Positions 1 to 64,000 of a DNA stretch of 64,000 nucleotides are shown one piece after another. Where the stretch lies: NCBI GenBank assembly GCA_965242545.1, contig OZ251456.1, positions 2,947,093 to 3,011,092 on the forward strand, in the 5' to 3' direction. Below the pieces are notes generated by a model that was given only the letters and a program-made list of their open reading frames with translations, searched no databases and was not told where the DNA came from. A program made the translations under genes and the position numbers. This DNA comes from a bacterium. Its GTDB lineage: Bacteria > UBA8248. Position 1 is the first letter of the stretch, and the number at the start of each line of letters is the position of its first letter.

Positions 1-206
1 TCTCGTCCGGGTCGCGGTTCGCGCCCGCCAGCATCGCCCCCAGGCGCTCCTCGGTCGGGGGGACGACGGGCAGGCCGTCCGACCAGGGCTTGTCGAAGAA
101 AAACTCGAACGCATCCACGGGAGGCGCGGTCACGGAATCTCCAGACTTTTCGCCGAAAGCGAAAAAGGCGACCCGAAAAGCGTCGGGAGCGAAATGAGGG
201 CGCGCC

Positions 207-647
207 CTATTTCCCGCTCTCGTCGATTCGCTTCTTCAGATCTTCCGCCAGCGGCGAGCGCAGAAGAACCAGTTTTCGATAGTCGCGCGCCGCGGCGGCG
301 CGGTCTCCCCGCAGCAGATGGGCGACACCCCGGTATTCGACCGCCTCGGCGTAGTCGGGCTTCACGGCCAGGGCGCCGTCGTACGCCGCGACCGCCTCCT
401 CCAGGCGGCCCAGGTGGCGAAGGGCGTAGCCCATCAGGGTCCGCGCCCTGAAGTCCGCGGGATTCGCGGCGACCGCCCGGCGGAAATGCGAAAGCGCCCC
501 CCGCATGTCCCCGTCGTGAAGGCGGACGCGGCCCAGCTCGTAGGCGGAGGCCGGATGTTCGGGCAGGGGCCGCTTCGAGGGATCGTAAGCCCCCGCGGAG
601 GGGGCGGCGCCGAGAAGCAGGACAAGGGCGAGCGCTGCGATTTTCAC
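207..647 (-). CDS. Secreted TPR-repeat protein (N-terminal signal peptide)
   Basis: N-terminal hydrophobic signal peptide 'MKIAALALVLLLGAAPSAGA', followed by tetratricopeptide-like helical repeats (ALSHFRRAVAANP / AVAAYDGALAVKPDYAEA). Confidence 0.55.
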   Translation of the reverse strand: MKIAALALVLLLGAAPSAGAYDPSKRPLPEHPASAYELGRVRLHDGDMRGALSHFRRAVAANPADFRARTLMGYALRHLGRLEEAVAAYDGALAVKPDYAEAVEYRGVAHLLRGDRAAAARDYRKLVLLRSPLAEDLKKRIDESGK

Positions 648-961
648 GTCCGGATTCCTCCCGAATCGCGGCCGGGCCGGCCGCGATGAAGCCGCCGGCG
701 CGCCGCCCGGCTAGGCGACGGCGCGCCCGACGTGCGTTGAAAGATATTTTCGCCCTTCATCGTCATTCCGGCGGAAGCCGGAAACCATCGTTTTCCCGTC
801 GGCTCCGGATCGCTCCCGCGACGGCGCGAGCCGAATATATCATCCCGCCCGGAAATATACACGGGCGCTGGACAGATTGCGAGTCCTGAACGCTACAATG
901 CGCCCGGGACGCCTCTCGCGTCCGCGACCGGATTTCCACGCCGTCCGCAGGAGTTTCTCTC

Positions 962-1348
962 ATGCCGATTTACAGGGATTTCGCCAACCGGGAGCAGGGA
1001 AAGGCCGCCGACTACGTGTCCGCGAACGCCGCGTGGGTCGATGGCGCTCACGCCACCATCGGTTATTTCCGCATGGAGGCGCGCGCCCACTCCAGCCCGC
1101 ACCATCACCACGACGAGCAGTTTCTGTATCTGCTGAAGGGGAGGCTTCGCGCCGCCGTGGAAGGCGAGATTCTGGAAGCCGGCCCCGGGGACCTGCTCCA
1201 GTTCCGGCCCGGCGAGGTGCACGAGATCATGGCGCTGGAGGAGGTGGTGGAATTCCTCCTGACGAGAAGCCCGGCGCGCCCGAATCTGGACGCGCTCGCC
1301 CTCGCGCCCGAGGGCGAAAAGGCGAAAAGCGTTCTGCGTCCGGAATGA
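962..1348 (+). CDS. Cupin-domain protein
   Basis: Single cupin fold: His-rich metal motif 'HSSPHHHHDEQFLYLLKG' and second motif 'PGEVHEI'. Confidence 0.6.
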   Translation: MPIYRDFANREQGKAADYVSANAAWVDGAHATIGYFRMEARAHSSPHHHHDEQFLYLLKGRLRAAVEGEILEAGPGDLLQFRPGEVHEIMALEEVVEFLLTRSPARPNLDALALAPEGEKAKSVLRPE

Positions 1349-1435
1349 GGAGGAGACCGATCGGGCCGGAATCTTCCGCGCCGATCGGCGCCGCGCGCGA
1401 AAGAAAAGGGGATTATCAAGATAATTTGACGCCGC

Positions 1436-2269
1436 TCAGTCGAGCATAGGCCTGAGCCGCTGGCGCAAGTCGGCCTCGAACTCGCCTCGCTGGACGGTGT
1501 GAGCGGCCAGCAACTTGTCCGTCGAGGCTTCCAACGTGAGCACTTCCCAGTGACCCTGCACCATCCGATGGTCGTGGATCTCGGGCACCAACCAGAGCAC
1601 GTCTCCGTCGTTCGGGTCATGACTTGGACGCGGAGAAGGGCCTCCGATGGCATCGAAAAACGGACGATCCACCGCTACAGCGATCTTGGACCCCCACCGG
1701 CGCAACGTCGGCCCTTTGACCTGCAACTGCGGCATGAGACGCTTGGCGCTGGACGATCGCCAATCGGGACGGCGGAGACGCGACGGATACGGCGAATCAG
1801 GACTCTTCCGCAGCCGCTCGAACTCAACGCTCATACTCGGTCCGGAGAAGTACACCGCCTGCACCTCCAGACCGAACCACATCGCCGCGTCTTCCGTGTG
1901 GGCCAGCACGATGTCGATGCGCCCCGCCGCCTTATTCGTGATCCGGTTCATCATGAACGGGACTTCTCGGGCCACATAGGCGGTCTCATGCTGAAATCCT
2001 ACGATATCCGCGAGCCAGCGCAGGAGCTGCCCGTCCTCGTCGAAGCGAGCCGGACAGACGATCACCGGTTCGCCCGCTGGTTCGCCGGACTCCTCGTACC
2101 TTTGGAGGCTGCATACTCCGCCCTGCTTGCTGCATTGCATCCCCGCGAAGGGACACGCCGGGGCGTTTCCTCGCGTCGACAGGGCAGTCGCGGCCCGGCG
2201 GCGGCGCTCGTCAGGCGAGAGCGCCAGCAGGGGCCTGCCGTACCACTCGCCGATCCCGTATCGACTCAT
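1436..2269 (-). CDS. Type II restriction endonuclease, NotI family (putative)
   Basis: Cys4 cluster pattern CPF..C...GVC...VCP.RF followed by a 'GRIDIVLA ... GLEVQAVYFSG' block, matching the NotI metal-binding/PD-(D/E)xK layout as I remember it. Start overlaps the stop of the upstream methyltransferase by 4 bp (ATGA). Confidence 0.5.
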   Translation of the reverse strand: MSRYGIGEWYGRPLLALSPDERRRRAATALSTRGNAPACPFAGMQCSKQGGVCSLQRYEESGEPAGEPVIVCPARFDEDGQLLRWLADIVGFQHETAYVAREVPFMMNRITNKAAGRIDIVLAHTEDAAMWFGLEVQAVYFSGPSMSVEFERLRKSPDSPYPSRLRRPDWRSSSAKRLMPQLQVKGPTLRRWGSKIAVAVDRPFFDAIGGPSPRPSHDPNDGDVLWLVPEIHDHRMVQGHWEVLTLEASTDKLLAAHTVQRGEFEADLRQRLRPMLD

Positions 2270-3204
2270 GCGAATGTCTGTTGCCTCGTGATCACCAACT
2301 CGGGAACCTTCGCGTGGTGCCCGTTCTTCATGGCTACGATCACCGCGTGGAAGCGATGCTTCTCCAGCAACGCGATGACTTCCGGGGAACAGTCGTAGGT
2401 CATGAGAAATTCGACCTTGGTGTCCGCCATTAGCTCGAACAGCCGAACATGATCAAGGTCGTTATGGGCATACAGGCGCGCGCCCGCGCGTTTCCCGCCA
2501 TCGGTCGTATACGGCGGGTCAAGAAAGAAGCAGGCATGGTCATGGTGACCCGCCGCGCTCTCCAAGTACGCCAGTCCGTCTCCCTCGAAGAACGAGATGC
2601 GGTCCTGATGGTCCCCGATGAGCCGGAGACGCTTGCAGAGCGTCTCGGGATACCACCGCGATCCTATTCCCGCCCCGTTCTCGCCGCTCCTCGTCAGAGA
2701 CGCCCCAGGGGCCAGAATGCCGCCTCGCCTGGTCCGGTTGAGCACCAACGTTCGGAATCCGTGGCTCACCACGTCGTTCGGGGCTTGGCTCTCCAAGGCC
2801 CGCACGGTCTCCCGGGTCGGCTCGAAGTCCGCGATCCGGTCGATAAGCTCCTGGGTGTGCTGCAGAGCCGCGCGCCAGAACGCAGCGACGTCACGATCCA
2901 TATCCACCATGAGCGCGCGCGCAACGAACTGTTCCACGACAGCGAGCAGCGACACGACGGCTCCGCCGGCGAAGGGTTCGATGATGACCTCTCGGGGTCC
3001 GAGATTCTTGAGCCAGACGCGGATGTGGGGGATCAGCCAAGTCTTGCCGCCCGGATACCGGAGCGGGCTCAGCTGGGGGACGGAAGCGACATTAACGGCG
3101 GGAATGGGGGATTCGGGAAGTATGGTTCGGAGAGGTCGCAAGAGGGCGCGGGCCATCTTCTCGGGGGTTGCGCTGTCGTAGAACCCATCGGGGAGCGTCT
3201 GCAT
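2266..3204 (-). CDS. Dam-family (D12 class) N6-adenine DNA methyltransferase
   Basis: Motif I 'LRYPGGKTWL' (FxGxG-like, Dam 'AGGK' type) and motif IV 'DPPY' (FFLDPPYTTDGG). Strong AGGAGG ribosome-binding site directly upstream of the ATG at 3204. Confidence 0.85.
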   Translation of the reverse strand: MQTLPDGFYDSATPEKMARALLRPLRTILPESPIPAVNVASVPQLSPLRYPGGKTWLIPHIRVWLKNLGPREVIIEPFAGGAVVSLLAVVEQFVARALMVDMDRDVAAFWRAALQHTQELIDRIADFEPTRETVRALESQAPNDVVSHGFRTLVLNRTRRGGILAPGASLTRSGENGAGIGSRWYPETLCKRLRLIGDHQDRISFFEGDGLAYLESAAGHHDHACFFLDPPYTTDGGKRAGARLYAHNDLDHVRLFELMADTKVEFLMTYDCSPEVIALLEKHRFHAVIVAMKNGHHAKVPELVITRQQTFA

Positions 3205-3207
3205 GGC

Positions 3208-3465
3208 TCAGTCCTCCTGATGTGCGCCCGAAGGGAGTCCGTCATCGGCGATGAGCCCTCGGCGCATGAGGCGCTTCCCGATGAGCCCGGCTACGGCATG
3301 TCGCATGATATTCAGCGCGCCCTCCTCTCTCAGGTTGCGCTTCGCGGCGAATTGCCGGACATGCCGATCAAGATGCTTCGGGCTCGTCTTGTGGCAGGCG
3401 CCGGCATACGCCCGCTTGAGCGCGGCACGGAAGCTCTCGACGCCATTCGTGCACGCATTGCAACT
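3208..3465 (-). mobile_element. IS1595-family transposase, C-terminal fragment (remnant, no start codon)
   Basis: Minus-strand frame reads '...ACTNGVESFRAALKRAYAGACHKTSPKHLDRHVRQFAAKRNLREE...HQED*'. This matches the conserved IS1595/ISXO2 C-terminal block 'HTNTIEGFWSLLKRGIVGTYHHVSPKHLQRYLDEFAFRYN'. The frame is open upstream only to 3552, has no Met, and runs into osmC in another frame. The stop TGA is 3 nt before the methyltransferase ATG. Confidence 0.5.
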
Positions 3466-3497
3466 CCAACCCCCGGGCGCGGGAAGCGAGCGCGGGC

Positions 3498-3968
3498 CTA
3501 TTCGTTGATGTGCCAGACGTCCTTCATGGCGCAGCCGCTCGCGCTGAACAGGTTATAGACGGGACATCTGCGGAAATAGTCCGCCTTGAGCGCCTCGATC
3601 TGCTCGTCGCTCGCCTCGATCTCGAGCCAGATTTCGCTGCGGGCCTCGCTCGGATTCGAGCGGTATCCCTCCTGGCCCGCGATGCCCCTGGGGCTGTAGA
3701 CGATGGAGGACTTCACCTTGAGGGAGCCTATCTCGAGCTTCGCCTCCTTCGCGCACCTCTCCAGAATCACCGCCGTGCAGCCCGCGAGCGACGTCACGAG
3801 ATAGCCCGTGGGCGAGGGGCCCTCGTCCGAGCCGCCCAGCCGCCTGGGTTCGTCCACCACCATCGTATGCCCGCCCTTGATGGTGACGACGCTCTTTGCG
3901 TGGCCCTTGAAGTCGGCCTCCGCCCAGTTCTCGGTGGTCTCCGGCAGCTCCTTCGGTCGAATCGTCAT
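3498..3968 (-). CDS. osmC: OsmC/Ohr-family peroxiredoxin-like protein
   Basis: OsmC core 'GPSPTGYLVTSLAGCTAVIL' and C-terminal Cys region. Start chosen at the internal ATG ('MTIRPKEL', 3966-3968), which gives ~155 aa typical of the family. The track ORF extends to 4175 with a non-homologous N-terminus. Confidence 0.75.
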   Translation of the reverse strand: MTIRPKELPETTENWAEADFKGHAKSVVTIKGGHTMVVDEPRRLGGSDEGPSPTGYLVTSLAGCTAVILERCAKEAKLEIGSLKVKSSIVYSPRGIAGQEGYRSNPSEARSEIWLEIEASDEQIEALKADYFRRCPVYNLFSASGCAMKDVWHINE

Positions 3969-4086
3969 CCCGGCTCCCTCTCCCTGACTCGCGCCCGAAT
4001 CTCCCCCGGCGACCCACGCCGGCATCGTCTTTTTGTAAAAGAGGATCATATCCCAAATCACCCCGGCGTTCCCGGGAAATATCGGG

Positions 4087-5493
4087 TTATTTCTCCTGGT
4101 TGCTTTCCCGTGCGGTGCGGCCCTTTTCGTGAACAGGTGAACGCTCGGCGACATCCGGCGCGTCTCTTCGGTCAATGCGACGCTTGTTCAACAGCTGGGT
4201 CTGAACCACCCATTCAGAAACACGGAAACGCTTTGCTGTTTCATGCCGTTTTTCATCCGAGGAATAATCCTCAGCCATCATCTCATCCACGGAGGCAAAC
4301 GGACTCAGAAGTTCCGCGGCGAACGCGCGCTGCATCTTCTGCCGATAGCTGTAGGCGCGCGTAACGGGGAAAAGCGGCTCGCCGGATTGAACGAGCTGAT
4401 TCTGAAATACAAGATCGCCGATCAGGCGAGCAAGATCGAAACGCCGGCCCGTTTCCATTTTCGAGCTGAGATACACAAGCGCGCGCGCGTCCTCTCCGGC
4501 GAGGGCGAAAGATATTTTAGGCGACTGCCCGTTTTTCTCCGAAATCGCGTCTCGCATACTTCCGGCGAATTCCACAAGTTGCTTGTCGGAAATTAACTGT
4601 CCATCCAGGTTTTCCTGGTCGCGGATTCTTTTTGCGCAAAACTCTCCCACGCGCCAAGCTTCTTCTCGCCCCAGTTGCGGCATTCCCGTCACGTCGCCCA
4701 GCTTGATCGCGTCATCTGGATTGGCCTCGAAACCCTCCCGCTTGGCGATGTCCGAGATGTCGCTCGCCCGCATCATGCCGTCCAAGGCATCGGTGTCAAG
4801 CGTTGCGTCGGCGGCGAGTTCTCCCAGTGCCTTTTCTCCCAATTTCGCCGCATCGTCGAGACGACGGCGAATCGCGGCCTCGTCGGCTTCGCCCGGCTCG
4901 TAGCCGAGCTGCGCTTCCAGCCGCCGAAACCGGGCGATGTCCGGTTTGCTTCTCTCCTCTTTCAGATCGCTCCACAGGCGATGGAGATTGGTTTCCCGGA
5001 CGTCCTTCGCTTCAAGCCTGCTCAGGATATCTTTCAGGAATCCGTCGAAGGCGGCCTCCGGGCTGTCCGCCGGAACCGCCTGGCGCTTTGCTCCCATGTA
5101 ACGGAACAGAGCCGTTTCGGGACTCCCGGAAGGTTCGGAAGTCAAGAAGGATTGCAACCCGTCAGAGTAAATGGTGACGTTGGGCCATGCGTAGCCCTCG
5201 CCGATTGCCGACATCCGATGCGCGAAATCCCAACGACTCACGGCGTTTTCGTCGGTCGAACGGGGGCGGCCAACCTCCCAGCGAAGCCGCCACCAGTTCC
5301 AGGCGATCCATTCGGCGATGGGGTAGCCGGAAACATGCGGCCCATAGCGGAGTTCCTTCCGCTCGATATCCTCGCCCGCAGTCAGTGGGTGTCCGTTCGC
5401 CGCCACCGAGAAAAGGCCGAACGTCGCCCGCTCTTCAGCCGACCCGGAAGCGAGGCGTTCGGAGGAGAGTGAAATGGTCAGCTCGCCGGACAT
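4087..5493 (-). CDS. Hypothetical protein, 468 aa, with a C-terminal helix-turn-helix-like segment (downstream gene of a two-gene module)
   Basis: Long ORF with no family I can recognise. The C-terminal 'DEKRHETAKRFRVSEWVVQTQLLNKRRI' looks like a DNA-binding helix-turn-helix. The ATG at 5493 is preceded by AAGGAG and lies 12 nt after the stop of the upstream 156-aa gene. The track starts at GTG 5505. Confidence 0.55.
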   Translation of the reverse strand: MSGELTISLSSERLASGSAEERATFGLFSVAANGHPLTAGEDIERKELRYGPHVSGYPIAEWIAWNWWRLRWEVGRPRSTDENAVSRWDFAHRMSAIGEGYAWPNVTIYSDGLQSFLTSEPSGSPETALFRYMGAKRQAVPADSPEAAFDGFLKDILSRLEAKDVRETNLHRLWSDLKEERSKPDIARFRRLEAQLGYEPGEADEAAIRRRLDDAAKLGEKALGELAADATLDTDALDGMMRASDISDIAKREGFEANPDDAIKLGDVTGMPQLGREEAWRVGEFCAKRIRDQENLDGQLISDKQLVEFAGSMRDAISEKNGQSPKISFALAGEDARALVYLSSKMETGRRFDLARLIGDLVFQNQLVQSGEPLFPVTRAYSYRQKMQRAFAAELLSPFASVDEMMAEDYSSDEKRHETAKRFRVSEWVVQTQLLNKRRIDRRDAPDVAERSPVHEKGRTARESNQEK

Positions 5494-5945
5494 CTCGAAC
5501 TCCACTCCTTGAGAATCATTTCTTTCATGGGATCATCATCGCCAAGTTCATATCCATGATAATCTCCTTCCCTCCCATGTATTGCCTCATATACGCGCCC
5601 ATCCGGGTCCACCGCCCAGACGTGTTTGGGAAACTCCCTCGTAAGGCGGCCGCTGATCATACCTCGCCTTATGCCCTCCCGAAAGAGAGCCTTCGCTTCG
5701 GCGCGCTCCACTATCCTGCCGCCATCGCATAATGATTTGTTCGGGCGCGGATTCGCCGGCGGGTGAAAGCCATAGTCGGCGGCGTTCCGTTTGTGGAGAG
5801 AGCTGCCCGTATATTTCGCCCTGCTTGCGTATCGCTCCAGAACATCCGGGGCAACCTCGTCTTTTGGGATGATTCTGCGCTTGGGGTTGTTGCCTTGGCG
5901 CTTTCGCATTGACTGGCTTTCCTGCCAACCGATCGCCGGTTTCAT
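5478..5945 (-). CDS. Hypothetical small protein (143-156 aa), upstream gene of the two-gene module
   Basis: Real part of track ORF 5478..6341, whose N-terminal 130 aa is an alternate frame of bcp. Two candidate starts: ATG 5945, or ATG 5909 (MRKRQGNN) with a better AGGAAAG ribosome-binding site. No Walker motif and no fold I recognise. Confidence 0.45.
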   Translation of the reverse strand: MKPAIGWQESQSMRKRQGNNPKRRIIPKDEVAPDVLERYASRAKYTGSSLHKRNAADYGFHPPANPRPNKSLCDGGRIVERAEAKALFREGIRRGMISGRLTREFPKHVWAVDPDGRVYEAIHGREGDYHGYELGDDDPMKEMILKEWSSRCPAS

Positions 5946-6016
5946 GGCGTCGGCCGATAAAAGCGACTTGCAGGAGTCGTTTTGGAACCCCGCGAACACC
6001 CGCGGCGGGGCGGCGG

Positions 6017-6475
6017 CTAGAGCGCTTTCAGCACGTCCTTCGCGTGTCCGTCCACCTTCACGTTCCTGAAAACCTTTTCGACGACGCCCTTCTCGTCGAT
6101 GATGTAGGTGGTGCGGAAGATGCCGTTGAACTTTCTGCCGAACAGCGTTTTTTCGCCATACGCCCCGTATTTCGATGAAATGACGCCGTCCGGATCCGCC
6201 AGCAGGGTGAACTCCAGGCTCAGCTTCTCCGAAAATTTCTTGTGGCTGACCTCGTTGTCGGGGCTCACGCCGATGACGGTGGCGTTTTTCCGCTCCATCT
6301 TCCGCAGCTCCCTGTTGAAGTCCTGCGCCTCGGTCGTGCATCCGGGCGTGTTGTCCTTGGGGTAGAAGTAGAGGACGACCTTCCGGCCCTTGTATCCCGA
6401 AAGGCGGCGCACCTTGCCGTTCGCGTCCCGGAGGGCGAAGGCGGGCGCCCGGGCTCCCTCTTTCAGCAACGCCAT
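6017..6475 (-). CDS. bcp: Thiol peroxidase Bcp (peroxiredoxin Q)
   Basis: 'KVVLYFYPKDNTPGCTTEAQDF' peroxidatic Cys motif. Start set at 'MALLKEGARAPAF' (6473-6475). Confidence 0.85.
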   Translation of the reverse strand: MALLKEGARAPAFALRDANGKVRRLSGYKGRKVVLYFYPKDNTPGCTTEAQDFNRELRKMERKNATVIGVSPDNEVSHKKFSEKLSLEFTLLADPDGVISSKYGAYGEKTLFGRKFNGIFRTTYIIDEKGVVEKVFRNVKVDGHAKDVLKAL

Positions 6476-6613
6476 TTCGCCCCCTCCCCGAAACTCCGAA
6501 AGTCGAAAAAAATCACGCGCCCTCGGCCGCATGGCGAAGAAAAGCCGGAAAACGAAGCGTGGAGCGTCCGTCATGTTGCCACAGGCTCGCGTCCGCATCA
6601 AGGGCGGGCGGGA

Positions 6614-7462
6614 CTACAGCCCCCAGTCCCGGGCGTAGCGGAAATCCCTGTCGATGGTTCGCTGGCTGATTTTCGCGATCAGGGGCGGGCGCCTCTTGTA
6701 CTGGCTGCGCCGAACCAGCCGCCGGATGTCGTCTATCAGCCCGGGCGCGAAGCCCTCCTCCGCCAGCTCCCCGGGCGTGAAGCGGCAGTCTATCATCCGG
6801 TACAAAACGGCGTCGGCCGTCTCGTAGGCGCAGCCGAGCTCCTCCTCGTCGGTCTGCCCCGCCCACAGGTCCGCGCTCGGCGCCTTGTCCACCACCCGCG
6901 CCGGCACCCCGAGGAAGCGGGAGAGCTGGCGCACCTGCGTCTTGAACAGGTCGCCGAGGGGGTTCACGGCGCTCGCCATGTCCCCGAACAGGGTTCCGTA
7001 GCCGAGCAGAAGCTCCGTCTTGTTGCTCGTGCCGACGACCAGGGCGCCGAGCATCGCCGAGTGATCATACAGAATGGTCATGCGCTCCCGCGCCATCTTG
7101 TTGCCCCGGCGCAGGTTGTCGGCGTCGGGAAACCGCTCGAAATAGGCGTCCACCTGGGGGGAAATGTCCACCACCTCGAAGCGGACGCCGCAGGCGCCGG
7201 CGACCGCGCGCGCGTCCTTCTCGCTCTGGGGGTTCGAGAGCCGGTAGGGCATGATGACGCCCGTCACGTTCTCGGGCCCCATGGCGCGCGCCGCCAAAAA
7301 AGCGGAAAGCGCGCTGTCGATTCCGCCCGATAGCCCCAGCACCAGCTTCCGCACGCCCACCTTGGAGACCTCGTCCCGGATGAACCCGGAAAGCAGGCCG
7401 ACGGCGAGGCCGGCGTCCAGCTCGAGTTCCTCCATCGCGCCGCGAACGATCCCTTCGCTCAA
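6614..7462 (-). CDS. nadE: NH3-dependent NAD+ synthetase
   Basis: PP-loop 'SGGIDS'; ~280 aa single-domain NadE with no fused nitrilase domain. An alternative start is the Met at codon 10. Confidence 0.85.
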
Positions 7463-7617
7463 AAAACCCGACCTCCATGACGGGAAGCGCGCCCCTGCCT
7501 CGGTTCGCCCTCCATCATGCCCCTGGCGGACTCCGCGCGCAACGGCCGCCCGGCGATTGACCCCGCGCGGCGCCGGGGATACCTTGCCTCCATCCGCCGA
7601 ATCATCGGGAGCGCGCC

Positions 7618-8397
7618 ATGCCTTTCGTGGGGAACGTCGAAAGCCTGAAGTGGGTCTATGACGAGGAGGAGGCGCGCGAAAAAGGCTCTCCCCTCCGCAT
7701 CGACGCGCCCCGCCTCGAGGTGCGGGTCATCGTCCTGCCCCCGGGCGCCTATCCCCCCTACCACGCCCACCACGAGGAGATGGACGAGGGCTACCTCATC
7801 TGGCGCGGAAGCGGGCTGATTCACAACGGCGGCGCGGCGTTCGGGGTCGGGGAGGGCGACCTCCTCCTGAACCCGCGCGGCGCCATGCACCACATGAAAA
7901 ACGTCGGCGAGGGCGAGCTCGTGGAGTTCAATTTCAGAGGGGGCCGGATGCCGTCGGGCTTTTTCCTGCCGGAGGGCGACCCGCCCCCGAACCCGGACCC
8001 CGAGTCCGTCGGCAACCGGCCGGATCCGCCCTTTCCCTGCGTCAAGGGCCGCGTCGGGGAGCTCGCCGCGCCCTTCGACCCCGAGGGGGTGAAGGAGCGG
8101 GGGCTGAGGCGCGCCATCGCCACGGAATACCTCGAATGCCAGGTGGTTTCGTTTCCGCCGGGGGCGAGGCCGCACGTCCACCGCCACCAGAAAACCATGG
8201 ACGAGGCGACGCTCGTGCTGGAAGGGCGCATGAACTTCATCACGGAAGGCGAGACCATCGAAGCGTCCGGGGGGGACCTGGTTCACACGCCCGGAGGCGT
8301 CTGGCACACGGTTCACAACGCGAGCGGCGCTCCGGCGACGCTGTTCAATTTCAGAGGCGGGGCGCTGCCCTCGAAAACCGAATGGCGGGACGAATAA
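7618..8397 (+). CDS. Bicupin protein
   Basis: Two tandem cupin halves, each with His-rich metal motifs ([20 protein letters not shown] ... ; [20 protein letters not shown] ...). Confidence 0.65.
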
Positions 8398-8461
8398 GGC
8401 GGCCGGGCGGGAAAATACCCACCGCGCCGGCGGCCGCGGCGGGCGGCTTCGGCGCGAAGAC

Positions 8462-9322
8462 TCACCGATCCCGCGCCCTCTGAATGCGGCCGAGCTCCCG
8501 AAGGGTGAGGCGCATGTCCTCGTCCCGCACCGTGGGGGAGGAGATTCTCGCCCTTCTCACGTTCGCCGCGTCCATCGGGGCGAGGAGCAGCCGTTCCTTC
8601 GTTCGCCCCGCGCGGGCGAGCGGCTCCCCGCCGGGCGAGAGGATTTCCGAGCCGCCCCAGAAGTTGATTCCGTCCTCGTACCCGACCCTGTTGCTGAAGA
8701 TGACGTGCTGGTTGTAGACCGCGGCGTAGGTTCCCGTGAGGGCGCGCCAGACGCGCTGAATGGCGAGCCCGCCCCTGCCGCCCCGCCTGCCGACGCCCCG
8801 CGCGGGGCTCGCCGAGGGGACGATGAGCAGGTCCGCGCCGTCCAGCGAGGCGATTCCCGCCAGGCTCGGGTGCCAGGCGTCCTCGCAGATGAGGATGGCC
8901 GCCCGCCCGAACCGGGTGTCGAAGGCGCGAATCTTCTCGCCCCGGCCCAGGTAGCGGTTCTCGTCGAACAGCCCGTAGGTCGGCAGATAGACCTTGCGGT
9001 GAACGTGGAGCGTCTCGCCGCCCTCGAAATAGGCCGCCGCGTTGAAGAAGCCGTGCCCGGAGGATTCCTCCACGAAGCCGACCACGAGGGAGACGTTCCT
9101 GCTGAGGGCGGCGATCTCCTTCACGCGCGGGTCCCCGCGCGCGAGCGCCACCTCGGGCGCCATGTCCTTGAGGAAATAACCCGTCAGCGAAAGTTCGGGA
9201 AAAACCAGGAGATCGACGCCCCTTCTCTCGGCCTTCCTCACCTCCCTGACCAGCAGTTCCCGGTTCGCGTCGAGATTCCCCAGGGTCGGGCCGATCTGGG
9301 CCGCCGCCGCCAGAAATTTCAT
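8462..9322 (-). CDS. Carbon-nitrogen hydrolase (nitrilase superfamily)
   Basis: Catalytic triad context 'VFPE' (Glu), 'HRKVYLP' (Lys) and 'AILICEDAWHP' (Cys). Confidence 0.8.
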   Translation of the reverse strand: MKFLAAAAQIGPTLGNLDANRELLVREVRKAERRGVDLLVFPELSLTGYFLKDMAPEVALARGDPRVKEIAALSRNVSLVVGFVEESSGHGFFNAAAYFEGGETLHVHRKVYLPTYGLFDENRYLGRGEKIRAFDTRFGRAAILICEDAWHPSLAGIASLDGADLLIVPSASPARGVGRRGGRGGLAIQRVWRALTGTYAAVYNQHVIFSNRVGYEDGINFWGGSEILSPGGEPLARAGRTKERLLLAPMDAANVRRARISSPTVRDEDMRLTLRELGRIQRARDR

Positions 9323-9376
9323 ATTCTCTTCCCGTTCAGGTCCGGGAGAAGCCCGCGCGCGGCGCGGACCCCGGCC

Positions 9377-9646
9377 TCACTCGAAGTCCTTCGGCTTCAC
9401 GTTCTCGAAATCATAGTCCGGGAAATCCGGGGCGGGCGGCGAATCGGCGTCCTCCTCCCGCACGGGAGAGCGCCTCGCGCGCGCGGCGCGAAGCCGGGAA
9501 AACAGAATCCAGGCGCCATACAGCAGGCCCGCGGCCACGACGAGGCGAAAGGCGCCCGCGAAATCCCGATGGTAGAAATAATAGGCGATTCCGAGCCAGA
9601 GGAAAAATCCGGCAAACGCGCCGAAAACCGAGCGACCGCCTTCCAT
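9377..9646 (-). CDS. Small membrane protein (two predicted transmembrane helices)
   Basis: Hydrophobic segments 'FGAFAGFFLWLGIAYYFY' and 'VVAAGLLYGAWILF'. Sits between the bactofilin and nitrilase genes on the same strand. Confidence 0.4.
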   Translation of the reverse strand: MEGGRSVFGAFAGFFLWLGIAYYFYHRDFAGAFRLVVAAGLLYGAWILFSRLRAARARRSPVREEDADSPPAPDFPDYDFENVKPKDFE

Positions 9647-9704
9647 CGCGATGTCCGCCTCTTCTCGGGCGTCCGGCCTCTCCGTCTCGCGCGCGCCCGG
9701 CCCT

Positions 9705-10145
9705 TCAGGACGCCCGCCCCGCCGGTTCGCCCTCCCGCGCGCTCTCCGCCGTCGCCTCGGGCGCCTCTTCCGCCTCCCCCGATTCGTCCGATTCGCCCGA
9801 CTCCTCCGACTCGCCCATCATGCGGCAGGCGCCCTCGAACACCGCGCCGTCCTCGATGTAGATGCTCCGCGTATGGATGTCGCCCCGCACGTGGGCGCCG
9901 ACCCGGACCTCGCATTTTTCCTTCGCCACGATTTTCCCCTCCACCCGGCCCATCACGATGACGACGCCGGCCGCGATGCGCGCCGTCACCCGCGCCGCCG
10001 GGCCGATGATGAAGGTGTCCTCCGTGACGACCTCCCCCTCCAGGACGCCGTCCACGCGCACGGTTCCCTCGAAAGAGATGACGCCCTTGAACTCCGTGCC
10101 CTCCCCCAGGAAGGCGCGAATGCTCTTTTCGTAGTTTTTCGCCAT
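9705..10145 (-). CDS. Bactofilin (DUF583) family cytoskeletal protein
   Basis: Repetitive beta-helical bactofilin pattern with Gly/Val-rich repeats (GTEFKGVISFEGTVRVDGVLEGEV...), acidic C-terminal tail. Immediately downstream of parB. Confidence 0.75.
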   Translation of the reverse strand: MAKNYEKSIRAFLGEGTEFKGVISFEGTVRVDGVLEGEVVTEDTFIIGPAARVTARIAAGVVIVMGRVEGKIVAKEKCEVRVGAHVRGDIHTRSIYIEDGAVFEGACRMMGESEESGESDESGEAEEAPEATAESAREGEPAGRAS

Positions 10146-10187
10146 CCAAACGAACCCCCGCGTTGGCCCCAGGGGAGAAGCCCGGCG

Positions 10188-11111
10188 TCAGCAAAGCCGC
10201 TGGAGCAGCCCCTCGAGCGTCTCGGTCGAATAATACTCGATTTCAATCGCGCCCCTGTTCTCGTCGCCCAAAATCGCCACCTTCGTTCCCAGCGCGCTCC
10301 TGAGCCGATCCGCCGCCTCGCGGAGATGCAACGCCTGCGGCCCCGAGGGCCCGGCGCGGGGTTCGGCCCTCCCCGAAGCCGCCCTCTCCCGCCCCCCGCC
10401 CGCGAGCGCCTTGCGGACGCGCGTCTCGAGCTGGCGCACGGAGAGCCGCTTCCTGACGGCGGCCTCCCCGTGCCGCGCCGTCTCCTCCTCCGTCCGCAGC
10501 GCCAGGAGCGCCCTCGCGTGCCCCATGGAGAGCAGGCCGGCGGCCACGCTCTCCTGAACGGAGGCGGGCAGCCTCAGGAGCCGGACGTAGTTGGCGACGG
10601 TCGAGCGCTCCTTGCCCACGCGCGCGGCGACCTCCTCCTGCGTCAGGCCCAGACGATCCATCATGCTGGCGTAGGCGGCCGCCTCCTCCATTGGATTCAG
10701 GTCCGATCGCTGGACGTTCTCGACGATCGCCAGTTCGAGCGCCTCGTCCTCCCCGGCGTCCACCAGGATGACGGGAACCTCATCGACGGACGCCAAGCGG
10801 GCGGCGCGCCAGCGCCTCTCGCCCGCGACGATCTCGTATCCGCCGCCCGGGGCGCGCCGCGCCAGAATGGGCTGAATCACCCCGCGCCGGCCGACGGACG
10901 CGGCGAGCTCCGAGAGATCCTCCTCGTCGAAATCGACCCGGGGCTGATGAACGCCGGGCGAGAGGCTCTCCGGCGAGAGGCGCATCAGGACGCCCCCGGC
11001 GTCGGAGGCGGCGCCCGGGCGCGCGCCCGACATCGGGGGATCCCGCGGCTCTTCGGGGGACAGGAGCGCGTCCAGCCCCCTGCCGAGTCCTCTTTTTCTC
11101 GCGGTCGCCAT
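10188..11111 (-). CDS. parB: Chromosome partitioning protein ParB
   Basis: N-terminal 'GLGRGLDALL', ParB-box region and HTH 'LTQEEVAARVGKERSTVANYVRLLRLP'. Confidence 0.9.
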   Translation of the reverse strand: MATARKRGLGRGLDALLSPEEPRDPPMSGARPGAASDAGGVLMRLSPESLSPGVHQPRVDFDEEDLSELAASVGRRGVIQPILARRAPGGGYEIVAGERRWRAARLASVDEVPVILVDAGEDEALELAIVENVQRSDLNPMEEAAAYASMMDRLGLTQEEVAARVGKERSTVANYVRLLRLPASVQESVAAGLLSMGHARALLALRTEEETARHGEAAVRKRLSVRQLETRVRKALAGGGRERAASGRAEPRAGPSGPQALHLREAADRLRSALGTKVAILGDENRGAIEIEYYSTETLEGLLQRLC

Positions 11112-11113
11112 GC

Positions 11114-11953
11114 TCAGCCTCTCGTCCTCTCCTTCGAGCGCGCCAGAAACTCGCTCGCCAGGGAGAGATACGCCTGGGCGCCCGGCGAGGAGATGTCATA
11201 GGTTATCACGGGTTTTCCATGGCTCGGCGCCTCCGCCAGCCGCACGCTTCTCGGAATCACGACCCGATACGTCAACTCCGGCAGGTGGGACTTCAAATCC
11301 TCCTTCACCTGGCGCGAGAGGTTCGTTCTCGAATCATACATGGTCAGCAGGATTCCGCCCACCCTCAGGGCGGGATGAAAGCTTCGGCGCACCCGCTCGA
11401 CCGTCTTCATCAGCCGCGCCAGCCCCTCGAGCGCGAAGTATTCCGCCTGGATGGGTATCAGCGCCTCGTCCGCCGCCCGCAGGCCGTTCAGGGTGAGAAA
11501 GCCGAGAGAGGGGGGACAGTCGATGAAAATGTAGCGGAAGCGTCTCCGCATCGGATCGAGCGCGCGCCGCAGGCGGCTCTCCCGCTCCGGCAATTCCGCG
11601 AGCTCCACCTCCGCGCCCGCCAGGTCGATGGAGGAGGGGAGAACGCGAAGCCCTTCTATTTCCGTCTGAAGCAGGGATTCGTCCTTGACCGGCCCGCCCA
11701 GCACCAAGGCTCTGTAAAGCGCGGACGATTGCGAAAATAAAGCGAAATTACTCGTCGCGTTCGACTGCGGGTCGAGATCGACCAGCAGGGTCGGCTCGTT
11801 TGCCACGGCGAGACAGGCGGCCAGGTTCACGGCCGTCGTCGTCTTGCCGACGCCTCCCTTCTGGTTCACGACGGCCACCACCTTGCAGGCGCCTTCTCCC
11901 GCATCGGAGCGCGCGCCGCTCGCCGGGGTCGTTTCGCTAAGCGCCGTTTCCAT
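11114..11953 (-). CDS. parA: Chromosome partitioning ATPase ParA/Soj
   Basis: Deviant Walker A 'NQKGGVGKTTTAVNLA'. Only 2 bp separate its stop from the parB start. Confidence 0.9.
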   Translation of the reverse strand: METALSETTPASGARSDAGEGACKVVAVVNQKGGVGKTTTAVNLAACLAVANEPTLLVDLDPQSNATSNFALFSQSSALYRALVLGGPVKDESLLQTEIEGLRVLPSSIDLAGAEVELAELPERESRLRRALDPMRRRFRYIFIDCPPSLGFLTLNGLRAADEALIPIQAEYFALEGLARLMKTVERVRRSFHPALRVGGILLTMYDSRTNLSRQVKEDLKSHLPELTYRVVIPRSVRLAEAPSHGKPVITYDISSPGAQAYLSLASEFLARSKERTRG

Positions 11954-12176
11954 GTCCCGCTTCCAGGGCGAGGCAAAAGAAATCGCAAAAAAACCAAGCG
12001 ATCAAAGACTCTCACATCGTCGGGGGAAATTCAACAGACAAGTTCTACGCGAAACGAAATTCGCGGCGGCGATCCGCCTGACGCGCGTCAATCCCGACGG
12101 AAAACGGAGATTGCGGAATCCGGCGCTCCCGGTCGGCTCCCGATTCCGGCCTCCGCCGGAACGACGATGAAGCGAA

Positions 12177-12192
12177 TGTTCCACGTGGAACA
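12177..12192. promoter_or_regulatory. parS: parS centromere site 1 (TGTTCCACGTGGAACA, perfect 16-bp palindrome)
   Basis: Matches the parS consensus tGTTnCACGTGAAACA (15/16 positions). Located upstream of parA. Confidence 0.75.
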
Positions 12193-12242
12193 ATCAGGGC
12201 TCCCGATCCGACTCCGCCGACCGGATCCGTTGAGACGCGGAT

Positions 12243-12258
12243 TGTTTCACGTGGAACA
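12243..12258. promoter_or_regulatory. parS: parS centromere site 2 (TGTTTCACGTGGAACA)
   Basis: Second parS-like palindrome 66 bp from site 1; one position off perfect symmetry. Confidence 0.7.
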
Positions 12259-12311
12259 TCGGGGTTTTCGATCCGGTGATTCGGAAGGAGAAGCGGGCCG
12301 GGACGTTCCGG

Positions 12312-14240
12312 CTACCCACGATCCGGGGCCGGAAGGCGCGCCCCGCCCCCGGATTTTCCGCTTCGCTTTCGGAGGTGAATTTCCAGCACGGCGACGGCGG
12401 CGGGGGTCACGCCCGAAATGCGGCTCGCCTGCCCGAGCGTCCTCGGACGTATCTGCTCGAGCCGCTGCCGCGCCTCGGCGGTCAGGTGGCTCACGTCGGC
12501 GTAGGAGACGTCCTCGGGTATTTTCACCTTGTCCGCCATTCTCAGATGCGAGACCTGCCGATGCTCCCGCTCGAAATACTCCTTGTATTTTATTTCCGCC
12601 AGAACGTAGCGCCGCGATTCCTCCTCCAGCCCCTCCCAGATCTCCCGAAAGCGGCCCTCGCCCAGGGCGTCGATGCGCATCGCCAGCTCCGGCCCCGCCT
12701 CCGGCCTTCGGAGAATGTCGCCGAGGCTGGCCGGCTTCCTGAGCGCGCCCGAGCCCGCCGCCTCCATGACGGCGCGCGCCTCCGGCTTCGGCCGCGTCAC
12801 CGCGGACTCCGCGTAGCGGACGGCCTCCCGCGCCCGCTTCGCCCGCGCCCCGAAGGCGCGCCAGGTCGCCTCGTCCAGGGAGCCGATTCGGCGACCCAGC
12901 GCCATCAGGCGGAAATCCGCGTTGTCGTGCCGGAGCCGGAGCCTGTGCTCCGCGCGGCTGGTGAACATCCGGTAGGGCTCGGTCGTTCCCTTGGTGACGA
13001 GATCGTCTATCAGGACGCCGATATACGCCTCTTCCCGACCGAGGACGACGGGCGCCTCCCCGCCCGCGCGCCGCGCGGCGTTGACGCCCGCCATGATCCC
13101 CTGCGCCGCCGCCTCCTCGTAGCCGGTCGTCCCGTTCATCTGGCCGGCGTGAAAAAGCCCGGGCGTTCTCTTCGTCATCAGGCTCGCGTCGAGCTCGGTC
13201 GGCTCCACGTAGTCGTATTCCACGGCGTAGCCGGGGCGCATCATCTCGGCGCGCTCCAGGCCCTCTATCGTCCTCAGCATCCGGCGCTGCACGTCCACCG
13301 GCAGGCTGGTGGAAAGCCCGTTCACGTAAATCTCGCGGGTCTCGCGCCCCTCCGGCTCCAGGAATATCTGGTGCTCCCGCTTGCCCTCGAACCGCATGAT
13401 CTTGTCCTCGATGCTCGGGCAGTAGCGGACGCCCACGGCGTCTATCTGGCCGTTGTACATCGGGGCGCGGTCGATGTTCTCGCGGATGATCCCGTGCGTC
13501 CCCGGGTTCGTCCAGGTGATCCAGCAGGGCGTCTGCTCCCGGTTGATGGCGGGCGTCCGGTAGGAGAACGGGAGCGGGGGGTCGTCTCCGGGCTGAAGGG
13601 CGAGGCGGTCGAAATCGACCGACCTCGCGTCTATCCTGGGGGGCGTCCCCGTCTTCATCCGCCCGAGGGAGAAGCCGAGGGAGAGGAGCTGCGCGGTCAG
13701 CTCGTTCGCCGAACCCTCGCCGGCGCGCCCTCCCTCCACCTTCCGCGCCCCGTAGTGAAGAAGGCCGCGCGTGAAGGTTCCCGGCGTGAGAACGAGCGCC
13801 CCGCATTCGTGTATTTCCCCGAAATGATCCTCGAGGCCCGCTATCGCTCCGCCCTTCACGAGAAGCCTTCGCGCCACGCCCTGCTTGAGGAGGAGGTTCT
13901 CCCGGCTCTCCACCGCGTTTTTCATGTAGGCGCGGTAGCGCTGCTTGTCCGCCTGGGCGCGCAGCGCCTGAACGGCGGGGCCCTTCTTCGTGTTGAGCAT
14001 CCGGAACTGGATGCCCGTGGCGTCGATGGCGCGCGCCATCTCGCCGCCGAGGGCGTCCACCTCGCGCACCAGCACGCCCTTGGCCAGCCCGCCGATGGCC
14101 GGATTGCACGACATGAGCCCCACGGTGTCGAGGTTCATGGTGAGCATCAGGGTTCGCGCGCCCAGGCGCGCGGCGGCGAGCGCCGCCTCGCAGCCGGCGT
14201 GTCCGCCGCCCACGACGATGACGTCATGACGAGAAGCCAA
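12312..14240 (-). CDS. mnmG: tRNA uridine 5-carboxymethylaminomethyl modification enzyme MnmG (GidA)
   Basis: FAD-binding N-terminus '[22 protein letters not shown]', ~640 aa, conserved throughout. Confidence 0.9.
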
Positions 14241-14273
14241 GCCCGAAGCCTCCCCTCCCGTTCGTCCGCTTCG

Positions 14274-15701
14274 CTACTTTCCGATGCAGAACGTGGAAAA
14301 AATCCTGTCGAGCAGCGCCTGCCCGTAGTCCTTCCCCAGAAGTCCGGAGAGGGCGGCCTGCGCCTCGTTCAGATGAACCGCCACCAGCTCCGGGGAGAGC
14401 GCCTCCCCGGCGCCCGCCCCGGCGCGCCTCACCGCCTCGAGGCATCTCGAGATTTCGCCGTGGTGCCGCTCGCGCGTGAGGATCGCCTCGGCGCCCGGGA
14501 GCTCCTCGTCCGTCAGGGCGCGCGCCATCGCCTCGCGCAGCGCGGGCAGCCCCTCGCCCGTCAGGGCGGAAACGAAAAGCGGGGCGGGAGCGTCCGGCGC
14601 CGCCTCGCGCAGAAAAGCGCGCGCCCTCTCTTTCTCCTCGCGGGAAATTTTATCCAACTTGTTGAATATAAACATGTTATGACATTTCAAAGCGCGCGCC
14701 TCCCGCGCGGCCCAGGCCGCCTCCCCGTCCCCTTTCGCGGCGTCCATCACCATGAGGCACAGGTCGGCCTCCCCGGCCGCGCGGCGCGCCCGTCCGGCGC
14801 CCTCGAGCTCGACCGGATCCCCGGTCGCCCTCAGCCCCGCCGTGTCGATGAGCCGCGCCGGCGCGCCTCCCAGGTCGCAAACCTCCTCCACCGTGTCCCG
14901 CGTGGTGCCCGGAATCTCGCTCGTGATGGCGCGATCTGCGCCCAGCAGCTCGTTCAGGAGGGTGGATTTTCCGGCGTTGGGCCTTCCGAGGATGACCGCC
15001 CGCGCCCCCTCCCGGAGAATTCTGCCGGAGCGGTAGCTCGCCAGAAGCCTTTCGAGCGACGCCCCGACCTCCGCGAACAGGCGCGCGAGCGCGGCGCTCC
15101 CCATGGGCGCGCCCGACGCCGAGGGGCCCGCGCCCGGCTCGAACTCCTCGGGAAAATCAATCGCCGCCTCCACGTGCGCGCCCGCCTCCACGATTTTCTC
15201 CCAGATCTCCTCCAGCAGGGAGGAAAGGCGCCCGTCCAGGTGACGGAGAGCGGCCTTCGCCGCCTTTTGCGTCTGCGCCGCCACCAGGTCGGCCACGGCC
15301 TCCGCCTGAAGCAGGTCGATCTTCCCCTCCAGGAAGGCGCGCCGGGTGAACTCGCCCGGCCGCGCGGGCCGGGCGCCCGCCTCCCGGGCGAGGCGCAGGA
15401 CGGCTTCCACGATGGCCGGGCCGCCGTGGCAGTACATCTCGACCACGTCCTCGCCGGTGGTCGAGCGGGGGCCGGGGTGATAGATCGCCACGCCCTCGTC
15501 GAAGGCCTCCCCGTCCTCCACGAAGCGCCCCAGCGCGGGGCGCCGCTCCGGGAAGGCGTCCCCTTTCCTCCGGGGCGCGAAAATCCGCGTCAGAATCGGG
15601 AGCGCCCTCTCACCGCTCAAGCGGACGATGGCGATGGCCCCGCGACCGGGCGCCGTGGAGAGCGCGACGATTGTCTCCCTTCCGCCTCCGGGGCCGCCCA
15701 T
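14274..15701 (-). CDS. mnmE: tRNA modification GTPase MnmE (TrmE)
   Basis: G-domain 'GRPNAGKSTLLN', 'TTRD', and C-terminal 'CIGK'. Start set at 'MGGPGGGRETIVALSTAPG' (15699-15701). The track ORF extends a further 57 codons into the repeat region. Confidence 0.85.
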   Translation of the reverse strand: MGGPGGGRETIVALSTAPGRGAIAIVRLSGERALPILTRIFAPRRKGDAFPERRPALGRFVEDGEAFDEGVAIYHPGPRSTTGEDVVEMYCHGGPAIVEAVLRLAREAGARPARPGEFTRRAFLEGKIDLLQAEAVADLVAAQTQKAAKAALRHLDGRLSSLLEEIWEKIVEAGAHVEAAIDFPEEFEPGAGPSASGAPMGSAALARLFAEVGASLERLLASYRSGRILREGARAVILGRPNAGKSTLLNELLGADRAITSEIPGTTRDTVEEVCDLGGAPARLIDTAGLRATGDPVELEGAGRARRAAGEADLCLMVMDAAKGDGEAAWAAREARALKCHNMFIFNKLDKISREEKERARAFLREAAPDAPAPLFVSALTGEGLPALREAMARALTDEELPGAEAILTRERHHGEISRCLEAVRRAGAGAGEALSPELVAVHLNEAQAALSGLLGKDYGQALLDRIFSTFCIGK

Positions 15702-15809
15702 TCGCTCCGTCGTCCGCCCGCCGATGACCCGCGCGCGCCGAATCGGACGCGCGCGAACGAAAGAACCCTGCGCCCAAGCAAATGCCACACCCGAAGAAAA
15801 TAATCTAGC

Positions 15810-17100
15810 ACGCCGCACGGTTCGCGAACCGCCCGTCTTTTCCTTGATGGGATATGGCGCCCGTAGGGACAACCCCCTGTGGTTGTCCTTCGTTGATTAA
15901 ACCCCGGATTCCGGGCCGTCGGGATTGACGCCGTGAATGACGGTGGGCGGTTCACGAATTGTGGGGCGTCCCCGGGGAGGGGATGCCCCTGCAATCGAAC
16001 CGCCAAAACATCGAACGCCCGGAAACGGCGATCGCGAAACCGCAAAGGACAACCACAGGGGGTTGTCCCTACGGAACCGACGAAACCCGCATCACCCCGA
16101 ACGACGCGGGACGCATATATGCGTGGGAAGCGCCTCTCGGCGCGTCACCTACGCAAAACCGCCGCCCGCCTTTTCACCGCCGGGATATTCGCCCGTAGGG
16201 TCCCCTACAACGGAATATCGCCGCCATTTTCACCCTTCCACATTCGGCGCGGCCTGTGGTATGCTTCTCCCGCAGCCAACGCCGGGAGAGGGACGGACGA
16301 TGATCGGTTTCGACACGCTCAAGGCGATGGAATCGCTCCGGGAATCGGGTTTCGAGGAGACCCAGGCGCGCGCCGTCGTAGATACCTTCAAGGACGCCGT
16401 GGGCGGCAGCGTCGCCACGAAAATCGACCTGCAAGAGGCGAAAAGCGAACTCCAAGCTGAAATTCAGGAGGTCAAGGGCGAACTCCAGTCCGAAATTCAG
16501 GAGGTCAAGACCGAACTCCGGGTTGAAATTCAGGGAGTCAAATCCGAGCTCCAAGTTGAAATGCAGGCGCTAAGGGGCGACCTGGAAGCCTCCATCGCGC
16601 GGGTCGAGGCGCGGTCGCAGAAGTTCACGTTCGTCGTGGGGCTTGGCCTCGTGGGACTGAACGTCACCCTCACCTTCGGCCTCCTCAAATTCTTCTTCTC
16701 TCCCTGAAGAAAACTGACGCGAACCGCCCGCTTTTGGTCGCCGAACAAAACGGGACGCATATATGCGTCCCCTACGGGCCGGGGGCGGCGTCATCCGATT
16801 GTAGGGGGCGCATACATGCGCCCCGCACGTAGGGCTGGCGACGACGCGGCGCGTCTTTCGTTCGTCGGGACGCCCGGCGGCGCGATGGGTTTCGCAGGGG
16901 CGGTTCCTTTTCGGATCCGCCCCACGGTTCGCGAACCGCCCGTTGCGTATTTGTTCGTGCGCCGGATCGGATTATCGGCGACCCATGAACGGGACCCGTA
17001 GGGGGCGCATATATGCGCCCCGCCTACAGGTCGGCGATGACGCGGCGCGTCTTTCGTTCGTCGGGACAACACCCTGTGGCTGTCCGTTGCGGAATCGACA
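15810..17100. repeat. Non-coding tract dense in GC-rich palindromic (REP-like) repeats, at least three families
   Basis: Family P1: GGG(G/A)CGCATATATGCG(C/T)CCC, 20-bp perfect palindromes at ~16104, 16748, 16808, 17004, often extended by GTAGGG...CCTAC. Family P2: GGACAACCCCCTGTGGTTGTCC hairpin at ~15876, inverted copy at ~16049, variant at ~17071. Family P3: GGTTCGCGAACCGCCCG at ~15818, 16729, 16928. Also a GACGACGCGGCGCGTCTTTCGTTCGTCGGGAC block at 16840 and 17035. Confidence 0.6.
16300..16707 (+). CDS. DUF1640-like coiled-coil protein with C-terminal membrane anchor
   Basis: Tandem 11-residue repeats 'ELQAEIQEVKG/ELQSEIQEVKT/ELRVEIQGVKS/ELQVEMQALRG', then a transmembrane helix 'FTFVVGLGLVGLNVTLTFGLL'. 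GGAG ribosome-binding site before the ATG at 16300. The track ORF starts at 15937 inside the repeats. Confidence 0.5.
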   Translation: MIGFDTLKAMESLRESGFEETQARAVVDTFKDAVGGSVATKIDLQEAKSELQAEIQEVKGELQSEIQEVKTELRVEIQGVKSELQVEMQALRGDLEASIARVEARSQKFTFVVGLGLVGLNVTLTFGLLKFFFSP

Positions 17101-17376
17101 AAATCCGCGCATTTGCCCGCATTTGCGGTGTCCCGAAAAGAAGCGAAAAAGGTACGATTCGAGCTGAAACGCGCCCGATCCCCGATCAAAAAGGCGTCTT
17201 TTTCCGTCGAACCGAAAACCTTTCAATTCAAATACAATCGAGCGAATTCAAAACGAATTCAGGGCGTTTTCAAGCGAATTCACGCAGCTTTTGCGAACGC
17301 ATAACCGATTGATTCAAAACGAAAAACGCCGAAAGACGGGGAATTTCTTCTGAATAAGGCCCCGGTCGCGCCGCTT

Positions 17377-18396
17377 CTATGAGGCGCCCAGATGGTCGGC
17401 GAGACCGCGGAGCAGTGTCTCGCGCGAGACGGCGCCGACCACCTCGCCCCCGTCCACCACCCGCAACGGCGACTCGCTCGCCAGGGACTTCGGCACCATG
17501 TCCTGAAGAACGGTCCGGCTCGCGACGGCGGGCCCGCCCGCCGCGCCGTCCGGCGGCGTCATGATGGCGCCCGCCGTCACCACCCGACCCCGCCTGGCGT
17601 CCCGCGCGAACACGCGCACGTAGTCGGTGGCCGGGCTGAGCAGAATCTCCTCCGGCACGCCCACCTGGTGAACCACGCCGTCCTTCAGGATGGCGATGCG
17701 GTCGCCTATCTTGAGCGCCTCGTCAAGGTCGTGCGTGATGAACACGATGGTCTTCCTGAGGTCGCGCTGGAGCACGATGAGGTGCTCCTGCATCTGCTTG
17801 CGAATCAACGGATCGAGGGCGCTGAAAGGCTCGTCCATGAGCAGGATTTGCGGGTCCGTGCAAAGGGCGCGCGCCAGCCCCACGCGCTGCTGCATCCCCC
17901 CCGAGAGCTGCGCCGGGTAGGCGTCCTCGTAGCCGGCGAGCCCGACGTCCTCTATCCAGCGCATCGCCCGGCGGGCGCGCTCCTTGAGCGGCACGCCCTG
18001 CACGTCGAGGCCGTAGCCCGTGTTCTCCAGCACCGTCAGGTGAGGGAAGAGCGCGAAGCGCTGGAACACCATGCTCGTGGTCCCGCGGCGAAACGCGATG
18101 AGCTCCTCCTGGGAGAGCTGGAGGATGTCCCTGCCCTCGACCAGCACCTGGCCGGCGGTCGGGTCGATCAGCCGGTTGACGTGGCGGATGAGGGTCGATT
18201 TCCCGGAGCCGGAAAGCCCCATGACCACGAAAATCTCCCCGCTCTCGACGGAGAGGCTGACGTCCTTGAGACCGAGCGCGCAGCCCGTCCTGGCCAGCAG
18301 GTCATCCTTGCCGGCGCCCTCCCGCGCCAGGGCGAGGGCCTCCTCCGGGGCGTCCCCGAATATCTTGTAGACGCTTCGTATCTCGATCAGCGGCAT
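17377..18396 (-). CDS. proV: Glycine betaine/proline ABC transporter ATP-binding protein ProV
   Basis: Walker A 'GLSGSGKST', signature 'LSGGMQQRV', Walker B 'LLMDEPFSALD', C-terminal CBS-like extension. Confidence 0.9.
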   Translation of the reverse strand: MPLIEIRSVYKIFGDAPEEALALAREGAGKDDLLARTGCALGLKDVSLSVESGEIFVVMGLSGSGKSTLIRHVNRLIDPTAGQVLVEGRDILQLSQEELIAFRRGTTSMVFQRFALFPHLTVLENTGYGLDVQGVPLKERARRAMRWIEDVGLAGYEDAYPAQLSGGMQQRVGLARALCTDPQILLMDEPFSALDPLIRKQMQEHLIVLQRDLRKTIVFITHDLDEALKIGDRIAILKDGVVHQVGVPEEILLSPATDYVRVFARDARRGRVVTAGAIMTPPDGAAGGPAVASRTVLQDMVPKSLASESPLRVVDGGEVVGAVSRETLLRGLADHLGAS

Positions 18397-18400
18397 CGGC

Positions 18401-19306
18401 TCAGCCCTCCCCCGTCGTCCTGATGAGCCGCCTTCCGTAGGCCTGCGTCACGCGGTCCATCACGATGGCGAGCAACACGATTCCCACGCCCGCCTCGAGC
18501 GCGCGCCCGACGTTGAGCTGCTGGAGACCCAGGAGCACCTCGTTTCCGAGACCGCGGGTTCCGATCATCGAGGCGATGACCACCATCGAGAGCGCCATCA
18601 TCGTGGTCTGGTTGATTCCCTGCATGATGTTGGAGAGCGCCATGGGAATCTGGACGCCGAGGAGCTTCTGCCGCTTGCTGGCGCCCATGGCGTCCGACGC
18701 CTCGACGATGTCCTCGTCCACCAGGCGAATGCCGAGGTCGGTGAGGCGAATCACGGGCGGGACGGCGTAGATCACCGTGGCGAAGACGGCGGGCACCGCG
18801 CCCAGGCCGAACAGCATGATCGCCGGAATGAGATAGACGAAGCTCGGCATGGTCTGCATGAGGTCGAGCACCGGCAGGACGAAGTTCCGCATCCGATCGC
18901 TCCTCGAAATCGCGATGCCGATCGGGATGCCGATGACGATGCAGATGATGGTGGAGACCAGCATGACCGAGAGGGTCATCATCGCGTAGTCCCAGAGCTT
19001 GGGATCCACGAGTCCGATGCAGAGCAGGCAGCCGGCCACGAGCGCGGTCACGCCCCGCTTGCGGCCGCCGGAGACGTAGGTGATCGCGACCACGGCGGCG
19101 AACACGACGATCCACGGCAGATCGCGCAGGAAGTGCTCCAGGCCGACCAGCAGCGCGAGGAGGCTGTCCGATACGGTCTCGAAAACGACGCCGTATTCCG
19201 AGACCAGCCATTCCACGAAAGCGTTGGCCCACTTGTTGAGCGGCAGGTTCAGGGCCTTGGGCCACTCAACCGCCCATTCGGGAAGCAGTCCCCTCAAAAA
19301 CGACAT
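18401..19306 (-). CDS. proW: Glycine betaine/proline ABC transporter permease ProW
   Basis: Multi-transmembrane permease with EAA-like loop 'EASDAMGASKRQKLLGVQIPMA'. Start is 4 bp from the proV stop. Confidence 0.9.
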   Translation of the reverse strand: MSFLRGLLPEWAVEWPKALNLPLNKWANAFVEWLVSEYGVVFETVSDSLLALLVGLEHFLRDLPWIVVFAAVVAITYVSGGRKRGVTALVAGCLLCIGLVDPKLWDYAMMTLSVMLVSTIICIVIGIPIGIAISRSDRMRNFVLPVLDLMQTMPSFVYLIPAIMLFGLGAVPAVFATVIYAVPPVIRLTDLGIRLVDEDIVEASDAMGASKRQKLLGVQIPMALSNIMQGINQTTMMALSMVVIASMIGTRGLGNEVLLGLQQLNVGRALEAGVGIVLLAIVMDRVTQAYGRRLIRTTGEG

Positions 19307-19352
19307 GGCGAGCGGGCCTCCTCAAAGATTGCGCGCGCCGCGCGGGCGCGTC

Positions 19353-20402
19353 TCAGGCGGAGGCGAGGGCCGCCTCGACCTTTTTGGCGACGTCGGCCGG
19401 CACCCATTTCTTCCAGACCTTGTTGGTCTTGAGAAAGTGGATGGCGGTCGCCTTGGCGTCGCCGCCTGCCTCCTTCTCCAGATAGGCCAGCGCCTTCGAG
19501 ACGACGCTGGACGGCAGGGTGTACTTATCGAGGAAGGCGATGATCTTCGGATTCTCCGCCGCGAACTTCGCGGTGACCGACTTCGGCAGCTCCACCGACG
19601 GATAGGCGACCGCCTTCTTCGGGTCGCCCATCGCCTCCTCGCCGCCTTTCTTGAGCGCCGTGACGTGCTTCATCATCTCGTCCCAGTCGGCCTTGTTCCA
19701 GGCGGGCTCCTCGAGCTTGACGAGGTCGAGCTGGCCCAGGAGCGGCGTCGGCGCCCAGTAGTATGCCAGCACGGGCTTCTTCTTGATGTAGGCGCCCTTG
19801 ATGGCCGCCGCCAGCGCGCCGCCCGAACCCGGCCGGAAGTTCGTGTAATGCTTCTCGAGTCCGTAGGCGCGGAGCTTCACCGTGTTGATGAGCTCGCAAC
19901 TCCAGCCCGGGATGCAGTTCACGAACCGGCCCTTGGAGGGCTCCTCGGGATCCTTGAAGAGATGCTTGTATTTCGGGAGATCGAACACCGATTTGAGGCC
20001 CGGGTTCGCCTTCTGGATGAAGCGCGGGATATACCAGCCCTGCGCGCTGTCCGGCGTGTTGACGCTCAGACGCTTGATCTTTTTGCTTTTGAGGGCGGCG
20101 TCGTATTGATCCTTGATGTTCTCGTACCAGAGCTCCATGACCAGATCGTTCTTGCCCTTGTAGTGCGCGGCCATGATCGGCACGGTGCCGCCGTAAGTCA
20201 TCCTGACACTGCAGCCGTAGCCGTGCCGCAGGATGAAGGCGGTCACCTGGTCGTGGAAGTTCGCGCTGTCCCAGTTGAAGTCGCCGATGTGAACCTTGCA
20301 GGCGGCCTTCGCCTCCCCGGGCGCGGCTAGGGGGGACGCCGCGACGAGGGCGGCGAAAGCGGAAATCGCGAGAATCCTGAACTTCATGGCTTTGAGTCTC
20401 AT
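19353..20402 (-). CDS. proX: Glycine betaine-binding periplasmic protein (ProX/OpuAC), copy 1
   Basis: Signal peptide 'MRLKAMKFRILAISAFAALVAASPLAAPGEA', then a substrate-binding fold (NWDSANFH..., GWYIPRF...). Start chosen at 20402; the track extends 20 codons further. Confidence 0.85.
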   Translation of the reverse strand: MRLKAMKFRILAISAFAALVAASPLAAPGEAKAACKVHIGDFNWDSANFHDQVTAFILRHGYGCSVRMTYGGTVPIMAAHYKGKNDLVMELWYENIKDQYDAALKSKKIKRLSVNTPDSAQGWYIPRFIQKANPGLKSVFDLPKYKHLFKDPEEPSKGRFVNCIPGWSCELINTVKLRAYGLEKHYTNFRPGSGGALAAAIKGAYIKKKPVLAYYWAPTPLLGQLDLVKLEEPAWNKADWDEMMKHVTALKKGGEEAMGDPKKAVAYPSVELPKSVTAKFAAENPKIIAFLDKYTLPSSVVSKALAYLEKEAGGDAKATAIHFLKTNKVWKKWVPADVAKKVEAALASA

Positions 20403-20526
20403 GGCTGGTCCCCCGTCATTGCGCGCGCGGCGCGGTGAAAAACGGACGAATCTTTTCTCCAATCACCAGCCATCATACACGGACGGGCGCGAAACGCAAA
20501 CCGCCCCGCCTTCGCGCGGGCGCGTC

Positions 20527-21558
20527 TCAGGCGGAGGCGAGCGCCGTCTCGACCTTTTTGGCGACGTCGGCCGGCACCCATTTCTTCCAGACCTTGTTGG
20601 TCTTGAGGAAGTGGATGGCGGTCGCCTTGGCGTCCCCGCCCGCCTCCCTCTCCAGGTAGGCCAGCGCCTTCGAGACGACGCCGGACGGCAGGGTGTACTT
20701 ATCGAGGAAGGCGATGATCTTCGGATTCTCCGCCGCGAACTTCGCGGCGGCCGACTTCAGCAGCTCCGCCTTCCGGTAGGCGGTGGCTTTCCGGGGGTCG
20801 CCCATGGCGCTCTCCCCGTTCTTCCTTACCGCCGCCGCGCGCTTCATGATCTCGCTCCAGTCCGCTTCATTCCAGGCGGGCTCCTCGAGCTTGACGAGGT
20901 CGATCTGTCCCTGGAGCGCCGTCGGCGCGTAGAAATAGGTGAGCGCCGGCTTCTTCTTGAGATAGACGCCCTTGATGGCCGCCGTAAGCGCGCCGAGCGA
21001 ACCGGGGCGGGTGTTGGTGAAGTGCTTCTCGAGTCCGTAGGCGCGGAGCTTCACCGTGTTGATGATCTCGCAATACCAGCCCGGAATGCAGTTCACGAAC
21101 CGGCCCTTGGAGGGCTCCTCGGGATCCTTGAAGAGATGCTTGTATTTCGGGAGATCGAACACCGACCTGAGGCCCGGGTTCGCCTCCTGGACGAAGCGCG
21201 GGATATACCAGCCCTGCTCGCCGTCCGGCGTGTTGACGCCCAGCATCCTGATATTGCCGCTCTTCACGGCGGCGTCGTATTCGGCCTTGATGTTGTCGTA
21301 CCACACCTCCATGATCAGATCGTTCTTCCCTTCGTAGTGCGCCGTCATAATCGGCACCGAGGCGCCGTAAATCAGTCTCACCCTGCAGCCGTAGCCGTGC
21401 CGCAGGATGAAGGCGGCCATCTGGCTGTGGAAGTTGGCGCTGTCCCAGTTGAGGTCGCCGATGCGGACCTTGCAGGCGGCCTTCGCCTCCCCGGGCGCGG
21501 CGAGGGGGGACGCCAGAAGTGAAGCGAAGACAACAATCGCAAGAGCTCCGAGTCTCAT
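20527..21558 (-). CDS. proX: Glycine betaine-binding periplasmic protein (ProX/OpuAC), copy 2 (tandem paralog)
   Basis: Roughly 80% identical to copy 1 along the full length; the C-terminal ~60 aa are almost identical. Confidence 0.85.
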   Translation of the reverse strand: MRLGALAIVVFASLLASPLAAPGEAKAACKVRIGDLNWDSANFHSQMAAFILRHGYGCRVRLIYGASVPIMTAHYEGKNDLIMEVWYDNIKAEYDAAVKSGNIRMLGVNTPDGEQGWYIPRFVQEANPGLRSVFDLPKYKHLFKDPEEPSKGRFVNCIPGWYCEIINTVKLRAYGLEKHFTNTRPGSLGALTAAIKGVYLKKKPALTYFYAPTALQGQIDLVKLEEPAWNEADWSEIMKRAAAVRKNGESAMGDPRKATAYRKAELLKSAAAKFAAENPKIIAFLDKYTLPSGVVSKALAYLEREAGGDAKATAIHFLKTNKVWKKWVPADVAKKVETALASA

Positions 21559-21742
21559 GGTTGGCCTCCCGTCCTTGCGCGCTCCGCGCGAAGCGATGAA
21601 AAAACCTCAGGATGGGGAATTTTCCTACGGGCTGACGGGAAACGCAAACCGCCGCGCATCGGCTGTTCGCCATCATCTCGAAGCCGTTCGTTCGTGCTAC
21701 CATCGGCCTCATCGTCCTCCCGCCCGAGCGAGCGGCGCGCCC

Positions 21743-22756
21743 ATGCCCGAGATGAGATACGACCCGCTGCGCGGCGAATGGACGCTCATCGCGCCCGGCC
21801 GGCGCGCCCGGCCTCATCCCCCGCGTTACGCGAACGCCACGCCCCCGGAAGAGGATCCGTCCTGCCCCTTCTGTCCGGGAAGCGAGAGCGAAACGCCGCC
21901 GGAGGTCGCCGCCCTCAGGGACGAGGGGACGGAGGAGAACGCCCCCGGCTGGCGCGCCCGCTGCGTGGCGAACAAATACCCGGCCGTCGGCGAAGGGGAG
22001 CTCCTGCGGGAGGAGGGAGAAGTTTTCTCCTCTCTCCGGGGCGGGGGGCGCCACGAAGTGCTGATCGATTCGGCGCATCACGCAAAGAGCCTGGCCGACC
22101 TGGGCGACGCGCACGCGGGCGACGTCCTGCGTCTGCTCCAGGGAAGGGCGCGGGCGCTCCTGAAGGTTCCCGGCGTCCGCTCCGTCTGCGCCTTCAAGAA
22201 CCACGGCGCGATGGCGGGCGCGTCCATCCTCCACTCGCACATCCAGATTCTCGCCCTTCCGGCCCCGGCGGGCGGAGCGGAAGGGGCCCGGCGACAAGAG
22301 GCGGCTTTTCACAGGGAGCGAAACGCCGCGCTTCTGGATCACGTGATCGCCGGGGAGATGGAGAAAGAAGCGAGGATGGTGGAAGGAGGAGCAGGGGGCG
22401 TCGTCGCGTTCTGCCCCTGGGGGTCGCGCTTTCCCTATCTCGTCTGCATCGCCCCCTGGCCGACCGAAGCCTCCTTCACGGACGGCGCGCCCGGGGCCGT
22501 CGCCGCGGCGGGGGGCGCTCTGGCGAGAACGCTCAGGCGCTACAAGAGGCTGCTGCGCGATCCGCCCGTCAACGCTTCTTTTTTCCTGGAGACGAAGGGC
22601 GTGGGCGAAAACCCCGCCGCGCATCGCTGGCGCATCGAACTCTTTCCCCGCCTGACGCCTCTGGCGGGCCTCGAGACGGGACTGGGGGCGCACGTCAACG
22701 AAGTCGCTCCGGAGCGCGCCGCCGAGGAGCTGAGGAGCGCGGACTGCGAGGAATGA
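21743..22756 (+). CDS. galT: Galactose-1-phosphate uridylyltransferase-like protein (GalT/HIT superfamily)
   Basis: 'MRYDPLRGEWTLIAPGRRARP' aligns to the E. coli GalT N-terminus; Zn site 'CPFCPG'; active site 'FKNHGAMAGASILHSHIQI' corresponds to FENKGAAMGCSNPHPHGQI. Start is the internal ATG at 21743; the upstream 112 codons of the track ORF are antisense to proX. Confidence 0.7.
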   Translation: MPEMRYDPLRGEWTLIAPGRRARPHPPRYANATPPEEDPSCPFCPGSESETPPEVAALRDEGTEENAPGWRARCVANKYPAVGEGELLREEGEVFSSLRGGGRHEVLIDSAHHAKSLADLGDAHAGDVLRLLQGRARALLKVPGVRSVCAFKNHGAMAGASILHSHIQILALPAPAGGAEGARRQEAAFHRERNAALLDHVIAGEMEKEARMVEGGAGGVVAFCPWGSRFPYLVCIAPWPTEASFTDGAPGAVAAAGGALARTLRRYKRLLRDPPVNASFFLETKGVGENPAAHRWRIELFPRLTPLAGLETGLGAHVNEVAPERAAEELRSADCEE

Positions 22757-22870
22757 AGCGCCGCGCTCTCACGGACTCAACGAAAGCCGCGCCGGCGGCG
22801 GGCCGCCTTCGCTTGATTCGCGCCCCCTAAAGCGCGCGCCGCCCCGGCTTCGCCGCAAACTTCCGAAACC

Positions 22871-23486
22871 CTAATGCACGTATTGGCCGCCGTTCACGTC
22901 GATGGTGACGCCCGTGACGTAGCCCGAGCCCGGCGTGGAGAAATACCAGATCGCGTCCGCCACGTCCTCGGGCTCGCCGCCGAAGCCCACGGGCAGGCTC
23001 GCCACGATTTCCGGCACGCGCTCCTTGTGGACCAGGCGAAAACGCCTGGTGAGCGTCGCGCCCGGCGCAACGGCGTTCACCGTGACGCCGTGAGGCGCGA
23101 GCTCCACGGCGAGCCTTCTGGTGAACCCCTGCATGGCGGACTTCGAGGCGCTGTAGGCCAGCGAGATGTTCGGCAGGGCGTCGCGCGCGGAAATGGAGGA
23201 GACGTTCACGATGCGGCCGTAGCCCCTCCTCTTCATCGGGGCCGCGGCCGCACGGCTGGCGAAATAGCAGCTCGTCAGGTTCCAGTCCATGATCTTTTCC
23301 CACTCGGCCTCGTCCAGATCCTCAATGCCCGGGTTGTCCACGAAGCCGCCCGCGCTCCCGGTCCCGGCCCATGATGGCCACCCGCGCGCCCTCTCCGGCG
23401 AGGCGGATCGCCGCCGCCAGGCCGATGCCGTCCGTGGCGCCCGTGATGATGGCGACCCGGCCCTTTATCGAGGATCTTTCATGCAC
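22871..23486 (-). pseudogene. Short-chain dehydrogenase/reductase paralog, disrupted (internal ~150-bp deletion plus frameshift)
   Basis: The N-terminal 'HERSSIKGRVAIITGATDGIGLAAAIRLAGEGARVAIMG' (GTG start at 23484-86) and the C-terminal 'VDNPGIEDL...NVSSISA...YSASK...VNGGQYVH' are in different frames. The segment equivalent to 'LDVD...ILVNCAGG' of the intact neighbour is missing. Confidence 0.5.
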
Positions 23487-23497
23487 GGAAGCGGCTC

Positions 23498-24250
23498 CTA
23501 GTGCGCGTATCTGCCGCCGTTCACGTCGAGCGTCACGCCCGTCACGTAGCGCGCTCCGGGGCGAACGAGATACCACACGGCATCGGCGACGTCGGCGGCT
23601 TCCGCCACGCGGCCCAGCGGGATCTTCGAGACGATCTCGGGCAGTCTCTCCCTGTGCAGGGCGGCCACCCGGGGGGAGAGCACGACGCCGGGCGCCACCG
23701 TGTTCACCGTGACGCCGCAGGGCGCAACCTCGACCGCCAGCCGTCTGCAAAAACCGAACAGGCCGGCCTTGGCCGCGCTGTAGGCGAGGCCCGTCTCCAG
23801 AATGCCGTCGCGGCCCGACAGGGAGGAGACGTTCACGATGCGGCCGTAGCCCGCTTTCTTCATGGCGGGCGCGGCCTCGCGCGCGCAAAGGTAGCCGCTC
23901 TTGAGATTCAGATCCACGACGCGGCGCCACTCGGCCTCGCCCAGATCCTCAATGTCCGGGTTGTCCACGAAGCCGCCCGCGCAGTTCACCAGAATGTCGA
24001 GGCGGCCCCACGCGCCGAGCGTCTCTCCGAAGGCGGCGCCGACCTGCTCCTCGGACGCGGCGTCCGTCCTGATGAAGCGAACCGCCTCGCCCATTCGCCG
24101 CGCGGCCGCCTCGCCCGCCGCCGCGTCAACGTCCAGCAAGGCGACGCGCGCCCCCTCCTGCGCGAGACGCTCGACGACGCCCGCGCCAATGCCGGCCGCG
24201 CCGGCCGTGACGACGGCCACGTGTCCCCGAATCGAAGATCTGTCTTCCAT
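23498..24250 (-). CDS. SDR-family oxidoreductase (FabG-like)
   Basis: 'VVTAGAAGIGAG' Rossmann motif, 'NCAGG', catalytic 'YSAAK', C-terminal 'VNGG'. Confidence 0.8.
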   Translation of the reverse strand: MEDRSSIRGHVAVVTAGAAGIGAGVVERLAQEGARVALLDVDAAAGEAAARRMGEAVRFIRTDAASEEQVGAAFGETLGAWGRLDILVNCAGGFVDNPDIEDLGEAEWRRVVDLNLKSGYLCAREAAPAMKKAGYGRIVNVSSLSGRDGILETGLAYSAAKAGLFGFCRRLAVEVAPCGVTVNTVAPGVVLSPRVAALHRERLPEIVSKIPLGRVAEAADVADAVWYLVRPGARYVTGVTLDVNGGRYAH

Positions 24251-24272
24251 CTCGGTCCCCGCCGAACCGCCC

Positions 24273-24638
24273 CTATTCGGACCTGTAAATCAGCAAAAGC
24301 CCCTCATAAGCGAGCATCGGAACCACGAACGGAACCAGAATCAGCCACAAGGTATTGTTCTCCAGACCGCTGCCCGCCATCTTGGCCAGGTAGTTGTAGG
24401 CGTAGAAATTCGCCAGCGCGCCGTTGAGGAGGGTCGCCGCGCGTCGATGCCATCCGGTTTCGCGCTTCACCAGATCGAGGAGATTCTCGAGGAGGACGAC
24501 GGCGAAAGCGGCGATCACGAAGGCGTCGATCCAGTCGAATATCGGTTTGGCGGCCTTGGGGTTGACGGCGAAGAAAAAATTGTTGAGCATCAGCGCGACT
24601 GCGACGATCAGAACGAAGAAACCCTTTTGCGAGAGCAT
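24273..24638 (-). CDS. Hypothetical membrane protein
   Basis: Three to four hydrophobic helices. Start set at 'MLSQKGFFVLIVAVALML' (24636-38). Confidence 0.45.
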   Translation of the reverse strand: MLSQKGFFVLIVAVALMLNNFFFAVNPKAAKPIFDWIDAFVIAAFAVVLLENLLDLVKRETGWHRRAATLLNGALANFYAYNYLAKMAGSGLENNTLWLILVPFVVPMLAYEGLLLIYRSE

Positions 24639-24749
24639 GGCTCTCCTCCTCACGGTCCATGGCGAAGCGATCCGGACGCCCGTCGGGCCGCCCGGCGTCG
24701 GCTTCATCCGTTCGCGGCGCGGCGGACGACGCTCAACCCCCGAAAGCCG

Positions 24750-25262
24750 CTATCCCGCCCGCGCCGAGGCGAAGTAGGTGTTGCCGTCGAAATCCCACCA
24801 CCGCGCGCCACGAAAGCCCGCTTTTCGCAACTCGCCCGTGAGTTCGGGCGGGCGAAACCGGGCGCGAAGGGGCGGCCCGAAGTCCATCGGCTTCCTGTGC
24901 CATTCGATCAGGACGAGCGCGCTCTTTTTTCGCGCCGCGCGGCGCAATTCTCCGAGCAGGGGCTGGGGATCGGCCATGCCGTGAACCACGAACGCGAGAA
25001 GCGCGAAGTCCGCGCTTTCGTCCGCAAAGGGAACCCGGGAGCTCCCGCATCGCTTCGCCGTCAGATGGGCGAAGCCGCGCTCCCTTGCCCGCTCCCGGAC
25101 TTCCTTAACCATCACCGGCGAGACGTCGCAGGCGAGCACGCGCCCGTATTTTCCCACCACGCCGCAGGCGGGAATCGAGAAATACCCGGGGCCGCAGCCC
25201 ACATCCAGGAAACTCATGCCGCGCCCGAGCCCCAAACCGCGCAGCGTCTTGGCGGGCGGCAT
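24750..25262 (-). CDS. Class I SAM-dependent methyltransferase
   Basis: Motif I 'FLDVGCGPGYFS' and post-I acidic 'LACDVS'. Start at 25262 (MPPAKTL); the upstream extension in the track has biased composition and no homology. Confidence 0.6.
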   Translation of the reverse strand: MPPAKTLRGLGLGRGMSFLDVGCGPGYFSIPACGVVGKYGRVLACDVSPVMVKEVRERARERGFAHLTAKRCGSSRVPFADESADFALLAFVVHGMADPQPLLGELRRAARKKSALVLIEWHRKPMDFGPPLRARFRPPELTGELRKAGFRGARWWDFDGNTYFASARAG

Positions 25263-25345
25263 GATTCGGCGCCTCTGGGGGGTGAGCAGCAGATGCCGCC
25301 TGCGGGCCGGAAACGTCCACTCCGTCCGCGGCGGGCGCGCGGCGA

Positions 25346-26437
25346 TCAAGCCTCGTCCTCGAGGTAGCCGCCGAGCGCGTCGCGGATGAAGTCCTCCGGG
25401 TGCCCCTCTCTGATGAGCATGAAGCCCTCCACCAGGCACTCGAGCTTCCGCCGCTCCCGGTCGAGGCGCGTCTGCCCCCTCCGGCTCAGGAGCCTCTCCA
25501 CGTCGTCCATCGGCGCGCCGTCGAGCGCCCATTTCAACCCCGTCTTGAGAAGAGGCTCCTGAATCCACTCGAGGCGCTCCTCAATCGCGCCGCTTCCCTC
25601 CCGGGCGGCGATGCCCGCGAGCTCGACGCACTGGCCGATGATGTCGACCGCCGCCTGGGCGGACGGAGAAAACCGGACGCCGGGCAGGCGCTCGTAATCC
25701 GCCTCGCCCTCCGGCAGAAAGGCGACGAGGCGCGCCCTCGCGCGCTCCTCGCTCACGCCCTCGATGATCGCCAGCGCGCCCTCGATGGCGATTTCCCTGT
25801 TCCTCTCCATCGCGCCGAGGGCGGAGTCGATTTGCCGCACGAGGATCGTCTCCGCCTCGCCGGAGGGCGTCTGATCCACCAGCATCCGCAGGCCGGTGGC
25901 GAAAATTCCGTCCGGGCTTCGCTCCAGGGCGGGCTCGAGGGAGAGCAGACCGTGCCGCTCCGCGCGCGCAGCGAGGGCGGCGACCACCGAAACCGCCTGC
26001 CCGGCCGCGCTCCCGGGAGCATGAAACGCGGCGAGCTCTTCTTCCACCGTCCGCTCCAGCGGGGGAATGGCGTCATCGGCGGGGCCGTCGAACGTGATGT
26101 CGCCGTGCTCCTTCATGGCGTAGGCGGTCTCCATCAGCAACTGACGCGCCTCGACCACCCGGTCGCCTTCGTCCGCGACGCCTCTTTTGATCTCTTCCCG
26201 AATGCGGCGGGCGTTTTTCGCCGAGACGTTTCCGAGCACCCGATCCACCACCCGCGCCTCCGCGCTCCGAAGCGCCCTGGCGAGAACCTCGAGGTCGATT
26301 CGCTCGATGACGCGGCGCAGCGCGCGGCCCGACATCTCCGCGAAGGGCGTCAGGTCGGGATTCTCGCCGGGGGAGAAAAAGCGATGCCCGGGGCCTTCCG
26401 GGCCGGCGTTCATCCAGCGGTCGCCATCAAGATTCAT
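25346..26437 (-). CDS. FliG / MgtE-N domain-containing protein
   Basis: 'RALRRVIERIDLEVLARALRSAEARVVDRVLGNVSAKNARRIREEIKRGVADEGDRVVEARQLLMETA' resembles the FliG C-terminal / MgtE-N helical repeat (…NMSKRAAEMLREDLE…VEEAQQ…). Occupies the position downstream of yidC where jag is usually found. Confidence 0.5.
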   Translation of the reverse strand: MNLDGDRWMNAGPEGPGHRFFSPGENPDLTPFAEMSGRALRRVIERIDLEVLARALRSAEARVVDRVLGNVSAKNARRIREEIKRGVADEGDRVVEARQLLMETAYAMKEHGDITFDGPADDAIPPLERTVEEELAAFHAPGSAAGQAVSVVAALAARAERHGLLSLEPALERSPDGIFATGLRMLVDQTPSGEAETILVRQIDSALGAMERNREIAIEGALAIIEGVSEERARARLVAFLPEGEADYERLPGVRFSPSAQAAVDIIGQCVELAGIAAREGSGAIEERLEWIQEPLLKTGLKWALDGAPMDDVERLLSRRGQTRLDRERRKLECLVEGFMLIREGHPEDFIRDALGGYLEDEA

Positions 26438-26511
26438 CCTCTCCCTCCACGGCTATCGGGAACGCGCGTTCAGCGCCGGCGGCGTCGCTTTCGCCAGGGG
26501 CGGCTTCATCA

Positions 26512-28155
26512 TCAATTCTCCTCGGCCAGCTTCGGGGGCTGGACGGAGCGGTTCACGTAGAACTGCTGGGCGATGGAGAGCAGGTTGTTCACCAGCCAGT
26601 ATATCACCAGGCCCACCGGAACGGGATAGAAGACGAACATGCCCGTGAAGATGACGGGCATGAACATCATCATCTTCGCCTGGGTGGGATCGCCCGCGGT
26701 GGGGGTCATCTTCTGCTGCAGGAACATCGACGCGCCCATGAGCACCGTATAGACGTGGTAGGGGTCCTGCGCCGAAAGGTCGGTCACCCAGCCGAAAAAG
26801 GGCGCGTCGCGCAACTCTATTGACACCAGAAGCGCCTCATACAGCCCGAAGAAGACGGGAATCTGTATCAGCATGGGCAGGCAGCCCATCATCGGGTTGA
26901 CCTTGTGCTCCTTGTAGAGACCCATGGTCTGCTCGTTCAGCCTGGTCTTGTCGTCCTTGTAGATCTCCCGAAGCTGCGCGATGCGCGGCTGGAGTTTCTG
27001 CATCTCCTTCATGTTGCGCATGCTGACGTGGGTGAGGGGATAGAAGACGATCTTCACCAGGATGGTCAGCAGGATGATGGCCACGCCCCAGTTGCCCGCC
27101 ACGGCGTGAAGGGCGCGCAGAATCGACATGAGCGGCTTGGCGATGAAGGCGAACATCCCGTAGTCCAGGGAATCCTCCAGGCCGACGCCGAGCGCTTCGA
27201 GATGCTCCACCGCCTTGGGCCCCACGTAGACGTCGAACGCCGCCTCGACGCTCCCTCCCCGCGAGAGCGGGACGATGGCGGCGTACTCGCTGAGGGTCTC
27301 CGTCTTGCCGAGCAGGCGAACCTCCGCGCCGCCCGCGCCGCTTCGGGGGATGAGCGCCGCGATGAAGTGCTTCGATTGCAGCGAGGTCCACTTGAGGCCC
27401 TCGCCGTGGGTGATCGCCTTCCCTTCCTCGGGATAGTCGTATTCGATCTCCTCGCCCACGAAGCTCATCGGCCCCTCGATGACGCCGCCGTAGGTGTTGC
27501 CGTCGCTCCCGCCCACGCGCGGGCCCCAGACGAGGCCGATGGTCTCTTTCCCGGAGGGGAGGGAAACCCGTATCCCGGCGCGAACGTTGAAGCTGTTGTG
27601 GCGAAAGGTGAGCGCCTTCTCCGCCGAGAGGCCGTCGGCGCCCCGGTAAAGGAAGCGGACCGTCCCCTCGGGGTTCGCCTCCGAAAGCGACAGGTCGCCG
27701 CCCTCGACCTGATAGACCGCCTCGTTCAGCCGCTGCGCCGTCTTTCCGCCCCAGAAGAAGAGCGGCCGCACGTCCGGGCGGCCTCCGGGCGCGAGCTCGA
27801 CGAAGCTCTTGTCTCCCTGCCTGTATTTCAGAAGACGAGCGGACAGAAAGCCGGCGCCCCGGCTCGTCAGATCATACACCGCGTCGCCCACGTCCACGCG
27901 AACGCGCCGCTGCGGCGCGGGAGCAGAGGGCGCGGAGGCGGCGGGAAAAGCCTCGGTCGCCGGCGGGAGGGCGGAGGGCGGCGACTTCAGGGGCGCGCTC
28001 GCGGCGCTCGTTCCCCCCGCGCTTCGCGCCGCGCGCGCCTTGGCCGCCCGCTGCTTTCGCGTCTGCTCCTCCTCCATCGGCCGCACGACGAGGTATTGCC
28101 AGCCGATCAATATCGCCATCGACAGGACGGCGGCGAGAATCGCGTTTTTTTCCAT
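26512..28155 (-). CDS. yidC: Membrane protein insertase YidC
   Basis: N-terminal transmembrane helix, large periplasmic domain, and the conserved C-terminal five-helix core (…GCLPMLIQIPVFFGLY…). Confidence 0.9.
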   Translation of the reverse strand: MEKNAILAAVLSMAILIGWQYLVVRPMEEEQTRKQRAAKARAARSAGGTSAASAPLKSPPSALPPATEAFPAASAPSAPAPQRRVRVDVGDAVYDLTSRGAGFLSARLLKYRQGDKSFVELAPGGRPDVRPLFFWGGKTAQRLNEAVYQVEGGDLSLSEANPEGTVRFLYRGADGLSAEKALTFRHNSFNVRAGIRVSLPSGKETIGLVWGPRVGGSDGNTYGGVIEGPMSFVGEEIEYDYPEEGKAITHGEGLKWTSLQSKHFIAALIPRSGAGGAEVRLLGKTETLSEYAAIVPLSRGGSVEAAFDVYVGPKAVEHLEALGVGLEDSLDYGMFAFIAKPLMSILRALHAVAGNWGVAIILLTILVKIVFYPLTHVSMRNMKEMQKLQPRIAQLREIYKDDKTRLNEQTMGLYKEHKVNPMMGCLPMLIQIPVFFGLYEALLVSIELRDAPFFGWVTDLSAQDPYHVYTVLMGASMFLQQKMTPTAGDPTQAKMMMFMPVIFTGMFVFYPVPVGLVIYWLVNNLLSIAQQFYVNRSVQPPKLAEEN

Positions 28156-28182
28156 CTGGGGGGCGCCTCCGCCGGATTCTGA

Positions 28183-28467
28183 TCAGGGAACCGGATCGTT
28201 CCCTCCTGGATGAAATGGATGGCAGCGTCCTATCCGGCGGACGGTGAGCCATAAAGCCCGCATGGGCGCGTGCCGGCGAAAGGCCTCGAGCGCATAGCGG
28301 GAACAGGAGGGCGAAAAACGGCAACTGCCCGGCATCAGGGGGGACAAAACGAACTGATAGCCCCGAACCAGGATGATCGCCGCCGTGGTCGCCGCCCGGG
28401 AGACGGGACCGACCTCTTTCTTACGGCGCCGCTTTTTCACGGAAAGCGTCGCGGAACGCCCCTTCAA
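28183..28467 (-). CDS. yidD: Membrane protein insertion efficiency factor YidD
   Basis: 'RGYQFVLSPLMPGSCRFSPSCSRYALEAF..HG' hallmark. Overlaps the 3' end of rnpA; the true start is probably internal. Confidence 0.7.
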   Translation of the reverse strand: MKGRSATLSVKKRRRKKEVGPVSRAATTAAIILVRGYQFVLSPLMPGSCRFSPSCSRYALEAFRRHAPMRALWLTVRRIGRCHPFHPGGNDPVP

Positions 28468-28768
28468 TATCCTCTAGCCTCGCTTTCGCCATCGAACCTC
28501 TCGCAACGGCCACAAGGTCAGCGCCCGGGGGGAGATGCGCGGCGCGGCGGCGGAACGCCTCCCGCAGAAGCCGCTTGGCGCGATTCCTCGCAACGGCTCC
28601 CCCCACCCGACGCGACGCGATGACGCCAAGCCGTGCGCACCCCCCCGAGGAGACGGGCAGGACGTGGAGCGTGAAGTGCGGGAACCTGCGCCTGCGCCCC
28701 CGCCTCAGGACGGCGGCGAACTCGCGCCCCTTGCGAATCCGGCGCCCCGGCGGGAAGCCCTCGCTCAT
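28421..28768 (-). CDS. rnpA: Ribonuclease P protein component
   Basis: Basic ~115-aa protein with 'RLGVIASRRVGGAVARNRAKRLLREAFR' (RNR motif region). Follows rpmH. Confidence 0.8.
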   Translation of the reverse strand: MSEGFPPGRRIRKGREFAAVLRRGRRRRFPHFTLHVLPVSSGGCARLGVIASRRVGGAVARNRAKRLLREAFRRRAAHLPPGADLVAVARGSMAKARLEDIEGAFRDAFREKAAP

Positions 28769-28802
28769 GTCCGCCTCCTCCCGGGCGAGGACGACGGGCC
28801 GC

Positions 28803-28943
28803 CTAGACGGAGACGCCGAGCCGCTTTCGGCCCTTGGCCCGGCGGCGCCTGATGATCGCGCGCCCCCCGGTGGTCTTCATCCGCTGACGGAAGCCGTGCG
28901 TCTTCGCCCGCTTTCTTCTGTTCGGCTGATAAGTCCGTTTCAC
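28803..28943 (-). CDS. rpmH: 50S ribosomal protein L34
   Basis: Translates to [46 protein letters not shown] from a GTG start; an in-frame ATG five codons upstream at 28956 is the alternative. Not in the ORF track because it is under 60 aa. Confidence 0.8.
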
Positions 28944-28959
28944 GAAACGCTCCATGTCC

Positions 28960-29265
28960 CGGCGTCAAGGCCGATTCCTTCGTTTCACGAAGGCGCGCCT
29001 GTCAAGAACCGGGCGTAAGGTAGCCGCCAAAGCTCCGATTGTCAAGAACCCCCCGCCGCGCCGGAAGCCGCTCATCCTGAAAAAATCACGGCGGCGCCTT
29101 CTTTTCGCCCGCCGCCTCCGCCGAGGAGCCGGCGTTTTTGTTCGCAATCAACAAAAATTTCGGAAAACGCCTCTTTTTTCGTGAAAGGCGCTTGCCTTGA
29201 AGGTCGTTTTGTGGAAAACTCCCTTCTTTCATCAGATTCGCGTCTCGCCCTTGTGGAAAAACGAT
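28960..29265. promoter_or_regulatory. Candidate oriC / dnaA promoter region with DnaA-box-like repeats
   Basis: Two 'TGTGGAAAA' sites (reverse complement TTTTCCACA, one mismatch from TTATCCACA) at ~29210 and ~29253. Two 'TGTCAAGAACC' sites at ~29000 and ~29040. Inverted 'TTTCACGAA/TTCGTGAAA' pair. Classic rpmH-dnaA intergenic location. Confidence 0.35.
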
Positions 29266-29326
29266 GGCCGTCGCATGGACCGAGGACGCCTCGCCACGCA
29301 ATGGCCTTTGCCCATCGGTTCACGCC

Positions 29327-30658
29327 ATGACGAGTCTCTGGCTTCGCTGCGCGGAAAAAATCCAAGAAGAGGTCTCCGCGAAAACGTTTGATCGCTGGTT
29401 CGCCGGGCTCAGGGAGACGGACGCGAACGAGTCCTCCCTAACGCTCCAGGCGCCCAATTCGTTCACGGCGGGCACCCTGCGCTCGCGGTATTGGGGCATT
29501 CTCATCGACATCCTCAAGCAGGAAGCCGGGCCGGGCGTGTCGCTCATCCTCTCCTCGAACAACGAGGAAAACGGCGCGGGCGCGCCGGACACGGCCGAAG
29601 AGGCTCCGCCGGAGAGCCGCCGCGCGCCCGGACGCCCCGACTTTCTGAATCCCAAATACCATTTCGGGAATTTCGTGGTGGGCGCGTCGAACGAGTTCGC
29701 CCACGCCTGCGCCACCCGCGTGGCGGACGGCATCGAAGCCACGTTCAACCCGCTATTCATCTACGGCGGCGTGGGGCTGGGAAAAACCCATCTCCTGCAC
29801 GCCATCGCCCAGCGGATTCTCGACCGGCGCCCCGAGGCGCACGTCTTCTACACCTCGGCGGAGAACTTCATCAACGATCTCATCGCCTCGATCAGGCGAA
29901 ACCGCATGGCCGCGTTCAGAAACAAATACAGAAAAGCGGACGCGCTGATGGTAGACGACGTCCAGTTCATCGCGGGCAAGGAGCGCACCCAGGAGGAGTT
30001 CTTCTTCACCTTCAACGCCCTCCACGAGGGGAGAAAGCAGATCATCATCACGAGCGACAAAATGCCGAAGGACACGCCGGGACTGGAGGAGCGCCTTCAG
30101 GCGCGCTTCGTATGGGGGATGATGGCGGACATCGGCGCGCCCGACTTCGAGACCAAGGTGGCCATCCTGCAAAAGAAAGCAGGCGAGCGGGGGTTTTTCT
30201 TGTCCCGGGAAGTCGCCCACTACATCGCCGAGAAGGTTCGCTCCAACATCAGGGAGCTCGAAGGCTGCCTCATCAAACTCATCTTTCACGCCTCCCTGTA
30301 CAACATCGATATCGATCTGCCCGTCGCGCAGGAGGTTCTGCGGGGCATCATCCGGGACCCCGCACGCAACTCGACGGTGGACAACATCCAGAGAATCGTC
30401 GCCGCCCATTTTCAAATCCGCGTCGCCGACATCAAATCGAAAAACCGCTCGCGCTGCTTCGCCACCCCCCGGCAAATCGCCATGTATCTTTCGAGAAAAC
30501 TCACGACCGCCTCGACCACGGACATCGGACGGCGCTTCGGCGGCAAGGATCATTCCACGGTGATTCACTCCACCAACAAGATCGAGGAACTGGTCAAGAC
30601 GGACCAGGCCACCTCGGACGCCATTCAGGCGATTCGCCAGAAGATAGAACTCTCCTGA
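29327..30658 (+). CDS. dnaA: Chromosomal replication initiator DnaA
   Basis: AAA+ Walker A 'GGVGLGKTHLLHAI', Walker B 'LMVDDVQF', C-terminal DNA-binding domain. Start at 'MTSLWLRCAEKIQEE' (29327). Confidence 0.9.
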   Translation: MTSLWLRCAEKIQEEVSAKTFDRWFAGLRETDANESSLTLQAPNSFTAGTLRSRYWGILIDILKQEAGPGVSLILSSNNEENGAGAPDTAEEAPPESRRAPGRPDFLNPKYHFGNFVVGASNEFAHACATRVADGIEATFNPLFIYGGVGLGKTHLLHAIAQRILDRRPEAHVFYTSAENFINDLIASIRRNRMAAFRNKYRKADALMVDDVQFIAGKERTQEEFFFTFNALHEGRKQIIITSDKMPKDTPGLEERLQARFVWGMMADIGAPDFETKVAILQKKAGERGFFLSREVAHYIAEKVRSNIRELEGCLIKLIFHASLYNIDIDLPVAQEVLRGIIRDPARNSTVDNIQRIVAAHFQIRVADIKSKNRSRCFATPRQIAMYLSRKLTTASTTDIGRRFGGKDHSTVIHSTNKIEELVKTDQATSDAIQAIRQKIELS

Positions 30659-31026
30659 AAAGAAAAGATCAAGGGCAAAAACGGGCGGAATAAAGCAAAA
30701 TCCTCTCGTCCGGGAGCGGAAAAACCGCCCAGAGGGCGCGAGAGCGCAAAAAACGCCCCAGCGACCGCCCAAACGCCGGGGCGGCCCGCGCCACACACAA
30801 TGCGGCGCAAACCGGAAAATCCGGGGCGCGCGCCGAAAAACGGCGCGCAGAGAAGCCCATGGTGAGCCGTTCTCGGTCGAGAGCGACTCCCAAATCATGG
30901 AAAATCCAGGCAAACGAGCGAAGCGTTTATGAAGGGCTGTCGCAAGGGCGGGCGTTCATGAGCCGCATGATATTTTGCGCGTCCGTTGCTTTGGAGGGGG
31001 GGCATGGTAGTACTGCTTTCGCCTGA

Positions 31027-31132
31027 GGCAATGGCGGGAGGCCAGCCATGAGACTCAAAACCATGAAGTTCAAGATTCTCGCGATCTCCGTTTTCGCCGC
31101 CCTCGTCGCGGCGTCGCCCCTCGCCGCGCCCG
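31027..31132 (+). repeat. Displaced copy of the proX promoter-proximal region, ribosome-binding site and signal peptide
   Basis: ~105 bp nearly identical to the 5' end of proX copy 1 (reverse complement of ~20380-20425 plus the signal-peptide codons): '...GCCAGCCATGAGACTCAAAACCATGAAGTTCAAGATTCTCGCGATCTCC...'. Encodes MRLKTMKFKILAISVFAALVAASPLAAP, then diverges exactly at the signal-peptidase site. Confidence 0.6.
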
Positions 31133-31162
31133 CGCATTCGGAGTCTCCCGCTCCGAGAGCTG

Positions 31163-32242
31163 TTGACCACCAGAGGTTTCCTCCTCCTTCCCAGCGGTTT
31201 TATCCTCCTCTTCCCGGCTGGTTTGTTCCCCTCCCTGAGCAGCGCAGGCGTCGGCAGGTGGGGGCCTGCATCAAGACCTATTGCCTTTCCTCGCTCTTTT
31301 CTCCGCATGGCGGTTGTTCCCCTGCTCTTTGCGCACAGTGTTGCGAGGCTTTTTACCGATCTCCCGATTCGCCTATGGTTTCTCATTGCCGCTCTGTTCG
31401 GTGTCCTCTCCCTCTCGGCTCTTGGGCCTCTCATAATACTTACTCACTGCCAAGCGATTTTTCGCCGACCAAAAGACTCGCTCAGAGATTACGGGCTTGG
31501 TCTCAGGCGGGCATTCGAGTTGATGAAGCAGGGAGTTGCAATTGAACGAATCAACACGGGTGAAGAGGCTGTGGTGAGCAACCGTACCCGCGAGGAAGTG
31601 GAGGGAGGAACGATGAGCGAAAATCAAAAGTGGTACGGAAAGACCATCATAGAAACCATAAACGGAAGAGAATTCATCGACAGGAGGATTTTACCGGGGA
31701 CCTTCGAGGATTCATACCAAGTAGTGAAAGACGTCGGGACGACACAAGAAGAAATAATCGGAAGCGTCCTGATGTCCTCGTCAGGATGGAGATACATGGC
31801 AGACGAAATAGAACGGAAATACGTGATCAAAAAACTCAGGGAATATCGCGCCGCGAAAATACCGGCCAGAAGATACCTCAACGAACTGAAACGAGAAGTC
31901 GGGCAAGGAAACATCACCCTGGAAAAAGCGGAGAAACTAGCCACAAAATACTTGGCGGATCGCGATCAGTACCCGAAAAGACTAGTCGAAAGATGCCTTG
32001 CGGAACTGGTACGAAAATCCTATATAAGGGGAGGCATCACCCTGGAAATAACAACGGAAGTGGCCAAAAAATACCATATCGACAAGACCTATGAGGAACT
32101 GTGCGCAAATTACCTTGCCAAAAACCCAGCAAATTCCCTTGTCAAAATAGAAATCCCGGAAGAAGAAATATCGTGGACGGGATGCCTTGCGATCATCGGA
32201 ATAATAACTCTTTCGATCTTAGTGCAAACGTGTGGAGCATGA
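31163..32242 (+). CDS. Hypothetical membrane protein in the low-GC insert (start uncertain)
   Basis: The 3' ~700 nt are clearly lower GC (~48%) with AT-rich codon usage, in contrast to the surroundings. N-terminal transmembrane helices, a C-terminal transmembrane helix 'GCLAIIGIITLSILV', and a long helical K/E-rich middle. Possible starts at 31163, 31307 (MAVVPLL) or 31612 (MSENQKW). Confidence 0.45.
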   Translation: MTTRGFLLLPSGFILLFPAGLFPSLSSAGVGRWGPASRPIAFPRSFLRMAVVPLLFAHSVARLFTDLPIRLWFLIAALFGVLSLSALGPLIILTHCQAIFRRPKDSLRDYGLGLRRAFELMKQGVAIERINTGEEAVVSNRTREEVEGGTMSENQKWYGKTIIETINGREFIDRRILPGTFEDSYQVVKDVGTTQEEIIGSVLMSSSGWRYMADEIERKYVIKKLREYRAAKIPARRYLNELKREVGQGNITLEKAEKLATKYLADRDQYPKRLVERCLAELVRKSYIRGGITLEITTEVAKKYHIDKTYEELCANYLAKNPANSLVKIEIPEEEISWTGCLAIIGIITLSILVQTCGA

Positions 32243-32586
32243 GCGGCGGGAGCAAAGGAATCCGCAGACTACAAATCTACGAGGATGAGGGCGCATGGCG
32301 CATCATGCATTGGAGATTTGAAACCGGAGACTGGCACCACGAGGGCCCGTTTGAAACCGTCTATCAGGCAACGGACAAGGCGGCGGAAGTGGCCGGCAAA
32401 AGCGTAGGGCGCGAACTGGCGGAACTGGCTACGATCGTAACAATCGCCATGATGGCCGCCCGGGCGCTGAATGAGGAAGGATGGAGCATCACGCGCTCCG
32501 GGCTGGGATATAGCACAACCACAAAATCAAAGCCGAAAGGCGAACCGCGAAACGGCTCCGAAAGCGCAGAAGCAAGAGCGCGATAG
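32239..32586 (+). CDS. Hypothetical small protein (115 aa), translationally coupled to the upstream gene
   Basis: ATGA start/stop overlap with the 31163..32242 gene. Starts 'MSGGSKGIRRLQIYEDEGAWRIMHWRFETGDWHHEGPFE...'. The track ORF starts 46 codons earlier in the overlap. Confidence 0.4.
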   Translation: MSGGSKGIRRLQIYEDEGAWRIMHWRFETGDWHHEGPFETVYQATDKAAEVAGKSVGRELAELATIVTIAMMAARALNEEGWSITRSGLGYSTTTKSKPKGEPRNGSESAEARAR

Positions 32587-33004
32587 CGCACAGACTGGCG
32601 GTCGAAACCAAAGAGAATCCGATCATAAAGCGGCTCATCCGCAAGGGCGGAAACCCGCGAGACATCGGGAGAATCTACGGCGCGTCTCAATACGCCGTCC
32701 TGAAACGGACGGCGAGGGTAAAAAACGGGAATCAACCGTTGCGATTCTCACCTGCCTACAAAGATCGCGAAGGTTGTGGAAAGGGTTGTGAAAAAGGATG
32801 TTAGAATCCCATGGCTCCATCCCGCTCCACGTAAAAACGATCGGCGAAATGCGCTTATCCACACATGAGATCACGCCCCGTCTCTCGGGAAAGGCGCATT
32901 TTTTCAAACTTTCGGGCGGTTTTTCACAAATTCACCGACCCTGCTACTACTGCTTTTCAAATGTTGAATCAGAATTCAGAAGCAACAGCTCCTGAGAATA
33001 TCCC

Positions 33005-34120
33005 TTGCGCCTCACCGCACTGACCCTCAGAAATTTCAGGAACTATCGGGAACTCGAATTTCGGCCGCATGAGAGTTTCAACTACATTTTCGGAAGCAAC
33101 GGAGCAGGCAAGACGAATCTGCTGGAGGCGATTTACTATATCTCCCATCTTCGCTCCTTCCGTCGGATTTCAAGGGAAAAAATGGCCCTGCATGGGGGAG
33201 AGGGAGTCTACGTGTCCGGCGCGTTCCGGCGCGACGGAGATGGAGGGGAGACGAAACTGGAGGCCGCGTTCCGGGGACGCGAGAGGAAATACAAGAAAGA
33301 CGGGCGCGAGGTGAGGAGTTTGATGCCTTACCTCGAGAGTTCGCACGTCGTCGTGTTCTTTCCGGAGACGACCGGCGTCATCAAGGAGGGACCGGGGCCG
33401 AGAAGACATTTTTTCGACGGGGCGATAGCGGCGGTCGAGCCCGGGCACATGGAGGATTCCAGGCGGTATGCGAAACTGCTCTCCGAGCGGAATTACTTTT
33501 TGAGGAACGGTGGCGAATCTGCTACAATTCAGGTTTGGGGAGAGCAGTTGATCAAGATCGCCGCCCGCATCATCGCCCGCAGGAAATCGTATGTAAAATC
33601 GCTGACGAACCGATTGAATCGCCTGGAGTCCCTGTTCGGGGAAACCCGAAGCTCCAGGGCGTCGGTGTCTTACGAAACGGGAGACTTTGCGGGCGAAGCC
33701 GGGGAGGCGCGGGAGGACATAGAGCAAGGCCTCTCTGAAACTGCTCAAAGATTGATGAAGGAGGAGAGGGCGAGGAAGAAGACGCTCTGGGGTCCGCAGC
33801 TGGATGATTTCAGGCTGTCCTGGGACGGGCGGCGAGCGCGGGACGTCGCCTCCCAGGGGGAGCAGCGCCTGATAACGATACTGCTGGTGGCGGCGAACGC
33901 CGAGGAGTACAGCGGCAGGAGGGGAGAGAGCCCGGTCGTGCTTCTCGATGACCTGGGCTCCGAACTGGACGCGGTCAGAAGGAAGCGGGTGCTGCTGTTC
34001 TTGAGCTCCCTGGGAGCGCAGACGTTCATTACGTCGGCCGAGGAATCCGCGTTGCGCGAGAGCGGCGTCGAGGGAAAAGATTTTCTGGTTCGAGACGGAA
34101 GAGTTGAAAGCGTAGGGTGA
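33005..34120 (+). CDS. recF: DNA replication and repair protein RecF
   Basis: Walker A 'GSNGAGKTNLLEAI', signature and Walker B/D-loop 'VVLLDDLGSELD'. Apparent TTG start. Confidence 0.85.
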   Translation: MRLTALTLRNFRNYRELEFRPHESFNYIFGSNGAGKTNLLEAIYYISHLRSFRRISREKMALHGGEGVYVSGAFRRDGDGGETKLEAAFRGRERKYKKDGREVRSLMPYLESSHVVVFFPETTGVIKEGPGPRRHFFDGAIAAVEPGHMEDSRRYAKLLSERNYFLRNGGESATIQVWGEQLIKIAARIIARRKSYVKSLTNRLNRLESLFGETRSSRASVSYETGDFAGEAGEAREDIEQGLSETAQRLMKEERARKKTLWGPQLDDFRLSWDGRRARDVASQGEQRLITILLVAANAEEYSGRRGESPVVLLDDLGSELDAVRRKRVLLFLSSLGAQTFITSAEESALRESGVEGKDFLVRDGRVESVG

Positions 34121-34155
34121 ACATACTCCGGCCCGGAGAGGCGACAGGCTCGTAA

Positions 34156-36618
<2,463 letters not shown>

Positions 36619-36825
36619 CGGCCCCGCCCCCGGGCGAGCGGCGGCGCGGCCCGGAGCTTCTCCCGGGGCCCGATCTGAGGCCGCCGCCCGAGAGACATCG
36701 CAATGATGGGCGTTTTCATGGTATAGAAGGTTGGTTTCGCCCGCCCGCTTCATCTAGCCCCGTTCGGAGTTTCGAGTTTTGGGACGGCCGCCCCTTCGCG
36801 CCGTCGCCGGGAGAGTTTCGAGAGA

Positions 36826-39255
36826 ATGGACGACCTCCGCGAAGTCAGCATTGAGCAGGAGATGAGCGCCTCTTTCATGGACTACGCGATGAGCGTCATC
36901 ATCGCGCGCGCCCTGCCCGACGTTCGGGACGGGCTCAAGCCGGTGCAGCGGCGCATCCTCACCACGCTGAACGACCTGGGTCTCGCGCACAACAGGCCGT
37001 TTCGCAAGTGCGCGAAAATCGCGGGGGACGTGAGCGGAAACTATCACCCGCACGGCGAGGCGGTGGTCTATCCGGCGCTGGCGCGCATGGCGCAGGACTT
37101 CTCCCTGCGGGGCCTCCTCGTGGACGGGCAGGGCAACTTCGGCTCGGTGGACGGCGACCCGCCCGCGGCCATGCGCTACACCGAGGCGCGGATGACGCGG
37201 CTCGCCGAGAACATGCTCGCCGACATCGAGAAGGATACCGTCGATTTCATCCCCAACTACGACAACACGCGAACGGAGCCTTCCGTTCTTCCCGCCCGCG
37301 TGCCGAACCTTCTGCTGAACGGCTCCACCGGCATCGCCGTCGGCATGGCCACGAACATCCCGCCCCACAACCTGGGCGAACTTTGCGACGCGCTCGTCCG
37401 CCTGCTGGAGAAGGAGGACGCCTCGACCGAGGAGATTCTCCGGAAGATGCCGGGGCCCGACTTCCCCACCGCGGGCATCATCTACGGCCGCGCCGGAATC
37501 AGGAGCTACTACGAGACGGGGCGCGGCTCGCTTCAGATACGGGCCAAGGCGATGGTGGAGGTCAGCGCGAGGAGCGGCCGCCAGTCCATCGTGGTGACCG
37601 AGATTCCCTACGCGCTCAACAAGTCGCGGCTCATCGAGAAGATCGCGGAACTCGCGCGCGAGCAGAAGATCAGGGAGATATCGGACATCAGGGACGAGAG
37701 CGACCGGAGCGGAATGCGCATCGTCATCGACCTGAAAAGAGACGCCGTGGGCGGCGCGGTGCTGAACCAGCTCTACAAGCACACCCAGATGCAGACGAGC
37801 TTCGGCGTCATCCTCCTCGCGCTCGTGAACAACCAGCCGCGCGTGATGGGCGTGAGGGAGATGCTCTCCCACTTCCTCCGCTACCGCCGGGAGATCGTCC
37901 TCAGACGCAGCCGCTTCGACCTCGACAAGGCCGAGAAAAGGGCGCACATCCTCGAGGGCTACCGCATCGCTCTCGACGCCATCGAGGAGGTCATCCGGCT
38001 CATCCGGGGGAGCAAGACGCCCGAGGAGGCGCGCGACGGCCTCATCGGGGGCTTCGGCCTCTCCCGGCCGCAGGCCCAGGCCATCCTGGAGATGCGGCTT
38101 CAGCGCCTCACGGGCCTCGAGCGCGACAAGATAGAGGCGGAATACGAGGAGCTTCAGAAAACCATCGAACACCTCCGGAAGGTGCTCGTGGATCAGAGCC
38201 TCCAGACCGCCATCATCAAGGAGGAGCTCCTTGAGGTGAAGGAGAAATTCGCGGACGAGAGAAGAACCCGGATTGTGGACGAGGCGGTCGAGATCTCCCT
38301 GGAGGACATGATCGTCGAGGAGGACATGGCGGTCGCCATCTCGAATTCGGGATACATCAAGCGAAACGCCGTCAGCCTCTACCGCTCCCAGCGGCGCGGC
38401 GGCAAGGGCGTGATGGGCATGGGAACGAAGCAGGAGGATTTCGTCGAGCAGCTCTTCATCGCCTCCACGCACGACTACATGCTGTTCTTCACCTCGCGCG
38501 GCCGCTGCCATTGGCTGAAAGTCCACGAGATTCCGCAGGCGGGCCGCGCGGCGCGCGGCAAGGCCGTCGTGAACGTGCTCCGGCTGACGGCGGGCGAGAC
38601 CGTCTCCGCCGTCATGCCCGTCCGCAGGTTCGAGCCGGATCGCTACGTCATCATGGCGACCAGGCGGGGCGTGCTCAAGAAGACGCAGCTCGCGGCGTTC
38701 AGCCATCCGAGGGCGGGCGGCATCATCGCGCTCAGCCTCGACGACGGCGACGAGCTCATCGGGGTGGGCCAGACGAACGGCGGTCTCGACGTGTTCATCG
38801 GAACGAGAAGCGGCAAGGCCATCCGCTTTTCGGAGAACAGGATTCGCGCCGTGGGTAGAAGCGCGCGGGGCGTGCGCGGCATCCACCTGGCGAAAGAGGA
38901 CTACGTGGTGGGCATGGAGGTCGTCTCGCCGGGGGACGTCATTCTCACCGCCACCGAGCGCGGATACGGCAAGCGCAGCCGCGTGGACGACTACCGACTC
39001 ACGAACCGGGGCGGCAAGGGGGTGATCAACATCAAGGTGACGGAGAAGAACGGGCCGGTCGTCGGCATCAGGCGCGTGACCGAGGACGACGAGTTCATGC
39101 TCATCACGAGCGGGGGGCAGCTCATCCGCTCCCGCGTTCAGGACGTCTCCGTCATCGGACGCGCCGCGCAGGGCGTCCGGCTGATCGGCGTCAAGGAGGG
39201 AGACCGCGTCGCGGCGCTGGCGCGCATCGAGGAGAACGGAAGCGGCCCTTCGTAA
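36826..39255 (+). CDS. gyrA: DNA gyrase subunit A
   Basis: Active-site region '…HPHGEAVVY…', catalytic Tyr region 'RYTEARMT', C-terminal beta-pinwheel repeats. Confidence 0.95.
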
Positions 39256-39384
39256 GAAGGGATGGACGATTGTGTCGGAGCTTCGCTTTTTCGCGGACGC
39301 GCGGAAATGGGGTATGATGTTCCCGACGCCTCGCGGACGCGCGGCGGGAAAAGCGAAACTCCCAAAAAGAGGAGAAACGCGCTC

Positions 39385-39876
39385 TTGAGAAAAAAAATAC
39401 TTTTCCGACTGCTGCTCCTGACGCTCGCAACCGCGCTTGCGGCTTCCCTCGCCGAGGCGCAGAGCCTGGCGCCTCCTTCCCCGCCGCCCGCTCCCCCCGA
39501 AGCCCGCCCCGCGCCGCCTCTGGCGCCTCCCGGCCAGCCCGTGGTCGGCCTGCCGACGCAGCAGCGGCCTCTGGACCTCATCGCCACCATCACGCTGGCG
39601 ACGGGAAAATCGGAGACCTTCGCCCGCGAAATCGACCGGCTCGAGATCATCACCGGGCCCGGCGGGGGCATCGAGTTGATTCATCTGGTTCTGGTCGCCG
39701 GCGGGGAGCGCAACACGCACGTCTGGTATAACTACGGCCAAGTCGCCAAGCTGAGCTACCGCTTCGTCACCCCGCAGGGAAGCTCGAAGGTGTACGTTCG
39801 TCTGCTGCAGGCCTCGCCGTCCACGAGAGATCTCACGGAGAGGCTCGAGCCGCTCAGCCCGCTCGAGTTTCGATGA
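39385..39876 (+). CDS. Secreted hypothetical protein
   Basis: TTG start with AAGAGGAG ribosome-binding site 12 nt upstream. Signal peptide 'RKKILFRLLLLTLATALAASLAEAQ', Pro-rich linker. The track ORF starts at 39262. Confidence 0.45.
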   Translation: MRKKILFRLLLLTLATALAASLAEAQSLAPPSPPPAPPEARPAPPLAPPGQPVVGLPTQQRPLDLIATITLATGKSETFAREIDRLEIITGPGGGIELIHLVLVAGGERNTHVWYNYGQVAKLSYRFVTPQGSSKVYVRLLQASPSTRDLTERLEPLSPLEFR

Positions 39877-39889
39877 GGCGTCCCGGCCG

Positions 39890-40789
39890 ATGAGCGAGAA
39901 GGGCTACGCGAATCCGGGGCTCGTCCTCACGCCCGCGCGGCTGAAGGAGCGCATCGGCGATCTGAAGGGCGACGACCTCGTCCTCATCGACACCCGTCCG
40001 GCCCCCGAGTTTTGCGCGGGCCACATCGAGGGCGCCGCGCATCTCGACTTGTACGGAATCTCGCTCAACGACACCGGACCTTCCGCGCTGGCCGCCTTCA
40101 CCTGGATGCTCGCGTATCTCATGGAGATCCGGGGCGTCGATTACGACAGGACGGTGGTGTTCTACCAGGAGAATTCGGGGTTTCGCGCGGCGCGCGGATT
40201 CTGGTTTCTGGAGTATCTGGGCCATGAGGACGCGCGCGTCCTGGACGGCGGCATCAACGCATGGAAAGCCGCCGGCCTGCCCGTCACGCGGGAGGCTTGG
40301 CCGATGACGGGAGGCCCCTACGAGGCGGGCGTCGAAGGAAGCAGGCGCATCCGGAGAACCTCGTTCGCGAGTCGGCTCAAGCCGCCCGTGGAGAGCCGCG
40401 TCGCCACGGCGGACTACATTCTGAATCACCTGGACGATCCGGACGTCGTTGTTCACGACACCCGCTCCGAGGGCGAGTATTTCGCCGAAAACGTCCGCGC
40501 AGCGCGCGGCGGCGCCGTTCCGGGTTCGGCGCATCTCGAGTGGTCGGAGGCGCTCGCGGATGACGGTTCGCTGAAGCCGGCCTCCGCGATCAGGGCGCTG
40601 CTCGAATCCAGAGGCCTGACGCCCGACAAGGAAATGACGCCCTTGTGCCAGGGCGGCTACCGCTCGGCGCACGCCTATCTCGTCTATCGTCTGCTCGGCT
40701 ATCCGAGAATCAGAAACTACCTGGGCTCCTGGAAGGAATGGGGCGACAGGGAAGACCTGCCCATCGAGGTTCCCAGGCGAAGCGGATAG
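39890..40789 (+). CDS. sseA: Thiosulfate/3-mercaptopyruvate sulfurtransferase (tandem rhodanese domains)
   Basis: Two rhodanese modules; active-site loop 'CQGGYRSAHAY'. Confidence 0.8.
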   Translation: MSEKGYANPGLVLTPARLKERIGDLKGDDLVLIDTRPAPEFCAGHIEGAAHLDLYGISLNDTGPSALAAFTWMLAYLMEIRGVDYDRTVVFYQENSGFRAARGFWFLEYLGHEDARVLDGGINAWKAAGLPVTREAWPMTGGPYEAGVEGSRRIRRTSFASRLKPPVESRVATADYILNHLDDPDVVVHDTRSEGEYFAENVRAARGGAVPGSAHLEWSEALADDGSLKPASAIRALLESRGLTPDKEMTPLCQGGYRSAHAYLVYRLLGYPRIRNYLGSWKEWGDREDLPIEVPRRSG

Positions 40790-40935
40790 CGCCTGAATCC
40801 CCCTAGAAATTCGCGGGGCGTCCAAAGCGGGCCTCGCTCGAACCGTGGGCGGGCCGCTCCCCGCTTGACGGCGGCGAGGAAGCGGCCGCGCCCCTCGCCG
40901 AAAGCCCCGGCTTTCCGGTTTCGCGCGGCCCGGGC

Positions 40936-41454
40936 TCAGCCCCCGCGGAGGAGGCGCGCGACCATCTGCGAGAGCGCGCCCGCGACGGGCGGAACCCAGA
41001 AGACGGCGAGGATTCGGAACAGGAAGAACTCGGTGCCGATGATGGGAATTTCATAAACGAACGTGCGAACCGGGCCGATCAGGGCCGACGCCGTGAGCAG
41101 CGTCACCATCGGCCCGAGGCCCGCCCCTCCCTGGAGCAGCCCGGCCACAATCGGATACAGAACGAAGGGTGCGCCTACGGGGAGCAGACACCCCGCCACC
41201 CAGCCCACGAGGATGCCGCGCCAGCCCGATCGGTCGGAGAGCCAGGCTTGCAGGATTTCCCGCGGCAGGACTTCGACCATGAGCGCGCCGATGAACATGC
41301 CGATGGCGATTTTTGGAAAAATGCTTACGATCAGGCTTCCCGCGCGGCCCGCCGGCGCCCAGGGCAGCTGTCCGGTTTTCTGATGCGCCAGAAGCGCCAG
41401 TCCCGCCGCCATGGCCAGTAGGATGAGGGTGGTCTTGTCGAAAAAGGCGGACAT
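40936..41454 (-). CDS. Putative permease (multi-transmembrane, DUF318-like)
   Basis: Five to six hydrophobic helices across its 172 aa. Confidence 0.5.
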   Translation of the reverse strand: MSAFFDKTTLILLAMAAGLALLAHQKTGQLPWAPAGRAGSLIVSIFPKIAIGMFIGALMVEVLPREILQAWLSDRSGWRGILVGWVAGCLLPVGAPFVLYPIVAGLLQGGAGLGPMVTLLTASALIGPVRTFVYEIPIIGTEFFLFRILAVFWVPPVAGALSQMVARLLRGG

Positions 41455-41567
41455 GGCGATTCCTCACGAAGAGCGCGCGCCGGGAGTATAGCCCGAATCG
41501 GGCGAATGGATATAGCGGGCCCCCGGCGAGGGACGAAGGAGGCGGCGCCGGCTTCACGGGAGCGAGC

Positions 41568-42839
41568 ATGGCGGGAGCGTATTTCACGGAAGGGGCGGCC
41601 GGCGTGGGCGGGCGCCTGCGCGTGCGGCACGAGGATTTTTGCGTGGAGGAAATTCCGCTCCTCCGCCCGAGCGGCGACGGGGAGCATCTGTATTTGCGGG
41701 TGGAGAAGCGGGGCGTTTCGACCATCGAGGCGTTGCGCGTCTTGCGGCGCGCGCTGAACCTGAAGGAAGAAAAAGCGGGCTGCGCGGGCCTGAAGGACGC
41801 GAACGCGGTGGTGAGACAGTGGTTTTCCTTTCAGACGAAAGCGCGGGGAGTGCCGGCCGCCGCCCTGAGAGCGGCGGAGGAGAGCGGCATAAGGGTTTTG
41901 GAGGCGACGCGCTCCCGGGTCGGTCTCAGACGAGGCGCGCTTTCGGGCAACCGGTTCGAGGTGCTCATTAGGGACGTCGCGCCGGACGCGGAGAGGAAGG
42001 CGCGGGAGATTCTGGATCGGCTCGTCTCCCGGGGGCTCCCCAACGCGTTCGGCGATCAGAGGTTCGGCGTCCACGGGCATACGGCGCGAATCGGCTTCGC
42101 GCTCGCGAGGAGAGACTGGCGGGGCGCGCTGGACGCGCTCCTGGGCGACGCGAGATTTTCATCCGCGCGGGAAGGCGCCGACGAGCGCCTCCTGGAAGCC
42201 GCCCGAAGATACGAGGCGGGCGATTTCGAGGGGGCGAAGCGGCTCTACCCGGCCTCTTGGGAGGCGGAGAGGCGCGCGCTTTCCCGCCTTGCGGAGGGCG
42301 CGCCGCGCAGGCTCGCGGCCGCCGCCGTTCCCCCGAGGGAGAGCGCCTTGTATGGCGGCGCGCTTCAGGCGGCCGTTTTTAATCTATGCCTGGCGAGGAG
42401 GCTCGAGGCGCGCGCCCATGATCGCGTCTGGGCGGGCGACGTGATTTTTCACCACCCATCGGGCAAAGTCAGAAGAGCGGGCGCGCCCGGGAAGGAGGCG
42501 GACGCGCTGGCGCGCTTCGAGGCGAGCCCGGCCGGGCCTCTTGTCGGCCGGAAACTTCTCGAAGCCCGCGGCGAACCGCGAAAACTGGAGCGGAGCGTGC
42601 TAGAATCCCTCGGCGTCGTGGAGCCGGAGATTCTCGACGGGCTGGACGGGCTGGGGCTTTACGGTTCTAGGCGACCCTATCGCGCGCGGGTGAAAGATGC
42701 GGGGCTTCGCGCCGAAAACGGGAATCTGCGCCTCTGGTTCACCCTGCCGTCGGGGGCGTATGCGAGCGAAGCGCTGCGGGAGCTGACGAAAAACGACCCT
42801 CCGGTGGGCGCGGTCGCGCGCGTCGGGGGGGATAGCTGA
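41568..42839 (+). CDS. truD: tRNA pseudouridine(13) synthase TruD
   Basis: N-terminal 'EDFCVEEIP', catalytic region 'GCAGLKDANAVVRQWFSF' (GxKD motif). Confidence 0.75.
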   Translation: MAGAYFTEGAAGVGGRLRVRHEDFCVEEIPLLRPSGDGEHLYLRVEKRGVSTIEALRVLRRALNLKEEKAGCAGLKDANAVVRQWFSFQTKARGVPAAALRAAEESGIRVLEATRSRVGLRRGALSGNRFEVLIRDVAPDAERKAREILDRLVSRGLPNAFGDQRFGVHGHTARIGFALARRDWRGALDALLGDARFSSAREGADERLLEAARRYEAGDFEGAKRLYPASWEAERRALSRLAEGAPRRLAAAAVPPRESALYGGALQAAVFNLCLARRLEARAHDRVWAGDVIFHHPSGKVRRAGAPGKEADALARFEASPAGPLVGRKLLEARGEPRKLERSVLESLGVVEPEILDGLDGLGLYGSRRPYRARVKDAGLRAENGNLRLWFTLPSGAYASEALRELTKNDPPVGAVARVGGDS

Positions 42840-42875
42840 GCGGAATCAATCCCGTTTTCACGAGAGAGGCGAACC

Positions 42876-43784
42876 ATGAAAGTTTTTCTGACGGGCGGAA
42901 CAGGATACGTCGGCGGCGCGCTTCTTCCGATGCTGTCGCTGGCGGGCCATGAAATCAGGGCGCTCTCCCGCGACCCCGAACCCGCGAGGCAGCGCCTCGC
43001 CTCGATGAGCGGCGTCTATCCCGTGCGGGGCGACGTCACTGCCTACTCGGTCGATCAGCTCGCCGAACTGATGAAGAAGCAGGACGCCGTCATCCATCTG
43101 GTGGGCATCATCATCGAGAAGGGAACGCCCGGCTTCGAGGCCGTTCACGCGGAGGGAACGCGCCGGATGGTGGCCGCCGCCGAGCAGGCGGGGGTGAAGC
43201 GCTTCGTTCACATGAGCGCCCTGGGGACGAGGGAGAACGCCGTCGCCCGGTATCACAAGACGAAATTCGCGGCCGAGCGCTTCGTTCGGGAGAGCTCGCT
43301 GGACTGGACGATATTCAGGCCCTCCATCGTTTTCGGCGAGAACGACGAGTTTCTGAACGCCTTCGCCGGCATCGCGCGCGTCGCGCCCGCCCTTCCCGTC
43401 ATCGGCTCGGGCGAGGGGAAGCTCCAGCCCATCTGGGTGGAGGACGTGTGCCGATGCTTCGCGGCCTGCCTGAACATGCCGGAGACCGTCGGACAGACTT
43501 ACGACATGGGCGGAAACGCCGCGTATTCCCTGAAGGAGATTCTCGCCATGGTGGTGAGGGCGATGGGCAAAAAAAGGATGCTTCTGCGCCTGCCCGCGCC
43601 CGTCGCGCGCCTCCAGGCCAAGGCGTTCAACCTGCTGCCGATGAAGCCCCCCTTCACCGAGGATCAGATTACGATGCTGGGGGAGGACAACGTGTGCGAT
43701 CCCGCGTCCCTGAAGGCGGCCTTCGGACTCGAACCCAGGACGCTCGAGGACTATCTCGAGGAGCGCTTCGGCGGGAAAGGCTGA
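42876..43784 (+). CDS. NAD-dependent epimerase/dehydratase (complex I NDUFA9-like atypical SDR)
   Basis: 'MKVFLTGGTGYVGGAL' Rossmann motif, 'YHKTK' catalytic Y-x3-K. Confidence 0.8.
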   Translation: MKVFLTGGTGYVGGALLPMLSLAGHEIRALSRDPEPARQRLASMSGVYPVRGDVTAYSVDQLAELMKKQDAVIHLVGIIIEKGTPGFEAVHAEGTRRMVAAAEQAGVKRFVHMSALGTRENAVARYHKTKFAAERFVRESSLDWTIFRPSIVFGENDEFLNAFAGIARVAPALPVIGSGEGKLQPIWVEDVCRCFAACLNMPETVGQTYDMGGNAAYSLKEILAMVVRAMGKKRMLLRLPAPVARLQAKAFNLLPMKPPFTEDQITMLGEDNVCDPASLKAAFGLEPRTLEDYLEERFGGKG

Positions 43785-43817
43785 AGGAGAGCGCCCCCAA
43801 AAGACAAGCCGCGCCCC

Positions 43818-44975
43818 TCATCGCCCGTCCGGTTTCTCCCGCGCGGAGTCGAGCGCGTCCTTCGCGGCGCGCCACGCGGCGCGCTGGGCGGTCGAGACGG
43901 CCAGGGCGGCGAAGTCTTCCTCCGAGGCCCAGACGACCCCTTCCCGATTCTCCTCCCGTCCTTTCGCCTCCCCGTCTAAATTTTCCGCCAGCCGAACGAC
44001 GAACAGAATTTTTCTGTGCGTGAGCGTCCTCTCGACGCGGGCGAGCTCGCGCCCCGGCCGCCAGCCGCGCCCGAGCGCCTTCGCGCACTCCGCTCTCAGG
44101 CGGCGCGGGTCCGCCTTCTCGCGGCGTCCGTCCTCCATGAAGCCGGGCAGCTCCCACATGCCGCCGAAGAGTCCGCTTTTCCGTCTCCGGTTCAGGCGAA
44201 CCAGTCCGTTTCGCCGCGCCCAGAACTGGAAGATGGTGGCCGGCGCGGGCGGCTTTTTCCCGGTTTTCACCGGCAGGGCGCCCTGGGTTCCGGCCTTTCG
44301 CGCCGCGCACGAATCGCGCACGGGGCACCCGGCGCAGCCGGGCTTTCGCGGAACGCAGACCCGGGCGCCCAGATCCATCAGCGCCTCGTTGAAGTCGCCG
44401 GGCCTCGACGGCGGAACGAGCGCCTGCGCCTCCTCGCGGATGACTTTCCGCGCGGGCGGGGAATCGACGGGAATCGAGAGGTTGAGAATGCGGCTCATGA
44501 TTCGCAGCGCGTTCCCGTCGATGGCCGCGCAGCGCTCCCCGAAGGCGATGCTGGCGATGGCACCCGCCGTGTAGGGGCCGACGCCCGGCAGCGCCAGCAG
44601 CTCGCCGCGCGTTTCCGGCAGCGCGCCCCCGCGGCGGCTCATCACCTCCCGCGCCCCGCGGTGGAGGTTTCTCGCGCGGCCGTAGTAGCCGAGCCCCTGC
44701 CATTCGGCCAGCACGGAATCGAGAGGCGCGTCGGCTAGGGCGGCGAGGGTGGGGAACCGCCGGATGAAGGCGGGGTAGCGCGCCCGCGCGGCGTCCGCCC
44801 GCGTTTGCTGGAGCATCGTCTCGGAGACCCAGATTCGGTACGGATCCTTCTCCCCGCGCCAGGGGAGCGTCCTTTTTTCCCGATCGTACCAGCCGAGAAG
44901 ACGCCTCCGGAACCGCCTCCGCCCGGATGAGTCGAGCCCGGCCGCCGCCGGCCCGCCTTTCGTTTTGTTTGACAT
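43818..44975 (-). CDS. mutY: A/G-specific adenine DNA glycosylase MutY
   Basis: HhH-GPD 'LPGVGPYTAGAIASIAFG', [4Fe-4S] Cys cluster 'CVPRKPGCAGCPVRDSC', C-terminal NUDIX-like domain. Confidence 0.85.
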   Translation of the reverse strand: MSNKTKGGPAAAGLDSSGRRRFRRRLLGWYDREKRTLPWRGEKDPYRIWVSETMLQQTRADAARARYPAFIRRFPTLAALADAPLDSVLAEWQGLGYYGRARNLHRGAREVMSRRGGALPETRGELLALPGVGPYTAGAIASIAFGERCAAIDGNALRIMSRILNLSIPVDSPPARKVIREEAQALVPPSRPGDFNEALMDLGARVCVPRKPGCAGCPVRDSCAARKAGTQGALPVKTGKKPPAPATIFQFWARRNGLVRLNRRRKSGLFGGMWELPGFMEDGRREKADPRRLRAECAKALGRGWRPGRELARVERTLTHRKILFVVRLAENLDGEAKGREENREGVVWASEEDFAALAVSTAQRAAWRAAKDALDSAREKPDGR

Positions 44976-45058
44976 GCGTCGAACCAGTCGTTATCTAGCG
45001 TGTGCGGGGGCGTTTCCCCCGAAGCGGCATCCTGTCGTTCGAGGTTGAACCATAGGGC

Positions 45059-46213
45059 ATGAGCGCGCTGATCAGAAGCGTATGGCGCATGGCGCTGGCG
45101 TTCGTCTGCTGCGCCGGCGCGGCGGAGGCGGCTTCTCCGGGCAGAATCGTCGTCGGCGCGGCGCTGAACCTGTCGGGAGCGGCCAGGGCCGCGGGCGAGG
45201 AGGCGCGCAACGCGCTTTTGCTCGAACAGGCGCGAATCAACCGGAGGGGCGTCGCCGGCGGGCGGATGTTCCTCCACACCCTCGACACCGGGGGCAGCCC
45301 GAAGGCGTCGGCCGCCGCCGTCCGGGAGTTCGCCCGCTCGCGCGGGGCCGTCGCCGTGATAGGGCCCGCCGAGCATTACGCCGCCATCGCCTCGGCGCGG
45401 GCGGCGCAGAAGGAGCGGGTGCCTCTTTTTTCGCTGTCGGCGCCCGAGGAGATTCTGCTCCCGACGCTGAAGTGGGTGTTTTCCACCGCGCGCCGGGCCG
45501 CCCTGCCCGTCCAGCTAATGCTGGGCGACCTGAAAGAGAGAGGCATCCGGCGCGCGGCCATCCTGGGTTCTTCCGAGGGCCGCGGCTCGGAGGGCCGGGA
45601 GCAGATGACGGCGCTCGCGCCCGACTTCGGCGTGTCCATCCTCCTGAACGAATCGTTCAGACCGGGCGAGTATAATTTTCTGCCCTTCCTGAAGCGCGCC
45701 TCCATGCGCAATGTCGGGGGCTTCGTCCTCTGGGCGACCGGCGATTCGCGCCTGGCTCTGGCGCGCGCCCGCCTAGCGCTGGACCTCGAAACGCCGCTCT
45801 ACGTTTCTCACGCGTCCCCGGAGCTGTTTGGTCCCAATACGGGGGGCAAGGCGGCCCGGGGCGTCGCGTTCCCCGCCTCGCGGCTCACGGCGGCCCATCT
45901 TCTGGACAAATCGCATCCCGCCAGAGAGGAGCTCATGGCGTTTCGCGCCGCGTATCGGAAGAAATACGGGAGCGCGCCGGGCGGGTCGGCCGCGGCCGCG
46001 GCCGACGCGCTGCGCCTTCTGGCGTGGGCGGCGCGGGGCGTGGGCGCGAACCGGGCGCGCATTCCCGCCGCCATGGAGGAGACGCGGAATTTTCCGGGAC
46101 TCAGCGGCGTCTATCATTTTTCAAAGGACGACCACAACGGGCTGAGGCTCGATTCCCTGGTTCTGGTTCGCGTCGGGAAAAGCGGGTGGGAGCTGGTTCG
46201 GCGGAAGAAATAG
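45059..46213 (+). CDS. Periplasmic substrate-binding protein (type 1 PBP, LivJ-like)
   Basis: Signal peptide 'MALAFVCCAGAAEAA', length and composition typical of branched-chain amino acid-type binding proteins. Confidence 0.65.
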   Translation: MSALIRSVWRMALAFVCCAGAAEAASPGRIVVGAALNLSGAARAAGEEARNALLLEQARINRRGVAGGRMFLHTLDTGGSPKASAAAVREFARSRGAVAVIGPAEHYAAIASARAAQKERVPLFSLSAPEEILLPTLKWVFSTARRAALPVQLMLGDLKERGIRRAAILGSSEGRGSEGREQMTALAPDFGVSILLNESFRPGEYNFLPFLKRASMRNVGGFVLWATGDSRLALARARLALDLETPLYVSHASPELFGPNTGGKAARGVAFPASRLTAAHLLDKSHPAREELMAFRAAYRKKYGSAPGGSAAAAADALRLLAWAARGVGANRARIPAAMEETRNFPGLSGVYHFSKDDHNGLRLDSLVLVRVGKSGWELVRRKK

Positions 46214-46444
46214 GCGCCCGGCGGCCCCCTTTTCCGGGCGGGAGCGGCCTCGCCGTCGTTGGGAGCTATTGCCGCCGGACGCCGATTTGGCGGGTCCAGG
46301 TGGTTGACAGGAATCCGTTTGGGGCTTATATGTGCGAGTGAACGGGTCGGCGACCATTTCGGTCGCATTTGAGGAGGGAGGCGCCGCCCTCTTCGCAAGG
46401 GCCCGGCCTGACCGGCGGATCGGCGCAACCTGGGGCGGCGGGAA

Positions 46445-46870
46445 ATGTTCTCGATAGCCAAGCGCACGGATTACGGATTGATGGCGCTCTCCTACCTGGC
46501 GGAGCGGGAGGAGGACGAGGCGATCACCTCGAAGACCATCGCGAGCCGGTTTCGCATTCCCGCCGAATTGCTGGCGAAGACGATGCAGCTTCTCGCCAGA
46601 AGCGGAATCGTGGAATCCAGAAACGGGCCCAAGGGGGGCTACGTTCTCTCCCGGCGGCCGGAGTCCATTTCGGTGGCGGAGGTCATCCGGGCGATCGAGG
46701 GGCCCATCGCCATGGCGGTCTGCCAGGTCGGCGACGCCGCGGGCTGCGAACAATTCGAGAGGTGCACCATTTTTTATCCCATGGAGAGAATCCAGAGAAA
46801 GGTGACCGACCTGCTTGAGGGCATGACCCTTCAGGACATGGTGGGTACGCCGGCGGGAGAGACGAGATGA
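46445..46870 (+). CDS. iscR: Rrf2-family transcriptional regulator IscR
   Basis: N-terminal winged HTH '[11 protein letters not shown]', Cys ligands '[15 protein letters not shown]'. First gene of the isc operon. Confidence 0.85.
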
Positions 46871-48087
46871 GCTTGAAGTTCCCCATCTACATGGATTACC
46901 AGGCGACGACGCCCATGGACCCCCGGGTTCTGGACGAGATGCTCCCCTACTTCGGCGACAGGTTCGGCAACGCCGCGAGCCGCAACCACAGCTTCGGCTG
47001 GGAGGCGGAGAAGGCCGTGGACGACGCCCGGGAGAAGCTCGCCGCCCTCATCGGCGCGGACCCGCGCGAGATCATCTTCACGAGCGGCGCCACCGAGTCG
47101 GACAACATGGCGCTCAAGGGCGTCGCCGAGATGTACAAGAAAAAGGGCAGCCACGTCGTCACCTCGGCGATAGAGCACAAGGCCGTCATCGACTCGGCCA
47201 AGCGCCTCGAGACGTGGGGCTTCGACGTCGCCTATATCGAGCCTCCGGAGGACGGCATCACGACGGCGGAGATGGTCGAGGCCGCCCTGCGGGACGACAC
47301 CATTCTCGTCTCCATCATGGCGGCGAACAACGAGGTCGGCGTCCTGAACCCCATCGCCGAGATCGGGGCGCTGTGCCGCGAGCGCGGCGTTCTCTTCCAC
47401 ACGGACGCCACGCAGGGCTACGGCAAGATTCCCATCGACGTGAACGAGATGAACATCGATCTGCTCTCGGCCACCGCGCACAAGATATACGGCCCCAAGG
47501 GCGTGGGCATGCTCTACGTGCGCAGGCGCAGGCCGCGCGTCCGGCTCTCCGCCATCATCGACGGCGGCGGCCACGAGCGGGGAATGCGCTCGGGCACGCT
47601 GAACGTCTCGGGCATCGTCGGCTTCGGCAAGGCGGCCGAGCTGTGCGCGGAGGAGATGGAGGAGGAAAACCTCCGCCTCACGAACCTGCGCGACAAATTC
47701 AGGTCCGTCATGTTCGAGAGCCTCGAGGAGGTCTACGTGAACGGCCATGAGACGAAGCGGCTCGCGGGCAACCTCAACCTGAGCTTCCCCTACGTGGAGG
47801 GCGAATCGCTCATCATGGGGCTGAGCGACGTGGCCGTGTCCTCCGGCTCCGCCTGCACCTCGGCGAGCCTGGAGCCGAGCTACGTGCTGAAGTCCATGGG
47901 CCGGGGCGACGAGCTGGCGCATTCGTCGATCCGGTTCGGGTTCGGCCGCTTCTCCACCGAGGAGGAGATGGAATACGTTGCCGAGAAGACGACGAACATC
48001 GTGAACCGGCTTCGGGAGATGAGCCCGCTTTACGAGATGGTGAAGGAGGGCGTCGATCTCTCCAAGGTGGAGTGGCAGTCTCACTAA
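46867..48087 (+). CDS. iscS: Cysteine desulfurase IscS
   Basis: '[10 protein letters not shown]', PLP-Lys '[14 protein letters not shown]', active-site 'SSGSACTS'. Confidence 0.95.
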
Positions 48088-48157
48088 GCGAATTTTTGCG
48101 CGCGTCCCGCGCGCGGGAGCCTTCGGCTCGCGGGAGCCAAAAAAGGAGAACGGGAAG

Positions 48158-48568
48158 ATGGCCTACAGCGACAAGGTGGTCGATCACTACAACAACCCCC
48201 GCAACGTCGGTTCGCTCGACAAGGCGGACCCGGCGGTGGGCACGGGCATCGTCGGCGCGCCGGAGTGCGGCGACGTGATGAAGCTGCAAATCAAGGTGAG
48301 CGGGGAGGGCCTCATCGAGGACGCGAAGTTCAAGACGTTCGGCTGCGGGAGCGCCATCGCCTCGAGCTCGCTGGCCACCGAGTGGCTCAAGGGCAAGACG
48401 GTGGACGAGGCGGAGGAGATCAGGAACACGCAGATCGTCGAGGAGCTGAACCTCCCTCCCGTGAAGATTCACTGCTCCGTGCTGGCGGAGGACGCCATCA
48501 AGACCGCGCTGAACGACTTTCGGGAGAAGAACGACATTCCGGTCGTCGAGCGCAAGGGCCACCACTAG
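48158..48568 (+). CDS. iscU: Fe-S cluster scaffold IscU
   Basis: 'GAPECGDVMKLQI', 'FKTFGCGSAIASSS', 'IHCSVLAEDAI', 'LPPVK'. Confidence 0.95.
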   Translation: MAYSDKVVDHYNNPRNVGSLDKADPAVGTGIVGAPECGDVMKLQIKVSGEGLIEDAKFKTFGCGSAIASSSLATEWLKGKTVDEAEEIRNTQIVEELNLPPVKIHCSVLAEDAIKTALNDFREKNDIPVVERKGHH

Positions 48569-48598
48569 GCGCGGGCGGCCCGCCGACGGAGGACGCGA

Positions 48599-48955
48599 AT
48601 GGAGACCGCCGCGAAAAAACCCAAGCTGGAAGTGACCGACAAGGCGGCGGCGAACGTGCGCCGCTTCGCGGAAGCGGAGGGAAAGCAGGGCCGCGTGCTT
48701 CGCGTCGGCGTGAAGGGCGGGGGTTGCTCCGGGCTTTCCTACGTGCTTCAGTTCGAGGGCGAGGAGCGCGTCAACCCGCTGATGGATGAAGTGATCGAGA
48801 AGGGCGACGTCCGCGTGGTCGTGGACAGGAAGAGTCTTCTTTTCCTGGCGGGCACCACGCTGGACTTCGAGGACGGGCTGATGGGACAGGGCTTTACGTT
48901 CAAGAACCCCAACGCGCGCCAGTCCTGCGGCTGCGGGGAAAGCTTCTCCGCCTGA
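48599..48955 (+). CDS. iscA: Fe-S cluster assembly protein IscA
   Basis: A-type carrier; 'GGCSGLSY' and C-terminal 'CGCGESF'. Confidence 0.9.
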   Translation: METAAKKPKLEVTDKAAANVRRFAEAEGKQGRVLRVGVKGGGCSGLSYVLQFEGEERVNPLMDEVIEKGDVRVVVDRKSLLFLAGTTLDFEDGLMGQGFTFKNPNARQSCGCGESFSA

Positions 48956-49060
48956 CGGAATCGGAACGCAGCGCGCCGCGCCCGGGTGCCCCGGGAGAGC
49001 GCCGCGTTTTTCTTTTGTTTTCATGGCGCCCGGCGTTCATCCGGGTCCCGGAATCGCGCG

Positions 49061-49690
49061 ATGAGCGAAGCGACGAAGAGCGAAGCCTTTTCCATTTTCG
49101 GCGAAGACGGCGGGATAGAGGCCATTCCCGCTGAAATCGACCATTTCGCCCTGCTGGGGCTCGAGCGGAAATTCGGCGTTGACGCCGGAGCGCTGGAGTC
49201 CACCTTCTACCGGCTGAACCGGAATCTTCACCCCGATTTTTTCATGGACGCGCCCGCCGCGGTTCGCATCAGAAGCCTGGAGGCGACCGCCCGCGTCAAC
49301 GCGGCGTATCAGACGCTCAGGGACCCGGCGGCGCGCGCGGCGTATCTGGTGGAGCTCGAAAGCGGCGCGCTCGAGGAGAACGACGCGAAGCCGCCCCCTG
49401 AATTGTTCGAGGAGATATTTGAGGCGCAGGAGACGGCGCAGGAGTTTCGGCTCCGCCCGGACGAAGAAGGGCGCGAGCGCCTGAGCGACGCCAGGGAATG
49501 CTTTCTGGCGTTTCGCCATGGCCAGCGCTCGGCGCTCGACGGCCTGGGAGCCGCCTGGGACGAGGCGGCGGACAGGGACGCGCCCGTGGCGTCCGAAATT
49601 CTGAGAAAAATGCGCGCCATTCTCGGAAACAGGAAATACGTGGAGAACACGATCAAGAGCCTGAACGACGCCCTGGAGCAGAGCGGGTGA
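49061..49690 (+). CDS. hscB: Co-chaperone HscB
   Basis: J-domain with 'HPD' (LHPDFF). Start at the internal ATG 49061 ([10 protein letters not shown]). Confidence 0.8.
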
Positions 49691-51522
49691 GCGATATCAT
49701 CGGAATCGACCTGGGCACCACGAACAGCCTGGTCGCCTCCGTCAGGGAGGGCGAGCCCGCGATTCTGGCCCCGGAGGGCGAGCGCGGCATCGTGCCCTCC
49801 GTGGTGAGCTTTCGCCCCGACCGCGTTCTGGTGGGCGACGAGGCGCGGGACGAGCGCGTCTCCAACAGCCGCAACACCGCCTTCTCCGTCAAGCGATTCA
49901 TGGGCAGGGGCTATGAGGACGTCAAGGAGGAGATGCGCCGCCTGCCCTTCGACGCGGACCCCGGGAAGAAGGAAGTCGTTCACGTCCTGGCCCAGGGGCG
50001 CTCCTACAGCGCGCCCGAGATCAGCGCGCTCGTGCTCAGGCGCCTGAAGGCGCGGGCGGAGAAGGCGCTGGGCCGTCCCGCGCTCAGGGCCGTCCTCACC
50101 GTTCCGGCGTATTTCAACGACGCCCAGCGCCAGGCGACGAAGGACGCGGGGAGGCTCGCGGGCCTTGAAGTGCTTCGCATCATCAACGAGCCCACGGCGG
50201 CTTCCCTCGCCTACGGGCTCCATGAGCGAAACCGCGGCGTCGTCGCGGTGTATGACCTGGGCGGCGGGACGTTCGACGTCTCGATCCTGCGAATCAAGGA
50301 GGGCGTGTTCGAGGTGCTCTCGACCGGCGGGGACACCCACCTGGGCGGCGATGACTTCGACCGCGCGATTTCCCTGCGCATCCGGGATGAGGTTCTCGAG
50401 CGGCGGGGCGTGGATCTGGGCGAGACCCCCGAGGCGATGGCCGAGCTCGCTGTTCTGGCGGAGCGCGTCAAGAAGACGCTCTCGGAGAGCGATTCGGCGG
50501 AATACGAGCTCGACGATCCGGGAGGCGTCCCGCTCGGCCACGAGGGGCGTCTCGCCCGCGAGGAGCTGGAGGCGCTGCTCGCGCCCATCGCCGAGCGGAC
50601 GCTGGCCCCCTGCCGGCGCGCGCTTGAGGACGCGGGCCTCTCGCCCGGGGAGGTGGACGAGGTCGTTCTGGTGGGCGGCTCCACCCGAATGCCCCTCGTC
50701 CGCCGGATGGTGGCGGATCTGTTCAAGAAGCAGCCCCACGCGGACATCGACCCCGACGAGGTGGTGGCGCTGGGCGCCGCGATTCAGGCGGACATCCTGG
50801 CGGGCGGCGTGAAGGACATGCTGCTGCTTGACGTGACGCCGCTTTCCCTGGGCATCGAGACCATGGGCGGCGCCATGGGGTGGATCATTCCCCGAAACAC
50901 CACCATCCCCGCGAGCGCGAAGGAGACCTACACCACGTTCAAGGACAACCAGACGGGCGTGGACATTCACGTGCTCCAGGGAGAGCGCGAACTGGTGAGG
51001 GACAACCGCTCGCTCGCTCGCTTTCGTCTGGCGATTGACCCCGCTCCGGCCGGCCTCGCGCGGGTGGAGGTGACGTTTCTGATCGACGCCAACGGCATCC
51101 TGAACGTGACGGCCCGCGACCTGCGGAGCGGCAAGGCGGCCTCGGTGGAAGTCCAGCCCTCCTACGGGCTGACGGACGAGCAGGTCGAGCGCATGCTGAT
51201 GGAATCCTTCGAGCACGCGGAGCGGGACGTCCACTCCCGACAGGTTCTGGACGCGAGGAACGAGGCGGAGACCATCCTCATGGCCACGGCGCGCGCTCTC
51301 GGCGACTATGGAGAAGGCGCCGTCTCTCCCGAGGAGCGGGCGGAAATCGACGAGGCGGTGAAAGCTCTGGAGGAGGCGCGCCGGGGGGAGGAGCCGGACC
51401 TGATTCGGGAGGGCGTCGACGCGCTCAACGCCGTCACGACGCCGCTCGCCGAGCGGATGATGGACAGCGTTCTGAAATCGGCTTTGGAGAACAAGAGGGT
51501 GAGCGAGGCCCTGAAGGACTGA
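49687..51522 (+). CDS. hscA: Fe-S cluster assembly chaperone HscA (Hsp70)
   Basis: '[14 protein letters not shown]', '[12 protein letters not shown]'. GTG start overlapping the hscB stop (GTGA). The track ORF begins at 49498 in an out-of-context extension. Confidence 0.9.
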
Positions 51523-51558
51523 AACCCGCGGGAAGGCCGCGAAGCGCAGGGGAAAAAA

Positions 51559-51909
51559 ATGGTGAAGCTTCATTTTATCGACGAGAAGCAGACTATCGAC
51601 ATTCAGGTGGGCGAGAACATTCTCGAAGCGGCGCTCGAAAACGGCATGGATCTGGATCACGCCTGCGGCGGCGTCTGCGCCTGCTCAACGTGCCACGTGA
51701 AGATCCGGAGCGGCGCGGACTGCTTCAACGAGTCCACCGAGGACGAGGAGGATCAGCTCGACGACGCCCGAGACGTGGACCTCGACAGCCGCCTCGCCTG
51801 CCAGGCGACGCTGGAGCGGGAGACCGGAGAGGTCATTGAGGTGCAGGTGCCGTTCTGGAACGTGAACCTGGTGCAGGAGGGGCCGGACGCGGCCAGGGAG
51901 CAGGGCTAG
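51559..51909 (+). CDS. fdx: [2Fe-2S] ferredoxin Fdx of the isc system
   Basis: Cys ligands 'CGGVCACSTCH' and 'LACQ'. Confidence 0.9.
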   Translation: MVKLHFIDEKQTIDIQVGENILEAALENGMDLDHACGGVCACSTCHVKIRSGADCFNESTEDEEDQLDDARDVDLDSRLACQATLERETGEVIEVQVPFWNVNLVQEGPDAAREQG

Positions 51910-51933
51910 GGTCTCGCCTCAGGAGACGAACCC

Positions 51934-52152
51934 GTGGAGACGCTTGGCTGGGAAGACGCCGAGGACATCGGCATCGCGCTGCATGAGAAATTTCCGGAGA
52001 CAGACCCGCTCTCCGTTCGCTTCACCGATCTGCACGACTGGGTGTGCGGCCTGAAGGGGTTCGGGGACGCTCCGATGGCCTCGACCGAGGGAAAGCTCGA
52101 GGCCATCCAGATGGCGTGGCTCGAAGAATACAGGGACGGGCGGGGGGCCTGA
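51934..52152 (+). CDS. iscX: Fe-S assembly protein IscX
   Basis: 'DPLSVRFTDLHDWVCGLKGFGDAP' matches the IscX/YfhJ signature (…RFTDLHRWICEL…). Confidence 0.8.
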   Translation: METLGWEDAEDIGIALHEKFPETDPLSVRFTDLHDWVCGLKGFGDAPMASTEGKLEAIQMAWLEEYRDGRGA

Positions 52153-52233
52153 CATTTCCGCTCATCCGAAGCGGCGGGCGCGTCGGCGGTTTCGACCGAC
52201 CCGCTCCGGCCGGGCGGTTCGAGGCGATTTGAC

Positions 52234-53043
52234 GTGAGCGAACGGCGGCGCGCGGACGGAAAAATACGCCTTTCCCGAAAGGGCGCGGTGGCGACGATCA
52301 CGATTCACGCGCCCGAAAAAATGAACGCGATTGAATACGAGATGTGGGTGGAAATCGCCCGCGTCATGCCGGAGCTCGACGCGGACGCTTCGGTGCGCGC
52401 GGTCGTCTTTCGGGGGGCGGGCGAGCGCGCCTTTTCCGCGGGGGCGGACATCTCCCGCTTCAGGGAGGAGCGCTTCAGCTCCCGGCAGGCGAGACGCTAC
52501 GCGGAAGGCGGATTCCTGCGCGGACTGAACGCGGTGGACGCCTTCTCGAAGCCCGTCCTGTGCCTCATTCGCGGCGCCTGCGTGGGCGGGGGCGTGGAGC
52601 TCGCCGCCGCGACCGATCTGCGCATCGCCGGCGAGAGCTCCCGGTTCGGCGTGCCGGTGGCGAAGCTGGGCCTGGTGGCGGGCTACTCGGAGCTCCGGCG
52701 CTTCGTGCAGTCCATCGGGCCGGCGCGCACGCTGGACATGCTGCTGACGGCGCGGCTCTTCACGGCGCGGGAGATGCTCGAAGCGGGCTTTCTGGCGCGC
52801 GTCGTCCCGGACGCGGAGGTCGCCGACGTAGCGCGTGAAGCGGCGGAGCGCGTCGCTTCCCTGGCGCCCCTCGTCCACCGGTGGCACAAGGGATTCGTGA
52901 AGAAAATACTGGCGGACCCGGGCCTCTCCGGCCTGACGGAGGAAGAGAAGGCGCGCGAGTTCGCCTGCTTCGACACCGAAGACTTCCAGGAGGGCGTGGA
53001 CGCTTTTCTGGGCAAGCGCGCCCCCGAATTTCAGGGAAGATAA
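52234..53043 (+). CDS. Enoyl-CoA hydratase/isomerase (crotonase family)
   Basis: Oxyanion-hole region 'RAVVFRGAGERAFSAGADI' and 'CLIRGACVGGGVELAAATD'. GTG start. Confidence 0.8.
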   Translation: MSERRRADGKIRLSRKGAVATITIHAPEKMNAIEYEMWVEIARVMPELDADASVRAVVFRGAGERAFSAGADISRFREERFSSRQARRYAEGGFLRGLNAVDAFSKPVLCLIRGACVGGGVELAAATDLRIAGESSRFGVPVAKLGLVAGYSELRRFVQSIGPARTLDMLLTARLFTAREMLEAGFLARVVPDAEVADVAREAAERVASLAPLVHRWHKGFVKKILADPGLSGLTEEEKAREFACFDTEDFQEGVDAFLGKRAPEFQGR

Positions 53044-53048
53044 AAAGA

Positions 53049-54251
53049 ATGGGCTGGAGGACGGGCGGCCCGCTCGAGGGCGTGCGGGTGCTGGAGGTTT
53101 GCCAGGTCATGGCCGGGCCCTTCTGCGGGTGCCTGCTGGCGGACATGGGCGCGGACGTCGTCAAGGTGGAAAACCCCGAGGGCGGCGACAGCGCGCGCCG
53201 CCTGGGCCGCTACTTCGACGGCGGAGAGGCCCACGGCTTCATGAACCTGAACCGCAACAAGCGAAGCCTCGCGGTGAACATGAAGTCGCCCGCGGGCGTC
53301 GCGCTGATGAAGGATCTCGCCAGAAAGGCCGACGCGCTGGTGGAGAACATCCGGCCCGGCGCCATGGAGAGAATGGGCCTCGGCTACGAAGACCTCTCGA
53401 AGATCAACCCGGGCCTCGTCTACGCCTCCATCTCCGGCTACGGGAACACGGGGCCCTTCGCAGGCAAGGGCGGCTTCGACCTCGTTTCGCAGGGACTCTC
53501 CAGCCTCATGAGCTTCACGGGCGAGCCCGGCGGCGCGCCCGCGAAGATTCCCGTGCCGATATGCGATCTGAACGCCGGCATGTATGCGGCGCTCTCCGTT
53601 CTCTCCGCCTACGTCCATCGGCGGCGCACCGGCGCGGGACAGCGCGTCGACGTGGCGCTCACCGACGCCGGCCTGGGCTACGCCTTCTGGCAGGCGTCCC
53701 AGTTCTTCCCCTCGGGCGAGCCGCCCGCCCCGCTCGGCTCCGCCCACGAGATGACGGCGCCCTACCAGGCCTTCCGGTGCAGGGACGGCTATCTCGCGCT
53801 GGGCGCGGCCAACCAGAAAAACTGGGAGTCGTTCTGCCGGGTCATCGGGCGCGAGGATCTTCTCCGCCGCGAGGAATACGCCACGGACGGGTCGCGCCGC
53901 GAACATTACCTGAAGCTGGCCGGGGAGCTGGAGGAGACGTTCGCGCGAAAGACGCGCGGGGAGTGGGTGGCGCTGCTCGATTCCGGCGGCGTCCCCTGCG
54001 GCCCGATACTCGACATGGCGGAGACGTTCGCGCATCCCCAGATTCAGGCGCGGGAGATGAGCGTGGAGGTGAAGCATCCCAGGGCGGGGCGCACCCGGGT
54101 TCTCGGCTTTCCGCCCAAGCTCTCCCGGACGCCGGTGGGCGTGCGGACGCCGGCGCCGCTTCTGGGGGAGCATACCGACGAGGTGCTGCGCGATTTCGGA
54201 AAGAGCGGCGATGAGATAAGAAGCCTGCGGGACGCGGGCGTCGTGGCCTGA
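53049..54251 (+). CDS. CoA transferase, family III (CaiB/BaiF)
   Basis: 'GVRVLEVCQVMAGPFCGCLLADMGADVVKVE' N-terminus; catalytic Asp region 'VPICDLNAG'. Confidence 0.8.
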   Translation: MGWRTGGPLEGVRVLEVCQVMAGPFCGCLLADMGADVVKVENPEGGDSARRLGRYFDGGEAHGFMNLNRNKRSLAVNMKSPAGVALMKDLARKADALVENIRPGAMERMGLGYEDLSKINPGLVYASISGYGNTGPFAGKGGFDLVSQGLSSLMSFTGEPGGAPAKIPVPICDLNAGMYAALSVLSAYVHRRRTGAGQRVDVALTDAGLGYAFWQASQFFPSGEPPAPLGSAHEMTAPYQAFRCRDGYLALGAANQKNWESFCRVIGREDLLRREEYATDGSRREHYLKLAGELEETFARKTRGEWVALLDSGGVPCGPILDMAETFAHPQIQAREMSVEVKHPRAGRTRVLGFPPKLSRTPVGVRTPAPLLGEHTDEVLRDFGKSGDEIRSLRDAGVVA

Positions 54252-54255
54252 GCGC

Positions 54256-54966
54256 GTGGCCGAGCCGCCGCCCCTCCCGCCCGGCGTCTATCTGGTCGCC
54301 ACGCCCATCGGGAACCTGGAGGACCTCTCCGAGCGCGCCCGCAGAACGCTCGCCGAGTGCGACCTCGTGGCGTGCGAGGACACGCGCCGGACGGGCAGGC
54401 TGCTCTCCCGACTGGGGCTGAAAAAGCCGCTCCTGAGCTGTCACGAGCACAACGAGATCGAGCGCGCCGCCGCGCTGGCCAGGCGCGCGCTGAACGGGGC
54501 GCGCGTCGCCGTCGTGTCGGACGCCGGCACCCCGGGCGTCTCCGACCCCGCCTATCGGGTGGCGCGCGCCGCGATAGAGGCGGGCGTCGAGGTCGTCCCC
54601 GTTCCCGGCGCCTCCTCCGTTCTGGCCGCCCTGGTCGCCTCGGGGCTTCCCACCGACAGGTTCGTCTTCGAGGGGTTTCTTCCACCGAAAGGCCGCAAAA
54701 GGCTTGCGAGAATCGAGGCGCTCCTGGGCGAGGAGCGCACGGTCGTCCTGTTCGAGTCCCCGCGCAGAATCGGGAGGCTGGTCGCCGAAATCGCCGCCCT
54801 CTCGCCCGCCCGCCCTCTCGCGCTCGCGCGCGAGCTCACGAAGCTGCGCGAGGAGATTCTCAGAGGCGCGGCGCGCGAGCTGGACGAGAATCTGCGAGAC
54901 AGGAGAATCAAGGGCGAGTGCGTTCTGCTCATCGGGCCGAAGCGCATGGAGGAGGCGGACGCCTGA
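54256..54966 (+). CDS. rsmI: 16S rRNA (cytidine1402-2'-O)-methyltransferase RsmI
   Basis: 'LYLVATPIGNLEDLSERARRTL', 'VSDAGTPGVSDPAYRV'. GTG start. Confidence 0.85.
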   Translation: MAEPPPLPPGVYLVATPIGNLEDLSERARRTLAECDLVACEDTRRTGRLLSRLGLKKPLLSCHEHNEIERAAALARRALNGARVAVVSDAGTPGVSDPAYRVARAAIEAGVEVVPVPGASSVLAALVASGLPTDRFVFEGFLPPKGRKRLARIEALLGEERTVVLFESPRRIGRLVAEIAALSPARPLALARELTKLREEILRGAARELDENLRDRRIKGECVLLIGPKRMEEADA

Positions 54967-55040
54967 GCCGTCTTTTCTCCGGCTCGCGCGCGGCGCGGGG
55001 AGGACGTCCGAAAAGGGCCCCGTGATGAGCCGCCGCCCGC

Positions 55041-56348
55041 CTATCTCGGCTCCAGGCCGCGCTTTCGCATGTATTCGTGCAGCCACAGGGCGAGTCCCGT
55101 CGAGATGAACATGAAGACGATGATGGTCGTGAACGGGATGAGGTAGCTTTTCGCGTAGTCGAACATGAAGCCCGCGAACGGGGGACCGACGACGCCCCCC
55201 AGCCCGTAGCAAATCTCCATGAAGCCGATGATCACCCCGTAGGTTCGCCCCCCGAAGCAGTCGCCCGCCAGCGCGGAGTAGCAGGCGCTCATGCCGCCGA
55301 TGCCGACCCCGTAGACGAGCGCGAAAGCGTAGCCCGGCAGGACGCCTCCGCCGAGGCGCGGAATCAGGATGAGCAGCGCCAGGCCCGCCGCGACCACCAT
55401 CGCGGAGAGCGCCACCCCGCGCCCGCGCCCGATGATGTCCCCCACCCATCCTCCGCCGACGCTGCCCAGGGTGCGGATGAACCCGACCGCGCCGAAGATG
55501 ACGGCGGCGAAGGCGGTGCCGTATTCGATATCGACGAGATAGAGCTGGAGCTGGCTCATGATGGTGTTGTTGTTGAGGCCGATGGAGAACACCATCAGGA
55601 TGAGGCACCAGAAGCGGACGTCGCCCTTCACGGAGAGGAAGACCTCCCGCACCCCCTTGCCCTCGCCGCCGTCGCCGATGCCCGACCTCGCCAATTCCTC
55701 CGGGGTGCGCGGCGCCTCGCCGTCCGGTCCCTGGCCCACGTCCTCGGGCGCGTCGCGCAGGAGGAGGAACCCCGTCGGCGCGACGGCGCACAGCACGATC
55801 AGCCCGTAGATCAGGTAGGTGAAGCGCCAGCCGACGGAGGCGATCAGCCGCTCGATGAGGGGCGCCAGGACGAGGATGCCGATGCCGATGCCGGAGAGGG
55901 CGATTCCCGTGGCGCGGCCTCTTTTCCTGACGAACCACCTCGGGATGATGGCGCTGTGCGTGGAGAAGCCGCTCAGGGAGAGGCCGAAGCCGCCGAAGAG
56001 GCCGATGAGGAGATAGACGTGCCAGATCGAGCCGATGAAGAAGCACGCGATGAACGTCGCGCCCAGCAGGACGGAGCCCCAAGGCATCAGGGCGCGCGGC
56101 CCTTTTTTCTCCAGCAGCGACCCCGCCAGCGGCGAGCCCAGGGCGTAGACGGCCATGGAGAGGGAGAAGGCCCCGCTCAGCAGCCCGCGGCTCCAGCCGA
56201 ACTCCTCGATCAGGGGAACCTGGAAGATGCCGAAGGAGAACCGCGTGACGACGTGGAACGCCAGCGTCCCGAAAGAGAGCCAGACGATGAGCCAGCCGTA
56301 GTAGAACCGGGGCCGGCGGGCGGGGCTGCTTTCCGAAGACGTGGCCAT
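55041..56348 (-). CDS. MFS transporter (oxalate/formate antiporter-like)
   Basis: 12 predicted transmembrane helices, with a charged central loop. Confidence 0.8.
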   Translation of the reverse strand: MATSSESSPARRPRFYYGWLIVWLSFGTLAFHVVTRFSFGIFQVPLIEEFGWSRGLLSGAFSLSMAVYALGSPLAGSLLEKKGPRALMPWGSVLLGATFIACFFIGSIWHVYLLIGLFGGFGLSLSGFSTHSAIIPRWFVRKRGRATGIALSGIGIGILVLAPLIERLIASVGWRFTYLIYGLIVLCAVAPTGFLLLRDAPEDVGQGPDGEAPRTPEELARSGIGDGGEGKGVREVFLSVKGDVRFWCLILMVFSIGLNNNTIMSQLQLYLVDIEYGTAFAAVIFGAVGFIRTLGSVGGGWVGDIIGRGRGVALSAMVVAAGLALLILIPRLGGGVLPGYAFALVYGVGIGGMSACYSALAGDCFGGRTYGVIIGFMEICYGLGGVVGPPFAGFMFDYAKSYLIPFTTIIVFMFISTGLALWLHEYMRKRGLEPR

Positions 56349-56429
56349 TCGCTTCCTTGTCGCTGGGGAATCGCGGCTGTCCGGCGGGGATTATACACGC
56401 CGTCCCCGCCGCGGGCGAAGCCGCGGGCC

Positions 56430-57332
56430 TCACGCCTCCCAGAAGCGCAGCGCCGTCTCGAAATGGATGTCCACCGTGTCCTCGGGGTTCAGGGCGTATC
56501 CGCCCCCCAGGGCGCCCGCGACGGGCACGCCGCGCGAGAGGCACTCCCCGATGACGCATTCGTCGCGCCTCCTCAGTCCCTCCTTCGAGAGCTTGAGCGT
56601 TCCGAGCTGATCCCCGGAATAGGGGTCCGCCCCGGCCTGATAGAGCGCGAGATCGGGCCCGTGTCCGTCCAGTATTTCGGGGAGGCTCTTTTCCAGGCGG
56701 GGCAGGTATTCATCCTCCGTGGCGAGGTCGTAGAGGCCGATGTCGAGGTCGCCCTTCGTCTTTCGCGGGTAGATGTTCTCCTGGTGGATGGAGAACGTGA
56801 ACACGGCCGCGTCCCGCCGGAACAGGGCGGCGGTGCCGTTTCCCTGGTGGAGGTCGCAGTCGATCACCGCGGCCCTCGAAATGGCGCCCTCTTTTTGCAG
56901 AACCCGGATGGCGACCGCCAGGTCGTTCACGTAGCAGAAGCCCTCCGCCCGATCGGCGAAGGCGTGGTGAAACCCCCCGGTGAGGTTCAGGGCGCGGCCC
57001 CTTTCGAGCGCCTCGCGCGCGGCGAGGATGGTTCCGCCCGCCGCCAGGAAGGCGGCTTCGACGATTTCCTCGCTGATGGGGAGCTCGCTCGGCGCCGTGC
57101 GCGCGGTATGCGACGCCGAGAGCAGATCCGCCACGTATGCGGGGGCGTGGACGAGGCCGATTTCCTCCTGCGTGGCCGCGCGCGGCTCGAGGAAGGCGGC
57201 CTCGGGCAGCCCGGCCTCCCGGAGTCTGTCGCGGGTCTTGCGGGACTTTTCGGCCTGCAGGACGTGATCGCCGACGTCGGCGCAGTAGTTTTCGTGAAAA
57301 ATGAAGGCGCAGTGGTTCGGGGGTTTCCGCAT
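56430..57332 (-). CDS. Histone deacetylase-family protein (AcuC/HDAC-like)
   Basis: 'GFHHAFADRAEGFCYVNDLAVA', 'VIDCDLHQGNGT'. Confidence 0.8.
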   Translation of the reverse strand: MRKPPNHCAFIFHENYCADVGDHVLQAEKSRKTRDRLREAGLPEAAFLEPRAATQEEIGLVHAPAYVADLLSASHTARTAPSELPISEEIVEAAFLAAGGTILAAREALERGRALNLTGGFHHAFADRAEGFCYVNDLAVAIRVLQKEGAISRAAVIDCDLHQGNGTAALFRRDAAVFTFSIHQENIYPRKTKGDLDIGLYDLATEDEYLPRLEKSLPEILDGHGPDLALYQAGADPYSGDQLGTLKLSKEGLRRRDECVIGECLSRGVPVAGALGGGYALNPEDTVDIHFETALRFWEA

Positions 57333-57338
57333 CGGGGG

Positions 57339-58538
57339 CTAGATGACGCCCTTGTCTCTCAGCGCGGAGATGGCCGCCTCGTCGTATCCGATTCGTTCGA
57401 GCACCTCCCGCGTGTGCCTGCCCTTCGGGGGGCCCGCCCAGCGAATCTCGCCGGGCGATCCGTTGAGCCTGGGAATCACGTTCTGCATCCGCAAGGGGCC
57501 CAGCTCCTCGTCCTCCACGGTGATGATGGTCCCGCGCGCCCGCACGTGGGGGTCCGCCATGAGCTGGGCCACGTCGTAGATCGGCCCCAGGGCGCCCTCG
57601 CGCTCCTCGAAGTGGGCGATGGTCTCCTCGAGCGTGCGCTCGCCTATCCAGGCCTGGATGGCGTCGTCCAGCTCCTTCATGTTCGCCACCCGTCCCGCCT
57701 GGGTCCGCATCCGGGGGTCGTCGGCCAGGTCGGCGCGGCCCACGGCGCGCATGACGCGCTTGAAGATGCTCTCCGCGCTCGCGGATATCACGACGTAGCG
57801 GCCGTCCCTGCAGCGGTAGGCGTTTCGGGGCGCGGCGAAGGGTATGGCGTTTCCCGTGCGCGTCTGGACGATGCCCAGCTGATCGTATTCGAGCGGCTGG
57901 GGGCCCAGCACCGTGGTGATGGGCTCGTAGATGGCGATGTCGATCTCCTGGCCCGGCGCGCCGTGAACGTCGCGGTGGTAGAGCGCCATCATCACGGCGT
58001 AGGCGCCGCAAAGCGCGCTCATGCCGTCGGCCAGCGCGAAGGGCGGCAGCGTGGGCGGCCCGTCGGGAAAGCCCGTGATGTGCGCGAAGCCGCTCATCGC
58101 CTCCGCCAGCGTTCCGAAGCCGGGCCGCTGCGCGTAGGGGCCCTTCTGCCCGAAGCCGCTCGTTCGCGCGAGGATCAGCCTCGGGTTGAGCGCGTGGAGG
58201 CTCTCCCAGGAGAAGCCCCATTTCTCCATGGTGCCGGGGCGGAAGTTCTCCACCAGCACGTCCGCGCTCTCGCAGAGCCGGCGGACGATCTCCCGCCCCT
58301 CCGGCGCGGAGATGTCGCAGGTGATGGACTTCTTGTTCCGGCTCGCCAGCTTCCACCACAGCGAGACGCCGTTCTTCTGGGAGGCGAAGTTTCTGAGGGA
58401 GTCGCCGCGCGGATGCTCGACCTTGACGACTTCCGCCCCGAAGTCCGCCATGTAGGTGGCTATCCAGGGGCCGGCGAACAGGGTGCCGACGTCGATGACC
58501 CGCACGCCCTCGAGCGGCTTTTTTTTCGGTTCGCTCAC
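57339..58538 (-). CDS. CoA transferase, family III (CaiB/BaiF), second paralog
   Basis: 'GVRVIDVGTLFAGPWIATYMADFGAEVVKVE'. Forms an operon with the HDAC-like and MFS genes. Confidence 0.85.
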   Translation of the reverse strand: MSEPKKKPLEGVRVIDVGTLFAGPWIATYMADFGAEVVKVEHPRGDSLRNFASQKNGVSLWWKLASRNKKSITCDISAPEGREIVRRLCESADVLVENFRPGTMEKWGFSWESLHALNPRLILARTSGFGQKGPYAQRPGFGTLAEAMSGFAHITGFPDGPPTLPPFALADGMSALCGAYAVMMALYHRDVHGAPGQEIDIAIYEPITTVLGPQPLEYDQLGIVQTRTGNAIPFAAPRNAYRCRDGRYVVISASAESIFKRVMRAVGRADLADDPRMRTQAGRVANMKELDDAIQAWIGERTLEETIAHFEEREGALGPIYDVAQLMADPHVRARGTIITVEDEELGPLRMQNVIPRLNGSPGEIRWAGPPKGRHTREVLERIGYDEAAISALRDKGVI

Positions 58539-58785
58539 GGACGGGGGTTCCTCGTCTTCTCGGGCCCGACGCCGAGCGCGGCGTCGGGCGGATTCATGGA
58601 ATCGGCCTGGCGGATCGCCCGATGGTAGCAGAGGGCGAAGGCGGCTTCAACGATTCGGACGGCCTCCGTCGGCGCGCCCTCCGCTTCCCTTCCGCAATGG
58701 ACTTGCGCCCCGCATGTTGGGATAATTCCGCTCGTTGCAGTCGCCGCTTTTCTTTTTCGGATATCGCCGCTTGCGGAGGTTCTCC

Positions 58786-59865
58786 ATGAAGAGCTTGTTC
58801 ATCGCCTGCTTGTTCGCGCTTCTCTTTCTGGCTCCGGCGCACCTGGGCGCGCCCGCGCTCGCGCCGGGCGGCCTGGCGCTGGTGATCGAGGAGGCGGAGG
58901 CGCGGCGCTTCGGCGGCTTCCGGTCCTTCGGGTTTCGCGGCTCGCACGGCTTCGGGCGGCGGAGCTTTTCGAGGCGCTCGAACTTCGGCTCGCGCTCCCG
59001 GGCGAGGTCTTTTTCGCGCAGGCCGATTCAGAGGAGCTCGTTCCTCGGAGGCGGCTTCGGCAGCGGCCTGTTCGCGGGCATCGGCGGGTTTTTGCTGGGC
59101 GGAATGCTGGGGCGCATGATGTTCGGCGGCATGGGCTACGGCGGCGGCATGGGCGCGGGGGGCGGCTTCGGGCTTCTCGAAATCCTCCTGATCGGCGGCG
59201 TCCTCTTCTTCGTCTTCCGGATGATTCGGAACCGCGCCGCCGCTTCCTGCGAGGCGCCGCGCTATTCGGGAGGCGCCGCCGCCGAGGCGGACCCTTACGG
59301 CGTGGGTGGCTACGAAGAGGAGGCGCGCGGCGGACGGGAAGGAGGGGATCGCGCGTATCGCGGCCCGGACATCGGCTCGGGCCGGGGCGCCTCGCGCGTC
59401 GCCTCGCGCCGCGATTCGCGCGCCGACGAGGAGTTGCGGAAAATGGCCGACGCCGACGCTTCCTTCTCGGAGCAGGCGTTCCTGGATCTGGCGAAGGAGA
59501 ATTTTCTCCGGTTCCAGCAGGCGTGGGCGAATCGCGATATCGGCCCCGTCCGGGACCTCATGGACGACGAGATACGCGCGGAGGTGGAGCGCGACATCGA
59601 GGGCCTCAGACGCGAGCGCAAGGTGAACCGGCTGGACGGCGTGGAAATCGAGCGGGCGGAAATCGTCGAGGCCTGGAGCGAGGAGGGCTACGAGTTCATC
59701 ACGGTGCGCTATGAGGCGAGCCTTTGCGACTACGTGGTGCGGGAGGGAACCGAGGAGGTGCTGGAGGGCAGCCGGACGGACCGGGCGCGCTTCAGCGAGC
59801 GCTGGACGTGGGTGAGATCGCAAGGGTCGGGCCGGTGGTTCCTCTCCGCCATCGAGCAGGCGTGA
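58786..59865 (+). CDS. Tim44-like domain membrane protein
   Basis: Signal/transmembrane helix, Gly-rich low-complexity region, second transmembrane helix, then a C-terminal Tim44-like domain (…FLRFQQAWANRDIGPVRDLM…WTWVRSQ…WFLSAIEQ). Start at the internal ATG 58786. Confidence 0.7.
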   Translation: MKSLFIACLFALLFLAPAHLGAPALAPGGLALVIEEAEARRFGGFRSFGFRGSHGFGRRSFSRRSNFGSRSRARSFSRRPIQRSSFLGGGFGSGLFAGIGGFLLGGMLGRMMFGGMGYGGGMGAGGGFGLLEILLIGGVLFFVFRMIRNRAAASCEAPRYSGGAAAEADPYGVGGYEEEARGGREGGDRAYRGPDIGSGRGASRVASRRDSRADEELRKMADADASFSEQAFLDLAKENFLRFQQAWANRDIGPVRDLMDDEIRAEVERDIEGLRRERKVNRLDGVEIERAEIVEAWSEEGYEFITVRYEASLCDYVVREGTEEVLEGSRTDRARFSERWTWVRSQGSGRWFLSAIEQA

Positions 59866-59875
59866 TCCGTAAAGG

Positions 59876-60229
59876 TCATGGAGCGGAGGCTTCGTCGGGG
59901 GGCGGCGCTTTCTCCTCCTCCTCGCCGTAGCGCCTCCCGCCCTCCAGGTCCTTGAGCGACCACCAGAAGTAGATGACGCTCCCCAGGATGGCCGCCATCA
60001 CGAGGGCGAAGCCCGCGAGAAAGGACGCGGAGAACGCGGCGCGGTAGGCGCTCGCCGCGCCCGAGGCCGCTTCTCCCGCTCGTTGCGCCGCCGCGCCGAC
60101 GGCCGCTTTCGTCAGGGCCTGCTCGGCGCGGAACCTGTCGTAGCCCCAATAGATCGTTCCGCCCAGGATCGCGAGCGTCAAAAGGGTGCAGACGGGCCAT
60201 TTGAAACCGCTTTTTTTCATCCCGCTCAA
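59876..60229 (-). CDS. Small membrane protein (hypothetical)
   Basis: Two transmembrane helices. Overlaps the downstream LLM gene start by 4 bp. Confidence 0.4.
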   Translation of the reverse strand: MSGMKKSGFKWPVCTLLTLAILGGTIYWGYDRFRAEQALTKAAVGAAAQRAGEAASGAASAYRAAFSASFLAGFALVMAAILGSVIYFWWSLKDLEGGRRYGEEEEKAPPPDEASAP

Positions 60230-61176
60230 TTCCGCATCTCCGGAATCACCTCTTGGGCGAGGAGCGCCATCTGATCCATCTCCTCCTCCGCCGGCCCCGC
60301 GTGCTTGAAGATGAAGTGTCTGGCGCCCGCCTTCCGGAACTCGGCGATCTGCTCCATGCAGCGCGCGGGCGGCCCGTAGAATAGATACTTCTGGGCGATG
60401 CCGTCAAAATCCATGCCGTAGCGCTTCGAGAGGTTCTCGACGCCGCGGCGCAGGGCGCGCTCCGCGTCCTCGTGCGCGTAGATGAAGGCGTGGTGCGCCG
60501 GCGTCCACTTCCCTCCCTCAACGTCGAGCGACCTGCCCGCCTCCTCCGCCCATCGCCTCATGTCCTCGAGTCCCCGGGCGAAGCGCGGGGCGGTGAACAG
60601 GTAGGAGACGTAGCCCTCGCACCGGAGCGCCGCGCGCCTGCGGGCGGCGTCGCTGCGCCCGCCCACCCAGACGGGCGGGCCGCCGGGCGTGGGCGGAGCC
60701 GGCGTCTGGCGCGCGTTCTCGAATCGCCAGAAGCGTCCTCGGTGGCTCACCGCCTCGCCGCTCCAGAGCTTCCGCGCGATTTCGATGGATTCGTCCATCC
60801 TGGCGCTCCGCTCCCCGACGGGCACGCCGCAAAGCTCGAACTCCGTCTTTCCCTCGCCCCCCACGCCGACGCCGAAGATGAAGCGGCCCCCGCCCGTGAG
60901 GTAGTCCACCGTGGCCGCCGTCTTGGCGGCGACGGCGGCCCTTCGGAGCGGCAGGAGATACACGCTCGTGCCCAGCGTTATGCGGCTGGTTCGGGCCGCG
61001 AAGGCGGCCAGGGTGGTGAGGCTTTCGGTGTAGTGGCCGTAAAAGGAGAGATGATCGCCTATCCACAGGGAATCGTAGCCGAGCGCCTCGGCGCCTTCCG
61101 CGAAGGCGAACATCTCCGCGGGCGCATAGACGCGCTCGGGGTGCATCCCGAAGCTGACGCCGAATTTCGTCCCCAC
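60226..61176 (-). CDS. LLM-class flavin-dependent oxidoreductase (luciferase-like monooxygenase)
   Basis: TIM-barrel LLM pattern '…GYDSLWIGDHL…', '…GVGVGGEG…'. Confidence 0.8.
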   Translation of the reverse strand: MGTKFGVSFGMHPERVYAPAEMFAFAEGAEALGYDSLWIGDHLSFYGHYTESLTTLAAFAARTSRITLGTSVYLLPLRRAAVAAKTAATVDYLTGGGRFIFGVGVGGEGKTEFELCGVPVGERSARMDESIEIARKLWSGEAVSHRGRFWRFENARQTPAPPTPGGPPVWVGGRSDAARRRAALRCEGYVSYLFTAPRFARGLEDMRRWAEEAGRSLDVEGGKWTPAHHAFIYAHEDAERALRRGVENLSKRYGMDFDGIAQKYLFYGPPARCMEQIAEFRKAGARHFIFKHAGPAEEEMDQMALLAQEVIPEMRN

Positions 61177-61270
61177 CCCCCTCTCCTCTCCCGGCCGCTT
61201 CCCCGGCTGTCGGGAAAACTAAGGCGCGCCGCCGCCCGGGTCAACCCCGCGCCGCGCTCCCGGCGGCGTT

Positions 61271-62662
61271 TTGACAGGCGGGTTCCGCCGCCTTAATATC
61301 GCCCGCGTCGCTCCGCTTCATCCTTCGTCGAAAAAGGGGCTTCTGGTGGTCGATATCCGGGCGTTTCGCGCGCTCCGATATGCAAGCGTCGCGCCGGAGG
61401 AGATGGGCGAGGTGTCCTCCCCGCCCTATGACGTTTTTACGCCCGCGCTCAGGCGGGCCTTCCACGAGCGCCACCCCCGGAACGTCGTTCGGCTGATTCA
61501 GGGCGAAATCCTCGAGGGCGAGGAGGGGGACGCGGGCCGGGTGGCGCGCGCGGTCGCGCATCTCAGGGAGTGGCGAGAGAGCGGGGCGATGGCGCTGGAC
61601 GCCGCGCCCGCCCTCTATCCCTACCGGCAGCGCTTCTCGCTCCCGGACGGAACCCGCCTGGAGCGGAACTCGTTTTTCGCCGCCGTGAGGCTGGAGCCCT
61701 ACGGCCGGGGCCGGATTCACCCGCACGAGCGGACCTTCCCCAAGCCGAAGGGCTACCTGTTCGACTTGTGGGGCGGGTGCGGCGCGCACCTGGGCCCCGT
61801 CCTCGCCTTTTACGAGGACGCCCGGGGCGCGGCGATGGACGCCCTGGCGGACGCGGCGAACGGCGCGCCCCTCGCCGACTTCGAGGACGACGGCGCGCGC
61901 CACACCCTGTGGCGGTGCGAAAAAGCGGACGCCATCGAGGCCGCGCGCGAGGCGCTCCTCGACAGGGAGGCGTTCATCGCGGACGGCCACCACCGCTACG
62001 AGACCTCCCTGAACCTTCAGGAGGCGGCGCGCGCGAGGGGCGCGCCCGAGGGGGGCGAGGCGGACTACGCGCTGATGTGCCTCGCCAGCGCCTCGGATCC
62101 CGGGATGACGGTCCTGCCCACGCACAGGCTGCTCAGGAAGGCGTCCGCCTCGACGGAGGAGGCGCTCTCGGCGCTGGCGGGAAAATACGAGATTCTGGAG
62201 GAAGCGGCGCCCGGGCCCGGAGCCGGCGCGGAGGCGGCCACCCGCTTGGCGCGTCTGTCGCGGGAAAACGGGGACGCCTGCGCGTTCTGCCTTTACGACG
62301 GCGGCGCGAGCCTTCGGTATCTGATCGGCGGACGGCGCGGCGCGGGCGGCGGCTCCGTGGAGGAGGCCGTCGCCGCCCTGGACGTGAGCCGCCTTCACGA
62401 GGATGTCGTGGACGGCGCGTTTCGGGCCTCTCACGGCGAGGGGGACATCGGCTTCACGCCCGACCCGGAGCTCGCGCTGGCCTCCGCCAGGCGCGGGGAG
62501 TGCGCGGCGGCGCTTTTGCTGAACCCCACCCCCATTGACTCGGTGCGCGCCATCGCCAGGGCCGGCGGGAGGATGCCGCACAAGTCCACCTATTTCTATC
62601 CCAAACTGCGCACGGGCCTCGTCATTCACGCCTTCGCTCCCCCGGCGGATGATTCGCCCTGA
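61271..62662 (+). CDS. DUF1015 domain-containing protein
   Basis: Hallmark 'FIADGHHRYET' and 'LPTHRLL'. The true start may be downstream of 61271. Confidence 0.75.
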   Translation: MTGGFRRLNIARVAPLHPSSKKGLLVVDIRAFRALRYASVAPEEMGEVSSPPYDVFTPALRRAFHERHPRNVVRLIQGEILEGEEGDAGRVARAVAHLREWRESGAMALDAAPALYPYRQRFSLPDGTRLERNSFFAAVRLEPYGRGRIHPHERTFPKPKGYLFDLWGGCGAHLGPVLAFYEDARGAAMDALADAANGAPLADFEDDGARHTLWRCEKADAIEAAREALLDREAFIADGHHRYETSLNLQEAARARGAPEGGEADYALMCLASASDPGMTVLPTHRLLRKASASTEEALSALAGKYEILEEAAPGPGAGAEAATRLARLSRENGDACAFCLYDGGASLRYLIGGRRGAGGGSVEEAVAALDVSRLHEDVVDGAFRASHGEGDIGFTPDPELALASARRGECAAALLLNPTPIDSVRAIARAGGRMPHKSTYFYPKLRTGLVIHAFAPPADDSP

Positions 62663-62678
62663 CGCCCCGGCATGAAGC

Positions 62679-63305
62679 ATGAGAATCCGAAGCGCCGCGT
62701 TCATCAAGAGCGCCTCGGGGCGCACCGGCTGGCCGAGGGCCGATTTGCCGGAGATCGCCTTCGCGGGCAGGAGCAACGTCGGAAAATCCTCGCTCATCAA
62801 CTTCCTCGCCAATCGAAAGAGTCTGGCGAAGACCAGCGCGACGCCCGGCAAGACGCAGCTCATCAATTTTTTCGGCGTGGACGGGAGGTTCGCGCTCGTG
62901 GACCTGCCGGGCTACGGCTACGCGCGCGCCCCGCTCGCGGAAAAGGCCCGCTGGCGGCCCATGGTGGAGACGTATCTGAAAAACCGGGAGACGCTCCTGG
63001 GCGTGGTCGTGCTGATCGATTCGCGCCGGGGGGCGGGAGAGATGGATTTGAGCCTGCTCGAATGGCTCGCGGCGGCGAACCTCCCGGCGTGCCTCGCCCT
63101 CACCAAGGCGGACAAGCTCCGGCGAAGCGAGGAGCGGGGAGCCGTGGCCGCGCTCGCGGAGGCGATGACGGCCGGCGGAGGGCTGTATGGCCGGTGGTCC
63201 GGCCCGGTTCTGTGCAGCGCGAAGAGCGGACGGGGCAAAAGAGAGGTTCTCGCGCAGATGGCCGAGTGGCTCGGCGAGCCGCCCGGGGGCGCGCCCGCCG
63301 CGTGA
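62679..63305 (+). CDS. engB: Ribosome biogenesis GTP-binding protein YsxC/EngB
   Basis: G1 'GRSNVGKSSLIN', G3 'DLPGYG', G4 'TKADK'. Confidence 0.85.
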   Translation: MRIRSAAFIKSASGRTGWPRADLPEIAFAGRSNVGKSSLINFLANRKSLAKTSATPGKTQLINFFGVDGRFALVDLPGYGYARAPLAEKARWRPMVETYLKNRETLLGVVVLIDSRRGAGEMDLSLLEWLAAANLPACLALTKADKLRRSEERGAVAALAEAMTAGGGLYGRWSGPVLCSAKSGRGKREVLAQMAEWLGEPPGGAPAA

Positions 63306-63556
63306 ATCCGAAAGAAGCGGGAGACCTGGCGGCGGCCGCCTGGATGAATGAGCCGGGGCGCGCCATAATGGAAGCGTCAAGGCCCCTGGGCGAAGACCCG
63401 CGGGCCGGGAGTCCATGGGCCGGCGGGACGCGCCGCGGCCCGAATCCCGGGGGAGGCTTCGCGGCGTGCGCGCGTATCTGCTAGAGTGGGCCATCGACCG
63501 TCTGAAAGAGCGTTCCGAGAAAAAAGCGGCGCATTTGCGCAGGATAGCTTCTGGAG

Positions 63557-64000
63557 ATGAGCGTGCCGGAGAGGGAAAGGGCGGCTCCCGGAGCCGCTCC
63601 CGGGAAGAAAATGGCGAAGCCGAAGGCGGACGTGCGCGGCTGGGCGCCGGGCGTTCCGCGGGAGAAGCCGAAGAATCGAACCTATGACGGCCCGCTGCGC
63701 GTCAACGCGAAGCCCAAAAGGGCGGACAGGCTTTTCTTCGGCACAGGCGGCGTTCCGCATTCGGCCCGCCCGCAGACGCACCCCGGCGCGGTGCGCCGGA
63801 TTCGCGAGCTGGGGCTGGGCGTCTATGAGATGGAGTTCGTGCACGGCGTTCGCATCCGGCCCGAGACGAGCGAGGAAGTGAAAATCGCCCGGGCCGAAAC
63901 GGGCGTCCGCGTGACGGCGCACGGTCCCTACTACGTGAACCTCTATTCCCTCGAGGCGGAGAAGGTGGCGGCGAGCCGCAAGCGCGTGCTGGACACGGCG
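63557..64000 (+). CDS. AP endonuclease family 2 / xylose-isomerase-like TIM-barrel protein (possible endonuclease IV), 3'-truncated at the window edge
   Basis: Open frame with no stop before the window end, which is why it is missing from the ORF track: 'MSVPERE...LFFGTGGVPHSARPQTHPGAVRRIRELGLGVYEMEFVHGVRIRPE...VRVTAHGPYYVNL'. This fits the Nfo-like 'AHxxYLINL' pattern. An alternative start is ATG 63611. Confidence 0.4.
   Translation, partial: MSVPERERAAPGAAPGKKMAKPKADVRGWAPGVPREKPKNRTYDGPLRVNAKPKRADRLFFGTGGVPHSARPQTHPGAVRRIRELGLGVYEMEFVHGVRIRPETSEEVKIARAETGVRVTAHGPYYVNLYSLEAEKVAASRKRVLDTA

Follow-up and report, generated by a model that had tools for sequence, protein, structure and literature searches.

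An Ectopic Copy of the Start of a proX Gene within a Lineage-Specific Insertion between dnaA and the Probable Replication Origin

Overview

The 64-kb stretch of bacterial DNA analysed here (hereafter, the window) carries an ectopic copy of the 5' end of a proX gene, which encodes an OpuAC-type glycine-betaine binding protein. The copy comprises 105 bp, stands in inverted orientation 10.6 kb from its source, and is located 363 bp inside a 2,111-bp insertion that separates dnaA from the probable origin of replication. The reading that we prefer, with a probability of about 0.6, is that of an ectopic micro-duplication, produced via illegitimate recombination or template switching in a patchwork insertion, of which the 165-codon open reading frame (ORF) starting in the copy would be an accidental by-product. 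The alternatives include (i) the disruption of a foreign ORF by the copy, (ii) the functional capture of a signal peptide, (iii) an assembly artefact, and (iv) an invertible switch. The features of the locus are collected in Table 1.

Table 1. Coordinates of the proX genes, the insertion with its reading frames, and the flanking host genes in the window
Feature	Position	Strand	Description and evidence
proV-like gene	17377-18396		proX copy 1 upstream of it; BPD_transp_1 / ABC_tran matches among neighbouring genes
proW-like gene	18401-19306		proX copy 1 upstream of it; BPD_transp_1 / ABC_tran matches among neighbouring genes
proX copy 1 (proX1)	19353..20402	-	OpuAC-type glycine-betaine binding protein; Pfam PF04069, E 1.9e-49
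Source segment	20318..20422	-	20-nt leader and codons 1-28 of proX1; blastn
proX copy 2 (proX2)	20527..21558	-	tandem paralogue; PF04069, E 1.3e-43
dnaA	29264..30658	+	left flank of the insertion; Bac_DnaA E 4.8e-65; 83% identity to L001
Lineage-specific insertion	30665..32775		2,111 bp, following the dnaA stop and preceding the DnaA-box spacer
15-codon ORF	31004..31051	+	ATG 31004; SD GGAGG (30993-30997); ends at TGA 31049 inside the copy
Ectopic copy of the proX1 5' end	31028..31132	+	SD GGGAGG, ATG 31048, codons 1-28 (n-region, h-region, start of c-region)
Chimeric ORF, 165 aa	31048..31545	+	28 ProX-derived residues and 137 Pro/Ser/Arg/Cys-rich residues
Orphan ORF, 209 aa	31613..32242	+	strong SD GGAGGGAGG; internal 41-codon repeat; C-terminal hydrophobic segment
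Orphan ORF, 115 aa	32239..32586	+	start overlaps the preceding stop (ATGA)
Helix-turn-helix-like frame 'NPRDIGRIYGASQYAVLKR'	32506..32802	+	no ATG/GTG/TTG start; crosses the right junction
Conserved dnaA-recF spacer, probable oriC	32776..33004		right flank of the insertion; DnaA boxes 32787, 32855, 32920 and AT-rich stretch
recF	33005..34120	+	Pfam scan
gyrB	34156-36618		downstream of recF; Pfam scan
gyrA	36826-39255		downstream of recF, after gyrB; Pfam scan

The Locus and Its Relatives

Pfam scans of the window disclose the gene order parB, mnmG, mnmE, proVWX-X, yidC, rnpA, dnaA, recF, gyrB, and gyrA. The spacer preceding recF is the probable oriC, as judged from its cluster of DnaA boxes, its AT-rich stretch, the adjacency of dnaA, and the switch in GC skew, the cumulative minimum of which falls at 31-32 kb. 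Sites of the form TTWTNCACA number five in the window, compared to 0.59 expected by chance, and form two groups, one just upstream of dnaA (29210 and 29252) and the other just before recF (32787, 32855, and 32920).

A DnaA scan of the genome collection retrieved 30 related loci, the relatives being without exception metagenome-assembled genomes (MAGs), and the closest of these loci come from MAGs labelled Nitrospinota/Tectomicrobia, with DnaA up to 83% identical. In fifteen relatives, whose DnaA is 61-83% identical, dnaA is followed by a spacer of ~230-260 bp and then by recF. This spacer contains no ORF in any of the fifteen; in the seven loci read it contains no dnaN and displays the conserved DnaA boxes together with the AT-rich stretch. 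Alignments with L001, the closest relative, and with L002, L004, and L007 extend through the tail of dnaA to 30664, and the spacer matches the window from 32776 on. The flanking host genes align to those of the relatives over their full length, in single HSPs and without frameshifts, so that local sequencing error is low.

The Insertion between dnaA and the Probable Origin

The distance between dnaA and recF amounts to 2,346 bp in the window, and because the fifteen relatives carry the short spacer alone, the insertion is specific to this lineage. Both of its junctions were located by alignment to the relatives: the left one lies 6 nt past the dnaA stop (30664/30665), and the right one (~32775/32776) is found at the spacer's first DnaA box.

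The insert has a GC content of 54.7%, compared to 66.0% for the window, and looks composite in its make-up, comprising, besides the proX copy, (i) a segment of 363 bp (30665-31027) with 60.6% GC, dense in A-tracts; (ii) an A-poor block (31133-31550); and (iii) an A-rich block (31551-32775) with 51.5% GC. Outside the proX copy, it shows no match to the rest of the window or to the 30 related loci. The insert looks like decaying foreign DNA, and two of its frames carry signs of decay. The helix-turn-helix-like frame lacks a start codon, extends beyond the right junction, its last ~9 codons being host spacer sequence, and has the look of a decaying gene; the frame opened by the Shine-Dalgarno (SD) sequence and ATG at 31004 meets stops within the copy and thus comprises no more than 15 codons.

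A mobile element was considered and rejected. A repeat search of 30400-33100 gave no terminal inverted repeats and no clear target duplication, with at most an ambiguous direct repeat of 4-7 nt (AAAGATC / GAAG) near the junctions; the ORFs of the insert have no significant transposase, integrase, or recombinase match in Pfam, PHROG, NCBIfam, or PADLOC, the best being a PHROG integrase at E 0.034; and the window contains neither tRNA nor tmRNA. An origin from a phage, a plasmid, or a defence system was rejected as well: phage and plasmid collections and viral contigs hold no DNA or protein match to the insert, and Pfam, PHROG, NCBIfam, and PADLOC recognise no phage, defence, or other protein among its ORFs. 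No structured RNA was found in the insert with Rfam, even at E<=1.

Of the three reading frames in the A-rich block, one encodes 209 residues, and the public record P0001 calls this region as a gene of 311 residues, from ATG 31307. A search of 5.8 billion protein clusters and 1.8 billion representatives returned only P0001 itself, apart from one motif-level match to a 1067-residue repeat protein (E 8e-6), in which a 40-residue motif is summed over seven repeats and which is uninformative as to the function of the ORF. Searches of phage, plasmid, viral-contig, metagenome, and PDB collections with the same ORF gave nothing, and its predicted structure, with a pLDDT of 42, is too low in confidence for use. 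A minus-strand gene opposite the A-poor segment was rejected, the translations being Arg-rich, not protein-like, and without matches.

The Copy of the proX1 Start

The sequence-only reading of this DNA had reported some 105 bp nearly identical to the 5' end of proX copy 1, and the alignment bears this out. A blastn search of 30900-31300 against the whole window returns a single strong non-self match, in which 31028-31132 on the plus strand equals the reverse complement of 20422-20318 over 105 bp, ungapped, with 91.4% identity and E 3e-38; the end proposed earlier, 31132, is retained, and the start moves from 31027 to 31028. The two sequences differ at nine positions (31034, 31039, 31041, 31060, 31073, 31086, 31091, 31116, and 31122), and the longest identical run comprises 24 nt. 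Immediately outside both ends of the copy, identity drops to background; beyond the 3' end, 9 of the next 19 nt match, which was judged not significant. From this alignment, the similarity is more than chance, and it is neither short nor of the low-complexity kind, which disposes of one of the two refutations named in the sequence-only reading; the other, an intact third proX gene at this place in relatives, fails as well, since these have no gene here. Moreover, self-comparison of the 64-kb window by blast detects only seven repeat pairs, of which this one is the third strongest, so the copy is neither a common dispersed repeat nor an instance of generic signal-peptide similarity; the other signal-peptide genes of the window show no match to it.

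Relative to the ATG of proX1 (20402), the copied span runs from -20 to +84, comprising a leader of 20 nt with the SD sequence, the start codon, and codons 1-28. The ribosome-binding site is thus included, as had been proposed, whereas the promoter is not, because only 20 nt upstream of the ATG are duplicated. The SD sequence of the copy is, if anything, better than that of proX1 (GGGAGG versus GGGGGA). The 28 codons contain three synonymous and three non-synonymous differences, the latter conservative (A5T, R9K, and A15V); these are too few to show selection.

By inspection, the copied codons specify an n-region, MRLKTMKFK, with a charge of +4, followed by the h-region ILAISVFAALVAA, as in a Sec-type signal peptide. 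The sequence-only reading took the signal peptide to be complete and the homology to stop exactly at its cleavage site (SPLAAP|), and it is on this point that the two analyses part. In LAA|P, the +1 position is occupied by proline, which signal peptidase I does not accept. For ProX1, cleavage is predicted at A-K-A|A, behind residue 33, and Pfam places the start of the OpuAC domain at residue 36; since the copy stops at codon 28, it ends five codons before the predicted cleavage.

The copy was also described as lying at the head of the insert and, in one of two readings offered, as a recombination scar left by homologous exchange with the proX region. Its internal position, 363 bp from the left junction, contradicts the first description. 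As to the second, the segment is an ectopic duplicate and probably a relic of recombination, but arrival of the insert by homologous exchange finds no place in a structure whose junctions are devoid of proX homology and in which the copy is internal.

Direction and Age of the Copying

The two tandem proX genes are 85% identical in DNA, and both are located upstream of the proW-like and proV-like genes. Compared to proX1, proX2 gives only short matches to the ectopic copy (29 nt at 89.7% and 23 nt at 95.7%), and the six N-terminal codons 'KAMKFR' are absent from it. The proX orthologue of the closest relative, L001, begins MKPKTMKFRALAV, with the same N-terminal architecture, including an 'MKF' segment; this N-terminus is therefore ancestral to proX, and the copying ran from proX to the insert. 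At the level of comparative sequence, the duplication and its direction are clear. The L001 genes are only 74% and 69% identical to the ectopic copy.

An alignment of the copy, proX1, proX2, and the two L001 genes allows some of the nine differences to be assigned to a side: positions 31060 and 31122 look derived in proX1, and positions 31034 and 31086 look derived in the copy. This distribution suggests that some time has passed since the copying, with at least two of the differences arising in proX1 and others in the copy. Position 31116 sets the copy apart from both proX genes of the window, and it is for this reason not a misplaced or collapsed proX read.

Two other origins of the segment were considered. 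A decayed third proX paralogue is rejected, the fifteen relatives having no gene at all between dnaA and recF. The remnant of a horizontally acquired proX orthologue is unlikely: a donor 91% identical in a signal-peptide region should also match beyond -20 and +84, and the identity drops abruptly at both points.

Proposed Sequence of Events

In the preferred reading, that of an ectopic micro-duplication, this lineage acquired a lower-GC orphan patchwork of 2.1 kb, which now separates the dnaA stop from the spacer of the probable oriC. The translation-initiation region of proX1 and its first 28 codons were duplicated into this patchwork in inverted orientation, either during its assembly or afterwards. 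The mechanism of copying is one that we infer, illegitimate recombination or template switching being suggested because the ends of the copy are abrupt. The copy incidentally supplies a good SD sequence and a start codon, together with n- and h-regions as found in Sec signal peptides, and translation from the copied ATG would run for 137 more codons through A-poor, stop-poor sequence.

A Foreign Reading Frame Possibly Interrupted by the Copy

The sequence-only reading left the relation between the copied start and a downstream ORF of 359 residues (31163-32242) undecided, and it can now be given: with respect to 31048, the ORF occupies the +1 frame, which two stops within the copy, TGA 31049 and TGA 31064, close. 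The same frame raises the alternative that the 105 bp landed 24 nt into an existing foreign ORF of 377 codons, reaching from ATG 31004 to 32242, and broke it, with the 3' part expressed, if at all, from 31307 or 31613. The copy is exactly 35 codons long and begins 24 nt downstream of ATG 31004, which has a strong SD sequence 6 nt before it, and in-silico removal of 31028-31132 restores one uninterrupted frame, 31004-32242, of the said 377 codons. Over 31133-31612, this frame scores best of the three on codon usage and reads as hydrophobic, membrane-helix-like segments; in addition, it is the frame in which the 311-residue gene of P0001 is called. On the other hand, its codon score is near zero (about -0.1 to 0) and not positive, and its third-position composition changes along its length in a manner unexpected in one gene, with A3 at 3-13% and T3 at 20-43% up to ~31400, compared to A3 at 30-47% and T3 at 0-17% from ~31580. 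Furthermore, ATG 31613 has a strong SD sequence of its own, and the N-terminal part has no homologue in the protein search. That search missed P0001 for a query identical to its first 102 residues, and for this reason its negatives, for the N-terminal part as well as for the chimeric ORF, carry little weight. All in all, we regard the interruption of a pre-existing gene as an unlikely account of the locus. It may also serve as a refinement of the main explanation.

The Chimeric Reading Frame

The earlier suggestion of a chimeric secreted ORF is sound as far as the frame itself goes, since the SD sequence, the ATG, and the n- and h-regions are intact; as to functional capture, the codon scores, the shuffles, and the database searches provide no positive evidence. 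The 137 residues downstream of the copied part include 20 Pro, 20 Ser, 15 Arg, and 9 Cys. Codon usage was assessed by log-odds trained on 15 host genes, with the insert's own usage as a second reference. The copied part scores +1.17 bits per codon on host usage, in frame, compared to -0.85 (host usage) and -0.50 (insert usage) bits per codon for the part after the signal, the worst of the three frames. A coding signal is absent downstream of the copy. Stops are rare in the A-poor block because its composition is only 16% A; two forward frames, the chimeric ORF included, and one reverse frame are open there, and an open run of at least 137 codons occurs in 127 of 5000 dinucleotide shuffles (2.5%).

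No family match to the chimeric ORF exists in Pfam, PHROG, NCBIfam, or PADLOC, no OpuAC domain (PF04069) is seen with Pfam at E<=1 beyond noise, and the protein search found no homologue, a weak negative. The single-sequence AlphaFold model has a mean pLDDT of 56, with three helices at pLDDT 73-83 over residues 61-120, and gives no fold match at E<=0.001. Most likely, the 165-codon ORF is accidental and not a real gene, its lack of function being something that we infer. Three observations stand beside the reading of the segment as a neutral relic: everything needed for the start of translation is kept in the copy, an open frame reached by just 2.5% of shuffles is mildly unusual, and a very young gene could lack homologues.

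These observations lead to the alternative of a functional capture, or proto-gene, in which the ProX start and signal drive the export of a Cys- and Pro-rich protein of 13-15 kDa, co-transcribed with dnaA. The preserved initiation signals and the conservative nature of the substitutions agree with it, as do the length of the ORF, which exceeds that of 97.5% of the shuffles, and the three predicted helices. The junction also creates plausible new cleavage sites after the h-region, A-P-A|H and A-H-S|E, which by inspection fit the small-residue rule, so that export of the chimeric product, if expressed, is plausible from its predicted N-terminus. In addition, no terminator-like site is present on the plus strand between the dnaA stop and 31048, and therefore read-through from dnaA could transcribe the chimeric ORF. 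Nevertheless, of the three frames this one has the poorest codon score, the composition is poor in stops and leaves several frames open, no homologue, family, or fold is matched, and the substitutions in the 28 codons are too few to speak for selection. Moreover, the ORF is missing from the protein search that found P0001 of the same genome, a search that can, however, miss identical sequences. Functional capture is accordingly rated as rather improbable. Somewhat more doubtful still is its evolutionary form, the birth of a gene by the grafting of the proX1 start and signal onto formerly non-genic DNA, which would have given a young, lineage-restricted, exported protein of ~14 kDa, rich in Cys and Pro and transcribed by read-through from dnaA.

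Assembly Artefact and Invertible Switch

A chimeric or mis-polished metagenome assembly could in principle account for the 2.1-kb block or for the way in which its frames relate to one another. In its favour, the DNA seems to stem from a metagenome-assembled chromosome, P0001 being located on one contig of 3,087,465 bp, and all relatives are likewise MAGs; public metagenome contigs yielded no match to the copy's 3' junction or to the 209-residue ORF; and the insert displays oddities of frame. Yet the two junctions map to a single exact position in a dnaA-spacer-recF arrangement that is otherwise collinear, so that two independent false joins would be needed, the neighbouring genes are free of frameshifts, and the copy differs from both proX genes at 31116. 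We consider an artefact very unlikely.

Hardly credible is an invertible switch, in which inversion of 20423-31027 would put the ORFs of the insert behind the proX promoter and signal, and proX1 behind dnaA: the repeats are indeed inverted, lie within the 5' coding end, and are 10.6 kb apart, but the ORFs scanned, both within the insert and in the remainder of the window, include no recombinase or invertase, the divergence of the repeats (8.6%) and their longest identical run argue against ongoing exchange, and the invertible block would hold yidC, rnpA, dnaA, and half of the DnaA boxes.

Comparison with Known Systems

The segment resembles the ProX/OpuAC proteins (PF04069) in its ribosome-binding site and first 28 codons, including the n- and h-regions, which are a 91%-identical DNA copy of the proX1 start; it differs from them in that the chimeric ORF is devoid of any OpuAC domain, for which reason it is not a member of the family, and in that the copy stops before the A-K-A|A site.

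A parallel in gene structure is provided by the 'deletion-born fusions', new ORFs that join a native 5' gene fragment to unrelated sequence (Kaul et al., bioRxiv 2026, PMC12803068). The likeness resides in a native start and N-terminal fragment joined to unrelated sequence, with ready-made expression signals. Here, the join would have come about by ectopic duplication within an insertion and not by deletion.

As to the site, IS6110 integrates non-randomly in the dnaA-dnaN region of M. tuberculosis (Kurepina et al. 1998; Turcios et al. 2009; both cited in PMC3701491). The two cases share the tolerance of foreign DNA in the short spacer after dnaA, beside DnaA boxes; in the present one, there is no transposase, terminal inverted repeat, or clear target duplication, and the next gene is recF, not dnaN.

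Finally, shufflon-type phase variation likewise involves inverted repeats spanning the beginning of coding sequence, but at this locus no recombinase was found, the two copies have drifted apart, and the segment between them holds essential genes.

Significance

The locus is a neat though unremarkable example of how patchwork DNA gathers in a bacterial chromosome, at a sensitive spot next to the probable oriC. The origin-proximal spacer, ~240 bp long across the clade, tolerates a nine-fold expansion. In addition, the locus provides a concrete candidate for asking whether new bacterial secreted proteins arise from duplicated modules of start and signal peptide. Were the chimeric ORF expressed and its product exported, it would constitute a rare, datable example of modular gene birth; otherwise, it would be a neutral relic of recombination.

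Reading frames within the insert

A strong SD-ATG lies just upstream of the 105-bp proX copy, now opening an ORF of 15 codons that closes with a TGA at 31049, in an ATGA overlap with the start codon of the copy (ATG, 31048); once the copy is removed, a frame of 377 codons reaching 32242 is restored from the upstream ATG at 31004. The 209-aa orphan ORF within the insert (31613-32242) carries an internal repeat with a spacing of 41 codons, which argues that it is, or has been, a real protein-coding gene. The protein-homologue search missed P0001, the 311-aa public record that contains this ORF, though the query corresponded exactly to its first 102 residues, and negatives of the same search are weak for compositionally biased queries.

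Further to the right, a helix-turn-helix-like reading frame devoid of an ATG, GTG, or TTG start may formerly have been connected with the 115-aa ORF through a frameshift near 32520-32540. Since its end is host spacer sequence, this frame appears to be truncated by the right junction of the insert. At the opposite side, the left 363 bp (30665-31027) contain A5+ runs at ~11 per kb versus ~1 per kb elsewhere, no T5+ runs, a recurrent motif, GCG(G)AAAAAC(C/G)GC, and a perfect hairpin.

Features of the insert and of the surrounding window (window positions unless stated)
Feature	Position	Detail
NotI-like restriction endonuclease and D12-class adenine methyltransferase, adjoining lower-GC stretch	1436-3204 and 4001-6000	
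Clustered short repeats, direct and inverted	15861-17092	around coiled-coil ORF 15937-16707
Repeat pair of cluster	15861-15890 / rc 16074-16045	100%
Repeat pair of cluster	16040-16123 / rc 17092-17006	77%
Repeat pair of cluster	16801-16871 / 16998-17067	89%
proX segments after h-region, compared	20318-20350 and 21492-21520	L001 (closest relative): 913-1013 and 2102-2187
Short-chain dehydrogenase ORFs, adjoining	22871-23341 and 23498-24250	truncated and full-length paralogue
DnaA boxes, 2	29210-29260	upstream of dnaA; TTWTNCACA match
Perfect hairpin	30828-30848	GCGCGCCG-AAAAA-CGGCGCGC
Strong SD-ATG, 15-codon ORF	30993-31051	ATG at 31004
Internal repeat of 209-aa ORF	31907-31951 and 32030-32074	GNITLEKAEKLATKY and GGITLEITTEVAKKY
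Helix-turn-helix-like frame	32506-32802	NPRDIGRIYGASQYAVLKR
DnaA boxes, 3, plus AT-rich stretch	32776-33004	conserved spacer before recF; TTWTNCACA match

Duplications and a possible acquired block elsewhere in the window

The tandem proX copies are nearly identical right after the signal-peptide h-region inside each genome, yet different between genomes, which suggests concerted evolution (gene conversion) acting between them. Another partial duplicate in the same neighbourhood is the shorter of the two short-chain dehydrogenase ORFs, a truncated frame of 156 aa. Its Pfam match is confined to the C-terminal portion of the model, and it shares 72% DNA identity with its full-length paralogue. 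At the start of the window, the 2-kb stretch beside the restriction endonuclease and methyltransferase genes displays a lower GC content (58-59%) and may represent another acquired block.

Gene order and the probable origin around dnaA

The gene dnaN was not located within the 64-kb window, and its absence from between dnaA and recF is clade-wide, as observed in the dnaA-recF regions of the related loci (L001-L016) and of the window (30659-33004). The ancestral order in the clade is dnaA, a ~240-bp spacer, recF, and gyrB. All five TTWTNCACA DnaA-box matches in the window flank dnaA, an arrangement on either side of the gene that looks like a bipartite oriC, and the distance between the two DnaA-box halves has been approximately doubled by the 2.1-kb insertion.
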